Assembly (NCBI GenBank): GCA_945876945.1
Contig: CAMCQE010000001.1
Location: 18,566-82,565, forward strand
Source of the DNA: Klebsiella pneumoniae
Lineage (GTDB): Bacteria > Pseudomonadota > Gammaproteobacteria > Ga0077536
Length of the DNA stretch: 64,000 nt
Direction: 5' to 3'
Part shown: positions 1-64,000 of the stretch, one piece after another
Layout: each line of letters opens with the position of its first letter
How positions within the stretch are numbered: the stretch's first letter is position 1
Notes under the pieces: generated by a model
Seen by the model: only the letters and a program-made list of their open reading frames with translations
What the model was told of the DNA's origin: nothing
Databases searched by the model: none
Made by a program: the position numbers and the translations under genes

Positions 1-1
1 C

Positions 2-961
2 TCAGTCCTGAGGCCCCAGGCGGGCGAGGATGGCGTCCATCAGCTGCTCACCGATTTTTACCCCGAATTGCGCTTCGAGTTCGCGCGCGCAGGTGGGGCT
101 GGTGACGTTGATTTCGGTCAGGTAGTCACCAATCACGTCGAGCCCCACGAACAAGAGCCCGCGGGCGCGGAGTTCGGGGGCCACACGGGCGCAGATTTCG
201 CGGTCGCGTGCGGTGAGCGGTCGGCCTTCGCCACGCCCGCCGGCGGCCAGATTCCCGCGCAGTTCGCCGGCGGCCGGAATGCGCGCCAGCGCGTAAGGCA
301 CCGGCTCGCCGTCCACGATCAGAATGCGTTTATCGCCATCGAGAATGGCCCGCAGATAGCGCTGCGCCATGCAGAAGCGGGTCTCGTGCGCGGTCAGGGT
401 TTCCATGATGACGCTGGCGTTGGGGTCGCCCAGCTTGACCCGGAAGATGGAGGCGCCGCCCATGCCGTCCAGCGGCTTCAACACGATGTCTTCGTGCTCG
501 GCCAGGAACTCGCGAATGTTGTCCATCCGGCGGGAGACCAGCGTGGGCGGGCACACATCGGCGAACCAGGCGGTGAAGAGTTTTTCGTTGGCGTCGCGCA
601 GGCTGCGCGGATCGTTGACCACCAGCGTGCCGCGGGCTTGCGCGCGCTCCAGCAGATAGGTGGCAAAAATGTATTCGGTGTCGAAGGGCGGATCCTTACG
701 CATCAGGATCACGTCGAGCTCGGTCAGTGGCTTGCGCACGGGCTCGCCGGTAAAGTCGTGCCAGTGGGTGTAGGAGTCGTGCACGGTGAGCGGCTTCATA
801 TGCGCCATCGCCGCGCCGTCGCGCAGCGTGAGGTCGGCGAGCTCCATGTAGTAGAGCTCGAAACCCTTGGCCTGCGCCGCGAGCAACAGACCCAGCGTGG
901 TGTCTTTCTTCGGATTGATCCCCGTGATCGGATCCATGATGACGCCGAGTTTTAATGTCAT
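2..961 (-). CDS. gshB: Glutathione synthetase (ATP-grasp). Start taken at MTLKLGVIMDP; the ORF track extends 16 codons further upstream.
   Basis: Full-length similarity to GshB (MKLGVIMDPI...; C-terminal ATP-grasp). Internal M chosen because it matches the family N-terminus. Confidence 0.9.
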   Translation of the reverse strand: MTLKLGVIMDPITGINPKKDTTLGLLLAAQAKGFELYYMELADLTLRDGAAMAHMKPLTVHDSYTHWHDFTGEPVRKPLTELDVILMRKDPPFDTEYIFATYLLERAQARGTLVVNDPRSLRDANEKLFTAWFADVCPPTLVSRRMDNIREFLAEHEDIVLKPLDGMGGASIFRVKLGDPNASVIMETLTAHETRFCMAQRYLRAILDGDKRILIVDGEPVPYALARIPAAGELRGNLAAGGRGEGRPLTARDREICARVAPELRARGLLFVGLDVIGDYLTEINVTSPTCARELEAQFGVKIGEQLMDAILARLGPQD

Positions 962-1049
962 GGTGCTGATGCTTTCCGGTTGCCGTGGCAGTGGGCGGCA
1001 CCTTAGCATACGCGCCGTTTTGAGCTGAACCCGCCGTCACGAGGTCCGC

Positions 1050-1991
1050 ATGACGACACCGTCGCACCCTTCCCTCGTTCGCATCGCGACCCGCGGCAGC
1101 CTGCTCGCGCTGTGGCAGGCAGAACACGTCAAGGCGCGGCTGCTCGCCGCCCATCCCGAACTCCAGATCGAACTGCTGGTAATCAAAACCGCCGGCGACC
1201 GCATTCTCGATACCCCGCTGGCCAAAATTGGCGGCAAGGGCCTGTTCATCAAAGAACTGGAGCAGGCGATGCTCGCCGGCGAGGCCGACCTCGCCGTGCA
1301 TTCCATGAAAGATGTGCCGGTGGAACTACCGCCAGAACTGCATATTCCCGTGGTGCTGGAACGCGAAGACCCGCGCGACTGCCTGCTGTCCAGCCACGCC
1401 GGCGGCCTGCAAGGTCTGCCGCAGGGCGCGATTGTGGGCACGTCGAGCCTGCGCCGACGCAGCCAGCTGCTGGCACTCCGGCCGGACCTTGAACTGCGCG
1501 ACCTGCGCGGCAACGTCACCACCCGGCTCGAGAAGCTCGCGCGCGGCGAATTCGACGGCATTGTGCTGGCCCTCGCTGGCTTGAAGCGCCTGGGCCTGAC
1601 CCAGGGCGTGAGCGCCGCGTTTGAACCGGCGGAGATGCTGCCCGCGATCGCCCAAGGCGTGATTGGCATTGAATGCCGACGCGGTGACGCGCGCATCGAG
1701 GGCCTCATTGCCGGCCTGAATGACGCGAACGCCAGCGCCGTAGTCGCCGCCGAGCGCGCTTTGAACGCGCGCTTGCAGGGCGGGTGTCAGGTGCCAATCG
1801 CAGGTCACGCCACCCTCGCCGGTGACCAGCTGGAAGTGCGCGGGCTGGTGGCCAGCCTCGATGGTTTGAAAACCCTGCACGCGACCCGCCGCGGCCCCCG
1901 CGCCGAGGCCCATGCGCTGGGCGTGGCGGTCGCAGAAGCCTTGCTGGCCGATGGCGCAGGCGAACTGCTGGCGGCCATTGGCGCCCATTGA
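1050..1991 (+). CDS. hemC: Porphobilinogen deaminase (hydroxymethylbilane synthase)
   Basis: Conserved HemC N-terminus (RIATRGSLLALWQAEHV...) and dipyrromethane cofactor region. Followed by hemD/X/Y. Confidence 0.95.
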   Translation: MTTPSHPSLVRIATRGSLLALWQAEHVKARLLAAHPELQIELLVIKTAGDRILDTPLAKIGGKGLFIKELEQAMLAGEADLAVHSMKDVPVELPPELHIPVVLEREDPRDCLLSSHAGGLQGLPQGAIVGTSSLRRRSQLLALRPDLELRDLRGNVTTRLEKLARGEFDGIVLALAGLKRLGLTQGVSAAFEPAEMLPAIAQGVIGIECRRGDARIEGLIAGLNDANASAVVAAERALNARLQGGCQVPIAGHATLAGDQLEVRGLVASLDGLKTLHATRRGPRAEAHALGVAVAEALLADGAGELLAAIGAH

Positions 1992-2031
1992 TGAGCGCGC
2001 CGCACGCTCGCCTACCCTGGAAGCTCGTCGC

Positions 2032-2832
2032 ATGAGCGGCGGCGGGCAGGCCCGCAGCCTTGAGGGCTACTCGATTCTCGTTACCCGGCCGGCGGAGCAG
2101 GCGCAAACGCTGCTGAACGCCATCGCTGAACGGGGCGGCAAGGCCATCTTCGCGCCGATGATCGTGATTCAGGGTCGCGGGCAGGAGCCGGCGCCGCGCG
2201 CGCTCATCGCGCGGCTGGCCGACTATCAGGTAGTCATTTTTGTGAGTCGCAACGCCGCTGAATTCGGGGTTCGACTGATCAACGAGGCCGGCCAGTCACT
2301 GGCCCACTGCACGGTTTACGCGGTCGGTGGCGGCAGTGAGTCCCAGTTAAAGGGGCTGGGCGTGGCCGGGGTCATCAGCCCGCCCACCGACTTCACCAGC
2401 GAAGGCTTACTCAAACTGCCGGGCCTCGCCGGCAGCGCGATTGCCGGTAAACGGGTCTTAATCGTGCGTGGCGTTGGGGGGCGCGAACTGCTCGCCCAAA
2501 AACTGCTACAGCGCGGCGCGACGGTCGATTACTGTGAGGTCTATGCGCGCACGCCGCCGGTTGAACCCTTGGCCGACATCCTGCGCGCCCACGGGGTCGA
2601 GCAGCCAGACCTTGGGCTTATCACCAGTCTCGAGTCGCTGACCCATCTGGCAGCGCAAATCGACCAGGAGAACCTCGACATGCTCTACACCATGCCCCTG
2701 CTGGTCGCGGGCGCCCGCACCGCGCAGGAAGTGGAACGCCTCGGCTTCAGCCGCGAACCCGTGGTGGTCGAGAGCCCGGCCGACGCCAGCCTGCTGAACG
2801 CCATCGAGCGCTGGGTGGCCGATGAACGATAA
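2032..2832 (+). CDS. hemD: Uroporphyrinogen-III synthase. Start placed at MSGGGQ rather than the overlapping upstream MRWAW.
   Basis: HemD-like sequence, position between hemC and hemX. The upstream 40 codons would overlap the hemC 3' end. Confidence 0.8.
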   Translation: MSGGGQARSLEGYSILVTRPAEQAQTLLNAIAERGGKAIFAPMIVIQGRGQEPAPRALIARLADYQVVIFVSRNAAEFGVRLINEAGQSLAHCTVYAVGGGSESQLKGLGVAGVISPPTDFTSEGLLKLPGLAGSAIAGKRVLIVRGVGGRELLAQKLLQRGATVDYCEVYARTPPVEPLADILRAHGVEQPDLGLITSLESLTHLAAQIDQENLDMLYTMPLLVAGARTAQEVERLGFSREPVVVESPADASLLNAIERWVADER

Positions 2833-3853
2833 CGCAGCCCTCACCCCGCCCGCCGCGCCGCGCAAGTCGCGCCGGTGGCTGCTACTCCTGCCGGTGATTG
2901 CCGCAGGCGCCGGCGGCTTCGTGCTCTGGCAGCGCGCGACCGACACCGCCGATGCCAAGGTCGCGGCGCTGGAGGCGGAAGTGAGCCAACTCGCGCAAGC
3001 CAAGGCATTCGCGCAGAACGCACTGGCGGACGCCCAGACTGCCTTGAGTACTCACCGCGACGCTGCCGCGCGTATGGAAGAGCGCTTCAGTGCGCTGGAC
3101 GCCAAACTCACCGCGCTCGCCGCCGCGCAGGCTGCTCAGGCCGCGCTGCCCAAAGTCAATGGCAACGTCTTCGCGCGGCTGGCGCTGAATGATGCCACCG
3201 CCCTGATCGGGCTCGCCGAACAACGTTTGCAACTGGCCCGCGACATCGCCGGCGCCAGCGCTGCGCTCAATCTGGCGCGCGCGAGGCTGTCGACGCCTGA
3301 CTCAGCCTTAAGCGTGGCGATTGCCCGCGACCTCGCGCAACTCGGCGCGTTTCATGACGCCGACCTCGCCGGCATGGCGAGCAGCTTCGGCGAACTGGCC
3401 CGCGCCAGTCGCGGGTGGCCGGTCGCGGCGCTCCCGACCACGCCGTCGACCGCGCCGGAAGATGCGACACCGGTTGCAGGCCAGACCATCGGCTGGCGCA
3501 GCGTGCTCGAGGCCATCTGGCATGACCTGCGCTCGCTGGTCGAGATTCGGAAGCTCGGTAGCAGCACCGACCCCTTGCTCGACCCGCTGCACGCCAGCAT
3601 CGCCCGCGAGCGCCTGCGTCTGAGCCTCGAAGCCGCCCGCTTAGCCGTGCTCGCGCGCGACATGACCACCCGCGACGAAGCCCTGCAGGCGGCGCAAACC
3701 GCGATCACCGAAGGCTTCGATCCCGCCGCCCCCGAAGTGCAGGACGCGACCCGGCGGCTCGCGAGTCTGATGGGGCTAGATCTCAAGCCTGATCTGCCGA
3801 GCCTTGGCGCACCAGACGCCGCCACCGCTGCACGGGCCGAGGCCGCGCTTTGA
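2822..3853 (+). CDS. hemX: HemX-like membrane protein (misnamed uroporphyrinogen-III C-methyltransferase family), Ala/Gln-rich coiled coil
   Basis: N-terminal TM helix then A/Q-rich low-complexity region. Synteny hemC-hemD-hemX-hemY; start overlaps hemD stop. Confidence 0.75.
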   Translation: MNDNAALTPPAAPRKSRRWLLLLPVIAAGAGGFVLWQRATDTADAKVAALEAEVSQLAQAKAFAQNALADAQTALSTHRDAAARMEERFSALDAKLTALAAAQAAQAALPKVNGNVFARLALNDATALIGLAEQRLQLARDIAGASAALNLARARLSTPDSALSVAIARDLAQLGAFHDADLAGMASSFGELARASRGWPVAALPTTPSTAPEDATPVAGQTIGWRSVLEAIWHDLRSLVEIRKLGSSTDPLLDPLHASIARERLRLSLEAARLAVLARDMTTRDEALQAAQTAITEGFDPAAPEVQDATRRLASLMGLDLKPDLPSLGAPDAATAARAEAAL

Positions 3854-5067
3854 AGTTCCTGCTGCTGGCACTGGCCGCGCTGATCGGGGCGGTAGGCTTG
3901 GGTCAGCTAATTGCCGCCCATCCGGGCGTGGTCGCCATTAGCGTTGACGGCACCTCGCTACGGCTCAGTCTCAGCCTGTTTGTGGTGGTCTCGGTAGTGG
4001 GCGCCTTGCTGCTGAGCTGGCTGCTGCGTCAGGCCTGGCGCTTGCTCACCATTCGTTCCCGCTTCCGGCGCTGGCGACAGGCGCGGGCGCGCCGCTTGGC
4101 CGGTGAGCGGCTGGAATCCGGCTTGCTGGCGCTGGTGGCCGGCGACTATCCGCGGGCCGAACGCCTGCTCGGCCGTGGCGGTGAGCGTTCCACCCTGCAA
4201 TATCTGGCGGCGGCGCAGGCGGCCCACGCGCAACAGGCCAGCGGACGACGCGACGCGCTGTTGGCGCTGGCCACCGGCGGCACCAAAGAATCCGCGCTCG
4301 CGCTGGGCATCCGACGGACGGAGATGCTGTTGGACGACGGCGATTTGGTCGCCGCCGACGCGGCGCTCGCGCCCCTGCTGGTCCGTCACGGCGAGCAGCC
4401 TCAGGTCTTGCTGCTGCGCCAGCGGCTGCTCACCCTGCAGGGTCGATTTGCCGATCTGCAGTCGCTCTTGCCCCTGCTCCGCAAACGCAAGGTGCATCCG
4501 CCGGCGCGACTCGATGAACTGGAGACCGAGCTGGCGATGCGCCGGCTCGAAGCCGTGGCCAGCGTGCCGGCGGAGCTGGCCCGCGTGTGGTCAGGGCTGG
4601 CGCGGCGGCTGCGCGAGAACCCGGCCATCGTTGCCGTTTACGCCCGCGCCCTGCTCAAGGCGGGGAGTCAGGCCGGCGCGGAAGAAGTGCTGCGCAAGGC
4701 GCTCAGCACCCAATGGCACGCGCGACTCATCGCCCTCTACGGCGAGCTGGACGGCAATGAAGTGCGCGGCGCGCTGACGCGGGCCGAACGCTGGCTGGAA
4801 CAGCATCAGGAAGATCCGGCGCTGCTGCTCAGCCTCGGCCGCTTGTGTCTTTCACAGCAACTGTGGGGCAAGGCGCGGGCCTATCTCGAAACCTTGAGCA
4901 GGCTGGCCCCCTCGCCGCTGGTCTGGCGGCTGCTGGCCGACGCCTGCGATGAATTGGGCGACACCCGGCTGGCCCAACAGTACCGTCAGCGCGGGCTGGA
5001 ACACGCCACGGCGGCCGCCCTCGGCCGCGAACCGCCGCTCCTACAGCTGGGCGGCGTGCTGGATTAG
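3850..5067 (+). CDS. hemY: HemY-like TPR membrane protein
   Basis: Two N-terminal TM helices followed by TPR-like repeats. ATGA-type overlap with hemX; conserved hem-operon position. Confidence 0.8.
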   Translation: MKFLLLALAALIGAVGLGQLIAAHPGVVAISVDGTSLRLSLSLFVVVSVVGALLLSWLLRQAWRLLTIRSRFRRWRQARARRLAGERLESGLLALVAGDYPRAERLLGRGGERSTLQYLAAAQAAHAQQASGRRDALLALATGGTKESALALGIRRTEMLLDDGDLVAADAALAPLLVRHGEQPQVLLLRQRLLTLQGRFADLQSLLPLLRKRKVHPPARLDELETELAMRRLEAVASVPAELARVWSGLARRLRENPAIVAVYARALLKAGSQAGAEEVLRKALSTQWHARLIALYGELDGNEVRGALTRAERWLEQHQEDPALLLSLGRLCLSQQLWGKARAYLETLSRLAPSPLVWRLLADACDELGDTRLAQQYRQRGLEHATAAALGREPPLLQLGGVLD

Positions 5068-5951
5068 CACCCGGCGCGGATCTGGTTGCGGCGCTCGATC
5101 AGACGCCCGATCGCCGGCGCTAACAGCAACTCCATCGCGAAGACGTTCTTGCCCGCCGGCACCACCAGCGTATCCGGCCGCGACATGAACGAGCCCTGCA
5201 ACATCTCCAGCAGGGCGCGGAAATCGGGTTTTAACTTCTGCAGATTGGCAATCTGGATCACCACCATGCTTTCGTCGTTGGTGGGGATCTCGCTGGCGGT
5301 GAAGGGGTTGGAGGTATCGATAGTCGGAATGCGCTGGAAGTTGATGTCCGTGCGCGAGAACTGCGGGCAGATGTAGTGCACGTAGTCGGGCATGCGGCGG
5401 AGGATCATCTGCGTAGCGGTTTCGGCGCTGTAGCCGCGCACGGCGCGGTCGCGATGAATTTTCTGGATCCACTCGAGATTGATGATCGGCACCACGCCAA
5501 TCAGCAGGTCGACGTGGTGAGCCACGTTGTGGTCTGCGGTCACCAGGCCGCCGTGCAGGCCCTCGTAGAACAGCAAATCGGAGTGCTCGGGCAGCGCTTC
5601 CCAGGCGGTGAAAGTGCCGGGCTCGCCGCCGTGCTCGAGCGCGTCTTCGGGTGTGTGCAGATAGCGCCGCCGCCGACCGGTGCCGGTGTCGCCATAGCCC
5701 CTGAAGAGGTCAACGAGTTCGTCAAACAGATTGCCGTCTGGCCCGAAGTGGGTGAGCGTGCGGCCGGCCTGCGCCGCGAGCTCCACTTCGCGGGCCATGC
5801 GGGCGCGATCGTGGCGATGCAGGCTATCGCCTTCGATCCACGCCGCGCTGAGGCGCTGACGCTGAAAAATATGCTCAAACGCGGTGGTGACGCTGGAAGT
5901 ACCAGCGCCGGACGAGCCGGTCACCGCAACGATTGGATGTTTTTCACTCAT
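5064..5951 (-). CDS. prk: Phosphoribulokinase (Calvin cycle)
   Basis: MSEKHPIVAVTGSSGAGTSS P-loop N-terminus and full-length PRK (cbbP) similarity. ORF-track upstream extension rejected. Confidence 0.9.
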   Translation of the reverse strand: MSEKHPIVAVTGSSGAGTSSVTTAFEHIFQRQRLSAAWIEGDSLHRHDRARMAREVELAAQAGRTLTHFGPDGNLFDELVDLFRGYGDTGTGRRRRYLHTPEDALEHGGEPGTFTAWEALPEHSDLLFYEGLHGGLVTADHNVAHHVDLLIGVVPIINLEWIQKIHRDRAVRGYSAETATQMILRRMPDYVHYICPQFSRTDINFQRIPTIDTSNPFTASEIPTNDESMVVIQIANLQKLKPDFRALLEMLQGSFMSRPDTLVVPAGKNVFAMELLLAPAIGRLIERRNQIRAGC

Positions 5952-6030
5952 GGGCGGGAAGCCTCTCGGTATCGCTTGCGCCGGCCTATCGCGGGGTGCA
6001 AACCGGCAGGGCCTTCGGCATAGTAGCGCG

Positions 6031-7782
6031 ATGGATCCTGCGACCGACAGCACCCGGCTGTACCTACGACTTCTCAGCTACCTCAAACCCCATCGGGCGA
6101 TCTTTATGGGGTCTCTGGTCGGCATGGTGGCGCTGGGTTCGACCGAATGGATGCTGCCGGCCTTCCTGCGCTATCTCGTCGATCACGAATTTGGCACCGA
6201 CCGCGGCCTGAGCGTGTTGCTAATCCCGCTCGCACTAACCGTCTTGCTGGCGGTGCGCGGCGGCCTGAGCTACGTGTCCACAGTGGGACTCGCCGCGGTC
6301 GCCCAGCGGGTGATGATGGATATCCGGCGTCAGATGTTCAGCTCACTGATTAGCCTGCCCGCCCGCTTTTATGACCAGCGAGCAGCCGGCGAGTTGATGT
6401 CCAAGTTCACTTTCGATGTTACCCAGGTCGCGCAGGCCACCACGCAAGTGCTAACGGTGCTGGTCAGAGACACCGTGCTGCTGGTCGCGCTCTTCGGCTA
6501 CATGCTTTACACGAACTGGCGGCTGGCGATCTTCATGCTGGTGATGGGGCCGTTTATCGCGCTCCTCGTCAGCCGCGTCTCGCAACGCCTGCGTCGCAGC
6601 AGTCGCCGCCTGCAGGACTCGATGGGCGAAATTACCATCGTCACCGAGGAAGCCATCGGCGGGCATCGCGACGTCAAAGTCTTCGGCGGTCAGGCGTATG
6701 AGACCGAGCGCTTCGGGCGCGCCATCAACAACGCCCGCAAACTGCAGATGAAAGTCATCGGTACCGCCGCCGGCACCGAGCCCTCGCTGCAGGTGATCGT
6801 GGCGATTGGGCTGGGCGCGATGATGGCGTTTGCCTTGAAGGAAGCGGCTGCCGGCGAACTCTCACGAGGGGATTTCGTCTCGTTCGTGGCGGCGACCGCC
6901 ATGCTGCTGTCGCCGATCAGACGGGTGACCGGCGTCAATGAACATCTGCAGCGCGGCCTCGCTGCGAGCGAAAGCTTTTTCTCACTGATGGACGAAATCC
7001 CGGAAACCGGCGGCACTGCCCAGCTGCCAAACGCTGTGCGGGGTGCGATTCGTTTTGAGCAAGTGAATTTCGCCTACGACGACCGGCTGATTCTGAGCGA
7101 CCTTAATCTTGAGATCGCCGCCGGCGAATCGGTGGCGCTGGTGGGCGCTTCGGGCGGCGGCAAAACCAGTCTGGTGAATCTGGTGCCGCGCTTTTATGTC
7201 CCACAGTCAGGGCGCATCTTCATCGACGATATCCCCATCGATACGCTGGATTTGGCCGCCTTGCGCGAGGCGATTGCCTACGTCGGTCAGCAGGTGGTGC
7301 TGTTCAACGACACCATCGCCCACAACATCGCCTATGGCAGCCTGCGGGCCAAATCAGAGGCCGAGATTGCCGCCGCCGCCGAGGCCGCCTTCGTGACCGA
7401 ATTCGTGCAGGCCCTGCCGCGTGGCTTCGAGACCGTGATCGGCGACGATGGCCTGCGCCTCTCCGGCGGTCAGCGCCAGCGGCTGGCGATTGCGCGCGCG
7501 CTGCTGAAAGACGCGCCGATTCTGATTCTGGATGAAGCGACCTCCGCGCTCGACGCGGAATCGGAGCGCCGCATCCAGCAGGCACTCGGCGTGCTGCGCA
7601 AGGGCCGCACCTGCCTTATCGTGGCCCACCGGCTCTCGACCATCGAAGCCTGCGACCGCATCGTGGTCATTGAGCACGGCCGCATCGTCGAGCAGGGCTC
7701 GCATCAACAGCTCATCGCCGCCGGCGGGAGCTATGCCCGGCTGCACCGACTGCAGCGCGAGGGCGGGGACGCATTGTCCTGA
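6031..7782 (+). CDS. msbA: Lipid A export ABC transporter, fused permease/ATPase
   Basis: Six-TM domain followed by Walker A (GASGGGKTS), ABC signature (LSGGQRQR) and Walker B (ILILDEATSALD). Start at MDPATD. Confidence 0.85.
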   Translation: MDPATDSTRLYLRLLSYLKPHRAIFMGSLVGMVALGSTEWMLPAFLRYLVDHEFGTDRGLSVLLIPLALTVLLAVRGGLSYVSTVGLAAVAQRVMMDIRRQMFSSLISLPARFYDQRAAGELMSKFTFDVTQVAQATTQVLTVLVRDTVLLVALFGYMLYTNWRLAIFMLVMGPFIALLVSRVSQRLRRSSRRLQDSMGEITIVTEEAIGGHRDVKVFGGQAYETERFGRAINNARKLQMKVIGTAAGTEPSLQVIVAIGLGAMMAFALKEAAAGELSRGDFVSFVAATAMLLSPIRRVTGVNEHLQRGLAASESFFSLMDEIPETGGTAQLPNAVRGAIRFEQVNFAYDDRLILSDLNLEIAAGESVALVGASGGGKTSLVNLVPRFYVPQSGRIFIDDIPIDTLDLAALREAIAYVGQQVVLFNDTIAHNIAYGSLRAKSEAEIAAAAEAAFVTEFVQALPRGFETVIGDDGLRLSGGQRQRLAIARALLKDAPILILDEATSALDAESERRIQQALGVLRKGRTCLIVAHRLSTIEACDRIVVIEHGRIVEQGSHQQLIAAGGSYARLHRLQREGGDALS

Positions 7783-7955
7783 GCGGGGCGGCAGCGCGTC
7801 CGGCTGCGACGGGTTTCGTCGCGGGAAGTTCACTGGGCGCACAGAGACTCGGCGCGGCATCTATCGCTCCGCCCACTGATACGCCGGGCCCGCAACCGTG
7901 CAGGCTCTGGCGCACCAGCCCTATCACACCGAAGCTACTTTTCAGGAGTCGTCGC

Positions 7956-9302
7956 ATGCTTGTTCAACAGTCCAAACAGTCCTTGAAGCGGCTCATTGCC
8001 GGCTTCGCACTCGGTGCAGTGATGGCTACCGCCGGCAGCGCGGCGTATGCCATTAACGACCCGGTAGTCTTCTCTTTCGCCACGGTCGGCGATAATCGCC
8101 AAGACCCGGATGGGCCGGATTCCAGCCAGCTGCTCCCACCGAACTCGGCCGGCGGCAAACTGCTGACCCAGGACAAACTCTGGCTGCAAAACTCCAAGGC
8201 TTGGGGCCGCATCCTGCGCTCGGTTCAGGCCCAGAAGCCGAAGATGTTCTTCATCAATGGCGACATGGTCATGGGCTACCGCAACCCCGTCGTGCCGGCG
8301 AGTTGGTCAAGCGCCGCACCCACCCTGAGCCAGGTGGTGAACTCCGATATCACCCAACTCTATGTGCAGTACGCGTTCTGGCGCGGCATGGTCGTCAACG
8401 CGATGGAAACCGGCACCTACATCATGCCCGTGCCCGGCAACCACGAAGTCCAGTGCAAGACCACGATCAGCCAAAACGGCGTTGCGTGCCCGAACGGCAA
8501 CAAACAGGCGACTGTGGACAACGAAAAGGCCTTTCGCGCGAATATGGGCGACCTGATTGGCGACCTCACCACCAACCAGCGCTTTAGAAGCATCGTCGGT
8601 AAGGCTGCCACCAATGTGCGCGGCCTGACTCCTGCCACGGCGCCGCTGGCCGCCGACACCGTCGGTGGCACCGACCAGTCCTACCTCAGCTACTCGTTCG
8701 ATATTGAAACCAACGGCGCGATTCTGCATTTCGCCGTCATCAATACCGACCCGACCGGTAACGACGGCCACGCGCCGACCAACTGGTTGACGAGCGACTT
8801 CAGTGCCGCCGCTGCCCGTGGCCTGAGCGCGATGAAGCCGGTGAAGTACTTCGTGTTCGGCCACAAGATGGCGTTCACGTACAACTATCAGGCGAGTGGC
8901 GCGATTGAAGCCGGCGGTCTGGATACCGACACCACGTCCCGCAACAACTTCTGGCGCTTGATAGCGCAGTACAACGCGGCCTATTTCTGCGGCCACGAAC
9001 ACGTGACCCATCTCGAACAGTATGCAGACCCGACCAGTACCTACACCGCCAAGAACCCCTGGCAGGTGCTGGTGGGCGCCGGCGGTTCGCCGTTCGACGC
9101 CTTTCGCGCGTGCACGTACGACGCTAACGGCGTAGCGACCTCGTGCTCGGCGGCACCCGCTACTGCCGGAACCAAAGACCGCTGGTACGGCTGGGCTTTG
9201 GTGAAAATCCGTCAGAGCGGCGCGGTGGACCTTGAGCTCTACGGCTTCAGCGACAGCTTTGGCGCGACCACCAAAATCCAGACCGTCACGGACTTCCAGT
9301 AA
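7956..9302 (+). CDS. Secreted calcineurin-like metallophosphoesterase
   Basis: Signal peptide (…AGSAAYA). Metallophosphatase motifs GDNRQD, NGDMVMG, GNHE, GHKM, GHEH. Lower-GC codon usage than neighbours. Confidence 0.7.
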   Translation: MLVQQSKQSLKRLIAGFALGAVMATAGSAAYAINDPVVFSFATVGDNRQDPDGPDSSQLLPPNSAGGKLLTQDKLWLQNSKAWGRILRSVQAQKPKMFFINGDMVMGYRNPVVPASWSSAAPTLSQVVNSDITQLYVQYAFWRGMVVNAMETGTYIMPVPGNHEVQCKTTISQNGVACPNGNKQATVDNEKAFRANMGDLIGDLTTNQRFRSIVGKAATNVRGLTPATAPLAADTVGGTDQSYLSYSFDIETNGAILHFAVINTDPTGNDGHAPTNWLTSDFSAAAARGLSAMKPVKYFVFGHKMAFTYNYQASGAIEAGGLDTDTTSRNNFWRLIAQYNAAYFCGHEHVTHLEQYADPTSTYTAKNPWQVLVGAGGSPFDAFRACTYDANGVATSCSAAPATAGTKDRWYGWALVKIRQSGAVDLELYGFSDSFGATTKIQTVTDFQ

Positions 9303-9400
9303 GGTAAGGCCGACAAGGAATTCCCTCCCGGGCGTTATTGCCGGCCCCTCGCGCAAGCGAGAGGGCCGCAGGGTGCAGGGAATTTGCTGGAGACACCGAA

Positions 9401-9428
9401 AGGCCGCCGCAATGCGGCCTTTTTTATT
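9401..9428 (+). terminator. Rho-independent terminator after the phosphoesterase gene
   Basis: aggccgc-cgcaat-gcggcct hairpin followed by TTTTTTATT. Confidence 0.65.
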
Positions 9429-9532
9429 CCGCCCTGACCCGCCGTAAAACTAAAGACATTCGGATGACAAACGCCTAAATTACGGCCACCGATAGCGCAA
9501 TCGGGCGATTAAAAACATTTTGGGGACTCGTC

Positions 9533-10441
9533 ATGGCCAGCCAACAATCCGCCGCAATCGACACACTTTTCGACAGCTTCCGCGCCGCGATGGTGGCCAA
9601 TCCCACCATGTCGCTGGACGAACTCCGTGACCTCCTTGAGAAGTGCGGCGATCTGGCGACCGATCCGGGTCAGGTGGATTACCTGGAAATCGACGCCGAC
9701 GGCACGCCCTGCCTGTGGGCCGTGCCCCACGGCTGCGCGCAGGACCGGGTGTTGCTGGCGCTGCACGGCGGCGGTTGCGTCACCGGTTCGCGTTTCTCCC
9801 ATCGCAAGATGTTCGCTCACATCGCCAAAAAAATTGGTTGCCGCGCGCTGATTCTCGATTACCAGCGCGCCCCGGAACACACCCATCCCTCGCAGGTCAA
9901 CGAAGCCGTCAAGGTTTACGAGTGGCTGCTGCAGCAGGGCATTGATGCCAAACACGTGATAACCGTTGGCGACTCCGCGGGCGGCATGCTCTGCACTACC
10001 GTGGTGCTGGCCGCGCGCGAGCGCAATCTGCCCTTGCCGGCCGGCGTCATGGCGCTCTCGCCCTGGTACGACATGGAGGCCACCGCGCCGTCTTTCGAAA
10101 CCAACGCCGCCGTCGAACGCCTCATCACCCGCGAACTCTCGCTCAATATGGCCGCGATGTTCCTCGGTGAGGCATCGCCCAAAGATCCGCTGGCCAATGT
10201 GATGTACGCCGACTTCCGGGATTTCCCGCCCACCTGCATTCAGGTCGGTGGCTACGAGGTCATTGTTGACGATTCGCTCCGCATCGCCGACCGCATGCGG
10301 GATGCGGGCGTGACCTGCAGCGTGGAAGTCTTCCCGCAAATGCAGCACGTGTTCCAGTTCATGGCGGGCCGCGCGCCGGAAGCCGACGAGGCCATTCGCA
10401 AACTCGCCGCTTGGGCCAAACCGAAGCTCGGCCTCGCCTGA
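9533..10441 (+). CDS. Alpha/beta-hydrolase fold-3 esterase/lipase (HSL family)
   Basis: HGGG oxyanion motif, GDSAGG nucleophile elbow, C-terminal DxxH-like region. Confidence 0.8.
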   Translation: MASQQSAAIDTLFDSFRAAMVANPTMSLDELRDLLEKCGDLATDPGQVDYLEIDADGTPCLWAVPHGCAQDRVLLALHGGGCVTGSRFSHRKMFAHIAKKIGCRALILDYQRAPEHTHPSQVNEAVKVYEWLLQQGIDAKHVITVGDSAGGMLCTTVVLAARERNLPLPAGVMALSPWYDMEATAPSFETNAAVERLITRELSLNMAAMFLGEASPKDPLANVMYADFRDFPPTCIQVGGYEVIVDDSLRIADRMRDAGVTCSVEVFPQMQHVFQFMAGRAPEADEAIRKLAAWAKPKLGLA

Positions 10442-10451
10442 CAGGCCGCTC

Positions 10452-10949
10452 ATGCGCTTCCATCACATGGCGATTTTTGTCGCCGAGATGGAAGCCGCGC
10501 TCCGGCTGTGGCGGGATGTGCTGGGCTTTCGGGTCATCAAGGACAGCATCATTCCCGACGGCCCCGCCCCGGCGCCTGCGGTATATCTCTACCCGGCGCT
10601 GCTGGACGACATCTTCAAAGTGAAAAACGCGCGTTCGCGGATGGCCATTCTGGTCTCCGCGGAAGGCGCGATCATCGAACTCCAGCAGTGCGAAAACCCG
10701 GCCATTGCGCGCACACCTCCCGAACACCAGCGCTACGGCTACACCGGCGTCCACGAACTCGGGCTGCTGGTGACGGACATCGATGGCTGGTTTGCGCGCA
10801 TCCGCGAGGCCGGGTATGAAACCCAGACCGAGTACGTCTGGCCCTGCGGCGACTTCGGTCGCTCGTTCCTGTTCTACGATGCCGACGGCAACATGATTCA
10901 GCTGTGGGAACACACGGCAAACACAACATCCCGGGGAGCCAACACATGA
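10452..10949 (+). CDS. VOC (glyoxalase/bleomycin-resistance/dioxygenase) family protein
   Basis: Paired beta-alpha-beta-beta-beta modules with HMAIFV… / HELGLLV motifs. ATGA overlap with the next gene. Confidence 0.6.
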   Translation: MRFHHMAIFVAEMEAALRLWRDVLGFRVIKDSIIPDGPAPAPAVYLYPALLDDIFKVKNARSRMAILVSAEGAIIELQQCENPAIARTPPEHQRYGYTGVHELGLLVTDIDGWFARIREAGYETQTEYVWPCGDFGRSFLFYDADGNMIQLWEHTANTTSRGANT

Positions 10950-11641
10950 GCAATGACATCAAACCGATCGATCTGGCGAGCGTGGACTGGGTGCTCAACA
11001 CCACCCGCAGCGTGCGCCAGCGTCTGGACTTCGACCGCCCGGTGCCCATGGCGCTGATCGACGAGGCGCTGAACATCGCGCTACAGGCGCCCACCGGCGC
11101 CAACACCCAAACCTGGCGCTTCATGGTGATTACCGAGCAGAAATCCAAAGACCTCATCGCCGACTGCTATCGCCGCGCCGCCGGCGCCTATGTCGAAGGC
11201 AAGACGGGGCTCTCTAAAACCGGCGTGACGATGATGCGCGAATACGAAGAAGCCGACCTTCGCCAGCAGCAGAAGGCGGCGATGATGAAATCCGGCGGCT
11301 ATCTGATGCAACACATGCAGCGCGCACCGGTGATGGTGATTCCGCTCATCGAAGGTCGCTTCGAGCACGACGATGTGTTTACCCAGGCTTCCATGTGGGG
11401 CTCGATCTTGCCGGCCACCTGGTCCTTGATGCTGGCCTTACGCGCGCGGCGCATTGCGTCCGCCTGGACGACGCTGCATCTGCAGTACGAGCGCGAAATC
11501 TCGGACGCCCTCGGCATTCCGGAGAGTTACACGCAGGCCGCGCTGCTGCCCATTGCGTGGCTGACCGGCGGCGACTTGCATCCGGCCAAACGCCTGCCGG
11601 TTAATGAGGTGACCTTTCGCGATCGCTGGGGCCAACATTAA
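10946..11641 (+). CDS. Nitroreductase family protein
   Basis: R-S-x-R FMN-binding N-terminal region (TRSVRQRLDF) and size typical of the NfsA/NfsB-like fold. GGGGAG RBS precedes the ATG at 10946. Confidence 0.7.
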   Translation: MSNDIKPIDLASVDWVLNTTRSVRQRLDFDRPVPMALIDEALNIALQAPTGANTQTWRFMVITEQKSKDLIADCYRRAAGAYVEGKTGLSKTGVTMMREYEEADLRQQQKAAMMKSGGYLMQHMQRAPVMVIPLIEGRFEHDDVFTQASMWGSILPATWSLMLALRARRIASAWTTLHLQYEREISDALGIPESYTQAALLPIAWLTGGDLHPAKRLPVNEVTFRDRWGQH

Positions 11642-11671
11642 GACCCGCGCGGGCGGTCGAGGGGATAGCGC

Positions 11672-12658
11672 ATGGGCTTGCTGATTAACGGCCGCTGGGA
11701 CAGCGCGGCGACCATGATTCCAGTCGAAAACGGCCGCTTTGTGCGCGAACCGGCCGCGTTCCGGGCGACTATCACGGCCGACGGCAGCAGCGGTTTCAAA
11801 GCCGAAGCCGGGCGCTACCACCTGTACGTCGCCTATCACTGCCCCTGGGCCTGGCGCACGATGCTCTATCGCGCGATCAAAAATCTGGAGCCGATGATTT
11901 CGATGACCATCGCCATCCCGAACGACCGCCGGGAAGGCTGGATTTTTGGCGACTACCCCGGCGGCTGCACGCCGGATGCGGTCAACGGCTTCACGCATCT
12001 GCATCAGGCCTATACCGCGACCCGGCCCGACTACACCGGCATGGTGTCGGTGCCGGTGCTGTGGGACAAACAAACGGGCGGCATCGTCAACAACGAGTCG
12101 CCCGAAATCATCCGCATGCTGAACAGCGCGTTTGATGCGTTTACCGACGTGAAAACAGATTTCTATCCCACCCCGCTCCGCGCCGAAATCGACGCGATCA
12201 ACGAGCGGGTGTATCAGGGCGTGAACAACGGGGTGTACCGGGTAGGGCTCGCCAAGTCGCAGGAGGCCTACGACGAAGCCTTCGATGTGTTGTTCGAGAC
12301 GCTGGACTGGCTGGAGGCGCGGCTGGCCACGCAGCGCTATCTCGTGGGGGCGCAAATCACCGAAGCCGACTGGCGCCTGTTAGCCAGCCTGCTGCGCTTC
12401 GATTTGGTGTATCACGGACTCTTCAAATGCAATCAGCGCACGATTGCGAGCTATCCGCAGCTGTCGAACTACCTGCGCGAGCTGTACCAATATCCGAAGG
12501 TGGCGGAGACGATCAACGTGCAGCACTTCGTGCGCGGCTACTACTCGATTCCGGGCATCAATCCCACCGGGATCATCCCGCGCGGGCCCCAGGGCTATCA
12601 CGAAGCGCTGGCCCAGCCGCACGATCGCGGGCGCTTTGGATCGCCGGCGGAGCACTAA
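11672..12658 (+). CDS. yqjG: Xi-class glutathione transferase / glutathionyl-hydroquinone reductase (YqjG/ECM4 family)
   Basis: CPWAWR active-site motif and ~328-aa length colinear with YqjG. Confidence 0.85.
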   Translation: MGLLINGRWDSAATMIPVENGRFVREPAAFRATITADGSSGFKAEAGRYHLYVAYHCPWAWRTMLYRAIKNLEPMISMTIAIPNDRREGWIFGDYPGGCTPDAVNGFTHLHQAYTATRPDYTGMVSVPVLWDKQTGGIVNNESPEIIRMLNSAFDAFTDVKTDFYPTPLRAEIDAINERVYQGVNNGVYRVGLAKSQEAYDEAFDVLFETLDWLEARLATQRYLVGAQITEADWRLLASLLRFDLVYHGLFKCNQRTIASYPQLSNYLRELYQYPKVAETINVQHFVRGYYSIPGINPTGIIPRGPQGYHEALAQPHDRGRFGSPAEH

Positions 12659-12663
12659 AGACC

Positions 12664-14010
12664 TCAGTCCGGCAGCAGATTCTGAAACTCCTGAAACTTG
12701 CCATTGGCTCCCCTTGGCAAGGGACCGTCCAGTGTTTCGATGTCGAGCGCAAAGGGATAACCCGTGGCCTGCTGGAGCGTGTTCAGCAACCAGCGGAGAT
12801 CCGATGGGGTGAGAGGCCGCTGCGGCCAAATCTTGAGATGTAAGCGCTCGGGCGCGACTTGTAAGACCTGAAACTGACGAACAATACGCCGCGCCTCGTC
12901 GCTGCGCAGACCGAGCATCGGCCAGAAGCGGCGCCCGTCCGGTAAGCGCAGCAGATTCCGCTCGCGACCGATAATCCGGTTCAGCGTGGGCAGGCCCCGC
13001 CCGCACTCACAGGCCGGTCCAACTTCCGCGTAATCCCGAAGTTCGTAACGAATCAAGGCAGTGGCGAAGTTGCGCAGGTCTGTCACCAGCACGCGCCCGA
13101 TCTCCCCTGGCGCGCAACTCGCGCCGACGTCATCCACCACTTCCAGCACCACGCCTTCGGCCATGCAGTGAAAGCCGCCGCGTTCGCACTGCGCGGCGAT
13201 CGGGCCTACTTCTTCGGCGCTGTATTCATCGCACACGCGCAGCTGCCATTGCTGAGAGAGCGCGTCGCGCAAGTCGGGCGCGAGTGTTTCGCCCATGGCA
13301 ATCACGAACGCGAGCCCACAGGGATTCGCCGGCGATTGCTCCAGCAGTCGGCGCAGATTGGAGGGGTAGCTCATGAGATAACGCGGCTGATTCTGGTGGA
13401 GCATCGCGAGTTGCTGCTCAAGCGGCTGCGTAATGGAAAGCTCATAGGCCGGACCGCTGCCATAAAGCGCGCCAATAGAAGGGTTCCAATGCTCGTAGCG
13501 AACGACCTCTGTGGCCCCATTACCGCCGATGCCAGCCCGAATCACCGCAAAGGCCTGATCAAGTTCCAGCCCATACCAGTCAGTGAGACTGCGCAGCCCA
13601 AAAGCGTTGCGCAGGACCTGCGCGGCGGCGGTGTAACGCGCCGCCACCGGTTCGCCGGATGAGCCCGAGGTGCGGGTGATACCGACCGGTCCGTGCGCGG
13701 GACTCGTCTCGCAGTAGATCGCTTCGGCATGTTGCTGAAAGTCGCCGCGGGTCAGCGGTGGCAGGCTGGCAAGGATCTCAAAGGCGGTCTCGGCGCGCAG
13801 CTCGCGGTCGCGGAGCAGTGGCTGATAAAACGCGCTGTAGGTAGCAGCATGCTGGAGGCGCGCCGCCAGCTGACGAGACTGCAGTGCGCGCAAAGCTGCG
13901 GGCGCCAGCCACTGCGAGGCTTGAATTTGAGCGAGCGTTGAGTAGAGCGCGGCCTGCTGTGGCGATAATGCCGCCGGCCAGCAGAGTTCAGAGGAGCCGG
14001 ACTTCAGCAT
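12664..14010 (-). CDS. PaaK/CapK-like adenylate-forming enzyme (phenylacetate-CoA ligase / coenzyme F390 synthetase family)
   Basis: ANL-superfamily core (TSGSSGEP P-loop-like motif, C-terminal GKFQEF lysine). Last gene of the hpn-like operon. Confidence 0.75.
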   Translation of the reverse strand: MLKSGSSELCWPAALSPQQAALYSTLAQIQASQWLAPAALRALQSRQLAARLQHAATYSAFYQPLLRDRELRAETAFEILASLPPLTRGDFQQHAEAIYCETSPAHGPVGITRTSGSSGEPVAARYTAAAQVLRNAFGLRSLTDWYGLELDQAFAVIRAGIGGNGATEVVRYEHWNPSIGALYGSGPAYELSITQPLEQQLAMLHQNQPRYLMSYPSNLRRLLEQSPANPCGLAFVIAMGETLAPDLRDALSQQWQLRVCDEYSAEEVGPIAAQCERGGFHCMAEGVVLEVVDDVGASCAPGEIGRVLVTDLRNFATALIRYELRDYAEVGPACECGRGLPTLNRIIGRERNLLRLPDGRRFWPMLGLRSDEARRIVRQFQVLQVAPERLHLKIWPQRPLTPSDLRWLLNTLQQATGYPFALDIETLDGPLPRGANGKFQEFQNLLPD

Positions 14011-14070
14011 GCAAGGCCGTTAGCGCGAGCGATATTGAAGACCATCGCGCCGCGCTAGTCCGGCTTGGCC

Positions 14071-15498
14071 TTAACCCGCGTCGTTACGCGTCCGCAAGAA
14101 GTTGAAGAACTCCACGCCTTCGCGCAGACGGCGTTTCATCATGGTCCAGCTCTTCAGCATCTCCCAGGTGATTTCGCCAATCTTGCGCGGCCGGAAGTAG
14201 AACCGCTTGTAGAACACCGCCAGCGCCTCAAAGATTTCTTCGTGCGATAGATGCGGGTATTCGAGCGAGCTGATTTGCAGACCGTTGTCGGCCACCACGT
14301 CGCCGGCCGGGCGGCGTAGCCAGTTGTTGGACTGGGCTTCGGCGTAGATGCGGGTGCCTGGATAGGCCGCCGCCAGCGACACCTGAATGGTGTGCGGATT
14401 GATTTCCTGCGCGTAGCGGATGGTTTCTTCGATCGTCTCGCGGGTTTCGCCCGGCAGGCCCACGATGAAGGTGCCGTGAATGGCGATCCCCAGCTTGTGG
14501 CAGTCGGCGGTGAAGCGCCGCGCGATGTCCGTGCTCACACCCTTGCGGATGTTGATCAGGATCTGGCGGTTGCCAGACTCGTAGCCCACCAGCAACAGAC
14601 GCAGGCCGTTTTCCTTCATGATTTTCAGCGTTTCGTACGGCACGTTCGCCTTGGCGTTACACGACCAGGTGATGCCGAGCTTGCCTAGCAAGCGAGCGGT
14701 TTCTTCCACGCGCTTGATGTCGTCGGTGAAGGTGTCGTCGTCGAAGAAGAATTCTTTGATCTGCGGGAAGTACTGCTTGGCTTTGGCGATTTCATCCGCC
14801 ACCACCTGCGGGCTGCGGGTGCGATAGCGATGACCGGAAATGGTTTGCGGCCACAGGCAGAAAGTGCAGCGCGACTTGCAGCCACGGCCGGTATACACCG
14901 ACAGGTAGGGGTGCTGCAGGTAGCCGATGAAATAGTCTTCGATGACCAAATCGCGCTTGTACACGTCGATCACCGACGGCAGCGCATCCATGTCTTCGAT
15001 AATCGGGCGGTCGGCGTTGCGCACATAGCTTTCGCCGTTGCGCCAGGTGATGCCGCCCACTTCGGCCAGCGGTTTGCCTTCGGCAATTTCCACGCAGACG
15101 TAATCGAATTCACCGTTGGCGACGAAGTCGATGGCCTTGGAAGCGCGGATGGAGGGGTCCGGATTGACCGACACATGCGCGCCGACCATACCGATGAGGA
15201 GCGTCGGATTTTTTTCCTTCAGCGCCTCGGCAATCTTGCAGTCGTTCTCGAACGACGGCGTGCTGGTGTGAAGCACGGCAAACTCGAAGTCGCCGGCCAT
15301 CGCCACCACTTCTTCCACGGTCTGGCCGTGGGCGGGGGCATCAACCAGTTTGCTGTTCGGGACCATCGCGGCCGGTTGCGCCAACCACGTGGGATACCAG
15401 AAAGAGCGGATTTCGCGGCGGGCCTGATAGCGCGAGCCGGCGCCACCGTCAAAGCCGTCGAAAGACGGCGGGTTCAAAAACAGCGTTTTCATAGTCAT
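14071..15498 (-). CDS. hpnJ: B12-binding radical SAM protein, HpnJ-type (hopanoid cyclitol-ether formation homologue)
   Basis: N-terminus MKTLFLNPPSFDGFDGGAGSRYQ, cobalamin-binding domain, CxxxCxxC (CKSRCTFC) radical SAM cluster. Start overlaps upstream stop by ATGA. Confidence 0.8.
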   Translation of the reverse strand: MTMKTLFLNPPSFDGFDGGAGSRYQARREIRSFWYPTWLAQPAAMVPNSKLVDAPAHGQTVEEVVAMAGDFEFAVLHTSTPSFENDCKIAEALKEKNPTLLIGMVGAHVSVNPDPSIRASKAIDFVANGEFDYVCVEIAEGKPLAEVGGITWRNGESYVRNADRPIIEDMDALPSVIDVYKRDLVIEDYFIGYLQHPYLSVYTGRGCKSRCTFCLWPQTISGHRYRTRSPQVVADEIAKAKQYFPQIKEFFFDDDTFTDDIKRVEETARLLGKLGITWSCNAKANVPYETLKIMKENGLRLLLVGYESGNRQILINIRKGVSTDIARRFTADCHKLGIAIHGTFIVGLPGETRETIEETIRYAQEINPHTIQVSLAAAYPGTRIYAEAQSNNWLRRPAGDVVADNGLQISSLEYPHLSHEEIFEALAVFYKRFYFRPRKIGEITWEMLKSWTMMKRRLREGVEFFNFLRTRNDAG

Positions 15499-16640
15499 GA
15501 TGGTTCGACGGTTCCTTTCAGTTCCATGTGGCCCTGTTTGTCCACCTTGAATTCGTAACCCTGCCATTCAACGTTGCGGCCGAGAAAACTCGCCACCCAC
15601 ACGCCAAAACACAGGAGATCGCGTAGCACCGTGAGCCCATAGGCGGCGGGCTGCCCGGGTGCCACTGTAGTACGCGCCACATCGTGCAGCAGCGCGCGTA
15701 AACCCACGGCCCAACCCACCGCAGCCACGCCCGCAATCGGGTGCTGGGCGCCCACCACCAGCGCAAAGGCCAGCGCGGCAGGCGTGATATAGGTCAGGAA
15801 AGACATCGCGTAACCGCCCGCTTGCACGGAGCGGACGGTGCGGGCCCAGCGCAGTTCGTGCCTTAGCAACGAAGCGAGCGAGGGCTCATGGACAGTATTC
15901 TCGACGATACAAGGGATTAAAGCGACCCTGCCGCACTGCGATGCCGCCAGATCCCCCAGTCGGTAATCGTCGGCCAGTTCATTGGCCAGCCGCTCGAAGC
16001 CGCCGATCGCCTCCAGCGCACTGCGCCGCACGGCCATCGTCGCCCCAAAGCAAAAGTGCAGGGATTGGAAACTGGTTGCCACCAGCACCGAAGGCAGAAA
16101 CCATTCGTTGATATAGGCCGCCCCGAGCCAGGAGGCGAGGCCGGCCACCGGACGACCGCGATAAAGGCAGGTGCCAGCGGCCACACCCGGATCTTCAAAA
16201 CTGCCCGCGATGCGGCGCAGGTAGTCCGGCGCCACGCGCATGTCGCTGTCGGCGATCACCAGAATGTCGTAACGGGATAGCTCGTGGCAGTTCGCCACGT
16301 TGCAGATTTTACGATTGCTTCCGATCAGGCGGTCGTTCACCACCAGCGCAAGGTCGGACTCGGGACACGCGGCAATGACGCGACGGGCCACCGCCACGGC
16401 CGCGTCATCCGCCTTGGAAACGCCAAAAATCACCTGATATTGCGGGTAATCCTGCTGACAGAACGACAACAGGTTCTCGAACAGGCCGGGCTCGTCCCCG
16501 TGTAGGGGTTTCAGCACCGTCATTGGCGGGCAGTCGCCATCGGCCCGCGGCGCCGGATGATTCAGTCGCAGCAGACCGCGGATCGCCAGCATCACATACG
16601 CACTGGCCGCCAGCAGATAAAACGAAAGGAGCAGTTGCAC
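15495..16640 (-). CDS. hpnI: Family-2 glycosyltransferase, HpnI-type (ceramide-glucosyltransferase-like)
   Basis: N-terminal TM, GT2 core with DSD and QxxRW-like region. Translationally coupled to hpnJ. Confidence 0.75.
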   Translation of the reverse strand: MQLLLSFYLLAASAYVMLAIRGLLRLNHPAPRADGDCPPMTVLKPLHGDEPGLFENLLSFCQQDYPQYQVIFGVSKADDAAVAVARRVIAACPESDLALVVNDRLIGSNRKICNVANCHELSRYDILVIADSDMRVAPDYLRRIAGSFEDPGVAAGTCLYRGRPVAGLASWLGAAYINEWFLPSVLVATSFQSLHFCFGATMAVRRSALEAIGGFERLANELADDYRLGDLAASQCGRVALIPCIVENTVHEPSLASLLRHELRWARTVRSVQAGGYAMSFLTYITPAALAFALVVGAQHPIAGVAAVGWAVGLRALLHDVARTTVAPGQPAAYGLTVLRDLLCFGVWVASFLGRNVEWQGYEFKVDKQGHMELKGTVEPS

Positions 16641-16766
16641 GAAGGCCCTCGGCTCAACGGATTAGGTAAGGGGGCCAGACGGGTCAAGGTCTCGGCTGGC
16701 GCCGCTGCCCACTGGTGTCGCGGCAGCATTATAGGGGCCCGGCCCCTCACAGGGCCACGACGCTGA

Positions 16767-17759
16767 CTAGGGCTTTTGCTCCACGCCGGTCGGTCGGGTG
16801 AAGCGCGACCAGCGGCCGGTTTCGATCCAGTGCCAGGCAAGCAAGGCGGGCAGACCCAGTGCAAGTTCCCGCACGCGCTTGATCAGCGAAAGCGACAAGC
16901 CCGTCGCTGGCGACAAACCCAGCTGCATCGAGAGCCACACCAGACTGCCTTCCTGCACGCCCAAGCCCGCCGGCACAAAAAACGCGGCGGCGCGAATGGC
17001 CTGACCGAGACTTTCAATCACCAGCGCCTGCCCCAGCGTCACCGGCATGTTGATGACGTCGGCCATCACGTAGATCTCAATCACCCCGCCCAGCCAGCCG
17101 GCGAGATGCCAGGCGCAGCCGACCCAGAGCCCGCGCGGATTGCGATAGCTCGCTTCAATCGCATCGTGCAGGCCACGCAGGCCTTCCGTATCCAGCGACG
17201 GCCACCGGCGCTTGAGCCACGCGCCTAGCGCTTCGAGCAAGGTCAACAAACCTCGCCGCTGCAGCACCAGCAAGGCGCCGACCGCCGGCACGAAGACCGC
17301 AAGGCCCAACAGCGTGTAGGCGATAAGGCCGTGCGCCAGACCCGCCGTCACCGCGAACCCCAGACCCATCAAGATGAACAGGACCAGCGTGACCGCTTCA
17401 ACGGTAAGGTCGACCGTGGTGCTGCCGGCGGCTTCAGCGGCCTTCGCGCCAGACAATACCAATAGGCGCCCGCCCACCACTTCACCCCCCAGTTGCGCCA
17501 CCGGCAGCAAACCGCCCACGGCTTCGCGGATCCAGCGCGTCCAGACATAGGTGCGCGCGGGAATGCGCACCTCGGTGTCGGCCACCGCGTGCCAGGCCAT
17601 GCCCGAACACCAGACCTGCAGGATGTGGATCAGGATGACCGGCACAATGCCAAAGCCGATCGTGGCGAGCGCGTGCAGCGGCGCTTCACCCTGCTGCCAC
17701 AGCAGCCAGCCCACCACGGCCAAACCAAGCAGCGCGCTCACGCGCATGAACATTTGCAT
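16767..17759 (-). CDS. hpnL: Lysylphosphatidylglycerol-synthase-like / flippase-like membrane protein, HpnL-type (UPF0104)
   Basis: Polytopic membrane protein ~330 aa, Gly/Ala/Leu-rich helices. Sits between hpnK and hpnI as in hopanoid-associated loci. Confidence 0.6.
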   Translation of the reverse strand: MQMFMRVSALLGLAVVGWLLWQQGEAPLHALATIGFGIVPVILIHILQVWCSGMAWHAVADTEVRIPARTYVWTRWIREAVGGLLPVAQLGGEVVGGRLLVLSGAKAAEAAGSTTVDLTVEAVTLVLFILMGLGFAVTAGLAHGLIAYTLLGLAVFVPAVGALLVLQRRGLLTLLEALGAWLKRRWPSLDTEGLRGLHDAIEASYRNPRGLWVGCAWHLAGWLGGVIEIYVMADVINMPVTLGQALVIESLGQAIRAAAFFVPAGLGVQEGSLVWLSMQLGLSPATGLSLSLIKRVRELALGLPALLAWHWIETGRWSRFTRPTGVEQKP

Positions 17760-17786
17760 AGGGTGCTCGGCCTTTCGCGCGGTGGA

Positions 17787-18686
17787 TTAGCCGACCGGCG
17801 CCAAATCGGCAAAGCCGCCGTGGCGGATGTGGCGCGATTGCAGAATCTCGCGCACCTCAGGGTCGAGCAGCGCGTCGAGTTCAGCCCGGCTGGCCTCAAT
17901 CGCGAGCGGCCAGGGCCCGGGCCCTTCGCTCACCGCAGGATGGAAAAAAATCTCGGCGCTGCCCTCGGGCAGCACGCGCAGGATGTGACGCAAGCGCGTC
18001 GCGCTCATGCGCCCGGTGTCGTGCAATCCAATGACGCGGTCGGTGGTGCGCATGCCCGCCCGCCGCAGCCGCCATTTCACGAGTCCAATCCACGGCCCGA
18101 GCAAAGCGCCGACCAAGCGCCGCGCAAACCCGCCGGTTTCACCCGGCAACATCGACAGCAGGGGCGGCTCCGCCGGCAGGCGCACGGCGCGCACACCGAA
18201 CTCCCGCCCGATGCGAATCATCAGCCCCAGCACGGTGGGATGCAGATGCAGATGATGATGCGCATCCACGTGGTCGAGCGGCAGGCCGGTGGCCTTGAAG
18301 GCCTCGAACTGGGCGCGAATTTCGGCCGCTAGCTGGCGCCGCACCCGCGGCAGAAAAAAATAACGAAAGCCGGCGCGGGCAAAGTCCCGGCTCAGCTCGC
18401 CGTGTTCATCCACCAAATCGGGAATGACCGCGGGCGGCAACACGGCGCGGTTTGCCACCACCACCAGATGCAGTCCCACCTTGAGCGTGGGATTGCGTCG
18501 CGCGCAGGCCACCGCTTCAGCCGCCGCCGCCGCCCCCACCATCAGACTTGCCGCGTCGAGCACACCGTCCCGGTGCGCGAGCTCAATGCCGGCGTTCACG
18601 GCGGGTGATAAACCAAAATCGTCGGCCTTGAAGATGACCTGTTTCAAACGTTGGGTCTCGGTCTGGGGTGGCGAATCGTCATACAT
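17787..18686 (-). CDS. hpnK: YdjC/ChbG-family carbohydrate deacetylase, HpnK-type. Start at MYDDSPP; the long upstream ORF extension is rejected.
   Basis: VIFKADDFGL N-terminal motif and DxHHH(L)H metal-site motif (DAHHHLHLHP). The upstream part of the ORF is antisense to a real plus-strand gene. Confidence 0.75.
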   Translation of the reverse strand: MYDDSPPQTETQRLKQVIFKADDFGLSPAVNAGIELAHRDGVLDAASLMVGAAAAAEAVACARRNPTLKVGLHLVVVANRAVLPPAVIPDLVDEHGELSRDFARAGFRYFFLPRVRRQLAAEIRAQFEAFKATGLPLDHVDAHHHLHLHPTVLGLMIRIGREFGVRAVRLPAEPPLLSMLPGETGGFARRLVGALLGPWIGLVKWRLRRAGMRTTDRVIGLHDTGRMSATRLRHILRVLPEGSAEIFFHPAVSEGPGPWPLAIEASRAELDALLDPEVREILQSRHIRHGGFADLAPVG

Positions 18687-18818
18687 TCGGGCGCAAAGGG
18701 AAACAGCGCGCGCCGCGCGTGATGCTTCAGCCACAGCCGGGAAACGGGTTAAGCTCGGGCCACTATTCATACAACAGCAGGGCTTGTCCGACGCAAGGGC
18801 ACGCCGGGGAGTTCCACA

Positions 18819-20285
18819 ATGAGCGCTACGCAATACGATCACCGCAATCCGCGCATCGTCATCATCGGTGCCGGCATGGCCGGCATTCTCACCGCCATCA
18901 AGCTGCGCGAGGCGGGTTACACCAACTACGCCATCTACGAGAAAACCGACCGCGTTGGCGGCACCTGGCGCGAGAACACCTATCCCGGCATCGCCTGCGA
19001 CGTGCCGTCTCATCTCTACACCTATTCTTTCGAGCCCAATCCCGACTGGACGCAAACCTTTGCCACCGGCCCGGAGATTTGCGCCTACTTCCAGCGCGTG
19101 GCGGACAAATACGGCGTAACCGCGCAGGTTCACTTTAACGAGACCATCCCCTACTGCGAGTTCAAGGACGGGCGCTGGCAGATTCGCACCTCCACCGGCC
19201 GCGAAGACGTGGCGGACGTGGTGATTGCGGCCACCGGCGTGTTGCATCACCCAAACGTGGCGGACATCCCGGGCCTTGAGAGCTTTCAGGGCGTGTCTTT
19301 CCATAGCGCGCGCTGGGATCACAGCGTGCCGCTGGCAGACAAACGCGTGGGCGTGATTGGCACCGGCTCTACCGCCATCCAAATCACCACCGCGATTGCC
19401 GACAAGGTCAAACGCTTCGACCTCTATCAGCGCACCGCCCAGTGGGTGATGCCGATCGAGAACAAGATTTTCACCGAGGAAGAGCGCGCCGCCTTCCGTG
19501 ACGATCCGGTGGCGCTCGCCCAGTTCAAAGCCGAGGCGCTGGATTACTTCAAGCACTTCTCCAACGCGGTAATCGACGCCGATTCGCAGGAAATGGCTGA
19601 ACTCGAGGCCGCGTGCCTGGCCAACCTCGAAGACCACGTGCTGGACCCGGTGCTGCGCGAGAAGCTGCGCCCCAACTATCGTGCGGGCTGCAAACGGCTC
19701 ATCTTCTCGCCCAATTTCTATCAGGCGGTGCAAAGCCCGAACGCGCACGTGATTACCGATGAAATCGCCGCCGTCGAGCCCGCCGGCATCCGCCTGAAGA
19801 CCGGCGAGCTGCGCGAACTCGACGTGCTGGTAGTGGCCACCGGCTTTCGCGCCGACAGCTTCATCCGCCCGACCACCGTGCTCGGGCGTGGCGGCGTGAA
19901 TCTCGACGACGTCTGGTCCGAAAGCCCAACCGCGTATCTGTCGATTTCGATTCCCGAGTTCCCCAACTTCTTCATGCTGAACGGCCCCAACGGCCCGGTC
20001 GGCAATTTCTCGCTGATTTCCATCGCGGAATCGCAGGTGTCCTACATCCTCACGCTGCTGGAAGAAATTCGCGGCGGCCGGTGCCGGGAAATCAGCGCCA
20101 ACGCGGACGTCAGCGCGAGTTTTGAGGAAGAGCGCGTGGCGGCGGCGAAGAAATCCATCTGGTCCACCGGCTGCAAGAGCTGGTATCTGGACAAGAACGG
20201 CGTGCCGGCCAGCTGGCCGTGGTCCCGCGACAAGTTCTTTGAAGTGATGGCCGACCCCAAACTCGAGGCCTTCGACCGCGTCTAG
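18819..20285 (+). CDS. Flavin-containing / Baeyer-Villiger-type monooxygenase
   Basis: GAGMAG dinucleotide fold. FMO/BVMO fingerprint FQGVSFHSARWDH (FxGxxxHxxxWD). Second GxGxxA (GTGSTA). Confidence 0.8.
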   Translation: MSATQYDHRNPRIVIIGAGMAGILTAIKLREAGYTNYAIYEKTDRVGGTWRENTYPGIACDVPSHLYTYSFEPNPDWTQTFATGPEICAYFQRVADKYGVTAQVHFNETIPYCEFKDGRWQIRTSTGREDVADVVIAATGVLHHPNVADIPGLESFQGVSFHSARWDHSVPLADKRVGVIGTGSTAIQITTAIADKVKRFDLYQRTAQWVMPIENKIFTEEERAAFRDDPVALAQFKAEALDYFKHFSNAVIDADSQEMAELEAACLANLEDHVLDPVLREKLRPNYRAGCKRLIFSPNFYQAVQSPNAHVITDEIAAVEPAGIRLKTGELRELDVLVVATGFRADSFIRPTTVLGRGGVNLDDVWSESPTAYLSISIPEFPNFFMLNGPNGPVGNFSLISIAESQVSYILTLLEEIRGGRCREISANADVSASFEEERVAAAKKSIWSTGCKSWYLDKNGVPASWPWSRDKFFEVMADPKLEAFDRV

Positions 20286-20335
20286 GCGCGGGATTGCGCT
20301 GCCAGTCCGGAAGCCGGACTGGCAGGCCTTCCGGT

Positions 20336-21535
20336 CTAACCCAGCAGCGTGGCGCCGGCCTCGGCCATCGCCGTGATTTCCGCCTCGCTGTAGCCAATCT
20401 CCCGCAACACTTCCGCACTGTGCTCACCGAGCCGCGGCGCGAGCCGGCGGATGCTAAGCGGCGACTCCGACCACACGCCCGCCGGGCGCATCTGCTTGAT
20501 GGGCCCTTCGGTCGGATGCTCGTGGGTTTCGAAGTAACCAATCGCCGAGAGGTGCGGGTCGTCCATCAGGGTGTCCAGCGAATTGAGCCGCATGGACGGA
20601 ATGTCCGCTTCGGTAAAAAAGTTCAGCCACTCCTCGGTGGTGCGGGTGCGCATGAGCTCGGCCACCATCCCGTACAGCTCGTTGGTGTGCTTGGTACGAG
20701 TGCCAATCGAGGCGAGGCGCGGGTCGCGGTCGAAATCTTCCTCACGTCCCAGGAAGCGGAAGAAAGACCGCCAATGTTTATCGTTGTAGATGAGCGCGCA
20801 AACATAGCCGTCCTGCGTCGCGAACGGCGCACGGCTACGCGACAGCATGCGCGCATAGCCCGGCGGGCCGGTGGGCGGTTCGTAGGTTTGGCCGGCCATG
20901 TGTTCGCCGAGCGCAAACGGCACCATGGTCTCGAACATCGGCACGTCGATCGCCTGCCCCACGCCCGATTTCTCGCGGCGATAAAGCGCGGCGCTCACCG
21001 CGGCCACCGCGGAGATCCCGACCGTGCGGTCGATCATCGCCACCGGCACATAGCGCGGCACGCCGTCACCCACGGTCGCCACCATCGAGGGGATCGCCAG
21101 CGCGCCCTGAATCAAATCGTCGTAGGCGGGTTTGGCGCCGTAAGGGCCGTCCTGACCGTAGCCAAACACACCGACATAAATAAGCATCGGATTGACCGCC
21201 GAGAGCGCTTCCCAGGTCAGCCCCAAGCGCGCCATCGCCTGCGGGCGCACGTTGTAGATCAGCACATCTGCCGTGCGCACCAGCCGGAATAGCGCTTCAA
21301 GGCCAGCCGGGTTTTTGAGATCCAGCACCATGCCGCGCTTGTTGCGGTTGACGTGCAGAAAGGGCGCGGCAAGGCCCTGATTCTTGACCGGCACCAACCA
21401 GCGGCTGGTGTCGCCGGCGGGCGGCTCCACCTTGATGACCTCCGCGCCGTAGTCGCCGAGGATTTGGGTGGCGAACGGCCCCATCAGCACGGCAGTGAGG
21501 TCGATGATGCGTACGCCTTCCAGTGGTCCGCTCAT
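20336..21535 (-). CDS. Family III CoA-transferase (CaiB/BaiF/Frc family)
   Basis: N-terminus GVRIIDLTAVLMGPFATQILGDYGAEVIKVE and conserved catalytic Asp region. ~400 aa. Confidence 0.85.
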   Translation of the reverse strand: MSGPLEGVRIIDLTAVLMGPFATQILGDYGAEVIKVEPPAGDTSRWLVPVKNQGLAAPFLHVNRNKRGMVLDLKNPAGLEALFRLVRTADVLIYNVRPQAMARLGLTWEALSAVNPMLIYVGVFGYGQDGPYGAKPAYDDLIQGALAIPSMVATVGDGVPRYVPVAMIDRTVGISAVAAVSAALYRREKSGVGQAIDVPMFETMVPFALGEHMAGQTYEPPTGPPGYARMLSRSRAPFATQDGYVCALIYNDKHWRSFFRFLGREEDFDRDPRLASIGTRTKHTNELYGMVAELMRTRTTEEWLNFFTEADIPSMRLNSLDTLMDDPHLSAIGYFETHEHPTEGPIKQMRPAGVWSESPLSIRRLAPRLGEHSAEVLREIGYSEAEITAMAEAGATLLG

Positions 21536-21716
21536 GGCGTGAATCTCCCCTAGCGTCAGTTTTTATTGGATTGAAAGCCTGCGGACTGTGATGGCCAAGC
21601 GGCTTCGTCGCAAGCCTCTACCGTGAGCGCGGCGCGCCACCGGCGTTTGCCGTCTACTAGCCTCCCGGCTTAAGGTGCGGGCCTCTTTAACTTAAAGCCT
21701 TGCACGGAGACCCCTC

Positions 21717-22004
21717 ATGGCCGCCTACATGATTGCCCACGTCACAGTGAAAAACGCCGAAAAATTGCCGGAATACTCCAGCCAGGCCGGCCCGACCTTC
21801 GCCCCTTTCGGCGGCGCGCCGGTCGCGCGCGGTAAGGTCGTGGAAGTGCTCACCGGCACCCACGCGGGCCATGCCGCGCTCATCGTCAAATTCCCCGACG
21901 CCCAGTCCGCCCGCGACTGGTACAACTCGCCGGCCTATCAGGCCCTCATCCCGCTGCGCGATGAAGCCATCGACGCCACTTTCGTGCTGATCGAAGAGGC
22001 CTGA
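21717..22004 (+). CDS. DUF1330 domain protein
   Basis: ~95-aa dimeric alpha+beta barrel-like family (MAAYMIAHVTV…). Weak similarity call. Confidence 0.55.
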   Translation: MAAYMIAHVTVKNAEKLPEYSSQAGPTFAPFGGAPVARGKVVEVLTGTHAGHAALIVKFPDAQSARDWYNSPAYQALIPLRDEAIDATFVLIEEA

Positions 22005-22080
22005 GTCCAGACTCAAGCCCACACGCCTGAACGGCCGGCAGCACTCAAAGCGGCTGGCCGTCCAGGCCCCTGCCTGACGC

Positions 22081-22488
22081 TCATTCCACCGTAATCGTCA
22101 CCACCTCGGACATCACCGGCGGTTGATGCGGCACATGGGCAAAATCCCCCAGCAGAAGTTGCAGCGTGTGCTTGCCGGGCGCGAGCGTGAGCGCGGTTTC
22201 GGTCTGGCCGCCACCAAAGTGCAAATGCTGGGCATCTTTCGGCACCGGCTGACTGAGGTCCGGCAAGGGCACATCCACCAGCAAATGGTGGTGGCCAGTC
22301 TTCTCAAGCTTGGTGCCGGCGGGCGCCACGCCCCATGGCGCGCGTAGTCCGAACACCACCGTCACCGGACTTTTAACCACCGCCCCGGCGGCGGGTGAAA
22401 TGATATAGGCCACGGAATCGGCGGCCTGCGAAAACGTGCTGGCCAGCGCGAGGGCGGCACTGATCAAACAGCTGCGGAGAGAACTCAT
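22081..22488 (-). CDS. Periplasmic DUF4399-like protein
   Basis: Signal peptide, HHLLVD / HLHFGGGQTE motifs. Start at MSSLRS. Confidence 0.5.
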   Translation of the reverse strand: MSSLRSCLISAALALASTFSQAADSVAYIISPAAGAVVKSPVTVVFGLRAPWGVAPAGTKLEKTGHHHLLVDVPLPDLSQPVPKDAQHLHFGGGQTETALTLAPGKHTLQLLLGDFAHVPHQPPVMSEVVTITVE

Positions 22489-22531
22489 GGGCGTGCTCCA
22501 GGAAGTGAAGGGTGTTCGGATGATACGGGAA

Positions 22532-24511
22532 TCACGTCGGCCGACCCGGTTTGAACGCATTCACGCGCGCGCGCAGCGCGCTCAGGCCCGTGGGTGCATC
22601 GGCATAGCGGAGTAAGGCAAACGCCTGCGCGATCGCCTGCACCTCGGCGGCCAGATCGGCCCGGCTCGCCGCCACCCGCTCGGCATATTCCAGTGGTCCT
22701 TCGCTCGGGCTGCGGGGCAGGCCGACGCGCGCCAGACGATTGCAAAAAGTGCCGTAAATCCGGAGCGCCGGCGGCAGGCGCGTCACCGCACGATTGCGCA
22801 GTAGCAGCAGGGTCAGCAGCCCCAATAAAGCCCCCATGACCGAGGTCAGCCAGAGCACCAGACGCGCCGGCGTCACCTCTTCCATCCCCAAGGCTTCGAG
22901 CAGGCCGCGCTGGCGCTCGGCGCTATAGCCAAGCACCCATTGGCTCCAGTGATAGTTGGCCGAGTCCCACAGCTGGCGGGCGCCGTTGAAGACGCGGGCC
23001 GCAAAGCCGGCGCTATCGAGCATGCGCAGCGGGCCGCGCTCACCGGCAAAGGAATTGATGCCCAGCGACACCCGCTCGGGCGCCACCGCCGCGGTAGGGT
23101 CCACGCGCACCCAGCCGCGCGTCTCCAGATATACCTCGGCCCAGGCGTGGGCATCACGCTGGCGGACCAGAAAGTAGTCGCTCATGGTGTTGTATTCGCC
23201 GCCCTGATAGCCGGTGACAACCCGCGCGGGCACGCCGGCCGCGCGCATCAAGACCACGAACGCCGCCGCAAAGTGCTCGCAAAATCCCTGACGGGTGTCG
23301 AACAGAAAGCCGTCGATGGGGTCATTGGGCAAGACCGGCGGCGTGAGGGTGTAGGTAAACGCTTCCTGCCGGAAGTTGAGGAGCGCAGCGTCCACAATTT
23401 GCGGTGGCGCGAGGCCTTGCGCCACCCAGCTCGCGGCCAGCGCACGGCTCCGCGGATGGGCTCGTTTCGGCAGGACGAGCGCGGCCGCGCGATCGGCCGG
23501 TGTGAGGTCCGGCAAGCGGTAATCAAGCGCCGACTCCAGGCGGTAGCGCAGCTGGCGTTTGATGGGCTCGGTGGCCACCAGATCGCGCCCGCGTTGCGCG
23601 CGGCTTTTTGCATCGCTATAGGTTACGGCGTCCAGCGCTGGCAGCCAGCGCTCACCGTGCGCTTCGAGAAGGATGTCGTAGCGAAGGCGGCGTCCCTCCA
23701 CCACCACCGGCGGGGCGGCCGCACTCTCAATCGCGCCGGCCCGCCAGGTGCGCCCGTCGGTGGCCCACAGCACCGGCCCGCGCCAGTAGAGATCGCGCGC
23801 GGACGGCGTGGTGTCGATAAAGGCAACGCGGAAAGCGACCTCGTCCGAGGTGCCCAGATGCGCGATGCGGCCGATGGTCATTTCGTCCGACAAGCCCGTC
23901 ACCGCCTGGGCGCTATCGGTCGGCACGCCCCACAAGGGTCCCGGCAGACGCGGAAACAGGACAAAGCACACCGCCATCAGCGGCAAACTTTCCAGCACCA
24001 TCAAGGCGCCGAGGCGCGCACAGGCGCGCGCCGGCAGGCGCGCCGGGGCGTTCACGCGCACCAGCGCCGAGGTCGTGAGCATGGTCACCCCGAGCAGATA
24101 TAGCGCCGTGGGAATGGCCTGCGAGAACAGGAAATTGGTCACCACCAGAAAGTAGGTGAGCAGGCACACGGCGTAGTAGTCGCGACCGTTGCGCAATTCG
24201 AGCAGCTTTAGCCCCGCCATCGCGCTCAACATCGCCACCCCGGCATCCCGCCCCAGCTGCCCCTGATAAACCGCATAGATCAGGACAAACGTCAGCACGG
24301 CGAGGCCCTGCAGGCCCCACCACAGCACCGGCCGATGGCGTTCCGGCAAGGGTAAGCGGCCCAGTGCGCCCAGCATCCGCCAGCTCACGCAGACCACAAC
24401 GCCTAAAGAGAGCGCCACCGGCAAACGCCCCGCATGAGGCGCGAGCGCGAGCGCAACGGCAGCCAGACACCACCAGAGGTCGGAGGCAGTGAGCGTGCGC
24501 GCGGTGCTCAT
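22532..24511 (-). CDS. tgpA: Transglutaminase-like membrane protein (TgpA family: DUF3488 - TGase core - DUF4129)
   Basis: N-terminal multi-TM block. Cys-protease-like TGase core (GFCEHFAAAFVVLMRAAGVPARVVTGY). Conserved partners DUF58 and MoxR upstream. Confidence 0.8.
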   Translation of the reverse strand: MSTARTLTASDLWWCLAAVALALAPHAGRLPVALSLGVVVCVSWRMLGALGRLPLPERHRPVLWWGLQGLAVLTFVLIYAVYQGQLGRDAGVAMLSAMAGLKLLELRNGRDYYAVCLLTYFLVVTNFLFSQAIPTALYLLGVTMLTTSALVRVNAPARLPARACARLGALMVLESLPLMAVCFVLFPRLPGPLWGVPTDSAQAVTGLSDEMTIGRIAHLGTSDEVAFRVAFIDTTPSARDLYWRGPVLWATDGRTWRAGAIESAAAPPVVVEGRRLRYDILLEAHGERWLPALDAVTYSDAKSRAQRGRDLVATEPIKRQLRYRLESALDYRLPDLTPADRAAALVLPKRAHPRSRALAASWVAQGLAPPQIVDAALLNFRQEAFTYTLTPPVLPNDPIDGFLFDTRQGFCEHFAAAFVVLMRAAGVPARVVTGYQGGEYNTMSDYFLVRQRDAHAWAEVYLETRGWVRVDPTAAVAPERVSLGINSFAGERGPLRMLDSAGFAARVFNGARQLWDSANYHWSQWVLGYSAERQRGLLEALGMEEVTPARLVLWLTSVMGALLGLLTLLLLRNRAVTRLPPALRIYGTFCNRLARVGLPRSPSEGPLEYAERVAASRADLAAEVQAIAQAFALLRYADAPTGLSALRARVNAFKPGRPT

Positions 24512-25434
24512 GTTGGCATCAGGGCGAGCGCGCGCAGGCTGCGCTCGCGATGAGCGGGGCCGGTAGTCGGCGGCAGTTCCAGCGCCGGCAGCTGCAAGCC
24601 GAAGGGGGTGCCTGCGCGGTCGGCCTCAAGGACCCAGCGCGTGAGTTGCGAGATACGCGCTTCGACCCCGCCGAGGGCCGCCGTATCGACCCATCGCAGC
24701 CACAGATCCCCGTGCCCGCCGCCCTGCAGCTGTTTCACGACCAGATCTTCGCTGCGAGCGGAGGCCTTCCAGTGCACGCTGCGCAGGGAATCGCCCGCAA
24801 CGTAGGCGCGCAGGCCGGCAAAGTCGTCCACGCCGGGGCCGGCGCTACCGGCCTCGTCGACCGCCGTTGCGGTCACGCCGGGCAGCGGCAGTTTGCCCGC
24901 CGCCACCGGATAGACCAGACAGCGCGCGCTCGGTTTGAAGTAACCCCAGGTGCGAAACATGCCGAGCGGAAACTGGCTGCTGACTTCCACCCGCCCCAAC
25001 ACCAGCCAGCCGCGGTGGACGGTGGGCACGCTCAGGACAGCCAGCGCCGCGCCACGCTCTATCGTCGGACATTCGCCAAAGCCTTCGGTCTGCGGGCGCC
25101 ACCACCAAAAGCGCTGGCTGCGCGGCAGCAGCCGCCGGAACGAAAAAGCGTAACGCGCGAGCACGCTAGCGTCGGTCAGGGAAAGTTCGAAGCGCGCCGG
25201 CATGCCCGCATGAACCGGCGCCGCATCTTCCGTGTCAAGCGCGATGCCCTTGAGGTTGCGCCAGGTCCTGAGCATTGCCGAGAACATCAGGCCCAGCAGC
25301 AGAAAGCTGAGGATGTAGGCCAGCGCGTTGTCGTAGTTGGTGGCGCCGATGAGAATCAGCCCAATGACTCCGAACAGCGCGAAGCCGGGGCGGGTGGGCA
25401 CGATGTAAACGCGTCGCCGGTCGAGGATGTCCAT
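24508..25434 (-). CDS. DUF58 (vWA-like) protein of the MoxR/DUF58/TgpA module
   Basis: N-terminal TM pair, DUF58 core. ATGA-type overlap with tgpA. Confidence 0.75.
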   Translation of the reverse strand: MDILDRRRVYIVPTRPGFALFGVIGLILIGATNYDNALAYILSFLLLGLMFSAMLRTWRNLKGIALDTEDAAPVHAGMPARFELSLTDASVLARYAFSFRRLLPRSQRFWWWRPQTEGFGECPTIERGAALAVLSVPTVHRGWLVLGRVEVSSQFPLGMFRTWGYFKPSARCLVYPVAAGKLPLPGVTATAVDEAGSAGPGVDDFAGLRAYVAGDSLRSVHWKASARSEDLVVKQLQGGGHGDLWLRWVDTAALGGVEARISQLTRWVLEADRAGTPFGLQLPALELPPTTGPAHRERSLRALALMPT

Positions 25435-25451
25435 CGGCGGGACGGCCGGAC

Positions 25452-26396
25452 TCAGGGAACCGGCACGCCGCTGAGCAAGGCCTCGACCACGGCGGTCGGC
25501 GATTGGCCGTCGCCGCGCAAACTCAGGCGATGGGTTATCACGGCGGGCAGCACGGCCTTCAGGTCTTCCGGCAGCGCGTGGCCCCGACCGTTCAACAAGG
25601 CCCAGGCGCGAGCGGCCCTAAGCAAGGCCAAGCCCGCACGCGGCGACAAGCCGTGCGCCAGCGCCGGCATTTCGCGCGAGCGAGCCAGCAGGTTTTGCAG
25701 ATAGTCGAGCCAGGGGTCAGCGAGATGCACGGTGTCCACGCTCGCCTGCAGGCGCTGCAGCGTAGCGGTATCGAGCAAGGGCTTAAGCGTCGCGAGCAGG
25801 CCGCGCCGGTCGCTGCCGCGCAGCAGCTCGCGTTCGGCGCTGCGATCGGGGTAACCGAGGGACAGCCGCATAAGGAAGCGATCGAGCTGCGATTCCGGCA
25901 GCGGGTAAGTGCCTACTTGCTCGGTAGGGTTTTGCGTGGCGATCACAAAGAACGGCACCGGCAGCGCGAGCGCCCGGCCTTCCACCGTGACCTGCCGCTC
26001 TTCCATCGCTTCCAGCAGCGCGCTCTGCGCACGTGGCGTGGCGCGATTGATCTCATCTGCCAGCAAGACCTGGGTAAACACCGGCCCCTGATGAAAGCGG
26101 AAACTGCCGTCGTTCCGGTCGTAGACCGACACCCCGATGACGTCCGCCGGCAGCAGGTCGCTGGTGCATTGCAGCCGCTGACAGGACAGCCCGAGCAAGC
26201 GGGCCAGCGCATGGGCGAGCGTGGTTTTGCCCACCCCCGGCAGATCTTCCAGTAGCAGATGACCGCCGGCGACCAGACAGGTCACCGCCAGTCGCAGCAC
26301 CTCGCGCTTGCCGAGCAGGATGGTGCTGGCGGCGTCGACGACGCCTTCAAGCTGAGTCCGCGCCGCGGCGGCAGAGAGGGGTTCCAATGCAGACAT
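25452..26396 (-). CDS. moxR: MoxR-family AAA+ ATPase
   Basis: Walker A GVGKTT, Walker B LLADEINRA, sensor motifs, ~314 aa. Confidence 0.9.
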   Translation of the reverse strand: MSALEPLSAAAARTQLEGVVDAASTILLGKREVLRLAVTCLVAGGHLLLEDLPGVGKTTLAHALARLLGLSCQRLQCTSDLLPADVIGVSVYDRNDGSFRFHQGPVFTQVLLADEINRATPRAQSALLEAMEERQVTVEGRALALPVPFFVIATQNPTEQVGTYPLPESQLDRFLMRLSLGYPDRSAERELLRGSDRRGLLATLKPLLDTATLQRLQASVDTVHLADPWLDYLQNLLARSREMPALAHGLSPRAGLALLRAARAWALLNGRGHALPEDLKAVLPAVITHRLSLRGDGQSPTAVVEALLSGVPVP

Positions 26397-26450
26397 GCGG
26401 CCACACTCCTATCACCAGAGGTTGAATCGAACCACGCTGCGGGTTAGTGC

Positions 26451-27782
26451 TTACTCGCCGGCAATGGTCATTTCGGGCAACAACAGCGAACCACAGTGCA
26501 CGCTACCGCGTCGCTCCAGATCGCTGCCGCTTGCCACCAGCCCGGCGAACATTTCGCGCAGATTGCCGGCAATGGTGATCTCCTCCACCGGGTAGGCCAG
26601 CTCGCCGCGCTCCACCCAAAAGCCGCTGGCGCCGCGCGAGTAGTCGCCGGTCAGGAGATTGACCCCGAAGCCCATAAGGTCGGTGACCAGCAGGCCGGTG
26701 TACATCTGCCGCAGCAAGGCGGCGAAGTCCGCGCCCTGATCGCTCACCACCAGATTGTGGGCGCCCCCCGCATGGCCGGTGGGCGGCAGTCCAAGCCGAC
26801 GGGCCGAGTAGCCGTCGAGCAAATAGCCGTTCAACACGCCGGCGGCGACCAGCGGGCGCGCCAGCGTCCGCGCGCCCTCACTGTCGAACGGCGCGCTACC
26901 CAGACCACGAGGCCGGTGCGGCTGTTCATCAATGCTGAGGAAGGACGGGAAGATTGGGGTGCCGGCGGCACCGCGCAGAAAGCTCGCCTCGCGATACAGA
27001 TTGCCACCCGACACCGCGGAGAGCAGGTGGCCAATGAGGCCGGTCGCAATGCGATTCTCGAACAACACCGGCGCCTTGCGGGTGCTGAGGCGGCGCGCGC
27101 CGAGTTTGGCCAGCGTGCGCTCGGCGGCGCGGCGGCCAATGCTCGCGGGCGACTCCAGATCTGCCGCCCGGCGGGCGCTGGTAAACCAGTAGCCGCGCTG
27201 CATCGCGCCGTCGCGTGCGCCGACCACGGTGCAGCTGAGACCGTGCCGGGTCGCCCGATAAGCGCCGCGAAAGCCCTGACTGTCGGCGTAGGCGCGCAGG
27301 CCCTGATAGCGGCTGACGGCGGCCTCATCGACCTGCTGGATTTCAGCGCCGCCTTCGCGCGCCGCGGCTTCGGCTTCCAACGCCAGCGCGATGCCCTCCT
27401 CGGCGCTGAGCGCCCAGGGATGGTCAAGGTCCAGATCGGGATATTCCAGCGCCAGCATCGCGGGGTCGATGAGGCCGGCGTAAGGGTCGGCCTCGGCCGC
27501 GCGGGCGATCTGGACGGCGGCGGCCACGGTGTCAGCCACCGCGCCGGTTGAAAAGTCGGTGGTGGTCGCGCTGCCTTTGCGCTGCCCCAGATACACCGTG
27601 ATGCCGAGCGATTTGTCGCGCTGCTGTTCGAGCACTTCAACTTCGCCGTTGCGGACCGCGATCGACAGTCCGCTGCCGGCGCTAACGGCCACCGCAGCGG
27701 CGGCACCGGCGCGACGCGCTTCGTTGATGGCGTGATCGGCAACCAGCAGGGCCTGGTCGTGAGAGATAAGCGGTTGTTCCAT
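26451..27782 (-). CDS. pmbA: Metalloprotease PmbA/TldE (TldD/PmbA family)
   Basis: Full-length TldD/PmbA-fold similarity. Start at MEQPLISHD, 33 codons inside the tracked ORF. Confidence 0.8.
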   Translation of the reverse strand: MEQPLISHDQALLVADHAINEARRAGAAAAVAVSAGSGLSIAVRNGEVEVLEQQRDKSLGITVYLGQRKGSATTTDFSTGAVADTVAAAVQIARAAEADPYAGLIDPAMLALEYPDLDLDHPWALSAEEGIALALEAEAAAREGGAEIQQVDEAAVSRYQGLRAYADSQGFRGAYRATRHGLSCTVVGARDGAMQRGYWFTSARRAADLESPASIGRRAAERTLAKLGARRLSTRKAPVLFENRIATGLIGHLLSAVSGGNLYREASFLRGAAGTPIFPSFLSIDEQPHRPRGLGSAPFDSEGARTLARPLVAAGVLNGYLLDGYSARRLGLPPTGHAGGAHNLVVSDQGADFAALLRQMYTGLLVTDLMGFGVNLLTGDYSRGASGFWVERGELAYPVEEITIAGNLREMFAGLVASGSDLERRGSVHCGSLLLPEMTIAGE

Positions 27783-27879
27783 GCGCGCGAGGGCTCCGGA
27801 GTGTGGGTTTGATTGTAGCCGAAGCCGCTGCGGCACTGCGCTCATGGCGAGGGTCGCTGTGGCCTCGTAGAATCCGGCC

Positions 27880-30036
27880 ATGCGAGAACAAGAGCTCCTC
27901 GGCCCGCTTAATGCGGCCCAACGCGCGGCCGTCAGCAGCCACGCCCCTCAAACGCTGGTGCTGGCCGGGGCCGGCAGTGGCAAAACCCGCGTGCTCGTGC
28001 ACCGCATCGCCTGGTGTCTGGAAACGGGGCTCGCCGCGCCTTCCGGCATTCTGGCCGTCACCTTTACGAACAAGGCGGCGGCCGAGATGCGCGGGCGCAT
28101 CGAGATGCTGCTCGACCGGCCCGCCACCGGCATGTGGGTAGGCACCTTCCACAGCATCGCGCATCGGCTGCTCCGTGCCCACTGGCGCGAAGCGCGGCTA
28201 CCGGAGCAGTTCACCATCATGGACAGCGACGACCAGCAGAAGTTGGTCAAGCGCGTGATCCGCGCCATGGGGCTCGACGACGCCCAGTGGCCGCCCAAGG
28301 AAGCCCAGTGGTTCATCAACGGGCGCAAGGACGAAGGCGACCGGCCGGCGCATATCGATACCGCCGGCGATCCCATGCTCTCGACGATGGTCGAGATTTA
28401 CAAAGAATACGAAGCCGCCTGCCAGCAAAGCGGGCTGGTGGATTTTGCCGAGCTGCTGCTGCGCGCCTACGAAACCCTGCGGGATACCCCCGGCCTGCTC
28501 ACCCATTACCACGAGCGCTTTCATCAGGTGCTGGTGGATGAATTCCAGGACACCAACGCCATTCAGTACGCCTGGCTGCGGCTGCTGGCCGGCGACCATG
28601 CCAATGTGTTTGCGGTGGGTGACGACGACCAGTCGATTTACAGCTGGCGTGGCGCGCAGGTGGAGAACATGCAGCGCTTTCGCAAGGATTATCCAAAGCA
28701 CGAGATAGTGCGCCTGGAGCAAAACTATCGCTCCACCGGCGGCATTCTGGACGCCGCCAACGCGCTCATCGCCAATAACACCGCGCGCCTCGGCAAGAAG
28801 CTGTGGACCGACGGCGCGCGCGGCGAACCCATTCGGCTCTACGCGGCATTCAACGATCTGGAAGAAGCCCGCTACTGCGTGGAGCGCCTGCGCGATTGGC
28901 ACGCGCAGGGCGGTCGTTACGATGAATCGGCGATTCTTTACCGCACCTCCGCCCAGTCGCGCGTGCTGGAAGACGCGCTCCGCAAATCAGATATGCCCTA
29001 CCGCGTGCACGGCGGCTTCCGGTTTTACGAGCGCGCGGAAATTCGCGACGCGCTGGCTTACTTGCGGCTTGCGAACCATCGCGGCGACGATGCCGCCTTC
29101 GAGCGGGTGGTGAATCTGCCCACGCGCGGCATCGGCAATAAAACCCTGGAAGACCTCCGCCATACCGCGCGCCTCGAGCGCATCAGCCTGTGGGAAGCCT
29201 CGCAGCGACTGATCGGCAATCGCGAACTGCCGGCCCGCGCCGCTGGCGCGCTGGGCCAGTTCCTCAATCTCATCGAAGACCTCGCGCGCGAGATCGAAGG
29301 TCGCGCGCTCGGCAGCGTGATCGAAAAAACCGTCGCCCACAGCGGGCTTATCGATCACTACCGCAAGGACAAGGACGGCCGCGGGCCGGACCGCATCGAA
29401 AACCTGGAAGAACTCGTCAGCGCCGCCGGCGACTTCACGCCCTCTGAAGAAGACACCGAACTGCCCATCATTTCAGCTTTTCTGAGTCACGCCGCGCTGG
29501 AAGCGGGCGAGGGTCAGGCCAGCAAGTTTGAAGACAGCGTGCAGTTGATGACCCTGCATTCGGCCAAGGGGCTCGAATTCGCCAACGTGATGCTGGTGGG
29601 CATGGAAGAGGGGCTCTTTCCACACCAGCGCTCGCTGGAAGACCCGCGCCAGATGGAAGAAGAGCGGCGCCTTTGCTACGTGGGCATCACCCGCGCGATG
29701 CGGCTGCTCACGCTGTCCTACGCTGAATCGCGCCGGATGCACGGCAGCGACTACATGCCGCGACCTTCGCGCTTCTTGCGCGAGGTCCCGGCCGAGTTGA
29801 TGCAGGAAGTGCGGATGGGCGGCGGCAACAGCGGCGCGCATTCATCGTTCAGGGTGGAAGAAGACAACGGCGGCTACGGGCTCAAGCTCGGTCAGCGCGT
29901 GATGCACCGAACCTTCGGCGAAGGCGTGGTGCTGCATATGGAAGGGCGCGGCGCCCACACCCGGGTGCAGGTCAATTTTGCCGAGAGCGGCGCGAAGTGG
30001 CTGGTCGCGGCCTACGCCGGCCTCACCGCCTGCTAG
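27880..30036 (+). CDS. uvrD: DNA helicase II (UvrD)
   Basis: SF1 helicase motifs (GAGSGKT, TFTNKAA, DEFQDTN, VGDDDQSIY, …TLHSAKGLEF, YVGITRA), ~718 aa. Confidence 0.95.
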   Translation: MREQELLGPLNAAQRAAVSSHAPQTLVLAGAGSGKTRVLVHRIAWCLETGLAAPSGILAVTFTNKAAAEMRGRIEMLLDRPATGMWVGTFHSIAHRLLRAHWREARLPEQFTIMDSDDQQKLVKRVIRAMGLDDAQWPPKEAQWFINGRKDEGDRPAHIDTAGDPMLSTMVEIYKEYEAACQQSGLVDFAELLLRAYETLRDTPGLLTHYHERFHQVLVDEFQDTNAIQYAWLRLLAGDHANVFAVGDDDQSIYSWRGAQVENMQRFRKDYPKHEIVRLEQNYRSTGGILDAANALIANNTARLGKKLWTDGARGEPIRLYAAFNDLEEARYCVERLRDWHAQGGRYDESAILYRTSAQSRVLEDALRKSDMPYRVHGGFRFYERAEIRDALAYLRLANHRGDDAAFERVVNLPTRGIGNKTLEDLRHTARLERISLWEASQRLIGNRELPARAAGALGQFLNLIEDLAREIEGRALGSVIEKTVAHSGLIDHYRKDKDGRGPDRIENLEELVSAAGDFTPSEEDTELPIISAFLSHAALEAGEGQASKFEDSVQLMTLHSAKGLEFANVMLVGMEEGLFPHQRSLEDPRQMEEERRLCYVGITRAMRLLTLSYAESRRMHGSDYMPRPSRFLREVPAELMQEVRMGGGNSGAHSSFRVEEDNGGYGLKLGQRVMHRTFGEGVVLHMEGRGAHTRVQVNFAESGAKWLVAAYAGLTAC

Positions 30037-30044
30037 ACCCGCCC

Positions 30045-30075
30045 ATAAAAAAGGGGACCTTGAGGTCCCCTTCGT
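30045..30075. terminator. Bidirectional intrinsic terminator shared by uvrD (+) and cytochrome c (-)
   Basis: aggggacc-ttga-ggtcccct hairpin. A-run upstream gives a T-run on the minus strand; weak T-tract on the plus strand. Confidence 0.65.
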
Positions 30076-30094
30076 TCGCCCGAGTGGCAGGTCT

Positions 30095-30949
30095 CTACTT
30101 TGACTGCGAGACCATGTAGTCCACGGCGGCTTTAACGTCGTCGTCTGCCAGATCCGGGCGACCACCCTTCGGCGGCATCATGCCAGCCTTGCCGTTGTAA
30201 CCGTTGATCGCGTGGTTGTGCAGGGTGTCTGCACCTTGGGCAATACGCGGTGCCCAGGCTTCCTTGTCGCCGAATTTGGGCGCCCCGGCAACCCCAACGG
30301 CGTGGCAGGCAAAACAGGCTTGATCGTAGATTTCCTTGCCCTTGGTGCCCGCATCGGCCACCGGCGGCGCGGCGGCAGCGGCGGCAGGCGCGGCGGGGGC
30401 AGCAGCAACAGCCGGCTTGGTGCCACCCTGCGCGGCCTTCACCATGAAATCGACGGCGGCCTTCACATCTTCGTCGGAGAGATCGGCAGCGCCGCCCTTG
30501 GCGGGCATGACACCGTTCTTGCCCTGATAGCCGACGATCGCATGTTGATGCAGGGTGTCGACGCCCTGAGCGATGCGTGCGCCCCAGACTTCAGCGTCGC
30601 CAAATTTCGGCGCACCGGCGATGCCCTGCGCGTGGCAGGCAAAGCAGACTTTATTGTAGGCGGCTTCACCGGGACCGGAGGCGACCGGCGCGGCGGCAGA
30701 TGAAGCGGCGGGGGCCGGGGCGGTAGACGCCACGGTGATCGGGGCGCCCGAAGTATTCAATTGACCGACCGGGGCAACGCGGGACGGGACGCTGGCGACG
30801 GGGTCGTCCTGTGTGGCGCGAAAGCCTTCGTTTACGTGGCTCGCCAGCAGGTATACGACAATGCCGACCACCGCCAAAAACGCGAGGACCATGGCGAAGT
30901 TGCGGACGAATACGGCGTCCTCTGCGGCGTTACTTTGATGATTGTCCAT
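30095..30949 (-). CDS. Membrane-anchored diheme cytochrome c (tandem c5-type domains)
   Basis: N-terminal TM anchor, two CFACH heme-binding motifs each followed by a Met-containing GxMP region, Ala/Pro linkers. Confidence 0.8.
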   Translation of the reverse strand: MDNHQSNAAEDAVFVRNFAMVLAFLAVVGIVVYLLASHVNEGFRATQDDPVASVPSRVAPVGQLNTSGAPITVASTAPAPAASSAAAPVASGPGEAAYNKVCFACHAQGIAGAPKFGDAEVWGARIAQGVDTLHQHAIVGYQGKNGVMPAKGGAADLSDEDVKAAVDFMVKAAQGGTKPAVAAAPAAPAAAAAAPPVADAGTKGKEIYDQACFACHAVGVAGAPKFGDKEAWAPRIAQGADTLHNHAINGYNGKAGMMPPKGGRPDLADDDVKAAVDYMVSQSK

Positions 30950-31208
30950 GCTGAATTCTCACGTCGCCGATTGCGGCGAAAAAGCATTGTTGTAAGGAAG
31001 CACCGTGCCCTGCGGGGCCGGTCGCATTATAGCCATTTTGCAGCACCGCACTAGGCGAAGAAGTCGCAGCCAGCGGCACCTCTTGCCCAGTACCGCGGCA
31101 ATCGTTTCCAATGCCTAGCACCCCGCGCGCTGCCCGGGCTCCATGCAACCGTTACGGATTCCCATCGCGAGGCTCCCCTTGTCGCAAGCCACCGGCGCTA
31201 CCGCGCGC

Positions 31209-31988
31209 ATGATTCAGGACGAGCCCTACTACGAGGCTCTGGGCAACGAACGTGAAGTGTTCGCCGCAGCCTATCGCAATCAGCTGCCGCTGCTGCTCAA
31301 GGGTCCGACCGGCTGCGGCAAAACGCGCTTCGTCCACCACATGGCCTGGAAACTTCAGCGCCCGCTGATCACCGTGGCCTGCCACGACGACCTCACCGCC
31401 GCCGATTTGGTGGGTCGCTATCTGGTGAAAGGCGGCGAGACGCAGTGGGTAGACGGCCCACTCGCTCAGGCCGTGCGCATGGGCGCGATCTGTTATCTCG
31501 ATGAAGTGGTGGAAGCGCGCAAAGACACCACCGTGGTGATTCATCCCCTGTGCGACGACCGTCGCATCCTGCCCATCGACAAACTCGGTGAGGTGCTGGT
31601 GGTGCCGCCCGAGTTTTCGCTGGTGATCTCCTACAACCCCGGCTACCAGAGCGTGCTCAAGGATTTGAAGCAAAGCACGCGGCAGCGCTTTGTGGCGCTG
31701 GAGTTCGCCTATCCCGAGGCGGCGCTCGAACAGCGCATCGTTGAAAGCGAAAGCGGCGTGGCCCCGGCAATGGCCGCGCGGCTGGTGAAGTTTGGCGCCC
31801 ACACCCGCAATCTGAAGGGCGCGGGGCTGGAAGAGGGCGCAAGCACGCGGCTGCTGGTCAACGCCGGCAAACTGGTGCAGGCGGGCGTGGCGCCGGCGGT
31901 GGCCTGTGATACGGCCGTGGCCCATGCGCTGACCGACGATCCGGAGCTGCTGCAAACCATTCACGAACTCGCCAGCGCGGTGTTCTGA
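31209..31988 (+). CDS. cbbQ: CbbQ/NorQ/NirQ-family MoxR AAA+ ATPase (Rubisco-activase subunit type)
   Basis: [10 protein letters not shown]…[15 protein letters not shown]…[13 protein letters not shown] colinear with CbbQ/NorQ. Start at MIQDEPYY. Confidence 0.85.
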
Positions 31989-32014
31989 GCCAGGCCCACG
32001 CCGGCTCTTCCCTC

Positions 32015-34165
32015 ATGGCGGACGCACCGCGCCAGAATTTCTTCAACCTCATCCGGGTACAGAAGGATCTGGAGAAAATCGCCGGCGCGGCGCTCATCCG
32101 CATGCCCCGCATGCAGGAAGTGGTGGGCGAGATCGCCGAGCTTGAGCGCGAAGCGCAGGATTTCATCCTGCATTGGGCAGAAGTGATCGCGCTGTCGAAC
32201 ACCGAACTCACCGCGCATTTTCTGGGACAGGTGCCAGCGGCGTTTCGCGCGCTCGATCAGGCGGCGGTGGAAGACTGGATCATCAAGGCCATGGACGTCT
32301 TCGACAATCGCGGGCTGGGGTTTGCGATCGAAGTCTTCGACAAACTCGACCCCTGGATCGAAGCCCACGAGCGCAATCGCACCGCCTGCAAGCTCGAACA
32401 AATCGCCGGCTTCTTGCGCCATTTCGTCCGCGCCCTCGGCGGCCGCACGCTGAACATCACCAACGACCAACAGGCCTGGACGGATACCGAAAAAATCTTC
32501 CTGCCCACCGCGCTCAATGTGCTGGCCGATCGCGCCGCCAACGCACGCCTGATGAAAAGCACGGCGGTGTATTTGTGGGCGCAAAACCGCTACGGCACCT
32601 GGCGCTATCGGGCGCTGGAAGAAGCCATTCGCCAGCTGGATGCGGCAGTGACTTGGCCGGTGTATCAGTGCCTCGAAGGCGTGCGGCTGATGGCCGCGAT
32701 TGCGCGGGAGCTGCCCGGGCTCGCGCGCGAAATGGAAGCCGTGGCCTATGTGGATGACGCGCACGCCGCCAGCTGGGCCGCGTTCACCGCCGCCGCCGCC
32801 GCGCTCGCCGCGCCCGAGGCCAGCGCGCGCGACAGCCTCGCGCTGGTCGCCGATTTCAGTCAGGTGCCTTTGCCCGCTGCGCGCCGCTGGCAGGGCGAGA
32901 TGTTTCCGCAGAAAGTGCGCGAGGCCCTGTTCAAGCGCGTGCCGCGCGAGAAGGAAGCCCTGCAGCAGGCGCTGTCCGCGCTCCAGCCGGAACACGAGCA
33001 ACAGCCCACCGAGGACGGCAGCGAAGCGGCCGAAGGCACCCAGGCGGCGAACCGTTTTTCGATCGCGCAAAACGGGCAAGCCGGTGCGACCCAGCCCGAA
33101 TACGAACTCCGTTACGACGGGCAGGCGGTGCCGATGTCCGCCGAACTGCAGGACCTGCTCGATTCCATCATGCAGGACATGGGCGAGATGGCGGAGGACT
33201 ACCTTACGCCCGCCGGCGGCAGCGGTGCTTATCCGCTCGACGAATCGGGCGCGGGCGGCGAAGGCCATCTGAAAGATCTGCCGAGCCCGGCCGGCAAGCT
33301 CTGGCTATATCCGGAATGGGATTACGCCCGCGCCAGATTTCGCGACGCCTTCTGCGCGCTGACCGAGCAGGACGTGCCCGAAGGCGATCCGGGTTTTGCC
33401 GAGAAAACGCGCGTGAAATATCGCGGGCTCGCCAAATCCATCCAGCGCATTTTCGAAGCCATTCTCTCCGAAGCGCAGCGCCAGCGGCGGCAGGTGCACG
33501 GCGACGAACTCGATCTCGACGCGCTGGTAGAAGCCCACGTCGATCGCCTGCAGGGGCGGGAAATGTCCGACCGTCTGTACACCCACTTCCGCAAGGCCGG
33601 GCGCAATGTGGCGGTGATGTTCATGGTCGACATGAGCGGTTCCACCAAGGGCTGGATTAACGAGGCCGAGCGCGAATCGCTCATCCTGCTGTGCGAAGCC
33701 CTGCAGGTGCTCGGCGACAGCTACGCGATTTACGGCTTCTCCGGCCGCACCAACAAGCGCTGCGAGATTTATCGCGTGAAGACTTTCAACGAGCCCTACA
33801 GCGCCGGCGTCGAACGACGCATCTGCGGCATCGGCCCCAAGGCCTACACCCGCATGGGTGTCGCAGTACGCCATCTCGGCAAATTATTGAGCGATGTGCC
33901 GGCGCGCACCCGGCTCCTGATTACGCTGTCTGACGGCAAGCCCGAAGACTACGGCAGCTATCGGGGCCGCTACGGCATCGAAGACACGCGCCACGCGCTG
34001 CTCGAAATCAAGCGCAGCGGCATTCACCCGTTCTGCATCACCATCGACCGCGAAGCGCAGAGCTACCTGCCGCACATGTACGGCGCGTCGAATTTCACGG
34101 TGGTCGATGAGGTGGCCAAACTGCCCTGGAAGGTGGCGGATATCTATCGCAAGTTGACGACCTGA
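32015..34165 (+). CDS. cbbO: CbbO/NorD-family von Willebrand factor A protein
   Basis: C-terminal VWA domain with MIDAS (DMSGST). 716 aa fits CbbO better than NorD (~610 aa). Immediately downstream of cbbQ. Confidence 0.75.
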   Translation: MADAPRQNFFNLIRVQKDLEKIAGAALIRMPRMQEVVGEIAELEREAQDFILHWAEVIALSNTELTAHFLGQVPAAFRALDQAAVEDWIIKAMDVFDNRGLGFAIEVFDKLDPWIEAHERNRTACKLEQIAGFLRHFVRALGGRTLNITNDQQAWTDTEKIFLPTALNVLADRAANARLMKSTAVYLWAQNRYGTWRYRALEEAIRQLDAAVTWPVYQCLEGVRLMAAIARELPGLAREMEAVAYVDDAHAASWAAFTAAAAALAAPEASARDSLALVADFSQVPLPAARRWQGEMFPQKVREALFKRVPREKEALQQALSALQPEHEQQPTEDGSEAAEGTQAANRFSIAQNGQAGATQPEYELRYDGQAVPMSAELQDLLDSIMQDMGEMAEDYLTPAGGSGAYPLDESGAGGEGHLKDLPSPAGKLWLYPEWDYARARFRDAFCALTEQDVPEGDPGFAEKTRVKYRGLAKSIQRIFEAILSEAQRQRRQVHGDELDLDALVEAHVDRLQGREMSDRLYTHFRKAGRNVAVMFMVDMSGSTKGWINEAERESLILLCEALQVLGDSYAIYGFSGRTNKRCEIYRVKTFNEPYSAGVERRICGIGPKAYTRMGVAVRHLGKLLSDVPARTRLLITLSDGKPEDYGSYRGRYGIEDTRHALLEIKRSGIHPFCITIDREAQSYLPHMYGASNFTVVDEVAKLPWKVADIYRKLTT

Positions 34166-34244
34166 GCTCACCGCCCTGTTGCTGCCAAGCGAGCGGCTTT
34201 GTAGATTGAAGCCCGCCAACTCACCCCTGATTCGGAGCCCACGC

Positions 34245-34451
34245 ATGGAACTCGGCAACTACCTGCTCTCGATCCTGATCTCGCTGCTGACCGGCGTAGT
34301 CGGCTTTGTCATCGCTTACAAGCTGTTCGATTGGCTCACGCCAACGTTGAGCTTTGAAGAGCATCTGCGGAACGACAATCGGGCTGTCGCGATTTTTCTG
34401 GCCGGGCTGTTTATCGGGCTTGGGCTGTTGCTGGGAAGCGCGGTGAAATGA
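34245..34451 (+). CDS. Small two-TM membrane protein (DUF350-like)
   Basis: 68 aa, two hydrophobic helices. ATGA overlap with the downstream NlpC/P60 gene. Confidence 0.45.
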   Translation: MELGNYLLSILISLLTGVVGFVIAYKLFDWLTPTLSFEEHLRNDNRAVAIFLAGLFIGLGLLLGSAVK

Positions 34452-34939
34452 AGCGCCTCGCCATTGCGCTGTGGTGTCTGGCGCTGGCGCACAGTGCGAC
34501 GGGCGCGGACGAGGTGCTGCCGGCGAGCGGGTCGGCGGCCTTACCCCTGGAGCAGGCCATCGCCAAGAATCTGGGTCGCCCGTACGTGATGGGGTCGACC
34601 GGCAACAAGTCCTACGACTGCTCCGGTTTTGTCTGGCGCGTGATGACCGACGCCGGGGTTTTCATCAAACGGTCAACGGCGCGCAAATATTATTTCGCCA
34701 TGCCAAAAATTGAGGATGGCTCGGCGAACCAGTATGCGTTCGGCCAGCTAGTCTTTTTCGATGACCTCAAACACGTGGGCATCGTTGACAGCCACCACGG
34801 GTTTTTTCACGCCGAAACCGGCCACGGCACGCGCCGGAGCAAGTTTGATCCTTACTGGCGCGGCAAGGTGGTGGGCTTCCGCGCGATCCCGCAGGTGGCT
34901 GATTCAGCCACGCCAGCGAGCGGCTCTCAGCAACCTTGA
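34448..34939 (+). CDS. Secreted NlpC/P60 (C40) family peptidase
   Basis: Signal peptide. Catalytic Cys in YDCSGFV and His in HVGIVD context. Confidence 0.75.
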   Translation: MKRLAIALWCLALAHSATGADEVLPASGSAALPLEQAIAKNLGRPYVMGSTGNKSYDCSGFVWRVMTDAGVFIKRSTARKYYFAMPKIEDGSANQYAFGQLVFFDDLKHVGIVDSHHGFFHAETGHGTRRSKFDPYWRGKVVGFRAIPQVADSATPASGSQQP

Positions 34940-34986
34940 AGGTGCACGTCGCGGTATGCCGGCCGGGTCTTTTTGGCTACGATACC

Positions 34987-35063
34987 GTCCCGCTTCGCGC
35001 TCGTAGCTCAGCTGGATAGAGTACTGCCCTCCGAAGGCAGGGGTCGTGGGTTCGAATCCCGCC
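34987..35063 (+). tRNA. tRNA-Arg (anticodon CCG)
   Basis: Cloverleaf: acceptor GCGCUCG/CGAGCGC, D-arm AGCUGGAUAGAGU, anticodon stem CUGCC/GGCAG with loop CUCCGAA, T-arm GUGGG-UUCGAAU-CCCGC, discriminator G, encoded CCA. Confidence 0.85.
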
Positions 35064-35542
35064 GAGCGCGCCAACAATTTTTTTGAAATCGATATTCGAT
35101 AAATGCCCAGCAGGGCCGCCGACCGCTCGTACGAAACTGGTACGAAAACCTTGCCTCAGGATTCTCCCCCATTAGATCGGATTTGCCGGGTCGGTTCGCA
35201 GGCTTAGATCGAAAAGCATCCAGCCACCGGGAAGAGCCGCGAGACGTGTCCCTCATCGTGCGGTTTCGGCTTGCTGAAAACTGGCAGGTGTCTCGGCCGC
35301 CAGGCTACACAGGCGTCACCAGGGTAGTTTGGTCACAAGCATCACGATATTGGGACACCCTCCCCGTCCCGCCCCAAAAAATTTCTCTGGAAATCTGGTG
35401 TTCAGAATCTGAACTCGCCAAGTCGGCGTGTCAGACTGGCCACGGCCGGTCGAATAGCGAAGCCGTTTTCCGTCTGCGATTTCGCTTGCCGCTAATTCCT
35501 TTGCGCTCCAGGGTTGCCGCTCAGGCAAAAGGGATTTCAAAC

Positions 35543-35719
35543 ATGAAAAAAACGACGAAATCAGTAGCGGCTACGGCGCTGACTGTGATGGGAATGGGTG
35601 GGACATTGCTGGCACCGATTAATGCAGAAGCCGCGGTAGTTCAGTGGGATATTTCCAGTGGTGGTAACGCCAACGCTTACAAACCCGTGCAAGCAAGGCT
35701 AAAGGAGCCGCGGATATGA
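35543..35719 (+). CDS. Small secreted peptide (58 aa) with signal peptide
   Basis: MKKTTKSVAATALTVMGMGGTLLAPINAEA signal-like N-terminus. ATGA overlap with the next ORF. No family recognised. Confidence 0.35.
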   Translation: MKKTTKSVAATALTVMGMGGTLLAPINAEAAVVQWDISSGGNANAYKPVQARLKEPRI

Positions 35720-36345
35720 CCCTGACGCATTGGCAGAGACTTGCGGCATGCCTTTTTGCTTTCGCGATGCAGGCAGAAGCGTTTGCCTGGGATGAGGCGG
35801 TTGATGGTGACCTGTCCAGTCTCAACACGGCGCCCACGCCCATTGCCTTCACCACCGGCGTTAACGTGGTTAAAGGCACCATGGGCGGGGACGCGGGCGA
35901 CGGCATTCCCGTGGACCGTGACTTCTTCACCTTCACGCTTGCTCCCAATCAGACGGTCACGTCGATCAATGTGCGCGTGTTCGGACCCGGTGGCGCATCC
36001 TTCTACGCCATTGGCCCCGGTACGTCGATTAACCTCTCGAGCGCGGCAACCCACTTGTCGAACACCCTGATCTCGGGACCGGGTGAAATCCTGCCGACGC
36101 TGGCCGCTGGCCCCTACTTCGACGGCACCGGCTTGAGCAACCCGATTGGCCCAGGCACCTACACCGTGTGGCTCCAGGAACTCTCGAGTGTCGTCACCTA
36201 CGACTTTACGTACACCGTCGTCACGAGTACCAACGCTGTGGCGACGCGCAAGGTGCCGGCAATGCCCCTTGCGGCGTTGCTGGCCCTGGCCCTGGCGCTG
36301 GCCTGGGTCGGCGATACCGCCGGTCGCAGGAACGACCGGCGCTAG
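35716..36345 (+). CDS. Secreted beta-rich protein with C-terminal sorting-signal-like tail (VPLPA/PEP-CTERM-like)
   Basis: Signal peptide (AMQAEA). Gly/Thr-rich body. C-terminus KVPAMPLAALLALALALAWVGDTAGRRNDRR = motif + hydrophobic helix + Arg cluster. Confidence 0.55.
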   Translation: MTLTHWQRLAACLFAFAMQAEAFAWDEAVDGDLSSLNTAPTPIAFTTGVNVVKGTMGGDAGDGIPVDRDFFTFTLAPNQTVTSINVRVFGPGGASFYAIGPGTSINLSSAATHLSNTLISGPGEILPTLAAGPYFDGTGLSNPIGPGTYTVWLQELSSVVTYDFTYTVVTSTNAVATRKVPAMPLAALLALALALAWVGDTAGRRNDRR

Positions 36346-36991
36346 GCGCCACGGGTTTCCCGCCACGCCCGGGAAATCAGCTGCGCAACTGGACTGCAAC
36401 GAGACAGGCACCACGCGCGGGCGCTTGCGGCGAGACGCCGGGAGAGCGTAGACGCCGGCAACGGCCCCGCACCCGTTTACTGAACGCTCGCCGTTCAGAT
36501 GCACGAAAGACAGTTCGCGTTTTGACCTGCCCTCGTGTTGCGCAGGACGAAGACGCGCGCTCAAAAGGGCGATTGGTCTGGTGACCCGTTTTCTCCGAAT
36601 CTAAAACGAATAACCCACACCAATTAAGAAATGACAGACGTCCAGCTCGCTGAGGTTCAGGTTGTTTGTCGTGCGGATGGTAGTCATTCTGCTGCCCGCC
36701 AAATGCCCGATTTTATTTTGCGCTCTTGTCCAGCTGTAATTGGGTTCGCGATAGCTCATTAGGGTTGACGTCGCCCATCGTCAGATCAGGGCGCTCGTGA
36801 GTGCAGAAACACATCCGTTGCTTCGCGAAATTCTGAACTTCACCAAGGCCGCCCAAGCGGCATTGGACAAGGCAGCCGGAGCGCCCGAATCGCGCGCTTG
36901 ACGCCCCAAAATCTTTCCGCTGGCGCCGCAGCCTGCTCAAGGCTTACCATTTCTAAGAATCACACCGCCCAACCAACACAGGATCGCGCCC

Positions 36992-37642
36992 ATGAAGACT
37001 CGCATGCTCATGCTTACCACCTGCGGCGTTTGTTTGCTCGGCCTAAGCGCCCTCGCTCAAGCCGATGACGTCCTGCCGCCGACATCGCCGGCCGTTGAGG
37101 AAACCGCACCCGTGCCGCCGACCGCCGAACTGCCGGCCGACGAGACACCATCCCCGGTCGTCATCACCGACCCGGTGGCCGTTGAGCCAACGACCGCCGA
37201 ACTGCCGGCCGAGGTGGTAGAAGTACCGCTGGCCGACGAGACGCCATCCCCGGTCGTCATCACCGACCCGGTGGCCGTTGAGCCAAGGACCGCCGAACTG
37301 CCGGCCGAGGTGGTAGAAGTCACGATGACGCGGCCAGACATGCCGCAGCCGAACGAACGCACCCTCGACAAGGTCGACACCGACAATGACTTCATCGCCT
37401 ACAGCGCCGCGCCGGGCGTGGTTGGCAATGTGCCGGAAATCCCGACCAGCCTCGTGCCGGACGCGAGCATCGAAGCGGCCAGCGCCTCCCTTGATGCCGC
37501 AGTGGCAGATCAGGCGGCGGCGGCGAGCGAGATGCCCGATACCTTCGCGGTCCCCGCGACCGTGGAAGCCAAGGTCGACACCAACGACGCTACGCCGACC
37601 GGCGGTCCGATGATCCGCGACGGTCACCTCATCGCGCGCTAA
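36992..37642 (+). CDS. Secreted acidic Pro/Glu/Val-rich protein with internal 32-aa tandem repeat
   Basis: Signal peptide (…LSALAQA). Repeat ADETPSPVVITDPVAVEP(T/R)TAELPAEVVEV x2. No recognised domain. Confidence 0.55.
   Translation: MKTRMLMLTTCGVCLLGLSALAQADDVLPPTSPAVEETAPVPPTAELPADETPSPVVITDPVAVEPTTAELPAEVVEVPLADETPSPVVITDPVAVEPRTAELPAEVVEVTMTRPDMPQPNERTLDKVDTDNDFIAYSAAPGVVGNVPEIPTSLVPDASIEAASASLDAAVADQAAAASEMPDTFAVPATVEAKVDTNDATPTGGPMIRDGHLIAR
37136..37327 (+). repeat. 96-bp direct tandem repeat (2 copies, near-identical) inside CDS 36992..37642
   Basis: gccgacgagac(a/g)ccatccccggtcgtcatcaccgacccggtggccgttgagcca… repeated with 3-4 substitutions. Confidence 0.75.
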
Positions 37643-37667
37643 CGCACGCCCTGTCATTCGTTATTAC

Positions 37668-37689
37668 GCGCAGCAGCACCCTGCTGCGC
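37668..37689 (+). terminator. Stable hairpin between the repeat-protein gene and tpsB (possible terminator/attenuator)
   Basis: gcgcagcag-cacc-ctgctgcgc, perfect 9-bp stem, 16 nt upstream of the TTG start. No strong U-tract. Confidence 0.35.
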
Positions 37690-37703
37690 GGCCTTAATCT
37701 GTC

Positions 37704-39263
37704 TTGCCAACCTTCGCACGTCCCGGGCTTTGCCTGCTGCTTTCGCTCGGGCTCACCCTCAGCGCCCACGCAGAGGGTGTCCGCTTCTCGCGCATCACCG
37801 TTTCCGGTAATCGCGCGATAGCCTCACCAAGCATCGACAAGGTCACCGCCGATTATCTCAATCGCGAGCTTGGCGATGAGGACCTGCAGCGTCTCCGGCA
37901 AGCGCTGGACGCGCTCTACGCCGCACAAGGCTTTCGCAGCTCCCGCGCGCGGCTACCCGACCAGCGGCTGGACACAGGCGTTCTGCGCATCGAAATGATT
38001 GAAGCCAGCCTTGAGGAAATCATCCTCAGCGGCAACGCGCATCTGAATGCCGATTATCTGCGGGCCCGTGTCGGCCGGGGTCTTGATAAGCCGCTCAACG
38101 TCAATCGACTGAACGACAATCTGCGGCTCTTGCTCCGCGAACGCCTGGTCGATGACCTCAAGGCCGAGTTTCTGCCTGGCAGTGCCCGCGACCGCCAACG
38201 CTTGAAACTCAGCCTGACCGAAGGCCCGCAATACAGCGTGGGGATGCGCGTAGGGAACGATCGCTCGCCAAGCGTCGGCGGTATTCATGGGGTAGTGGAG
38301 GCCGGCGCGCGCAATCTGCTAGGGCGAGGCGATACGCTGGATCTCTCCAGCGGGCACGCCGACGGACTCGGCGACTGGGACCTCCGCTGGCGGCTACCGC
38401 TCAACGCCGGCGGCACCGAACTCTCCGCGCGTTACGCCCGTTACGATTCAACCCTGGTCGAAGAACAGTTTGTGGTGCTGGGCGCCGAGACGGAGTCCAA
38501 CGCCTTTGAGCTGGGCCTCAATCAGCCGCTGATCCGCAGCGCCAACCGCCAGATCGCGCTGAGCGCGCGCTTCAGCCACCGGGACAGCCAGAGCTATCTC
38601 CTCGGCAAACCCTATTCCTTCAGTGCCGAAGCGGACGACGGACGGGTAGATGTCGACGCGCTAAGACTTGGTGTGCAGTGGACCGAGGCACAGCCGGGCG
38701 ACGTGCTCGCGCTACGCGCTGGGGTGAGCGTAGGGATTGGCGGCACCGAGCACCCTGATGACATTCCGGATGCGCGATTCACCAGCGTTCAACTTCTGGG
38801 TCAGTGGCTGCATGTGTTTGGCCCCCGTGCCGGACAATTCTTCGCCCGCGCCGACCTGCAGCTCGCCAGCGAGCCCTTGGTCTCACTGGAACGTTACGCG
38901 CTGGGCGGTGTGGGAACGGTACGCGGCTATCGGCGCGCGCGGGTGGTGAGCGACAGCGGCTGGTCGGCGTCGCTGGAATATCGCCTGCCCCTGTGGCGCC
39001 TTGCCTTCCCGGGCACCGGGCCCGAGGACGGCCAAATTCTGCTGGTTGCCTTTCTCGACGCCGGGGAAGGTTGGAGCGACCGGCCAGGGGTCAAAACCTC
39101 TCCGACGCTGGCCGCGCTGGGGCCGGGGCTCCGCTATGACATTAATCCGCGCATTCGCGCCGAAATCTATTGGGGTGCCTTGCGCCGCCGGGTTCCTGAA
39201 ACCGAGCCCGATCTGCAGGACAGGGGCGTGCATTTTCAGGTCGCCGCGCAATTCGGGTTCTAG
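37704..39263 (+). CDS. ShlB/FhaC/HecB-family two-partner-secretion outer-membrane transporter (TpsB), apparent TTG start
   Basis: Signal peptide, POTRA-like N-terminal region, Omp85-type beta-barrel ending in aromatic F (…AAQFGF). Only the TTG at 37704 gives an intact signal peptide. Confidence 0.65.
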   Translation: MPTFARPGLCLLLSLGLTLSAHAEGVRFSRITVSGNRAIASPSIDKVTADYLNRELGDEDLQRLRQALDALYAAQGFRSSRARLPDQRLDTGVLRIEMIEASLEEIILSGNAHLNADYLRARVGRGLDKPLNVNRLNDNLRLLLRERLVDDLKAEFLPGSARDRQRLKLSLTEGPQYSVGMRVGNDRSPSVGGIHGVVEAGARNLLGRGDTLDLSSGHADGLGDWDLRWRLPLNAGGTELSARYARYDSTLVEEQFVVLGAETESNAFELGLNQPLIRSANRQIALSARFSHRDSQSYLLGKPYSFSAEADDGRVDVDALRLGVQWTEAQPGDVLALRAGVSVGIGGTEHPDDIPDARFTSVQLLGQWLHVFGPRAGQFFARADLQLASEPLVSLERYALGGVGTVRGYRRARVVSDSGWSASLEYRLPLWRLAFPGTGPEDGQILLVAFLDAGEGWSDRPGVKTSPTLAALGPGLRYDINPRIRAEIYWGALRRRVPETEPDLQDRGVHFQVAAQFGF

Positions 39264-39326
39264 GGCAGCGCTGCAAGATACCGTGCTCCCTGCGGCACGG
39301 GGAGGCGCCCTAAGGGGCATGGCGGC

Positions 39327-39881
39327 CTAGAGCACTTTGCTCATTTCTGCACAGGGCACGGTCGTGCCGCGCGCGGTGGGGACCGCAATCCTGCGGTCGA
39401 GCTGGTAACCGGCGGCGCGGTACAGCGGCTCGCCGGCCACAGTCGCCACTAAAGCCGCGCGCTTGAAGCCCGCAGTGCGGGCGGCATCCTCACACAGGGC
39501 GAGGATCCTGCGCCCGATACCCCGGCGGGCAAATTCCGGGTGGGTATACATGGCGCGAATGCGGGCAGACGCCGTTGCCGGATCAAGCAGGCTGGCGTCG
39601 CGCCCCGCGCTGTGGTCGCCGCCAAACAGCGTGGCCCGTGCGCTCCAGCCGCCGCAGCCAATCAGTCGCCCGTCGGGATGCGTCACCGCGAAATAGGTGC
39701 CGTCGTCGATAAGCCCGCTGTCCACCCCCATGATCTCGAACGAGGCTTCAAGCTGCGCCGCGTCCAGCACAGGCCCTAGCAGGCCGCGAATGGCGGCGCC
39801 CATCAAGGCTTCGAGCTCGGGAAGGTCCGCACGCGTTGCCAAGCGGTGAATCAAAGGCGCAGACATCGGCGCGATAGCCAT
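39327..39881 (-). CDS. GNAT-family N-acetyltransferase
   Basis: Acetyl-CoA binding motif A region (RRGIGRRIL) within a GNAT fold. Start may be the internal MSAPL. Confidence 0.7.
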   Translation of the reverse strand: MAIAPMSAPLIHRLATRADLPELEALMGAAIRGLLGPVLDAAQLEASFEIMGVDSGLIDDGTYFAVTHPDGRLIGCGGWSARATLFGGDHSAGRDASLLDPATASARIRAMYTHPEFARRGIGRRILALCEDAARTAGFKRAALVATVAGEPLYRAAGYQLDRRIAVPTARGTTVPCAEMSKVL

Positions 39882-40017
39882 GCATCAGCGTCCGACAAAC
39901 TTCATTGCGGCCCTAAGGCCGCTCTCACCGTGAGGTGAGCGGCAATCCATTGCTGGAAGCGGCCTGCAGGCCGCGAATGAGCCACCGGCCCGGTCATCGC
40001 CCCCGTGGGCCTCAAGC

Positions 40018-40380
40018 TCAGTCGGCATCCCACTGGCCATCGTTGTCGAGATCGCGATCGGTGCCGCCCTTGTTGGCGTCCCACTGGCCGTCGTTATCGG
40101 TATCCCGATCCGTACCGCCCTTGTCGAGATCCCACTGGCCATCGTTATCCAGATCCCGATCGGTGCCGCCTTTGTCGAGATCCCACTGGCCATCGTTGTC
40201 GAGGTCCCGATCGGTGCCGCCCTTGTCGAGATCCCACTGACCGTCGTTGTCGATATCGCGGTCCGTACCGCCGCGGTCGAGATCCCATTGACCGTCGTTA
40301 TCGGCGTCGCGGTCGGTGCCGTAGGCGTGGGCTGGGCCGGCCAGCAAGAGGGAAAGCAAAAACGCGAGCAGAAAGCGCAT
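40018..40380 (-). CDS. Secreted repeat peptide composed of 6-7 copies of a 16-aa DNDGQWD acidic (putative Ca-binding) repeat
   Basis: AGGAG RBS 6 nt upstream of ATG. Signal peptide MRFLLAFLLSLLLAGPAHA. Body GGTDRD(L/I/T)DNDGQWDLDK repeated. Other frames here are repeat-induced shadow ORFs. Confidence 0.7.
   Translation of the reverse strand: MRFLLAFLLSLLLAGPAHAYGTDRDADNDGQWDLDRGGTDRDIDNDGQWDLDKGGTDRDLDNDGQWDLDKGGTDRDLDNDGQWDLDKGGTDRDTDNDGQWDANKGGTDRDLDNDGQWDAD
40024..40330. repeat. 48-bp tandem repeat array (about 6.5 copies), coding
   Basis: cccactggcc(a/g)tcgtt(g/a)tc(g/c)a(g/t)atc(g/c)cgatc(g/c)gt(g/a)ccgcccttgt(c/t)ga(g/c)at unit visible by eye. No unique spacers. Confidence 0.8.
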
Positions 40381-40443
40381 AGGTCACTCCTTGACCGCAA
40401 AGGCACCGGCGGGCGGTAGGTCCGCCGGTGCGCTTACCGCGGG

Positions 40444-40896
40444 TCAGGCGGTAGGCGTGGAATGCCGATCGGCCACCATGCGCATCGCTACGCGCAGATG
40501 CGAGTACTTCCACTCGCCGTTCTGCTTCACGTAGTCGTCGTCGTAGCGCAGCGCGAACCACTTTTCCTCACCCGTTTCGGTGTAGGTCCAGGGACCCATG
40601 ATGTACCACACGCCGGTCGCGTGATTGCCGTTCACGGTGATGATCGGGTTCATCATATTGTGCTGAGAGAAGCTGAACATTTTCTGAAAATTCGCGAACA
40701 GGGCGCGGATTTCGGCGTGTCCTTTCGCCAGACCAAAGTCGGCGCTTTCCCAGATCCCGTCTTCGGCAAACACCGAACACACGCGATCAGGGTTGTGCAT
40801 GTCGTCGCAGATTTGGGCGTAACGCGCCTTCAGTTGCTTGATGGCTTCGATGTCTTCCAGGCGCGTGATGCGCGCTTCCAGATCGCTGGTGCTCAT
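40444..40896 (-). CDS. NTF2-like / SnoaL-like (DUF4440-type) protein
   Basis: ~150-aa alpha+beta cone fold signature (…WYIMGPWTYTETGEEKWF…). Start at MSTSDLE with GGGGAGA RBS. Confidence 0.55.
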   Translation of the reverse strand: MSTSDLEARITRLEDIEAIKQLKARYAQICDDMHNPDRVCSVFAEDGIWESADFGLAKGHAEIRALFANFQKMFSFSQHNMMNPIITVNGNHATGVWYIMGPWTYTETGEEKWFALRYDDDYVKQNGEWKYSHLRVAMRMVADRHSTPTA

Positions 40897-40932
40897 GTGC
40901 TTGGTCTCCCCGTCGTTGGTTGTTGTCGTCAA

Positions 40933-42663
40933 TTAGCGAGCGCGCTGTTGGCCGCGCACCAGTTGCCCCGGCAAAGCGCCGGTGGCAACGCCGTCTTCAA
41001 ACGTGACCTGCCCGCGCAACACGGTGCTGTGATAGCCGTGAGCGCGTTGAATCAGGCGCTGACCGTTCGCGGGCAGGTCGTAGACCATGGCCGGCAGCGG
41101 CAGCGCGAGCGCGTTGAAGTCAATGAGATTGAGATCCGCCCGCAGACCCGGCGCAATCAGCCCGCGGTCGCGCAAGCCGTATAGCTCGGCGGTGCGCCGC
41201 GTCTGCAGATGCACCGCGTGCTCAAGGCCAATGCGCGGTCCCCGCGAACGGTCGCGCACGAAATGTGCGAGCAGGTAGGTAGGTGCGCTGGCGTCGCAAA
41301 TCATCCCGCAGTGGGCGCCGCCGTCGCTGATGCCAAGCACCGTGTTGGGGTGAAGCATCATCGTGCGCGCGTCGTCGTAATGGCCGGCGGCGTAGTTGAA
41401 AAGCGGCGCGTAAAGAAACGCCTTGCCTTCATCGCTCAGCAGATGGTCGTAGGCGGCGGCCTCGGCGGACACGCCCGCGCGGGCGCCGATAGCGCGCATG
41501 CTGCGCTCCGGGCCGGGCTCGTATTCCGGCGGATTGCCCAGGGTATACACGCGGTCGTAGTCGGCGATGGTCGACATCATCGCCTTGCCTTCCATGAACA
41601 GCAGGCGCAGCAGCCGTGCCGGGCGCGGGCCGGCTTCGCTCAGAATTTTCTCGCGCACTTCGCGCTTGCGCATTTCGGCCACCCGCGCGGCGAGCGGCAA
41701 ATGCGCCAGCGCCCGATAGCTCGGACGACCGCTGAACGGGTGCGTGCCTTCCAGGCACATCAGCACGCCGGGCGGGCGAATGGCGACCTGCGGATACATG
41801 CCGGCGCCGCGCCGTGCGGCGTGGTCAAGCAGGCGACGCCACTGCGCCGGATCTTCGTTGTTCTGCACGCAGGCGTAGGTCACCTTGCAGCCGGACTCAT
41901 CAATCACGCTGTCCATCCACGCGAGTTCCAGCGCTTCGGGCGCGAGATCGGACGCCACTTCAAACACCGCGCCGCCGGCTTCGCCCATGGCCCTGGCAAT
42001 GGTGGTGAGTTCGAGCGCATCGGCGGTGGTGCCGGGCACCACTTCGCCGTCAATCGAGCGATGGAGCACGGTGCGCGAAGTGGTGAAACCGACCGCGCCG
42101 GCTTCGATGCCGGCTTTGACGATCGCCGCCATCGCTGCGCGTTCGTCGGCATTCGCCGGCTCATTGTTCGCCCCACGTTCACCCATCACGTAAGCGCGCA
42201 CCGCGCCATGGGGCACCTGCGCGGCCAGATCCAGCGCGCGGGGTGATTTGGCCAGCGCATCGAGATATTCCGGAAAACTTTCCCAATCCCATTTGATGCC
42301 TTCGGCCAGCGCGGAGCCGGGAATATCTTCCACGCCTTCCATCAAGCCGATGAGCCAATCGCGCTTGTCCGGCGCGACCGGCGCGAAGCCGACGCCACAG
42401 TTGCCCATCACCGCGGTGGTCACGCCGTGCCAGCAGGAAGGGGTGAGGTAGGGGTCCCAGGTGGCCTGACCGTCGTAGTGGGTATGAACATCCACCCAAC
42501 CCGGTGCGAGCATTAGACCGTCGGCGTTGATTTCGCGCTTGCCGGCGCCGAGCTTTTCACCGACGGCCGCAATGTGCTCGCCATTGATGGCCACATCGCC
42601 ATGGGCGGCAGGCGCGCCGGACCCGTCGACGATGAGCGCGTTGCGAATAACCAGATCGTGCAT
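40933..42663 (-). CDS. N-acyl-D-amino-acid deacylase family amidohydrolase (D-aminoacylase)
   Basis: N-terminal [16 protein letters not shown] and metal-binding HxH ([10 protein letters not shown]). ~576 aa. GGAG RBS. Tracked ORF over-extended by 64 codons. Confidence 0.8.
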
Positions 42664-43176
42664 GGCTAGCTCCCTAAACCGGATCAGATAAGAGGAATGC
42701 GCCGTTGGTGGTTCACCCCGGCTCCGAGGTGCACGGAGTATAGACACAAGGCGCGGGGCCGCGCCCGTGTCTTGAGCCTCGAGAGGATCGGTCACGAACA
42801 TGGCGCGGCATGACGCGGTCATCGCTGCGCAAAACCGCGCCCTTCCATCGGACAAGCCGAAGCCCGTGCGACCCGGGTAGCGGCGCTTGTTGGCAAACAG
42901 GGGTTCGGTTGTTTGGCGCGGTGCTCACCCGCTCAGGCTTCGACAAGCTCAGCCCGAACGGGGTTTAGGGATTTTGGGGGTCAGAGTAAAATTAGTAGGT
43001 CTCAGGCTGACCCCGACTGCCTCTCTGAATTCTTACTCTGATCCCAAACTCTCGGGCTTGGCAGCACCGTTCGCCCTGAGCTTGTCGAAGGGCGGAAGCG
43101 AAGGTGAGGTAGTTGATGCTGTGCCGACCCGTTCAGCCCCAACGGCCGCGCCTGCGCTTGATCTCAAACACGCTAC

Positions 43177-43503
43177 TCAGGGCGAGGCGCGTTCCACCAC
43201 CACCGCCGTGCCATAGCACAGCACTTCGGCAGCACCGACCATCGGGCCGGTGTCGTAGCGCACGCCAATCACCGCGTTGGCGCCGAGGCTACGCGCGTGG
43301 GCAATCATCAGCTGAAAGGATTCCTCACGGGCCTGCTCACACAACTCGGCGAAGATCTCCACGCGCCCGCCGAACAAGGTACGCAGTGCGCCCAGAAAGC
43401 TCACCGGGAAAGATCGTGTACGCACCGTAAGGCCGCGCACGATGCCGAGGCTTTTCACCGTGTGCTGACCCGGAATGTCGAAGGTGGTGCTGGTCAACAG
43501 CAT
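43177..43503 (-). CDS. ybjQ: YbjQ/UPF0145 (DUF74) family protein
   Basis: 108 aa, conserved GANAVIGVRYD motif. Confidence 0.75.
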   Translation of the reverse strand: MLLTSTTFDIPGQHTVKSLGIVRGLTVRTRSFPVSFLGALRTLFGGRVEIFAELCEQAREESFQLMIAHARSLGANAVIGVRYDTGPMVGAAEVLCYGTAVVVERASP

Positions 43504-43534
43504 GGGCGTCCCCTCAAATTCTCACCGTTAAGGC

Positions 43535-44827
43535 TCAAGATTTGGCGGCGGCCTCGCGCGCCACCGCGCGATAGCCAATATCTTTCCGGTACTGCATCCC
43601 GTCCCAATCGATTTGCGCGATGCGGGCGTAAGCGCGCTCCTGCGCGCCGCGCACCGATTTGCCCAAGCCCACCACGCACAGCACGCGGCCGCCGTTGGTG
43701 GAGTACTCGCCATCGGTCAGCACGGTTCCGGCATGGAAGACTTTGGTATCAGGAAGGTCCTGCTCCAGCCCCGTAATGCGCGAGCCCTTGGCGTACTCGC
43801 CCGGATAGCCGCCGGCCGCCAGCACCACGCCAACGGCCGCGCGCGGATCGAAATCCAGCCGCAGGCGACGCGTCTCACCCCTGAGGATCGCGAGGCATGC
43901 CTCAGCGAGGTCGGTTTTGAGCCGCACCATCAGCGGCTGGGTTTCCGGATCGCCAAAGCGGCAGTTGTATTCCAGCACCTTCGGCGTGCCGTCGGTGGTG
44001 ATCATCAGCCCCGCGAACAGGAAGCCCACGTAGGGTCGGCCCTCGGCCGCCATGCCTTTCAAGGTGGGATAAATCACTTCACTCAGCACGCGCTCGCGCA
44101 GCGCCATGTCGATGATCGGCGCGGGCGAATACGCGCCCATGCCGCCGGTGTTGGGGCCTTTATCGCCATCGAAGGCGGCCTTGTGATCCTGCGCGGGCGC
44201 GAAGGGCCAGGCTGCCTTGCCGTCCGTCATCACGATGAAGCTGGCTTCCTCGCCGACGAGGAATTCTTCCACCACGATTTCCGCACCCGCCGCGCCGAAG
44301 GCGTTGCCGCTTAGCATCTCGCGCGCAGCACTCAACGCTTCTTCGGTGGTGTGCGCAATCACCACGCCCTTACCGGCAGCGAGACCGGAAGCCTTCACCA
44401 CGACGGGCAATTCGTGCGCGACGATATAGGCCTCGGCGGCGGTGATGTCGGTGAAGTTTTCATAGCGCGCGGTGGGAATCTGGTGACGCTTGAAGAAGTC
44501 TTTGCTGAAGGCTTTTGAGGCTTCCAGGATCGCCGCGTTGGCGCGCGGCCCGAAGCATTTCAGTTCGGCAAATTCGAAGGCGTCCACGATGCCAGCCACC
44601 AGCGGCGCCTCGGGCCCCACGATGGTGACCGCGATTTGCTGTCGCTGCGCGAAGCTCACCAGTGCGGGGATGTCATCCACGCTAATCGGCACGTTTTTCA
44701 CTTTGGGTTCGGTGGCGGTGCCCGCATTGCCGGGCGCCACATAGACTTGTTTGACGCGCGTGGACTGCGCGCACTTCCAGGCCAGCGCATGTTCACGTCC
44801 GCCGCTGCCGATGATGAGTACTTTCAT
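43535..44827 (-). CDS. purD: Phosphoribosylamine-glycine ligase
   Basis: MKVLIIGSGGREHALAWK N-terminus and ATP-grasp body. Confidence 0.95.
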   Translation of the reverse strand: MKVLIIGSGGREHALAWKCAQSTRVKQVYVAPGNAGTATEPKVKNVPISVDDIPALVSFAQRQQIAVTIVGPEAPLVAGIVDAFEFAELKCFGPRANAAILEASKAFSKDFFKRHQIPTARYENFTDITAAEAYIVAHELPVVVKASGLAAGKGVVIAHTTEEALSAAREMLSGNAFGAAGAEIVVEEFLVGEEASFIVMTDGKAAWPFAPAQDHKAAFDGDKGPNTGGMGAYSPAPIIDMALRERVLSEVIYPTLKGMAAEGRPYVGFLFAGLMITTDGTPKVLEYNCRFGDPETQPLMVRLKTDLAEACLAILRGETRRLRLDFDPRAAVGVVLAAGGYPGEYAKGSRITGLEQDLPDTKVFHAGTVLTDGEYSTNGGRVLCVVGLGKSVRGAQERAYARIAQIDWDGMQYRKDIGYRAVAREAAAKS

Positions 44828-44849
44828 GGGGATTGTTTGCTGGCCTTAT

Positions 44850-46409
44850 TTAGTGGCGGAAGTGGCGCATGCCGGTGAAGACCATTGCCATGCCGGCCTC
44901 GTCAGCCGCGGCGATGACTTCCGCATCGCGCACCGAGCCGCCGGGTTGAATCACGGCAGTAATGCCAACGCCGGCGGCAGAATCGATACCGTCGCGGAAA
45001 GGGAAAAATGCGTCCGAGGCCATCACCGAGCCCGCGACTTCAAGGCCTTCATCGGCCGCCTTGATGCCGGCGATGCGCGCCGAATACACGCGACTCATCT
45101 GGCCGGCGCCCACGCCGATGGTGCGCTGCTCGCGGGCGTAGACGATGGCGTTCGACTTCACGCATTTCACCACGCGCCAGGCAAACATGAGGTCGCGCAA
45201 TTCGGCGGCGGTCGGTGGTCGGCGCGTCACGATTTTCAGATCGGCGGCCGTGATCGCGCATGCGATGGCGTCGCGGTCCTGCACCAGCAAGCCGCCGGTG
45301 ACGCGCTTGTAGTCGAGCATCGTCTGCTCGGCGGCAGGCGCACCAACCACCAGCACGCGCACGTCTTTCTTGCGCTGACAAATCTGCAGCGCTTCGGCGC
45401 TCACCGCCGGGGCCACGATCACTTCCACGAACTGCCGGCTGACGATGGCTTCCGCCGTCGCCGCATCCAGCTCGCGATTGAACGCGATGATGCCGCCAAA
45501 GGCCGAGGTGGGGTCGGTTTGATAAGCGAATTCGTAAGCCGCGCGAATGTCCGCCGCTTCCGCCACCCCGCAAGGGTTGGCGTGCTTGACGATGCAACAG
45601 GCCGGGGCGTCGAAGGCCCACACGCACATCAGCGCGGCGTCGGTATCGGCAATGTTATTGAATGAGAGTTCTTTGCCGTGCAGCTGGCGAGCAGCGGCAA
45701 TTGATCCGGCAGGCGCGCTGGCTTCGGCATAAAACGCGGCGGTTTGATGCGGGTTCTCGCCGTAGCGGAGATCCTGCAGCTTCGAGAAACGCAGGCGGAG
45801 CGTGTCCGGATAGGCCGGCGCCGCCGGAATTTGCGCGCTGAGATAACGCGCCACGGCGGCGTCGTAATCGGCGGTATGCGCATAGGCCTTGGCCGCGAGG
45901 CGAAACCGGGTCGAAAGCGACAAGGTAGCGCTGGCGGCGAGTTCGGCTTCGACCTCGGCGTAGTCCGCCGGATCCACCACCACTGCCACATGCGCGTGAT
46001 TCTTGGCGGCCGCCCGCACCATCGCCGGGCCACCGATATCGATGTTCTCGATGGCGTCTTCCAGCGTGCAGTCAGGCTTGGCGATGGTCTGCGCAAAGGG
46101 ATAGAGGTTGACCACCAGCAGGTCGATCGGAGCGATGTCGTGCGCCTGCATCACCGCATCATCCTGCCCACGGCGACCTAGCAGGCCGCCATGAATTTTG
46201 GGATGCAGGGTTTTAACCCGGCCGTCCATGATTTCGGGAAAACCCGTATGGGCGGAGACCTCGGTCACCGGCAGGCCGGCGTCGCGTAGGCTGGCGGCCG
46301 AGCCGCCGGTCGAAAGGAGTTCAACACCATGCGCGGCGAGCGCGCGGGCGAACGCAACAAGGCCCTGTTTGTCGGAGACACTTAACAGAGCGCGACGGAT
46401 CGTCGTCAT
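44850..46409 (-). CDS. purH: Bifunctional AICAR transformylase / IMP cyclohydrolase
   Basis: [21 protein letters not shown]-like N-terminus. Full-length PurH. Confidence 0.95.
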
Positions 46410-46447
46410 GAGGACCTTTCCAGCTGGGGCAAAACGAGGCCGGGAGC

Positions 46448-46741
46448 CTAGCTGGGAATGCCGTGCTTCTCCAGTTTCTTGCGCAAGGTTGCCCTGTTCA
46501 GCCCCAGATATTGGGCGGCTTTTGAAATGTTGCCGCGAGTGCGCCGCATGACTTCCGTCAGCAACGGGCGTTCGACTTCCGTCAACACCAGTTCATAGAG
46601 GTCGCCAGGCGCGTGGCCGTTCAGCGCGGTGAAGTAGCGCTCCAAGGCCTCCTTCACGTGGAAGGAGAGGGGGCGATGCTCCTCTGGTACAGGATCCATC
46701 CCGGGTTTATCAGAGGCATCGGCGACGCCGTTTGCAGTCAT
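46448..46741 (-). CDS. fis: DNA-binding protein Fis
   Basis: C-terminal HTH …[26 protein letters not shown]. dusB-fis coupling (ATGA overlap). Confidence 0.9.
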
Positions 46742-47727
46742 GCCGCTTCTCCATGTTGTCGTTGCATATCCCGATCGAGGAACGCGAGTTGGGCCTCGGC
46801 GTTATCGATCGCATTGAACAGGGCGCGCAGGCTTTGCCCTTGCGGGAACCAGCGTGCATACCAGCCGACGTGTTTTCGAGCAATCCGCAGGCCAAGTGTC
46901 TGCCCATAGAACTCGTGCAGCGCCTGCACGTGATCCCGCATCGTGGTGCGGACTTCTGCCAAGGCTGGCCCCGGGAGTTCTTGCCCCGTTTTGAGGAAGT
47001 GGCGCACCCGATTGAACAACCAGGGATCACCCTGGGCGGCGCGGCCAATCATCACGCCGTCGGCGCCGGTATGGGCCAGTACCGCGCGGACTTTGGCCGG
47101 CGTGGTGATATCGCCGTTGGCGATCACCGGAATAGAAACCGCGGCTTTCACCGCCGCGATGGTGTCGTACTCCGCCTCTCCCTGATAGGCGCAGGCGCGC
47201 GTACGGCCGTGCAGGGTCAGAAGCGCGATGCCGGCGTCTTCGGCGATCCGCGCAATCCGCAACGCGTTGCGCTCAGCGGGCGACCATCCCGTGCGGGTTT
47301 TCAAGGTCACCGGCACATTCACCGCCGAGACCACCGCCCGCAGAATCTGCTCAACCAGTGCCTCGTCACGCAATAGCGCGGAGCCGGCCAGACGATTGCA
47401 TACGCGCTTGGCGGGACAACCCATGTTGATGTCGATGCTCTGGGCGCCGGCATCAACCGCTTCGCGGGCGGCGTCGGCCATCGCCATGCAGTCGGCCCCC
47501 GCAATCTGGGCGATACGCGGCGAGGCTTCGCCCCGCAGATCGAGCCGGCGGCGCGTTTGTTCGGTATTGCGAAGTTCAAGGTCGGCGCTGGTCATTTCGG
47601 AGGGCGCCCAGGACGCGCCGTGGCGCATGCAGATCGCACGGAACACGCGATCGGAAACCCCGGCCATGGGCGCCAGCACGAGCGGGGTTTCAAATGTCCA
47701 GGAACCAAATTGCATGGGCGTCATCAT
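46738..47727 (-). CDS. dusB: tRNA-dihydrouridine synthase B
   Basis: TIM-barrel Dus motifs (LAPMAGVSD, DINMGCPAKRV). Upstream of fis. Confidence 0.9.
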   Translation of the reverse strand: MMTPMQFGSWTFETPLVLAPMAGVSDRVFRAICMRHGASWAPSEMTSADLELRNTEQTRRRLDLRGEASPRIAQIAGADCMAMADAAREAVDAGAQSIDINMGCPAKRVCNRLAGSALLRDEALVEQILRAVVSAVNVPVTLKTRTGWSPAERNALRIARIAEDAGIALLTLHGRTRACAYQGEAEYDTIAAVKAAVSIPVIANGDITTPAKVRAVLAHTGADGVMIGRAAQGDPWLFNRVRHFLKTGQELPGPALAEVRTTMRDHVQALHEFYGQTLGLRIARKHVGWYARWFPQGQSLRALFNAIDNAEAQLAFLDRDMQRQHGEAA

Positions 47728-47995
47728 CTAGTTGTTGTTTTCCTGATCGCCGCAGACCACGCAGACAAAAAATGTCGACGCCGCGATGAAACGAGTTCAT
47801 CGCGAAAGAAGGTGTGCGGAGAAAACAGACCGGTCGGGATCCGTGGGCGCGGATCGTTTTTTCGAGAGTAGCCGGGCCGGCGGCGACTACTTCGCTAATG
47901 TGAGCCGATGATAGCCACAAAGGCGGGTGATCGAAAGGCAGAAAGTTCCATTTAGGTTCTGTGTGGACAACACGCGCCGCGGGCGGGCAAGTTCT

Positions 47996-48841
47996 TTACA
48001 GAAAGGTGAATTCAAAACCTTCGGCGTGCTCACTGAGCCCGGCGATTTCCAGCACGATGTGGATGCTGCGCCCCGGCGGCATGCCGCTCGCAAGGTCGAA
48101 AGACTCGTCCAGGTATTCGCCCGGCTTGAAGCGCCGAATCCCGATGAGCGTTCCAGTGTGGTCGAATATGCCGAGCTGTAGCACCGGAAACGGAGCAGGT
48201 TGGGGTTCGCGATTGATCAGGCTGGCGTTGACCAGCAGGGCGTTCTGGTACTGCGGATGTTCCCGCACGTCACGGGCCTGCAGCTCGATCGTCGGCGGCG
48301 GCGCTGGAGGATGGGCGCGACAGCCCGCGAAGGCGCAGGCTTGCTCCAACCAAGGGGTGGCGACCGGAAAGCGCTCCAGCAACAGCGCGCGCGAAGCCCA
48401 CGCGATTTGGGCGCCGAACACGCACAGCAGCAGCGCGGCAAAGCGCGCCCAGCGCCGATCCCAGCGCTGCTTGCGCCGCAAGCCCGCGCGTTGCTTGCGC
48501 CGGGCGACGTCATCGCGAAGGCCCAGCGGAACCTCACTGGTGGGCAGTTCTTCGATGTCGCGTACCAGCTGCGGGTCAATAGTCGGTTGCACGCCCTCCA
48601 GCACCTCGGTCTCCGGCACCGGATGCATTAGCACGCGCGGCAGGTCGGATTCGGGCGCCAGCGTTTTGAGGCTGGCTGGCGGTGGTTCGTCGGCAAGTCG
48701 CTCGAGGCTGTAGAAAACCTTGGCGCATTCCCCGCATTCCACAAACCCGCGCGCGACCGCCAGCAAGCTCGCGTTGAGACGAAACACCGTCCCGCAGTGC
48801 GGGCACTGGGTCAGCAGCGCGGCGTGTCCGGCGTAAGTCAT
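47996..48841 (-). CDS. Zinc-ribbon (MJ0042-type) + DUF3426 protein
   Basis: CPHCGTVF…CGEC zinc ribbon, central TM helix, C-terminal DUF3426-like domain. ATGA overlap with prmA stop. Confidence 0.55.
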   Translation of the reverse strand: MTYAGHAALLTQCPHCGTVFRLNASLLAVARGFVECGECAKVFYSLERLADEPPPASLKTLAPESDLPRVLMHPVPETEVLEGVQPTIDPQLVRDIEELPTSEVPLGLRDDVARRKQRAGLRRKQRWDRRWARFAALLLCVFGAQIAWASRALLLERFPVATPWLEQACAFAGCRAHPPAPPPTIELQARDVREHPQYQNALLVNASLINREPQPAPFPVLQLGIFDHTGTLIGIRRFKPGEYLDESFDLASGMPPGRSIHIVLEIAGLSEHAEGFEFTFL

Positions 48842-49725
48842 GGGCGACGCCGACCGCCGACAAACGCCCATTCTTCGCGATATTCGGGCGGATTGAGGTC
48901 GAACCACGGCGCGTAAGCGGCCAGCGCAAACTCGGCTTGCTCGGCCAGCAAACCGGATAGCCCAATTTGCCCACCCGGCTTCACCAAATCGGCCAACTGC
49001 GATGCCAACGCAAGCAAGGGGTTGAGCAGGATATTGGCCACCAACACATCAAACTGTCCGGCCGGCAGCGCGGCCGGCAGCACCATCTCGATAAATTCAC
49101 AGCCGTTCTGCTGCGCGTTCTCGCGCGCCACCCGGCAGGCCTCGGGGTCGATGTCGAGACCAATCACCCGCGTAGCGCCCAAACGGGCGGCGGCGATCGC
49201 GAGAATGCCGGAGCCGCAGCCATAGTCGAGCACGTTGGCGCCGGCCAATTCGGGGAGTTGCCCCAACCAGTCCAGACACAGCCCGGTCGTGGGATGCGTG
49301 CCGGTTCCGAACGCCATGCCGGGATCGAGCGTAATGATGTGGCGCGCCTCCGCCGGTGGCTCATGCCAGGTGGGGACAACCCACAAATCGCCGGCAAAAC
49401 GGCGGGGCGAAAACTGCTGGCGGAAATTCTGTTGCCAGTCGCGCTCGGCCAGCACTTCGTAGTGCGCGCCGGCCACCGGATGGGCATCGGCCGCGAGTGC
49501 GGCGAGCACCGCCAGCGGGTCGGTGCTCACCTCAAAGAGCGCTTCGATTTCGCAATTCGCCCACAGCGCCGGTTCTGGCTCGCCGGGCGTCTGGAAGCGC
49601 GGCGTGGTGTCGTCGCGCGCGCTGACCGAAACCGACAGCGCGCCCTGATCCAGCAAGGCGTCTTCCAGCGGCTCGACCTCGTGGTCTGCCGCCGGCAAGC
49701 GAAGCTTGAGCCAGGCCTCGCTCAA
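48838..49725 (-). CDS. prmA: Ribosomal protein L11 methyltransferase
   Basis: [18 protein letters not shown] motif, PrmA length and context upstream of accBC. Confidence 0.9.
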
Positions 49726-51065
49726 TCGAGCGCGAGCTTCCGCTCAAGATAGTGAATATCGGTGCCGCCGGCCGCAAAGGCGGCGTCACGCACGAGATCC
49801 CTATGGAGCGGAATGTTGGTGAGAATGCCGTCCACCACGACTTCGTCCAGCGCGGTCGTCATGCGGGCCAGCGCCACCGCGCGGGTCTCACCGTGGACGA
49901 TAAGTTTGGCCACCAGCGAGTCGTAGTACGGGGGTACGACATAACCGTCGTAGAGATGGGAATCCATCCGCACGCCCGGGCCACCCGGCACATGAAAGAC
50001 ATTCACGCGGCCGGGCGAAGGGCGGAAGGTTTTGGGGTCTTCGGCGTTGATGCGGCACTCAATCGAATGCCCGCGCATGATCACGTCTTCCTGACGGATC
50101 GACAGCCGCTGTCCGTCGGCGATGAGCAGCTGCTCTTTCACAATGTCGAAGCCCGTCACCATTTCGGTCACCGGGTGTTCGACCTGCACGCGCGTGTTCA
50201 TTTCGATGAAGTAGAACTCACCGTTCTCGTACAGAAATTCGAACGTGCCGGCGCCGCGATAGTTGATGGTTTTGCAGGCTTCCACACAGCGCCGGCCCAT
50301 CATGTCGCGAATCTCCTGGCTGATGCCGGGCGCTGGCGATTCTTCCATGACTTTCTGATGGCGGCGCTGCATGGAGCAATCGCGCTCGCCGAGATACACG
50401 CAGTTGCCGTGGCCGTCGGCGATGACCTGAAACTCGATATGGCGCGGATGTTCCAGAAACTTCTCCATGTACACGGCGTCGTTCTGGAAGGCGGCCAGGG
50501 CTTCGGTTTTGGTCAGCTGGATGGCCGCTTTGAGCGCGGCCTCGGCGTGCACCACGCGCATCCCACGCCCACCGCCGCCGCCGGACGCCTTGATGATCAC
50601 CGGATAGCCGATGTCGCGTGCGATGCGGACGTTCTCGGTCATGTCGTCGGTCAGCGGCTTGCCGGAGCCTGGCACACAGGGAATCCCGGCGTTGCGCATG
50701 GCGCGAATGGCGGAAATCTTGTCGCCCATCAGTCGAATGGTCTCGGCGCGCGGCCCGATGAAAATGAAACCGCTCTGCTCCACCCGCTCGGCGAAGTCAG
50801 CGTTCTCGGACAGAAACCCGTAGCCCGGATGGATGGCGACCGCGTCGGTGACTTCAGCCGCGCTGATTACCGCCGGGATGTTGAGATACGAATGAGCCGG
50901 CTGCGGCGGGCCGATGCAAACCGACTCGTCCGCCAGACGGACATGCTTGAGATCGCGGTCGGCGGTGGAATGCACCGCCACCGTTCTGATCCCGAGCTCC
51001 CGGCAGGCCCGGAGCACCCGCAGGGCAATCTCGCCGCGATTCGCGATGACAACTTTGGAAAGCAT
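49722..51065 (-). CDS. accC: Acetyl-CoA carboxylase biotin carboxylase subunit
   Basis: [18 protein letters not shown]-terminus and ATP-grasp. 447 aa. Confidence 0.95.
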
Positions 51066-51074
51066 GCGCGCGGC

Positions 51075-51524
51075 CTAATTAATGATGAACAGCGGCTGCT
51101 CGAACTCCACCGGGTGGCCGTTCTCCACCAGGATGGCGACGATCGTGCCGGCGCGGTCCGCTTCAATGGGATTCATGATTTTCATCGCCTCGATGATGCA
51201 TAGCGTGTCGCCTACCTTCACCGACTGACCCACTTTGACGAAAACCGGCGCGTCCGGCGCCGGCGAGGAGTACAAGGTACCGACCATCGGCGAACTGACC
51301 ACGTGGCCTTCCGGCTTGGCCGGCGCTGCGGCCGCGGCCGCCGTCGGCGCGGGCGCGCTGGCCGGGATCGGGGGCGGAGCGCTCGCATGCACCACGGGCG
51401 CCATGCTCATGCCGGTGGGCATGCGACTGATGCGAACCGACTCCTCGCCTTCCTTGATTTCAATTTCGGCGACGCCGGTTTCTTCCAGAAGTTCGATGAG
51501 TTTTTTAACTTTTCGGATATCCAT
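51075..51524 (-). CDS. accB: Biotin carboxyl carrier protein
   Basis: EAMKIM biotinylation motif, Ala/Pro linker. Confidence 0.9.
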
Positions 51525-51547
51525 GCAGTTTCTCGCTGTGTTTTCGC

Positions 51548-51997
51548 TTAAGCCGCCCGCGCGCGCAGAAACTGCGCGGCGGCGGTAATCGCAAATTCAT
51601 AACCCTGCGCCCCAAGGCCGGTAATGACCCCGCGCGCAATGTCGGAAAGATAGGAGTGCTGGCGGAAAGCTTCCCGTGCATGCACGTTGGAAATATGAAC
51701 TTCAATAAAAGGGATCGAGACCCCTAACAGGGCATCGCGGAGCGCGATGCTGGTGTGCGTCCAAGCGCCCGGATTGATGATGATGAATCCAGTGCCATCG
51801 TGCTTCGCCGCGTGGATGCGATCGATCAGCGAATGTTCGGCGTTGGTCTGGAAGCCGCTGAGCGGATAGCCCAGCGCCTGCGCATGGGCCGCGGCCTGCT
51901 GCTCAATATCGGCCAGCGTGAGTCGCCCATAGGTTTCGGGCTCGCGGGTGCCGAGCAGATTCAGGTTGGGTCCGTTTAACAGCAGGATGGCGGTCAT
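51548..51997 (-). CDS. aroQ: Type II 3-dehydroquinate dehydratase
   Basis: [17 protein letters not shown] motif. Start at MTAIL. Confidence 0.9.
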
Positions 51998-52139
51998 GGA
52001 TTCCCGGTCGCACAAATGTCAGTGGAAGGCCTGCTCCCGGACGGTTTCAGCGGCGCGCCAGAGCGCACGGAAAGTAGCACACACGGCCGGCGCTCGCGAG
52101 CAGGTTCGGCGGTGATGTGCCACGTTCAGCGCTATTCGT

Positions 52140-52664
52140 TCAATGTGCGAGCAAATCCGCCAACACTCGCGCCGATTCCTCAGGCGACCATTCCCCCTGC
52201 TGCGTATGGCGTAAGCGGCCGTTGCGGTCGAATACCAGCGTGAACGGCAAGGCACCGATGGTGTTGCCTTGCGCTTGCATGTAGCGGGCGACGTCTTCCT
52301 CACCGGCGAGGATGGGGTAGTTGATGTCGCGGCCGGCAATAAAACTGGCCACCGCCTCGCGGTCATCCAGCGCCACCCCGACGAACTGCAAACCCTGCGC
52401 GCCATAACGCTTCTGAAGTTCAACGAAGCTGGGAATTTCCTTCAGACAGGGCGGACACCACGTCGCCCAGAAATTCACCACCAGCACCTTGCCGCGCCAC
52501 TCGCTGAGGGCGTGGGCCTGACCCTGCAGGTCGGAAAAGGTCACGGTGAGCGGGTCGCTGGCGGCAGCCGTCGGCGGCGGCGCTGGCGGACTCAGATGAC
52601 GAAATGCAAGACCGCTCCCTACCGCCACCAACGCGACCAGTCCAATCAGGACGTTGCGGTTCAT
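52140..52664 (-). CDS. TlpA/ResA-like periplasmic thiol-disulfide oxidoreductase
   Basis: Signal/anchor, WATWCPPC active site. ATGA overlap with dsbD stop. Confidence 0.8.
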   Translation of the reverse strand: MNRNVLIGLVALVAVGSGLAFRHLSPPAPPPTAAASDPLTVTFSDLQGQAHALSEWRGKVLVVNFWATWCPPCLKEIPSFVELQKRYGAQGLQFVGVALDDREAVASFIAGRDINYPILAGEEDVARYMQAQGNTIGALPFTLVFDRNGRLRHTQQGEWSPEESARVLADLLAH

Positions 52665-54502
52665 GGCGCGCCCAGAGCGGCCAGCCGCGCCAGAAACTCG
52701 GCCGGACCGGCGAAGCCGATCAGCCGCTGGTCGCGCCGTTCCTGACCCGCCGGGTCATACAGCAGGACGGCCGGTGGGCCGAACAGTGAGAGGCCCGCCA
52801 TGAGCGCCCGATCGGTCTCATCGTCAGCGGTGACGTCGGCGCGGAGCAGGGTGAATCCGGCGAGGCGCTGAGCAACCCGCGGGTCGGCAAAAGTCTCGCG
52901 TTCAAGCCGTTTGCACTCCACACACCAGTCGGCATAAAAATCGAGCAACACCGGCTGGCCAGCCGCCGACGCCTGTTGGATGGCGGCCTCAAGCGCCGCC
53001 GCGCTTTTCACGGTCGTGAATGCTTGCTTACGCTCAAGACTTTGGTTTTCCGAAGCAGAGGTAAACGGCGCGAGCGGCTTGAGGAGGTCGTCGGCACCAG
53101 CCGCGGCGCCCACAATCAACACGCCGCCATAGGTCACCAGCGCCAGACCCAGCCCTTTCCAGAGCCGCTGCCAGCCGGAAGCCAGCTCCGGCAGAGGCTC
53201 CAGCGCCCGCAGAAAAATGCCGGTGCCGATCAGCAATAGCGACCACAGCGCGAGCGTCAGCGTTGGCGGTAGCACGCGCCCGAGAAACCAGATGGCCATC
53301 CCGAGCGAGACCACGCCGAACACGTGCTGCACGCGCTCGAGCCAGGCCCCGGCGCGGGGCAGAAAATGGCCGGCCGAGGCGCCGACGATGAGCAAGGGCA
53401 CCCCCATGCCAAGGCCGAGCGCAAACAGCGCCACACCGCCCACCACCGGACTGCCTTCATGGGCGAGGTACAGCAGGGCGCCGGCCAGCGGCGGCGCCAC
53501 ACAGGGGCCAACAATCACCGCCGACAGCACGCCCATTAGCGCCACCCCGGCCAGACTGCCGCCGCGGGTTCCCTGGTGCGAACTCTCCAGCCGCTGGCGC
53601 AAGGCCTGTGGCAATTGCAGATGGAAGAAGCCGAACATCGACAAGGCCAGCGCCACAAACAGCGCGCTGAACGCGACCAGCACCACCGGGTGCTGAAACG
53701 CCGCCTGCACGTTGCGGCCAAACAGCCCCGCCGTCAGCCCAACGGCGGCATAGGTCGCCGCCATCGCCAGCACGTAGATACTGGAGAGCAGCAGTCCGCG
53801 CCCGGCCCCGGCCGGCCCGCGCTCGCCCACCACGATGCTGGACAGGATCGGCACCATCGGAAATACGCAGGGGGTCAGCGCCAGCAACAGGCCAAAGCCG
53901 AAGAAGGTGGCGGCGATCACCGGCAAGCCACTGTTGGCGAGCAGCGTGCTCAAGCGGTCGGCGTCGAGGGATTCCGCGGCTCGACCGCCGGGCGGCTCGA
54001 CCGCCGGGGGTGCCGGCGCCGCGCTCACGGCAACCACGGGTAAGGACAGCGTCTGGTGTATCGGCGGGTAGCAGATGCCGTCTTCCGCGCAACCCTGATA
54101 GGTGATTTTGAGCTGGATCTTGCTCGCGCCAGCGGCGGGGATCACCGGCAGCGCCAATTTCAATTCATGTTTGTAGATGGCGACCCGACCGAACGCTTCG
54201 TCCTGTTTCTCTTCTGCCGGCGGGAACTGCGGCTTGCCGATGACCGCGCTGCCATCGGGGGACTCGAACTTCAGCTTGTCGCGATACAGGTAGTAACCCT
54301 CGGCCACCGTCCAGACCAACGGCAAGCGCTGCTGCTCGTAGGTCTCGTGGCTAAAGACGAAAGCCTGCTCTGGCGGCAGGAAGTCCTGCTGTTTCGCCGC
54401 GCCGCCGAGTTGGTCCAGCTTGTCGAGCAAGCCGGCGGAGGCCGCCACCGTGAACAACAGCCCACAGAGCAGCAGTTTCAGGCCAGCGAATCGTTTATCC
54501 AT
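52661..54502 (-). CDS. dsbD: Thiol:disulfide interchange protein DsbD
   Basis: Signal peptide. N-terminal alpha domain, central 8-TM beta domain with CVF..., C-terminal thioredoxin WCVEC. Confidence 0.9.
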   Translation of the reverse strand: MDKRFAGLKLLLCGLLFTVAASAGLLDKLDQLGGAAKQQDFLPPEQAFVFSHETYEQQRLPLVWTVAEGYYLYRDKLKFESPDGSAVIGKPQFPPAEEKQDEAFGRVAIYKHELKLALPVIPAAGASKIQLKITYQGCAEDGICYPPIHQTLSLPVVAVSAAPAPPAVEPPGGRAAESLDADRLSTLLANSGLPVIAATFFGFGLLLALTPCVFPMVPILSSIVVGERGPAGAGRGLLLSSIYVLAMAATYAAVGLTAGLFGRNVQAAFQHPVVLVAFSALFVALALSMFGFFHLQLPQALRQRLESSHQGTRGGSLAGVALMGVLSAVIVGPCVAPPLAGALLYLAHEGSPVVGGVALFALGLGMGVPLLIVGASAGHFLPRAGAWLERVQHVFGVVSLGMAIWFLGRVLPPTLTLALWSLLLIGTGIFLRALEPLPELASGWQRLWKGLGLALVTYGGVLIVGAAAGADDLLKPLAPFTSASENQSLERKQAFTTVKSAAALEAAIQQASAAGQPVLLDFYADWCVECKRLERETFADPRVAQRLAGFTLLRADVTADDETDRALMAGLSLFGPPAVLLYDPAGQERRDQRLIGFAGPAEFLARLAALGAP

Positions 54503-54795
54503 TGGAGGTACGCATGTGATCCAGTGTTGAGGGAGACCGCCACGATCTCGGGGAGTTCATAAGGGTGGGCGGCGCGCAGGGTGGCTTCGAGCTGCGGATA
54601 GTGGTGCCGGTTAGTTTTGATCCACAGCATGACCTCGGTGGCCTTCTCTACCGCGCCTTGCCAGCGATACACAGAAGTAAGCCCGGGCAGGATATTCACG
54701 CAGGCCGCGAGCCGCTCGTTCACCACCAGCTCGGCAAGCCGGTGGGCGACATCCTCCGTGGGACAGGCGCAAAAACATAAGAGCACATCGCTCAT
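54478..54795 (-). CDS. cutA: Divalent-cation tolerance protein CutA
   Basis: 105-aa CutA1 fold sequence. Classic cutA-dsbD pairing (25-nt overlap). Confidence 0.85.
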   Translation of the reverse strand: MSDVLLCFCACPTEDVAHRLAELVVNERLAACVNILPGLTSVYRWQGAVEKATEVMLWIKTNRHHYPQLEATLRAAHPYELPEIVAVSLNTGSHAYLQWINDSLA

Positions 54796-54855
54796 TCAAA
54801 TGCCCCCGCCATCAGGATGGTGCGGTGATGGTACGCAGACCCGACGCGCGTCGGC

Positions 54856-56007
54856 TCACAGCACCGCGAGCTTGGCGGCGGCCTGGCGCAGGGTGTCGTC
54901 GTTCTTGCAGAAGCAGAAGCGCACATAGCGCGCTTCCGGCGGCTGCTCGTAGAAGACCGACACCGGAATCGCCGCCACCCCCACGCTGCGGGTAAGCCAA
55001 GCCACAAACTCGCGATCGGGCAGGTCCGAGATGGCGCTGTAGTCGGCCAACTGGAAGTAGGTGCCCGCCGAGGGCAGCGTGCGGAAACGCGAGCCCGCAA
55101 TCGCCGCCACGAAGAGGTCCCGTTTGTGTTGATAGAACGCCGGCAAGGTTTGCAGGTGCTCGGGGTGGGCGCGCATGAATTCGGCCAAGCCCCACTGAAT
55201 GGGCGTAATCCCGACAAAAGTCACGAACTGATGCACGCGCCGCAACTCAGCCGTGAGCGCCGGCGGCGCCACGCAGTAGCCGGTTTTCCAGCCGGTGACG
55301 TGGTAGGTCTTGCCGAACGACGAAATGGCAAACGAACGCGCGGCCAAGGCCGGATAGCGCAGCACGCTCTCGTGCTGGCGGCCGTCAAAAATGAGGTGCT
55401 CGTAGACTTCGTCCGCGCAGACCACCAGATCGTGCCGCTCGGCCAGCGCCTCCAGCGTGCGCAGGTCCTCGGCTTCCATCACGGTGCCAGTGGGGTTGTG
55501 GGGTGAATTCACCATGATCATGCGGGTGCGCGGCGTGATGGCATCGGTCACCCGCTGCCAGTCGATGCGATAGCCCGGGGGCAACAGCGGCAAACGCACC
55601 GGCACGCCGCCGGCCAGCGTGACGGCCGGCTCGTAGCAGTCATAGGCCGGGTCGAACATGATCACTTCATCGCCCGGCCGCACGACGGCAGTCACCGCGC
55701 AGTAGATGGCTTCGGTCGCGCCGGGAGTAATGGTGACTTCCGTCTCGGGCGAAACCTTGGCGCCGTAGCAGGTCAGCACTTTGTCAGCGACGGCTTCGCG
55801 CAGCGGCAGAATGCCGGCCATCGGCGGGTATTGATTGAAGCCGCGATCGATGTGCTGCTTCACCGCTTCCTTGAGCGCGGGCGGGCCGTCGTAGTCCGGA
55901 AAGCCCTGCGAGAGATTGATCGCGCCACATTCGGCGGCCATCTGCGACATCACGGTAAAAATGGTGGTGCCGACGTGCGGCAGTTTGCTGGCGAGCGGGC
56001 GTTTCAT
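54856..56007 (-). CDS. PLP-dependent class I aminotransferase (YbdL-like methionine aminotransferase)
   Basis: SSFGKTYHVTGWKTGY lysine motif, NSPHNPTG. Start at MKRPL. Confidence 0.8.
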   Translation of the reverse strand: MKRPLASKLPHVGTTIFTVMSQMAAECGAINLSQGFPDYDGPPALKEAVKQHIDRGFNQYPPMAGILPLREAVADKVLTCYGAKVSPETEVTITPGATEAIYCAVTAVVRPGDEVIMFDPAYDCYEPAVTLAGGVPVRLPLLPPGYRIDWQRVTDAITPRTRMIMVNSPHNPTGTVMEAEDLRTLEALAERHDLVVCADEVYEHLIFDGRQHESVLRYPALAARSFAISSFGKTYHVTGWKTGYCVAPPALTAELRRVHQFVTFVGITPIQWGLAEFMRAHPEHLQTLPAFYQHKRDLFVAAIAGSRFRTLPSAGTYFQLADYSAISDLPDREFVAWLTRSVGVAAIPVSVFYEQPPEARYVRFCFCKNDDTLRQAAAKLAVL

Positions 56008-56106
56008 GTCGGCATTATGGTTCAGGCGCCCCGCGGGCAGAAGCCAGCGCAAGTGCGATGCGCCCCTCGCCCCTTATAGTGGCAAGGCTTTCAAGCGGAG
56101 ACCCTT

Positions 56107-58992
56107 GTGTTGGAAACCTCGTCGTGGACCGATGCGCTGTGCGCACTGCCAGCACCATTGCAGGCGCCGACCGAGCGTTTGCTTGAGCGATTTCAGGCCG
56201 CCTGCGCGCTCACTGGCGCGGCACCACGGGTCTCGTCACTGCCACAAGTCTTCGCCCTCAGCCCGTTTTGTGCCGAAGTCGCGATTGCCCAGCCTGCGCA
56301 ATGGCTCGCCACCCTGGCGATGCCGGGCGAGACGCGGGAACCTGCCGCCTATGCCGAGCGCTGTGCCGCGCTCTTCACTGAGGCGGCAGATGAAACGAGC
56401 TTGCGCGCAACGATGCGCCAGTTCCGCAATCTCGAACTGGCCGCCATCACCTATCGCGACCTGCTGGGCGAGGTGTCCCTGGACACCGTGCTGGCCGAAC
56501 TCTCAGCGCTGGCCGACGCGCTGGTGGATGCGGCCGCCGCGTGGATTCATCAGGACCTGCGCGCGCGCTTTGGCAGCCCGCTCGCCGCCGACGGCACGCC
56601 GCTGTCGCTGGTCATCGTGGCAATGGGCAAGCTGGGCGGGCGCGAACTCAATTTTTCTTCGGACATTGACCTTGTGTTCTGCTTTCGCGCCGGCGGCGAG
56701 ACCGCAGGCGGCGAACGCAGCCTCTCGCATCAGGAGTTTTTCGATCGGCTGGGCAAACGGCTGATCGCGTTCTTGAACGACGTCACGCCGGACGGTTTTG
56801 TGTACCGCGTAGACATGCGGCTGCGGCCCTTTGGCGAAAGCGGCGCGCTGACCGCGAGCCTTGCGGCGCTCGAGCAGTACTACCAGCTGCACGGGCGCGA
56901 CTGGGAACGCTACGCGCTGATCAAGGCGCGGGTGATTCACGGCAGCACTGAGGACATCGCCGCGCTGGCGGAGATCTGGCGGCCGTTCATCTATCGTCGC
57001 TATCTCGACTTTGGCGCGATTGAATCCGTGCGCGAGATGAAAGCGATGATCGACGCCGAGGTCGCGCGGGACGGTGCGCTGACGCGCGACATCAAGCGGG
57101 GCGCGGGCGGGATCCGCGAAGTGGAATTCATCGGCCAGGCCCTGCAGCTGGTGCGCGGCGGTCGCGAGCCGGGACTGCGCATCTCACCCATCCAGCCCGT
57201 GCTCGAACGCTGCGCGAAACTCGGCTTGCTGACGCCGCAGGAAGCCCAGGCCCTCACGGCGGCTTATCGCTTTTTGCGCGTCACCGAGCATCGCTTGCAG
57301 CAGGTACACGATGCGCAAACCCAGACCCTGCCAGAAGACGCGCTGGCGCAGGCGCGTCTGGCCTGCGGCATGGGCTATGCCGACTGGGCGAGCTTTGAAG
57401 CCGTATTAAAGGCGCATCGAGGGGCCGTGCGGGAGTGCTTTGCAGGGCTGTTGATGCCTGCGCCCGCTGACCCCGAGGTGACGCGAGGCAGCCTCTGGTC
57501 TGCGCAGCTCTGGCGCGCGCCGGAAGCTTCGGCAGCGGCGACCGGGGCGCTGGCAGAAGCGGGCTTTGCCGATCCGGCGGCGGTGGCGAGCACGCTGGGG
57601 GATTTGCAGTCCGCGCGGTTTGTGGCGGGTCTCTCAAGCACCGGTCGCGACCGCCTGGACCGTCTGATGCCGCGCCTGCTGGCGAGTTGTGCCAACAGGC
57701 CCGACGGCGCGGTGGTGCTCGAACGGGTCGCCGCCCTGATCCGTGCCGTAGCGGGACGCTCGGTTTATCTCGCCTTGCTCGCCGACCATCGGCTCGCGCT
57801 GGAGCGACTGGTCGCGCTATTCGCGCAAAGTTCCTGGGCGGCGACCCAAATCGCGCGCTGGCCGATTTTGCTGGATGAATTACTCGACCAACGCCTGCTC
57901 GGCGCGCCGCCCGATGCGGCCGAACTGGACCTGCTCCTCGATAACGCACTTGCCAGCGTTGAGGCCGCTGACCTCGAACAAGTCATGGATGCCTTGCGGA
58001 CCTTCAAGCACCAACAGGTGCTGCGCGTCGCCGCCTGCGACCTGCTGGCGAACTATCCTATCGCGGAGGTCAGCAATCATTTGAGCTGGATCGCAGAGGC
58101 CTTGCTGAAGCGCGTGCTGACGCTCGCCTGGAGCGATCTGATTGCGCGTCACGGGCGCCCGCAAGTTACCCGCGACGGCCGCGTGCAGGCCGCCGGTTTT
58201 GCGGTGATTGCCTACGGCAAGCTCGGCGGACGGGAGCTCGGATACAGCTCGGATCTCGATCTGGTGTTCCTGCACGACGGCGGCGAGACAACGGCAGAAA
58301 CCAACGGCGCCCGCCCAATCGCCAATGAAGTGTTCTTCACGCGCCTCGCGCAGCGGGTTATCCATTTGCTCGGCACCCGAACGCCCGCGGGGTTTGCCTA
58401 TGAGCTCGACTTGCGCCTGCGGCCCAGCGGCTCGTCCGGACTGCTGATCACCACGATGAAAGCGTTTGCCGACTATCAGACAAAGTCGGCGTGGACCTGG
58501 GAGCATCAGGCGCTGCTGCGCGCGCGCGGGGTCGCCGGCAGTTTCGAGCTCATCGCAGGTTTCAACGCACTCCGCTGCGAGGTGCTGCGTCAACACCGCG
58601 AGCCTGCAAAACTCCGCCACGAAATTGTCGAAATGCGCGAACGCATGCGCGCCACGCTCGATCGTTCAAGCGCCCGCCAGTTCGATTTGAAGCAGGGCGT
58701 CGGCGGTATCACCGACATAGAATTTATGGTGCAATACGCCTGCCTCCGCTGGGCCCCGCTTCATCAAATACTTACGGCCTATACCGACAACTTGCGGCTG
58801 CTGGATCTCATTCGCGATCTGGCGCTGATGCCACGCGAAGACTGCCGCGTCCTGCACGACGCCTACTTCGCGTATCGCGCAGAAGTTCACCGTTGCGCCC
58901 TGCAGGAAGTGGATGGACTGGTCGACGACACGAGCCTCGTGACGCATCGATCGGCAGTCGCAGCGGTGTGGCAACGACTGATGTTCGAATGA
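56107..58992 (+). CDS. glnE: Bifunctional glutamine synthetase adenylyltransferase / adenylyl-removing enzyme
   Basis: Two nucleotidyltransferase domains (GKLGGRELNFSSDIDLVF and GKLGGRELGYSSDLDLVF). 961 aa. Confidence 0.9.
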   Translation: MLETSSWTDALCALPAPLQAPTERLLERFQAACALTGAAPRVSSLPQVFALSPFCAEVAIAQPAQWLATLAMPGETREPAAYAERCAALFTEAADETSLRATMRQFRNLELAAITYRDLLGEVSLDTVLAELSALADALVDAAAAWIHQDLRARFGSPLAADGTPLSLVIVAMGKLGGRELNFSSDIDLVFCFRAGGETAGGERSLSHQEFFDRLGKRLIAFLNDVTPDGFVYRVDMRLRPFGESGALTASLAALEQYYQLHGRDWERYALIKARVIHGSTEDIAALAEIWRPFIYRRYLDFGAIESVREMKAMIDAEVARDGALTRDIKRGAGGIREVEFIGQALQLVRGGREPGLRISPIQPVLERCAKLGLLTPQEAQALTAAYRFLRVTEHRLQQVHDAQTQTLPEDALAQARLACGMGYADWASFEAVLKAHRGAVRECFAGLLMPAPADPEVTRGSLWSAQLWRAPEASAAATGALAEAGFADPAAVASTLGDLQSARFVAGLSSTGRDRLDRLMPRLLASCANRPDGAVVLERVAALIRAVAGRSVYLALLADHRLALERLVALFAQSSWAATQIARWPILLDELLDQRLLGAPPDAAELDLLLDNALASVEAADLEQVMDALRTFKHQQVLRVAACDLLANYPIAEVSNHLSWIAEALLKRVLTLAWSDLIARHGRPQVTRDGRVQAAGFAVIAYGKLGGRELGYSSDLDLVFLHDGGETTAETNGARPIANEVFFTRLAQRVIHLLGTRTPAGFAYELDLRLRPSGSSGLLITTMKAFADYQTKSAWTWEHQALLRARGVAGSFELIAGFNALRCEVLRQHREPAKLRHEIVEMRERMRATLDRSSARQFDLKQGVGGITDIEFMVQYACLRWAPLHQILTAYTDNLRLLDLIRDLALMPREDCRVLHDAYFAYRAEVHRCALQEVDGLVDDTSLVTHRSAVAAVWQRLMFE

Positions 58993-59017
58993 AAACTCGA
59001 TTTCTGGGAGAGAGCTT

Positions 59018-59938
59018 ATGAGCTACGCGGATCGCGACGGCGTGATCTGGATGGACGGTGCAATGGTGCCCTGGCGCGACGCGAACACGCACGTGCTGAC
59101 CCATTCACTGCACTACGCAACCGGCGCCTTCGAAGGCATCCGTGCGTACAAAACCGATCGCGGCACAGCCATTTTCCGGCTGGGCGAACACATCCGGCGC
59201 CTGTACGACACGGCGCATATCCTCGGCATGAAAATGACCCTGGAGCGCAGCGAGATTGAGCAAGCCTGCGTGGACTGCGTGCGCGAGAACAAACTCGAAA
59301 CCGCCTACCTCCGCCCGCTGGCCTACTACGGCTCCGAAGGTATGGGCCTGCACGCGGCAGGCCTCTCGGTGCACGTGGTGGTGGCGGCCTGGTTTTGGGG
59401 CGCGTACCTCGGGGGCGACGCGCTGGAAAAAGGCATCCGCATCAAGACCTCTTCCTTCACGCGTAATCACGTCAACAGCGTGCTGTCGAAAGCGAAAGCG
59501 ACCGGCAACTACCTGAACTCCATCATGGCGCTGCAAGACGCCGCGCGTGACGGTTACGACGAAGCCCTGCTGCTCGACAAGGACGGCATGGTGGCGGAAG
59601 GCAGCGGCGAGAACATTTTCATCGTGCGCAAAGGCGTGCTGTACACGCCGGATCCGGTCTGTGCGCTGGAAGGCATCACCCGCGACACCATCATGCAGCT
59701 CGCCCACGAGGCCGGCATCAAGGTGGTGGAAAAGCGCTTCACCCGCGATGAAATCTACATCGCCGACGAAGCCTTCTTCACCGGTACGGCGGCCGAAGTC
59801 ACCCCCATTCGTGAGCTCGACAACCGCGCCATTGGCGAAGGCAAACCGGGCCCGGTCACCAAGCTGCTGCAGTCTGCTTACCTCGACACCGTGCAAGGTA
59901 AGCGCGCCTGCCCCGAAGGCTGGCTGACCTACGTCTGA
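59018..59938 (+). CDS. ilvE: Branched-chain amino acid aminotransferase
   Basis: Fold-type IV PLP enzyme, NYLNS lysine-region motif. 306 aa. Confidence 0.95.
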   Translation: MSYADRDGVIWMDGAMVPWRDANTHVLTHSLHYATGAFEGIRAYKTDRGTAIFRLGEHIRRLYDTAHILGMKMTLERSEIEQACVDCVRENKLETAYLRPLAYYGSEGMGLHAAGLSVHVVVAAWFWGAYLGGDALEKGIRIKTSSFTRNHVNSVLSKAKATGNYLNSIMALQDAARDGYDEALLLDKDGMVAEGSGENIFIVRKGVLYTPDPVCALEGITRDTIMQLAHEAGIKVVEKRFTRDEIYIADEAFFTGTAAEVTPIRELDNRAIGEGKPGPVTKLLQSAYLDTVQGKRACPEGWLTYV

Positions 59939-59951
59939 GCCTGCTCCGCAG

Positions 59952-60860
59952 GTGAAGCCCGCGACCGTAGTCTGGCGCTTTCGTGACGGCAAAGCCGGCC
60001 ATGAGCGACAGACTGCGGGGCTGCTGTCCGCACTCGCGACACAGCGGCCTATTACCGTTATCGAAATCAACGCCCGTGAGTTTCCTCGCGCGTGGTGGGC
60101 GTGGCTGCGCGGGATCTGGCCGGCGCGGCCAGGCCTGGCAGTGCCGGATCTGGTGGTGGGTGCGGGCAGTGCCTGCGCGTGGCCCATGCTGGCGGCGGCG
60201 CGGGCATTTGGTGCCCGCAGTGTCTACCTGATGAACCCCTCGCTGCCGCGCGGACTGTTCGACCTATGCCTTGTGCCACGCCACGACGGCGTGCCCGCCA
60301 GTGCGCGCGTGATGCTGACCGAAGGCGTGTTGAATGACCTTGTGCCGTCTTCAGGACCGCGCAGCGGGGCGACGCTGGTGCTGGTCGGCGGCCCGTCTCG
60401 TCACCATCGCTGGGACGAAGCGGGCTTGCTCGGGCAAATTGATCGCTTGCACGACTCGCTGGGTGAAACATCGCTCGTGATAACCGACTCACGCCGCACC
60501 CCGCCCAGCACCACGGCGCAACTCGTGCAGCGCGTGGGCGATGGCGTGCACTTCGTATCCCACACGACGTGTGGTCCAGACTGGCTGCGCGAGGCGCTGA
60601 TGCGAGCCCCTGCGGCGTGGGTCACTGCCGACAGTGTCTCCATGCTGTTTGAAGCGCTGAGCGCCGGCTGCGCGGTGGGGGTGCTGGAGGTGCCGGCGCG
60701 CCGCGCAGACCGCATTACGCGCATCGCCTCCACCTTGCTTGCAGAATCCCGCGTCCTGTCGCTCGCGCAATGGCAGGCGACCGGCGAATGGCCGCCACAT
60801 CCGCCGCTCGCCGAGGCCGCACGCTGTGCCGTGCGCGTCGCGGCCGAACTGGCGCACTGA
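59952..60860 (+). CDS. ELM1/DUF1022-family protein (putative glycosyltransferase-like)
   Basis: N-terminal …RDGKAGHERQTAGLLSAL matches the bacterial Mito_fiss_Elm1 signature region. Sits where waaF is in Pseudomonas. Confidence 0.45.
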   Translation: MKPATVVWRFRDGKAGHERQTAGLLSALATQRPITVIEINAREFPRAWWAWLRGIWPARPGLAVPDLVVGAGSACAWPMLAAARAFGARSVYLMNPSLPRGLFDLCLVPRHDGVPASARVMLTEGVLNDLVPSSGPRSGATLVLVGGPSRHHRWDEAGLLGQIDRLHDSLGETSLVITDSRRTPPSTTAQLVQRVGDGVHFVSHTTCGPDWLREALMRAPAAWVTADSVSMLFEALSAGCAVGVLEVPARRADRITRIASTLLAESRVLSLAQWQATGEWPPHPPLAEAARCAVRVAAELAH

Positions 60861-60866
60861 CAGACC

Positions 60867-62006
60867 ATGCGTCTCACCGTTGCCCAGCTCCTGCCAGAAC
60901 TCGAAGTTGGCGGCGTTGAGCAGGGCACGCTGGAAATCGCCGAAGCGCTGGTCGCGGCGGGTCATCGTGCGCTGGTCATTTCAGCCGGCGGCCGACTGGT
61001 GGCGAAACTCGAAGCACTCGGCGCCACGCATATTGCCCTGCCCATTGGCCGCAAACGGCTCTCTTCGCTGCGACTCATCGGACGCCTCAGGGAAACCTTC
61101 CGGCGCGAGCGGGTGGATGTCGTTCACGCCCGCTCGCGTTTGCCGGCCTGGCTCGGCTGGTGGGCGCGACAGGGCTTAGCCGTGGCAGAGCGCCCGCGCT
61201 GGGTCACCACCGTGCACGGCCCTTACACGGTGAACCGCTACAGCCGAATCATGGTGAGCGGCGAGCAGGTGATCGCCATTTCGCAGTTCATTCACGATTA
61301 CATCACCGGGTCTTATCCCGGCGTGGACGCGGCGCGGATTACGCTCATCCCGCGCGGCGTCGCGCCCGAACGTTGGCCCTACGGCTTTGTGCCCGACGCC
61401 GCCTGGCAAGCAGATTGGACGCGCGCGCACCCGGCTCTCGCCGGCAAGGCCTTGCTGGTATTGCCGGGCCGGCTCACGCGCTGGAAAGGTCAGGAGGATT
61501 TCTTGCAGCTAATGGCGCGCCTCAAGGCGCAGGGGCTGCTGGTGCATGGGCTACTGGCCGGCGGCGCGCATCCGCGCAAACAGGCGTTTGAGCAGGAATT
61601 GCGCGCGCTGGCGGCAAGGCTGGGCGTCGCCGATGCCGTCACTTTTCTCGGGCAGCGAAGCGATTTGCGGGAAGTGATGGCGATGAGTGCCTGCGCGTTT
61701 TCGCTGACCGGTGAACCCGAGGCCTTTGGGCGAACGACCATCGAAGCCTTAAGTCTCGGCACACCCGTGATTGGCTATGACCACGGCGGCACGGGCGAGA
61801 TCCTGCGCGAGGTGTTACCCGCCGGGCTCGTAGCGGTGGGCGATCTGGACGCCGTCGCCGCGCGTACCGCGCAGTTTCTCCAGGCGCCGCCGAGCGTCCC
61901 GGTAACGCATCCTTTCACCACCGAACGGCTGCAGAGCGCCACGCTTGGGGTCTACGCAGACCTCTGCACCCGCCTCGGCCGGCCCCGCTGGTCGCTGAGC
62001 GACTGA
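60867..62006 (+). CDS. Family 4 glycosyltransferase (LPS core, WaaG-like)
   Basis: GT-B fold with C-terminal EX7E-like region (EPEAFGRTTIEALSLGTPVI). Confidence 0.8.
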   Translation: MRLTVAQLLPELEVGGVEQGTLEIAEALVAAGHRALVISAGGRLVAKLEALGATHIALPIGRKRLSSLRLIGRLRETFRRERVDVVHARSRLPAWLGWWARQGLAVAERPRWVTTVHGPYTVNRYSRIMVSGEQVIAISQFIHDYITGSYPGVDAARITLIPRGVAPERWPYGFVPDAAWQADWTRAHPALAGKALLVLPGRLTRWKGQEDFLQLMARLKAQGLLVHGLLAGGAHPRKQAFEQELRALAARLGVADAVTFLGQRSDLREVMAMSACAFSLTGEPEAFGRTTIEALSLGTPVIGYDHGGTGEILREVLPAGLVAVGDLDAVAARTAQFLQAPPSVPVTHPFTTERLQSATLGVYADLCTRLGRPRWSLSD

Positions 62007-62012
62007 AGCGAT

Positions 62013-62978
62013 ATGTCGGTCCTCGTCATCAAACAAGGCGCGCTGGGCGATGTGATCATGGCGACGGCGCTGATTGATGCCATCGTCCGTGGACATCCGG
62101 AGTCCTCGGTCTGTTTGCTGACCACGCCGCCCTTTGCGGGACTGTTCGCGGCGTGGCCAGGGCTTGAAGTCGTGAGCTTCCCGCGCAAGGGCTGGCGCGC
62201 GGTGGCCAGCACCTTGCGCTGGATGCGCGCCCGCCGGTTCCGTCGCGTGTACGACTTGCAGGGCAACGACCGCACGGCGCTGCTCTGTGCGCTGTCGGGC
62301 ATTCCGGAACGCGTGGGCTCGCACACGCGATTCCCCTACAACCTCCATCCCGCCACCCGCTGGGACGCGCAGAGCCACGTTTTTCTGCGGCTCAATGCGG
62401 TGCTGGACGCCGCCGGGATAGCGCCAGCCGCGCCGCGGCCACGCCTGCCCTGCGCCGCCGCCGCGCGCGACGAGGTCGAGGCTTTCATGCAAACGCACGC
62501 GCTACGACGAGCGGGCTTCGTGGTGATGCACGCCGGCGCCAGTCGGACGCGGCAGGACAAATGCTGGCCGGGCTTTGAGGCCCTCGCCCAGACGCTGCTG
62601 GCGGCCGGTCTGGCAATCGTCTGGCTGGGCGGGTCGGACGACGTTGAGCGGAATGCCGCGCTGGCGGCGAAACTTGGCATTGATGCGACGGGTCGCTTCA
62701 GCATTCCGCAACTGGCGGCGCTGGCCAGCCACGCGCGCTTCGCGGTGACCAATGACTCCGGGCCGATGCACGCCTGCGCGGCGGCCGGTGTTCCGGTGTT
62801 CGCCTTGTTCGGCCCCTCTGACTGGCGACGCAATCACGCGTTGGGGCAAGGTGAGAACGTCATTGCCGGCGTGGAACTGCTGCCCGACCTTTATGGTTTA
62901 CGCACCAGCGACTGTCTGGCGCGAATCACGCCCGAGCACGTCCTGACGATAATTCGGGCGCGAGGTCTGCTCGGCTGA
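62013..62978 (+). CDS. ADP-heptose:LPS heptosyltransferase (GT9, WaaC/WaaF family)
   Basis: MSVLVIKQGALGDVIMATALI N-terminus and C-terminal NDSGPMHACAAAGVP motif. Confidence 0.8.
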   Translation: MSVLVIKQGALGDVIMATALIDAIVRGHPESSVCLLTTPPFAGLFAAWPGLEVVSFPRKGWRAVASTLRWMRARRFRRVYDLQGNDRTALLCALSGIPERVGSHTRFPYNLHPATRWDAQSHVFLRLNAVLDAAGIAPAAPRPRLPCAAAARDEVEAFMQTHALRRAGFVVMHAGASRTRQDKCWPGFEALAQTLLAAGLAIVWLGGSDDVERNAALAAKLGIDATGRFSIPQLAALASHARFAVTNDSGPMHACAAAGVPVFALFGPSDWRRNHALGQGENVIAGVELLPDLYGLRTSDCLARITPEHVLTIIRARGLLG

Positions 62979-63030
62979 ACGAGACTTTTCGGCGTCGAAA
63001 ATGACGGTGCGCCACTCAGGAGAACGCCAG

Positions 63031-63672
63031 ATGACCAGCCCCTTAGTCCAACATTTTTTCGACTACAAAAGCCCTTACGCCTATCTGGCGCAGCACGCCA
63101 CCGACAGCCTTGAGCGTGAGTTCGGTATCACCGTTGAGCGCCTGCCCTACACGCTCGACATCCCCAGTTATCTGGGCAAGGCCGAAGTGGATGCCGAGGG
63201 CCGGGTGTTACTGGAAGAACGCAATGCGCATCAATGGCGGCGGGTGCGCTACGCCTATATGGACTGTCGCCGTGAGGCGACGCGGCGCGGGCTGGTCTTA
63301 CGCGGACCGCGCAAAGTGTTTAACAGCGCGGCGGCGCATATGGCCTTTTTGTACACCGTAGAAACCGGCGACTGGCGGCGCTTCCACGACGCGGTATTTG
63401 CCCGGTTCTGGACGCGCGAACTCGATCTGGAAGACCCCGCCGCGCTGGCGCCGCTGATCGAACTGGCCGGCGCCGATGCTTCAGAATTTGCGCACTGGCA
63501 GACGGACAAAGGCCTGCTTCGCTACCAGCAAATTCAACAGGAGGCTGAGCGCTGCGGCGTGTTTGGCGTGCCCAGCTGGCGGGTAGAGGGCGAATTGTTC
63601 TGGGGCTCGGAACGGCTCGACCGCGTCGGCGAGCGGATCGCCGGTGCGCTGAAAACGCGTGCCCCGAAATGA
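63031..63672 (+). CDS. DsbA-like 2-hydroxychromene-2-carboxylate isomerase family protein
   Basis: FFDYKSPYAYLA N-terminus and C-terminal CGVFGVPSW…GELFWGSERLD pattern typical of HCCA isomerase/FrnE. Confidence 0.65.
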   Translation: MTSPLVQHFFDYKSPYAYLAQHATDSLEREFGITVERLPYTLDIPSYLGKAEVDAEGRVLLEERNAHQWRRVRYAYMDCRREATRRGLVLRGPRKVFNSAAAHMAFLYTVETGDWRRFHDAVFARFWTRELDLEDPAALAPLIELAGADASEFAHWQTDKGLLRYQQIQQEAERCGVFGVPSWRVEGELFWGSERLDRVGERIAGALKTRAPK

Positions 63673-63695
63673 CCACCGCACGGTAAACGCGCGGC

Positions 63696-63998
63696 TCAGG
63701 GGCGCTCGAGCAGAATGAATTTTTCGGAGCGCGCACGCTCGGGCCAGCCGAGCGGCGCAACCGTGTTCAGCATCCGGGCCGTGCGGGGAAACAGTACGAA
63801 GCGGGTAGATGCGGGTAGGGCGCCGCTCGTCGGCAGCTTGAGTGCGCTGGGGAGCTTAAGTCCGAAGTAGAAATAGACGGCGTCCGGGATCGGGTCGTTG
63901 CGCCGCGGTTCATTCGGTTTGGGGATCCGCTCAACCATCAGCAGCGTGTTCGCCGGCGTGAGCTCGCCGCGCTCGGCGAGTGCGACGATCGCCTGCAA
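63696..63998 (-). CDS. Hypothetical protein, 5' end beyond window edge (partial)
   Basis: ORF runs to the window end. No confident family. Confidence 0.3.
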   Translation of the reverse strand: MQAIVALAERGELTPANTLLMVERIPKPNEPRRNDPIPDAVYFYFGLKLPSALKLPTSGALPASTRFVLFPRTARMLNTVAPLGWPERARSEKFILLERP

Positions 63999-64000
63999 GC

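Follow-up and report, generated by a model that had tools for sequence, protein, structure and literature searches.

A hopanoid head-group operon followed by a PaaK-family ligase, a candidate acyl-tailoring enzyme, in a clade of freshwater Gammaproteobacteria

The analysed window, a stretch of DNA of 64,000 nucleotides, carries four genes, hpnK-hpnL-hpnI-hpnJ, which family models and motifs identify as a genuine bacteriohopanetetrol (BHT) head-group operon. Downstream of them lies an intact gene for a PaaK-family ligase of 448 amino acids. This ligase-bearing operon is found in uncultured freshwater Gammaproteobacteria that make up one genus-level clade. Judging from its sequence and position, the ligase could, tentatively, be a tailoring enzyme, specific to the clade and dispensable, for the acylation of BHT-glucosamine or BHT cyclitol ether. 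This reading is narrowly preferred over that of an unrelated gene carried along with the operon.

Organisation of the locus

An earlier sequence-only reading of this DNA had placed six open reading frames in the region, and all six were confirmed at its coordinates. The hpn genes and the ligase occupy positions 12664-18686 on the minus strand, and a flavin monooxygenase (FMO) diverges from them:

12664-14010, minus strand: PaaK-family (NatL2/CapK-like) adenylate-forming ligase, 448 aa, last in the direction of transcription (PDB sequence search, AF2, Foldseek)
14011-14070, minus strand: spacer between hpnJ and the ligase, with a strong hairpin and no U-tract (RNA fold, terminator scan)
14071-15498, minus strand: hpnJ, B12-binding radical-SAM enzyme (TIGR03471, B12-binding and Radical_SAM, CKSRCTFC)
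15495-16640, minus strand: hpnI, GT2/GT21 glycosyltransferase (TIGR03472, Glyco_transf_21)
16767-17759, minus strand: hpnL, membrane protein with an LPG_synthase_TM (flippase-like) domain (TIGR03476, PF03706)
17787-18686, minus strand: hpnK, YdjC-family deacetylase, first gene of the operon (TIGR03473, Pfam YdjC, motifs)
18687-18818, no strand: divergent intergenic region between hpnK and the FMO, 132 bp
18819-20285, plus strand: flavin monooxygenase with a type I Baeyer-Villiger monooxygenase (BVMO) fingerprint, divergent from hpnK (Pfam FMO-like, Pyr_redox_3)

The five minus-strand genes had been described as tightly packed, and this holds with one correction, as the gap between hpnK and hpnL is 27 bp and not 28. 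The remaining junctions are a gap of 126 bp between hpnL and hpnI, an ATGA overlap in which the start of hpnJ lies over the stop of hpnI, and 60 bp between hpnJ and the ligase, on the same strand. The last spacer is predicted to form a hairpin (RNA fold of 13990-14090, -46.1 kcal/mol, z -2.9); the terminator scan of the window found no intrinsic terminator in it, and both the hairpin and the part of the spacer at the ligase start are identical in two further loci (L005 and L006). The ligase would be co-transcribed with the hpn operon. The start of hpnK, read from the sequence, is the ATG at 18686, and the 132 bp that separate it from the FMO presumably hold the operon promoter; no sigma-70 consensus match was found in this region.

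Identity of the hpn genes

The four hpn assignments of the sequence-only reading proved correct. HpnJ scored 796 bits against TIGR03471 (cut-off 578), HpnI 416 bits against TIGR03472 (cut-off 310), HpnK 352 bits against TIGR03473 (cut-off 233) and HpnL 248 bits against TIGR03476 (cut-off 196); these NCBIfam models are of the equivalog type for HpnI, HpnJ and HpnK, and a subfamily model for HpnL. The Pfam results are concordant, with B12-binding and Radical_SAM domains in HpnJ, Glyco_transf_21 in HpnI (E 7e-41), LPG_synthase_TM (PF03706) in HpnL (E 9e-25) and YdjC in HpnK (E 3e-69). Furthermore, the translations contain ADDFGL and DAHHHLH in HpnK, and MKTLFLNPPSFDGFDGGAGSRYQ and CKSRCTFC in HpnJ, the latter providing the CxxxCxxC motif expected of HpnJ.

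According to the published pathway, HpnI adds GlcNAc to BHT to give BHT-N-acetylglucosamine, HpnK strips the acetyl group and exposes the amine of BHT-glucosamine, and HpnJ converts BHT-glucosamine into BHT cyclitol ether by ring contraction. The hpnI-hpnJ-hpnK(-hpnL) cluster was defined genetically in Burkholderia cenocepacia (Schmerk et al. 2015, as summarised in PMC12583986), and the function of HpnL is called unclear in a preprint (10.1101/2025.07.29.667474). An all-or-none occurrence of hpnI, hpnJ and hpnK has been described (PMC12583986), and all three are present and closely clustered in the window. Moreover, HpnJ is 97-99% identical across sister species, which indicates strong constraint.

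Family, fold and chemistry of the ligase

The ligase matches the PaaK, F390-synthetase, DVU1553 and FlxY models of NCBIfam weakly, all far below their cut-offs: 38 bits against 646 for TIGR02155 (PaaK), and 42 bits against 700 for NF041878. A Pfam scan of the window ligase gave no match. Its homologues carry precomputed CapK_C (PF27533) and AMP-binding matches and usually lie beside genes for sulfotransferases, glycosyltransferases, an acetyltransferase, APS kinase, type I secretion (T1SS) and giant secreted proteins, which bears out the CapK-type resemblance noted before. The usual partner in the family is an ORF of 273 aa directly upstream (25 loci; no Pfam match). This partner is missing beside the window ligase, which therefore works in a new setting.

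The sequence search against the PDB retrieved NatL2 (6SIW) at E 1e-13. The AF2 model of the ligase (pLDDT 91.7) shows a two-domain PaaK-type fold, and Foldseek returned PaaK1, BT_0428, NatL2 and AjiA1 at E 1e-22 to 1e-24 (1e-24 to 2Y27). The P-loop TSGSSGEP and the C-terminal catalytic lysine K438 are both invariant. In the family alignment of 26 sequences there are 49 invariant columns, all present in the window ligase since it is itself one of the 26. They include SGSSGEP, D261/Y263/S264/E267, C275/H281/C334/C336 and K438, and every family-invariant residue is kept both in the window ligase and in three aligned hpn-linked sister ligases (P0005, P0007 and P0013). C275, H281, C334 and C336 align to the QC..H and CGCG motifs of NatL2, in the region of its Zn site. 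NatL2, which has a Zn site, forms esters from an acyl-adenylate independently of CoA; in ester- or amide-forming ligases of the NatL2 type, a locked closed conformation blocks CoA attack, and the acyl group is transferred directly to an OH or NH2 nucleophile.

Distribution and evolution of the ligase

At least four sister lineages keep a ligase of 52-55% identity in the same slot, where it starts 12-72 bp past hpnJ on the hpn strand. Across the five lineages in which the spacer was measured (the window, L169, L170, L171 and L172), it is 12 bp in L169, L170 and L172 and 72 bp in L171, besides the 60 bp of the window. A further contig (P0009) has the same layout, in an NCBI metagenome-assembled genome (MAG) the accession of the ligase adjoins that of HpnJ, and listings for many metagenomes include variants with the full 448 aa. 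In a neighbour-joining tree, the ligases linked to hpn genes group as a single clade. Thus, the ligase and the BVMO are co-conserved with hpnIJKL in related genomes, where sister species keep the ligase after hpnJ and the FMO beside hpnK.

The association of a PaaK-like gene with hpnIJKL, noted in the sequence-only reading, holds within one clade, in five or more of its lineages, and does not extend to the other loci compared. The ligase is absent from all 80 hpnJ loci of other species, even at E <= 0.01; these comprise a Burkholderia locus (L037) and 79 more species, the nearest outgroup (L007) included, so the gene does lie outside the described hpn pathway, as had been claimed. At these 80 loci hpnI was found in 71, hpnK in 51, hpnL in 36 and the squalene-hopene cyclase (SHC) in 23. 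Conversely, hpn genes are absent from 79/79 other ligase-family loci, and three ligase homologues of 47-52% identity all lie away from hpn genes.

Regarding selection, dN/dS of the ligase was 0.30, 0.23 and 0.21 in three comparisons, and neutrality was rejected for the window against L005 (binomial p = 7e-5). Purifying selection has therefore acted on the ligase while its protein identity fell to 52-55%. Its rate of evolution is three to four times that of the hpn genes, and its alleles are 52-85% identical between lineages. In L005 and L006 the ligase is disrupted by a frameshift of 1 bp and by a deletion of 60 bp, which takes away the invariant residues D261, Y263 and S264, while the hpn genes are intact, and a third contig with the same 307-aa product probably carries the same lesions. 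The ligase is thus dispensable.

Possible role of the ligase

As a tailoring enzyme, the ligase would be optional; its substrate for adenylation would be a carboxylic acid, perhaps an aryl, amino or fatty acid. The acyl group could then pass either directly, in the manner of NatL2 and without CoA, or via a CoA thioester, to the free amine or a hydroxyl of BHT-glucosamine or BHT cyclitol ether, yielding an acylated composite hopanoid. The sequence-only reading had likewise proposed an N-acylase or carboxylate activator for the glycosyl/cyclitol head group, with HpnK exposing the amine. Retention of the ligase after hpnJ in at least four sister lineages and the dN/dS of 0.21-0.30 argue for this; its confinement to one clade and its frameshift in some strains argue against it. 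In addition, synteny within the genus-level clade extends over the whole neighbourhood, CoA-transferase to PRK, so that conserved adjacency is not specific evidence of function, and the proposed role is drawn solely from operon position and enzyme chemistry.

It is a real possibility that the ligase is instead a horizontally acquired accessory gene of unrelated function, which landed in the convergent hpnJ/GST junction and is read through from the hpn promoter. The linkage is found in none of the 80 hpnJ loci and none of the 79 ligase loci outside the clade, and synteny of all neighbours at clade depth would account for the adjacency kept within it. In L007 a SNF2 helicase occupies the ligase slot, and this different insert at the same junction suggests an insertion hot spot. 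The composition and rates of the gene also fit a mobile accessory gene: its dN/dS is the highest among its neighbours, its GC3 is 0.71 versus 0.73-0.82 for them, and its dS is discordant with the flanks (1.23 against about 0.5 between L169 and L171; 0.07 against 0.12-0.22 between the window and L005). Loss of the ligase in some strains points the same way. Nevertheless, the ligase is always on the hpn strand, with the 12-bp spacing repeated in three lineages, and it stays beside hpnJ in L171, where the GST gene on its far side has been lost. Moreover, it came without its usual partner gene, and purifying selection still maintains it in lineages whose ligases share only 52-55% identity.

It is improbable that the ligase belongs functionally with the genes that converge on it (GST-like, nitroreductase, glyoxalase and alpha/beta-hydrolase) rather than with hpn, for example activating xenobiotic or aromatic acids for detoxification. 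PaaK-type enzymes are classically activators of aromatic acids, and the genes on the GST side are conserved with the ligase throughout the clade; its 3' end lies 5 bp from the GST gene in the window, overlaps it by 4 bp in L169 and L170, and overlaps the nitroreductase by 4 bp in L171. However, the ligase is on the strand opposite to this gene set, so the two share no transcript, and L007 has the GST, nitroreductase and hydrolase genes without a ligase. The low TIGR02155 score also argues against this role, as does the absence of paa catabolic genes near the ligase, whose neighbours are the hpn genes and those for GST, nitroreductase and glyoxalase.

The divergent FMO and the probable hopanoid acceptor

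The sequence-only reading had described a BVMO/FMO with its fingerprint facing the operon, and this was confirmed. The translation contains the FxGxxxHxxxW(P/D) fingerprint (FQGVSFHSARWD) and the Rossmann motifs GAGMAG and GTGSTA, with FMO-like and Pyr_redox_3 matches in Pfam; its best NCBIfam match, PtlE, scores 186 bits where the cut-off is 1100, which places it outside that equivalog. The further proposal that the FMO oxidises the same substrate found no specific link. A role in the same pathway, oxidising the hopanoid head group or the acyl donor, appears even less probable than the detoxification role of the ligase. It is favoured by the fingerprint and by the position of the gene, which is divergent and separated from hpnK by 132 bp in three loci (the window, L005 and L170) and abuts hpnK in L169. 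Against it, the FMO occurs at only 1/80 other hpnJ loci, there 4.3 kb from hpnK with two unrelated ORFs between (in the outgroup L007, 4.3 kb of other genes separate the two). Furthermore, the FMO and a family III CoA-transferase are convergent, an arrangement conserved in L007 as well, which suggests that the FMO belongs to the CoA-transferase unit. The FMO is linked to the operon by no more than local synteny and is best described as a syntenic neighbour.

As had been noted, shc/hpnF, hpnH and hpnG are absent from the window; hpnA and hpnN are absent too, and none of shc, hpnH, hpnG, hpnA and hpnN occurs in the 10 kb upstream of it, which hold housekeeping genes. A tblastn search of the window with verified SHC, HpnG, HpnA, HpnN, HpnB/M and squalene-synthase references gave no match, the HpnH-type motif CNLACAGC is absent from it (its only radical-SAM ORF is hpnJ), and Pfam analysis of 19 more large window ORFs showed mostly housekeeping functions and no hopanoid genes. 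Among fully flanked hpnJ loci, SHC lies within 10 kb in only 17/42 and is missing in 25/42, so its absence near the operon is ordinary: the operon would lie apart from the core shc locus, as in most organisms. That the genome has no shc and the hpnIJKL homologues therefore work on an acceptor other than a hopanoid, as had been suggested from these absences and as might also be argued from the fact that no SHC could be tied to the same MAG (the one carrying MDH4383180/81), is very improbable, given that the four proteins score well above their NCBIfam cut-offs, that HpnJ is so conserved among sister species, that so many loci have no nearby SHC, and that in a published genome survey HpnI and HpnJ domains occurred only in genomes with SHC and HpnH.

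Significance

Acylated, aminoacylated and other composite bacteriohopanepolyols (BHPs) are known from cultures and sediments and serve as biomarkers, and a 2025 survey of alphaproteobacterial hopanoid clusters reported no obvious candidate genes near those clusters for undescribed BHP modifications. Being inside a head-group operon and under selection, the ligase is a concrete, clonable candidate for such a step. It is rather unlikely, however, to be the first identified enzyme for the acyl decoration of a composite hopanoid, adenylating a carboxylic acid and attaching it to the HpnK-exposed amine of BHT-glucosamine or to the amine of BHT cyclitol ether, with its divergent alleles giving different acyl specificities and strain-variable outer-membrane head groups in an abundant freshwater lineage. 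If the link is true, an environmental lipid signal would be tied to a defined freshwater clade, and PaaK-type ligases would be shown to be able to tailor membrane lipids. Should it prove wrong, what remains is an ordinary hpnIJKL cluster and a passenger gene.

Comparison with known systems

The window ligase falls in a wider family of more than 950 uncharacterised "phenylacetate-CoA ligase family proteins". The phenylacetate-CoA ligase PaaK itself (TIGR02155; PDB 2Y27 and 2Y4N) is its top structural match (E 1e-24, TM about 0.6) and has SGSSGEP and the C-terminal lysine in common with it, whereas identity is 21%, the PaaK model is far from reached and the window is without paa genes. The CapK-like ligases (PF27533) belong to capsule and glycan loci, while the window ligase lies in a lipid head-group operon without the 273-aa partner. 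The benzoxazole PaaK-like ATP-dependent ligases NatL2, AjiA1 and ClxA (PDB 6SIW, 6TM4, 6WUQ and 9S3L) offer another comparison; NatL2 and AjiA1 are the best solved sequence matches (E 1e-13) and share the fold (Foldseek E about 1e-22), with identity of only about 23%. Unlike in NatL2-type loci, there is no NatAM-type amidohydrolase partner and there are no 3-hydroxyanthranilate genes near the window ligase. NatL2 nonetheless gives a precedent for a PaaK-type enzyme that passes an acyl-adenylate straight to a hydroxyl without CoA.

Concerning the products, N-acylglucosaminyl-BHT (Alicyclobacillus), mono- and di-acyl BHT (Hypericibacter), N-aminoacyl aminotriols (Rhodomicrobium, Variibacter) and BHT phenylacetate (Frankia) have been described. 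The "undescribed modified composite lipid" of the sequence-only reading was thus too strong a term, and it is the genes that are missing: none reported for the synthesis of these compounds was found in the literature. They are the kind of product expected of the ligase, and none has been reported from the window clade.

Finally, like the known hpnIJK(L) cluster for BHT cyclitol ether, the window has all four genes, tightly clustered and apart from shc, as is often the case elsewhere. Its gene order K-L-I-J is rare (2/80 loci) compared with the usual I-J-K(-L), and the slot directly after hpnJ, normally taken by hpnK (41/73 loci), was seen to hold the ligase in the window clade only.

Organization of the operon

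Five co-directional ORFs occupy the minus strand between 12664 and 18686. They and the facing flavin monooxygenase (FMO) are as follows, with NCBIfam profile scores for the hpn genes:

minus strand, HpnK, 352 bits against a cut-off of 233
minus strand, HpnL, 248 bits against a cut-off of 196
minus strand, HpnI, 416 bits against a cut-off of 310
minus strand, HpnJ, 796 bits against a cut-off of 578
12664-14010, minus strand, PaaK-family ligase, 448 aa, intact
18819-20285, plus strand, FMO-like flavoprotein with the BVMO fingerprint FQGVSFHSARWD

The arrangement described in the sequence-only reading (hpn genes and a ligase, with an FMO facing them) was confirmed by ORF coordinates, NCBIfam scores and Pfam, where all four hpn ORFs gave the expected domains, and every motif quoted there was found in the window translations. 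In operon order, hpnK and hpnL are 27 bp apart and hpnL and hpnI 126 bp, hpnI and hpnJ overlap (ATGA), and 60 bp separate hpnJ from the ligase gene. The hpnIJKL part is already known. Regarding gene order, K-L-I-J is rare among hpnJ loci (2/80, L007 and L079); the commonest order is I-J-K(-L), and 41 of 73 loci have hpnK immediately after hpnJ.

The ligase protein

The Pfam scan of the ligase gave no match, and NCBIfam returned only weak matches to the PaaK, F390-synthetase, DVU1553 and FlxY models. Its AlphaFold model (pLDDT 91.7) matched the structures of PaaK1, BT_0428, NatL2, AjiA1 and ClxA with E values of 1e-21 to 1e-24, and NatL2 (6SIW/6TM4) was also the top sequence match among solved structures (E 1e-13). 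A family alignment of 26 sequences, which included the window ligase and three hpn-linked sister ligases, presented 49 invariant columns, among them the P-loop, D261/Y263/S264/E267 and K438. Moreover, C275, H281, C334 and C336 are invariant in the 26 members and fall, in the alignment, on the QC..H and CGCG motifs in the Zn region of NatL2. This Zn site was previously described as unique to NatL2; since the four residues are invariant and aligned, it may be widespread across the ligase family.

Distribution of the ligase beside hpn genes

The sequence-only reading would have been contradicted by a ligase never found with hpnIJKL in related genomes. The ligase was tested in this respect, and it sits after hpnJ in sister species. 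Five ligase groups are 52-55% identical to the window protein: P0007, P0011, P0013 and P0005 (from the sister lineages L169, L170, L171 and L172, respectively) and P0009. The ligase gene directly follows hpnJ on the same strand in all four lineages with DNA available (L169-L172), and synteny is otherwise unchanged in L169-L171, whose contigs are the ones that extend far enough to cover the neighbourhood. The P0009 contig has a matching layout, with a partial ORF 12 bp upstream of the ligase gene and a GST-like gene (GST) downstream. In a neighbour-joining tree the window ligase clusters with P0005, P0007 and P0013, and the sister of this cluster is the Emcibacter-type group. By DNA alignment L169 and L170 are ~80% identical to the window, and L171 is similarly diverged at the protein level; it has lost the GST and kept the hpnJ-ligase pair.

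Protein identity of L169/L170 to the window
HpnJ: 97-98%
HpnK: 87-88%
FMO: 87%
GST: 82-83%
HpnI: 81%
HpnL: 77-78%
TgpA: 70%
ligase: 54%
HemX: 52%

The hpnJ-ligase linkage is thus conserved throughout one genus-level clade. This proves a limited amount, because every other gene of the neighbourhood is conserved as well. The ligase as a hitch-hiking gene of unrelated function stands a little below an even chance.

Outside this clade the picture is different. The nearest outgroup genome (L007, a Lake Baikal gammaproteobacterial MAG whose HpnJ is 84% identical) retains the CoA-transferase, FMO, hpnK-L-I-J and GST in order, with 4.3 kb of other ORFs separating the FMO from hpnK, and its hpnJ-GST slot (11430-15695) holds a 1421-aa SNF2-family helicase in the place of the ligase. 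The hpnJ-GST junction thus seems to be a hot spot for insertions. This helicase has SCO1167-type helicases and Snf2 pilus regulators as its top NCBIfam matches, followed by weaker ones to ZorD and DrmD.

In the broader survey, the identity of ligase homologues falls from 99% and 89% to 54% or less. Three homologues with 47-52% identity (from Emcibacter and two MAG groups) adjoin genes for methyltransferases, giant secreted proteins and a T1SS, and no hpn genes lie beside them. No ligase match was found in the 80 hpnJ loci, even at E <= 0.01. Among 80 metagenomic ligase-family loci hpn genes occur only in that of the window's own species (0/79 others), in a pattern-based scan that missed the hpn-linked 52-55% group. 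These contexts, the drop from 89% to 54%, the 0/80 and 0/79 counts and a frameshift in the sister strains L005 and L006 had been the basis for regarding the ligase as an orphan, decaying and never co-conserved gene, a view that was dropped because the 52-55% group follows hpnJ in sister species. The ligase-appended hpn operon is restricted to one uncultured freshwater clade.

The wider ligase family comprises >950 proteins annotated as 'phenylacetate-CoA ligase family'. In the contexts inspected (L088-L166 and L001-L004), these ligases are often near TPR-sulfotransferases, APS kinase/PAPS genes, glycosyltransferases, T1SS and haemagglutinin-like giant proteins, and two tandem paralogues are present in L003 and L004. 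The commonest family neighbour is a 273-aa ORF without Pfam match, directly upstream of the ligase homologue in 25 loci; neither it nor the other usual family neighbours are present in the window. These contexts resemble an as yet undescribed system for modifying glycans or proteins.

Transcription and the hpnJ-ligase spacer

The ligase gene is likely co-transcribed with the hpn operon. Between hpnJ and the ligase gene the scan picked up neither a terminator-like nor a sigma-70-like site, a result that weighs little either way. The 60-nt spacer of the window lineage forms a strong hairpin without a U-tract (13990-14090, minus strand, -46 kcal/mol, z -2.9), whose outer stem base-pairs with codons 3-5 of the ligase gene; L005 and L006 have the identical hairpin and ligase start. 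The 72-bp spacer of L171 has a different hairpin, and the other three sister lineages (L169, L170 and L172) have 12 bp only. The hairpin may act in translation or in RNA stability.

Selection and strain variation

Codon counting on pairwise alignments gave ligase dN/dS values of 0.30 (window versus L005), 0.23 (L169 versus L170) and 0.21 (L169 versus L171), against 0.02-0.19 for the hpn genes in the same three comparisons, and neutrality was rejected for the ligase in the window/L005 pair (p = 7e-5). A pseudogene in the window was ruled out, since the ligase is intact, keeps all the invariant residues and does not evolve neutrally.

L005 and L006, from different metagenomes, both have a 1-bp frameshift, and also a 60-bp deletion in which three invariant ligase residues are lost; a third contig encodes the identical 307-aa product. 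This is a recent strain-level loss, because full-length variants with the same lineage-specific substitutions exist. Concerning synonymous divergence, the ligase dS is 2.4 times higher than in the flanks for L169/L171 (1.23 versus ~0.5) and two to three times lower for window/L005 (0.07 versus 0.12-0.22). These discrepancies, together with a GC3 (0.71) lower than that of the neighbours, suggest that ligase alleles were exchanged independently of the operon or had separate recombination histories.

Another strain-variable tract lies at 7938-10441, with a 448-aa ORF (7956-9302, no Pfam match) and an adjacent alpha/beta-hydrolase gene. It shows 78-89% nucleotide identity to L005 (dS 0.6-1.3), versus 94.5% in the flanks (dS 0.1-0.2), and L169 and L171 have an EAL/cNMP-binding gene in the place of the ORF.

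Core hopanoid genes and the acceptor

The absence of shc, hpnH and hpnG from the window, pointed out in the sequence-only reading, was borne out. A tblastn search of the window with verified core hopanoid references from the related locus L009 (squalene-hopene cyclase, SHC, TIGR01507, 846 bits; HpnG, HpnA, HpnN, HpnB/M and a squalene-synthase homologue) gave no match. CNLACAGC, the HpnH motif that occurs in 28 hpnJ loci, is not in the window, and hpnJ is the sole radical-SAM ORF there. Housekeeping genes account for most of the remaining large ORFs (purD, purH, dusB, accC, dsbD, glnE, uvrD, tldD, moxR, cbbQ) and also fill the 10 kb before the window start; the protein at the downstream edge of the window had no database record. 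The verified-SHC search returned, among its matches, no accession near MDH4383180, from a MAG with the HpnJ-ligase pair.

It had been proposed from this absence that the acceptor may not be a hopanoid. However, a location without nearby core hopanoid genes is the ordinary situation for hpnJ loci: SHC lies within 10 kb of hpnJ in 23 of 80 loci (80 species) and in 17 of the 42 fully flanked ones, and hpnI, hpnJ and hpnK are grouped together yet frequently not after hpnH (PMC12583986). In a published survey of genomes, HpnI and HpnJ domains were confined to those with SHC and HpnH. A non-hopanoid acceptor is unlikely.

FMO and other genes of the window

According to the sequence-only reading the FMO could oxidize the same substrate as the ligase. 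It shows local synteny alone: it occurs in 1/80 hpnJ loci (L007) and forms with the CoA-transferase gene a convergent pair conserved in L007. The 50-bp gap of this pair (20286-20335) holds a perfect inverted repeat, GCCAGTCCGGAAGCCGGACTGGC, which is probably a bidirectional terminator.

At 5064-6053, 31143-34165 and 37704-39263 the window also encodes phosphoribulokinase, CbbQ followed by a 716-aa ORF without Pfam match (possibly CbbO-like), and a two-partner-secretion transporter of the ShlB/FhaC type. The first three suggest an autotroph with a Calvin cycle.

Possible role of the ligase

The interpretation in the sequence-only reading is partly supported: the hpn assignments and the position of the ligase gene directly after hpnJ stand, the FMO link amounts to local synteny, and a non-hopanoid acceptor is unlikely. 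From gene position and enzyme chemistry we infer a possible functional link between ligase and hpn genes. With HpnI, HpnK and HpnJ acting as in the published pathway (PMC12583986), the pathway would supply a free amine after the HpnK step as candidate acyl acceptor, and a PaaK-type ligase would form the acyl-adenylate. Acylated and aminoacylated bacteriohopanepolyols (BHPs) are known, and we found no report of a gene for their synthesis; nor did the literature searched mention a ligase in connection with hopanoids. An optional head-group acylase is therefore the reading we favour, by a narrow margin over the hitch-hiker and likewise at a little below an even chance, because of the acyl-adenylate chemistry, the amine freed by HpnK, the known acylated BHPs without reported genes and the NatL2 precedent. 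For hopanoid modifications of an unassigned class, the locus provides a candidate that can be tested. In NatL2, also of PaaK type, the acyl group is passed to a hydroxyl without CoA, which shows that an enzyme of this type is capable of such a transfer.

Follow-up and report, generated by a model that had tools for sequence, protein, structure and literature searches.

Secretion by canonical type Vb systems, such as FhaB/FhaC, CdiA/CdiB, and ShlA/ShlB, depends on a signal that is the N-terminal TPS domain of the exported protein. Two other routes bear on small or tethered substrates. Slam (type XI) is an outer-membrane barrel that exports small proteins encoded next to it (hemophilin, surface lipoproteins), which it does not recognize by a TPS domain; the barrel is a 14-strand DUF560 protein with TPR repeats, and its substrates are folded beta-barrel proteins. 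In classical autotransporters (type Va), the passenger can stay tethered. On the transporter side of type Vb, activity of FhaC requires its linker (PMC5422565).

Here we describe a TpsB transporter locus in a 64-kb window, i.e., the whole stretch of DNA that was analysed. The initial annotation had treated the four genes between tRNA-Arg(CCG) and position 39263 as a single islet. Strain comparison divides them: only the genes for the 58-aa and 209-aa proteins were inserted, and those for an acidic 216-aa protein and TpsB are chromosomal backbone, found at the same tRNA in a distant relative (L001). The two units stand side by side and are unrelated.

Table 1. Features of the locus (positions are those of the window).
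Feature	Position	Strand	Basis
tRNA-Arg(CCG)	34997..35073	+	ARAGORN; Rfam tRNA 65.4 bits
Strain-specific insertion, 1,815 bp, GC 58.6%	35076..36890		blastn against related strains
58-aa ORF, signal-peptide-like N-terminus	35543..35719	+	GC3 0.51 vs 0.73–0.80 in neighbouring genes
209-aa secreted protein, PEP-CTERM family, degenerate tail KVPAMP-TM-RRNDRR	35716..36345	+	homologue family; GC3 0.78
5' region of partner gene, presumed promoter and ribosome-binding site	36891..36991	+	conserved among related strains
216-aa acidic Pro/Val-rich, mostly disordered secreted protein, TpsB partner	36992..37642	+	signal peptide 36992–37063
Two 96-bp (32-aa) tandem repeat copies in partner	37129..37320	+	repeat finding and TRF; 96% identical
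Predicted amphipathic helix of partner, ASIEAASASLDAAVADQAAAAS	37463..37528	+	AF2 residues 158–179; SA..A..EQ..A block
C-terminal motif MIRDGHLIAR of partner, predicted beta-hairpin	37610..37639	+	family-invariant I-R-D/N-G-H-L
Intercistronic hairpin, 10-bp stem (37667–37676 / 37681–37690), 4-nt loop, no T-tract	37667..37690	+	centroid fold -20 kcal/mol, z = -2.4
519-aa TpsB-type (ShlB/FhaC/CdiB-like) outer-membrane transporter	37704..39263	+	Pfam ShlB, POTRA_2, Omp85

A hypervariable insertion site at tRNA-Arg(CCG)

The 3' end of tRNA-Arg(CCG), a gene that keeps the same relative position in L001 and L016, is the left edge of a variable region. As initially annotated, a low-GC spacer with the palindrome TTCAGAATCTGAA follows it (35074–35542, 55% GC versus 64.5% in the whole window), and comparison of strains shows variable DNA at this insertion point, with no integrase in the window. 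The insertion begins 2 nt 3' of the tRNA and holds the 58-aa and 209-aa ORFs; a search for a second copy of the tRNA 3' end at its flank found none. According to blastn, it is swapped for 72 bp in L016 (a 91–94% identical strain) and L003 (98.5%) and for other DNA in L019 (97%); L036 carries an insertion identical to that of the window, and the version in L034 is longer and includes BrnT/BrnA and a VPLPA-CTERM gene. Proteins encoded by the alternative alleles score above PEP-CTERM or VPLPA-CTERM cut-offs. The spot is hypervariable, and the insertion is one of its alleles; depending on the strain, it harbours genes for differing PEP-CTERM-type surface proteins and in some cases a toxin-antitoxin pair. 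Low GC and strain-variable DNA are confined to the insertion, rather than extending over all of 35064–39263.

The two inserted ORFs overlap by ATGA. The shorter one does have the signal-peptide-like N-terminus ascribed to it, but its coding status is doubtful because its GC3 lies below that of real genes nearby (Table 1). It has no Pfam or NCBIfam match and may represent the remnant of a gene; its sole similarity, seen in a very small search, is a weak one to the signal peptide of a 226-aa PEP-CTERM protein of L019 (43% over 30 aa, E 0.024). The 209-aa gene is preceded by a strong Shine-Dalgarno sequence (AAGGAG) and belongs to a family with 743 representative homologues. These proteins of about 200 aa share the layout known from PEP-CTERM/exosortase sorting, with a consensus end VPEP...RRRR in which a transmembrane helix separates the motif from an arginine cluster, and PEP-CTERM models match 36 of 61 homologues. 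The annotated CTERM tail is borne out for the family and in the equal three-part layout of the protein's own tail, but that tail carries VPAMP as its motif and stays below every curated CTERM cut-off: IPTL-CTERM reaches 18.9 bits (cut-off 20.5), and VPLPA-CTERM and PEP-CTERM give no match. Since it belongs to this large PEP-CTERM family, the 209-aa protein looks like an exosortase client and not like TpsB cargo. No exosortase is encoded within the 64-kb window, and judging from its family the protein is most likely handled by one encoded elsewhere.

A conserved pair of an acidic protein and a TpsB transporter

Homology with all related strains restarts here, at 36891 in L003, L016, and L017, at the 5' region of the partner gene, where no sigma-70 consensus was found. 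From there on, the acidic protein and TpsB form a conserved backbone pair that is kept in strains of 91–98% identity where the insertion is absent or different. L001, with a TpsB of only 66% identity, has the pair behind the same tRNA-Arg as well. Wherever a partner-bearing locus includes enough sequence downstream, the partner gene lies directly upstream of TpsB on the same strand at a distance of 50–280 nt, across three TpsB clades and down to 40% identity. The TpsBs of clade A (L002, L004–L008) and L010 have no adjacent partner, and the transporter can therefore be maintained without a partner gene in cis. In clade A, the transporter gene is solitary, at a fixed chromosomal position amid housekeeping-type genes, and three of the clade A genomes also hold a clade B copy that has its partner. 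The clade B pair adjoins genes for an ECF sigma factor, an anti-sigma factor, and a secreted 310-aa protein. As partner-less clade A is nested inside partner-bearing clades in the NJ tree, pairing is ancestral.

The 519-aa protein was correctly annotated as a ShlB/FhaC-type TpsB, with HMM scores above the Pfam cut-offs (ShlB 92.5 bits, POTRA_2 62.1 bits). Two POTRA domains (about aa 26–175) precede a 16-strand barrel (aa 177–519) that carries the motifs VRGY (38919–38930) and FxDxG (FLDAG, 39051–39065), both of which are invariant across homologues together with 50 other columns. The AF2 model is confident (pLDDT 92.8, pTM 0.84); its best Foldseek match is CdiB (6wim, TM 0.75), followed by CdiB 6wil and FhaC, and BamA and TamA are strong secondary matches ranked below these. 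Both the sequence and the model lack the N-terminal H1 plug helix and the linker. The ORF is intact among homologues of 34–98% identity, with full length kept from 98% to 40% identity, and dN/dS is 0.15–0.23, even against a species with a dS of 1.26. TpsB is an intact, complete type Vb transporter without the N-terminal plug helix and linker.

The TTG start, as noted before, is the only one that preserves the signal peptide (37704–37772); it is kept in four strains and replaced by GTG in L001, and no Shine-Dalgarno sequence precedes it. The annotated hairpin upstream of TpsB is present, but its stem has 10 bp, not 9, and it ends 13 nt, not 16, before the TTG. It is kept in L003, L019, and L016, a different hairpin occupies the equivalent place in L001, and a terminator check was negative. 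The reported lack of an adjoining TpsA extends to the whole window: no ORF in it is larger than GlnE, and the nearest canonical TpsA, used as tblastn query, gave chance matches only. About 20 related loci likewise have no TpsA in their flanks.

The 216-aa protein is acidic and proline-rich (pI 4.05, 29 Pro, 36 Asp+Glu) and contains the 96-bp tandem repeat described for it. Its AF2 model (pLDDT 50) shows one helix and a C-terminal hairpin, whose strands (residues 207–209 and 212–214) have the highest pLDDT of the protein. Searches for Pfam, PDB, and TpsA homology found none. The partner family comprises 49 clusters, and its members combine a signal peptide, variable acidic P/V/E repeats, one helix, and the invariant C-terminal hairpin (Table 1). 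Among 33 aligned members, S164, A165, A170, Q174, and A177 of the helix and I208, R209, G211, H212, and L213 of the C-terminal motif are invariant; the motif occurs in every partner found, with the variants AIRNGHLAAP and RISGGHL in L031 and L030, respectively. Repeat copy number depends on the strain, giving homologues of 184–185 aa (one copy), 208 aa, and 216 aa, and differs even among 98%-identical strains and among wider family members. This pattern, in which only the signal peptide, one helix, and the C-terminal motif are constant and the middle varies in its repeats, is typical of exposed, disordered regions. Partner dN/dS is 0.27–0.52, and purifying selection acts on both genes of the pair.

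Possible roles of the pair

On balance we lean, with modest confidence, towards a separate PEP-CTERM-type insertion beside a conserved non-canonical type Vb pair that exports or displays its small partner; the pair suggests a previously undescribed form of two-partner secretion. Export or display is the most likely reading of the partner's role, and could proceed as follows. Judging from their signal peptides, both proteins would reach the periplasm via Sec, the partner as a roughly 190-residue polyanionic, Pro/Val-rich disordered chain without a TPS domain. Its C-terminal hairpin, which we propose as the recognition element, would, possibly with the helix, bind by beta-augmentation to the POTRA domains or to the seam of the barrel. 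TpsB would then pass the acidic chain in its unfolded state through the pore, and the chain would be either released or tethered as a surface-exposed polyanionic brush. Partner-first gene order, the intercistronic hairpin, and a TTG start without Shine-Dalgarno sequence may together yield more substrate than transporter. To our knowledge, a C-terminal secretion signal is unprecedented for type Vb, which counts against this proposal, as do the existence of partner-less TpsBs in clade A and L010 and the linker dependence of FhaC (PMC5422565), given that TpsB here is linker-less.

It is conceivable, though rather unlikely, that the acidic protein is instead a periplasmic accessory or regulator of TpsB and that the real substrate, a TpsA or another protein, is encoded elsewhere. 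Working in trans, it might stand in, as a plug or linker, for the H1 and linker that TpsB lacks; alternatively, it might be a periplasm-spanning tether or chaperone. A conserved amphipathic helix on an extended proline-rich chain, next to a TpsB devoid of both elements, would suit such a role, as would the partner-less paralogues in genomes with a partnered copy, and the clade B neighbours hint at envelope signalling. However, the partner sits where related canonical operons have tpsA, no TpsA was found in the 64 kb or the related flanks, and the fast repeat-number change and weak constraint of the partner (dN/dS up to 0.5) are more in keeping with an exposed product than with a fitted regulatory subunit.

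We give a low probability to a shift of the TpsB-like protein to Omp85/BamA/TamA-like envelope insertion or assembly with the acidic protein as periplasmic co-factor. BamA and TamA, strong structural matches, also lack the H1 plug, and the solitary clade A copies at their fixed position would be compatible with this role, but the ShlB and POTRA_2 HMMs are TpsB-specific, CdiB and FhaC outrank BamA and TamA, two POTRA domains are a TpsB-like number, and genuine TpsA/TpsB operons are the closest outgroups.

The small upstream proteins had been suggested as non-canonical TpsB substrates, and export of the acidic protein keeps part of this idea, since it is a plausible partner. That the 58-aa and 209-aa proteins are cargo is very improbable in spite of their nearby genes on the same strand and their signal peptides, because both genes are absent from strains and species in which partner and TpsB are retained and the 209-aa family has exosortase-type tails; moreover, the 209-aa protein has no homologue in the other TpsB loci examined, and the GC3 of the 58-aa ORF is non-coding-like. 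The suggestion that TpsB is a decaying remnant that lost its TpsA, to which the lack of a TpsA, H1, and linker and the weak TTG start without Shine-Dalgarno sequence had lent support, is rejected by the intact ORFs, the full set of catalytic-loop motifs, the confident fold, low dN/dS, and conserved TTG.

Comparison with known secretion systems

The pair resembles canonical type Vb systems in the family HMM matches of its transporter, the two POTRA_2-type domains and 16-strand barrel, the L6 loop with VRGY and FxDxG, and the best structural matches; the order of partner and transporter genes, the Sec signal peptides on both products, and the canonical TpsA/TpsB pairs as nearest outgroup operons also agree. 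It differs in its partner, which has about 200 aa versus >700 aa in canonical systems, lacks a TPS domain and beta-helix, is predicted to be disordered, and has its conserved element at the C-terminus, and in its transporter without H1 plug helix and linker, the latter essential in FhaC (PMC5422565). The closest canonical relatives found are the TpsBs of L013, L014, L032, and L033 (33–36% identity). In these operons the gene in the exact position of the partner, upstream of tpsB, encodes a TpsA of 1,183–1,213 aa with a TPS domain (135 bits), and the neighbours are CHAT-TPR, DUF928, and CHASE2-cyclase genes, none of which occurs in the window or in partner-bearing loci.

In concept, the pair is akin to Slam as a barrel with a small putative substrate, encoded next to it, without TPS domain, but the Slam barrel is not of the Omp85/TpsB type, and its substrates are not acidic disordered chains. 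The pair differs from type Va autotransporters in that barrel and 'passenger' are separate polypeptides and that the barrel, of the Omp85 type, has 16 strands and POTRA domains; if the C-terminal hairpin of the partner engages the barrel, export would start C-terminally and may leave the chain tethered, as an autotransporter passenger can be.

Gene layout and extent of the tRNA-associated islet

The layout at tRNA-Arg(CCG) that an initial annotation had read from the sequence, with a low-GC spacer, four ORFs, a 96-bp repeat and a TTG start, was essentially correct and required only small corrections (see table). The spacer 3' of the tRNA is 469 bp long and has a G+C content of 55%, compared with 64.5% for the window, and an Rfam search over window 34000-40500 returned nothing besides the tRNA.

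Positions of features at the tRNA-Arg(CCG)/TpsB locus and at related loci
Feature	Sequence	Position	Strand	Remark
CbbQ/NorQ-type ATPase and 716-aa protein genes	window	31143-34165		
DUF350 and NlpC/P60 genes	window	34179-34939		
tRNA-Arg(CCG)	window	34997-35073		ARAGORN and Rfam
Variable islet	window	35076-36890		
58-aa ORF	window	35543-35719	+	
209-aa ORF	window	35716-36345	+	ATGA overlap with 58-aa ORF
75-aa ORF	window	36713-36940	minus	
75-aa ORF	L019	3000-3227		
216-aa partner ORF	window	36992-37642	+	
Two 96-bp repeat copies in partner	window	37129-37320		
519-aa TpsB ORF	window	37704-39263	+	TTG is the sole start that keeps the signal peptide
120-aa repeat protein	window	40018-40380	minus	
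Alternative islet allele	L019	1-2600		
Longer islet allele	L034	1-1740		
Insertion of low-GC3 ORFs	L001	9658-11347		
Clade A TpsB without partner (example)	L002	6875-10077		
Clade B cluster (example)	L020	5977-11603		

All four genes downstream of the tRNA had been proposed to form one islet, a grouping that strain comparison does not sustain. Alignments of the window to two close strains, L016 (91-94% identity) and L003 (98.5%), stop at 35075, 2 nt past the tRNA, and pick up again at 36891, with 72 bp in place of the 1,815 bp of the window. A third close strain, L019 (97%), has other DNA at this position, L034 matches window 35318-37056 at 99% identity, and L036 does not differ from the window. 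In the more distant L001, a related species, the tRNA is followed by 214 nt, a homologue of the acidic 216-aa protein (hereafter the partner) and the TpsB gene. Because the alignments to close strains break and resume at these two points, only the segment between them (G+C content 58.6%), which holds the 58-aa and 209-aa ORFs, is variable inserted DNA, and at least four alleles of it were seen among the compared strains. The tRNA 3' end had also been named as an insertion point lacking an integrase, and this was borne out: presence/absence polymorphism is evident and the islet contains no integrase ORF. No further match to the tRNA 3' end occurs in the 64-kb window at a tolerance of up to three mismatches, i.e. 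there is no duplicated att site. Of the features of tRNA-associated islands, the locus thus displays 3'-end insertion and polymorphic presence, and has neither integrase nor flanking repeats. Judged from these alignments, the islet is best described as one allele of an integrase-less hypervariable spot.

The 209-aa protein has 743 representative homologues, mostly of about 200 aa, with a signal peptide, a beta-rich domain opening with W/Y-x-E-x-(V/I)-x-G-D-L-S, a VPEP motif, a transmembrane helix and an Arg cluster. PEP-CTERM family models match 36 of 61 homologues (consensus tail VPEP...RRRR). The tail of the window protein, KVPAMP-LAALLALALALAWVG-DTAGRRNDRR, matched neither the PEP-CTERM nor the VPLPA-CTERM models and with IPTL-CTERM reached 18.9 bits when the tail was scored alone and 13.8 bits when the whole protein was, below the cut-off of 20.5 bits. 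Because its homologues carry PEP-CTERM and its own tail is sub-threshold, we assign it to the PEP-CTERM family with a degenerate tail; the VPLPA/PEP-CTERM resemblance noticed earlier is therefore upheld for the homologues and not for the tail itself, which is under all cut-offs. PEP-CTERM proteins are sorted by exosortases, not TpsBs, and no exosortase was found among the polytopic proteins of the window (TgpA, DsbD, an LPG-synthase-like protein and an ABC transporter). The 58-aa ORF is doubtful as a coding gene by its composition and similarity: its GC3 is 0.51, as opposed to 0.73-0.80 in real genes of the window, and its single similarity, a weak one to an L019 signal peptide, extended to nothing more when it was compared as a possible fragment of the L019 226-aa gene. 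The tRNA-adjacent insertion is an ordinary small hypervariable islet with a PEP-CTERM-family gene, and strain comparison should define the borders of apparent tRNA 'islands' before their genes are grouped functionally.

The other alleles have contents of their own. That of L019 encodes a 240-aa protein with a VPLPA/PEP-CTERM tail and a 226-aa protein in which a weak Lcl_C domain is combined with a PEP-CTERM tail, both tails exceeding PEP-CTERM or VPLPA-CTERM cut-offs, and on its minus strand an 83-aa ORF that resembles a tyrosine recombinase C-terminus below threshold (13 bits vs 27). The longer L034 allele carries a VPLPA-CTERM-like protein C-terminus and a BrnT/BrnA (CopG) toxin-antitoxin pair upstream of the 58-aa/209-aa genes. 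The window and L019 share a 75-aa ORF where the variable region ends on the right, and its '...THERP...G...P' string is reminiscent of DDE-transposase C-termini; an origin as an IS remnant was not supported (no Pfam match; sole tblastn match to an IS5 transposase, E = 0.5).

Upstream of the tRNA, a CbbQ/NorQ-type AAA+ ATPase gene is followed by a gene for a 716-aa protein that has no Pfam match and was taken as NorD/VWA-like; both L001 and L016 keep the two together with a di-haem cytochrome c gene. The NorD-like gene is separated from the tRNA by genes encoding a membrane protein of the DUF350 type and an NlpC/P60 peptidase; L016 has both of these as well and L001 has neither, its tRNA lying directly 3' of the NorD-like gene. 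On the far side, L001 has an insertion of about 1.8 kb between its TpsB and GNAT genes that consists of low-GC3 ORFs (207 aa and 197 aa), which makes the neighbourhood variable beyond TpsB as well. A gene for a 120-aa secreted protein, adjoining GNAT and SnoaL genes, is kept in L001, L003 and L019; the protein consists of about 5.8 tandem 51-bp (17-aa) repeats (GGTDRDxDNDGQWDxDK), which are Asp-rich and calcium-binding in appearance, and has no Pfam or NCBIfam match.

The 519-aa TpsB transporter

Identification of the 519-aa protein as a TpsB was confirmed by Pfam models for ShlB (PF03865, 92.5 bits, cut-off 22.7) and POTRA_2 (PF08479, 62.1 bits, cut-off 24). Its AlphaFold2 model (pLDDT 92.8, pTM 0.84, 78-sequence alignment) has two POTRA beta-alpha-alpha-beta-beta modules (~aa 26-109 and 110-175) ahead of a 16-strand barrel, and Foldseek ranked E. 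coli CdiB first (6wim, TM 0.75), followed by Acinetobacter CdiB and FhaC. The L6 motif VRGY (aa 406-409) and the inner-wall motif FLDAG (F/GxDxG, aa 450-454) are invariant among relatives, homologues are full length from 98% down to ~30% identity, and dN/dS is 0.15-0.23, including the comparison with a species at dS 1.26. On sequence and predicted structure, the protein is a complete TpsB, not a remnant. Translation starts with TTG in four strains and with GTG in L001, and there is no Shine-Dalgarno sequence. The hairpin that had been reported ahead of the TTG is present; its stem (4-nt loop) measures 10 bp, not 9 bp, and it ends 13 nt rather than 16 nt before the start codon. Its sequence is kept in close strains and another hairpin replaces it in L001. 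A promoter/terminator scan of the locus found nothing.

Strand 1 of POTRA1 starts ~6 residues past the predicted signal-peptidase site (between AHA and EG), and in the model the signal peptide is the only helix ahead of POTRA1; because of this short distance, the transporter has neither the H1 plug helix nor the ~30-residue linker. H1-like helices are predicted in most TpsBs, and FhaC activity needs the linker (two-partner secretion review, PMC5422565). The absence of a nearby TpsA, as first noticed, was confirmed and extended: none is encoded in the 64-kb window, where no ORF is longer than GlnE and a tblastn search with the closest canonical TpsA (from L014) gave chance matches only, and neither a TPS domain in proteins neighbouring TpsB nor a TpsA in ~20 related loci of the same lineage was found. 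The protein is thus a TpsB by sequence, fold and motifs, without H1, linker or an adjacent TPS-domain partner.

The acidic partner and conservation of the pair

The partner (pI 4.05; 36 Asp+Glu, 29 Pro) has a Sec signal peptide predicted to be cleaved between MKTRMLMLTTCGVCLLGLSALAQA and DD, leaving 192 mature residues, and carries a 96-bp repeat in two copies with 96% identity. Its length is 184, 185, 208 or 216 aa among strains with 98% identical DNA, as the repeat number differs, and repeat number varies widely over the family. With dN/dS of 0.27-0.52 it is under purifying selection, the constraint being weaker than on TpsB. AlphaFold2 (33 sequences, pLDDT 50) predicts disorder and no beta-helix, with the exception of a helix (158-179) and a C-terminal beta-hairpin (207-214), the latter scored best. 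The partner family has no Pfam, NCBIfam or PDB-sequence match, Pfam and NCBIfam having been searched with the window protein and 33 family members; the TPS secretion domain (PF05860/TIGR01901) is absent from all of these. Comparison with TpsA by hhalign gave a probability of 0.2%. A truncated TpsA was rejected as an origin of the partner, there being no BLAST or hhalign similarity to TpsAs of related operons, whose C-termini carry no GHL motif. The partner therefore shares with TpsAs only the signal peptide and the gene adjacency, and not the TPS domain or the large right-handed beta-helix.

The partner and TpsB genes are co-oriented and separated by 61 nt, and this adjacency is kept in all partner-bearing loci. 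The L001 homologue has 36% identity yet the same ending (GPIIHDGHLIAR vs GPMIRDGHLIAR), and a motif scan of all loci under comparison revealed, in a second TpsB clade (45-48% identity; L009, L011, L012), ORFs ending in [IV]-I-R-D/N-G-H-L directly upstream of TpsB. A profile search recovered 49 protein clusters of 180-290 aa that have in common a signal peptide, variable tandem repeats within a region rich in D/E/P/V/G, a SAELSGAIGVAEQLGAAD-like conserved segment and an invariant C-terminal I-R-D/N-G-H-L; a CxxC motif occurs in most members and is missing from the window clade. At every partner-bearing locus with enough downstream DNA, a TpsB of the same lineage follows 50-280 nt downstream on the same strand. 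Among these loci are L031 (partner C-terminus AIRNGHLAAP) and L030, the next outgroup with TpsB at 40% identity, whose partner ends in RISGGHLTVSSPQ. A metagenome scan with the alignment of partners from clade B yielded only four loci, of which three end too early to reveal the gene downstream. All relatives are MAGs of uncultured Gammaproteobacteria/Pseudomonadota or metagenome contigs.

The neighbour-joining tree of TpsBs has the topology ((clade A, window clade), clade B). Because clade A (L002, L004-L008) is partner-less and nested among partnered clades, the partner-TpsB pairing is ancestral, and clade A subsequently lost the adjacency; a partnered clade B copy is present as well in three of the clade A genomes (MAGs). 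In related genomes a large TpsA next to the transporter was seen only with TpsBs at 33-36% identity, which are preceded by a canonical TpsA of 1,183-1,213 aa (TPS domain 135 bits), and the ~20 loci of the same lineage have none. The partner hence sits in the tpsA slot, since outgroup TpsBs have TpsA upstream at that place.

The wider surroundings differ by clade. Clade A TpsB paralogues (51-54% identity) have neither partner nor TpsA and occur singly, flanked on one side by an APH-type kinase (or luciferase-like) gene and on the other by an EVE-domain gene. In clade B (L009-L012, L020-L025), a fixed cluster runs from an AraC/GyrI-like regulator through partner to TpsB, with a 310-324-aa secreted protein without Pfam match, a ~200-aa anti-sigma-like protein and an ECF sigma factor on the convergent side; the cluster may represent envelope-stress or surface-signalling control, and it is not found at the window locus. 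The nearest canonical TpsA/TpsB operons (L013, L014, L032, L033) lie among CHAT-TPR, DUF928 and CHASE2-adenylate/guanylate cyclase genes, a combination for which we found no description in the open-access literature.

Proposed function and comparison with two-partner secretion

It is very probable that the partner and TpsB act together. As the explanation of the whole, we lean slightly towards the pair being a non-canonical type Vb system; that the partner is the exported or displayed substrate of TpsB has an even chance of being right. In such a system, the C-terminal hairpin, perhaps with the helix, would dock on the POTRA domains or on the seam of the barrel, the polyanionic chain would go unfolded through the TpsB pore and then be released or surface-displayed, and expression would be skewed to the partner over TpsB. 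More tentatively, the pair could constitute a new type Vb branch, in which TpsB shed H1 and the linker, reads a short C-terminal beta-hairpin (I-R-D/N-G-H-L) on a ~200-residue polyanionic disordered protein rather than a TPS domain at the N-terminus of a giant beta-helix, and exports or surface-displays this partner.

Rather unlikely, in our judgement, is that the partner is a periplasmic accessory or a trans-acting plug and that the true substrate is encoded elsewhere; the lack of a plug helix in the modelled TpsB speaks for it, and the absence of a TpsA from the window and from the related loci of the lineage against it. An Omp85-like assembly role of the TpsB-like protein is improbable; BamA/TamA ranked lower than CdiB and FhaC in the Foldseek search. 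Hardly credible are the two readings first offered for the locus, both contradicted by the comparative data: that the 58-aa and 209-aa proteins are TpsB cargo, and that TpsB is a remnant, against which stand intact ORFs, invariant motifs and the low dN/dS.

Should the stable pairing reflect secretion through a non-canonical type Vb system, TpsBs can handle small non-folding substrates via another targeting signal. What defines two-partner secretion is that a large TpsA docks through its TPS domain onto the POTRA domains of its TpsB, and the beta-helix, by folding outside the cell, is considered to contribute to driving export; the TPS-docking and folding-driven export parts of the type Vb picture would both be challenged, and the substrate range expected for Omp85-family transporters would widen. 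No TpsB with a small non-TPS protein as its partner came to light in the open-access literature, and an Omp85/TpsB survey presents TpsBs as dedicated to haemagglutinin-like partners (PMC4104836). The pair offers a small, tractable two-gene system for the minimal needs of a TpsB, and wherever a TpsB is called 'orphan' in a metagenome, its surroundings should be inspected for small genes that annotation has missed. Canonical systems combine a large TpsA bearing a TPS domain with a TpsB for which H1 is mostly predicted; here the partner contains neither a TPS domain nor anything that would fold, its invariant elements are limited to the helix and the C-terminal hairpin, and the TpsB has neither H1 nor linker.
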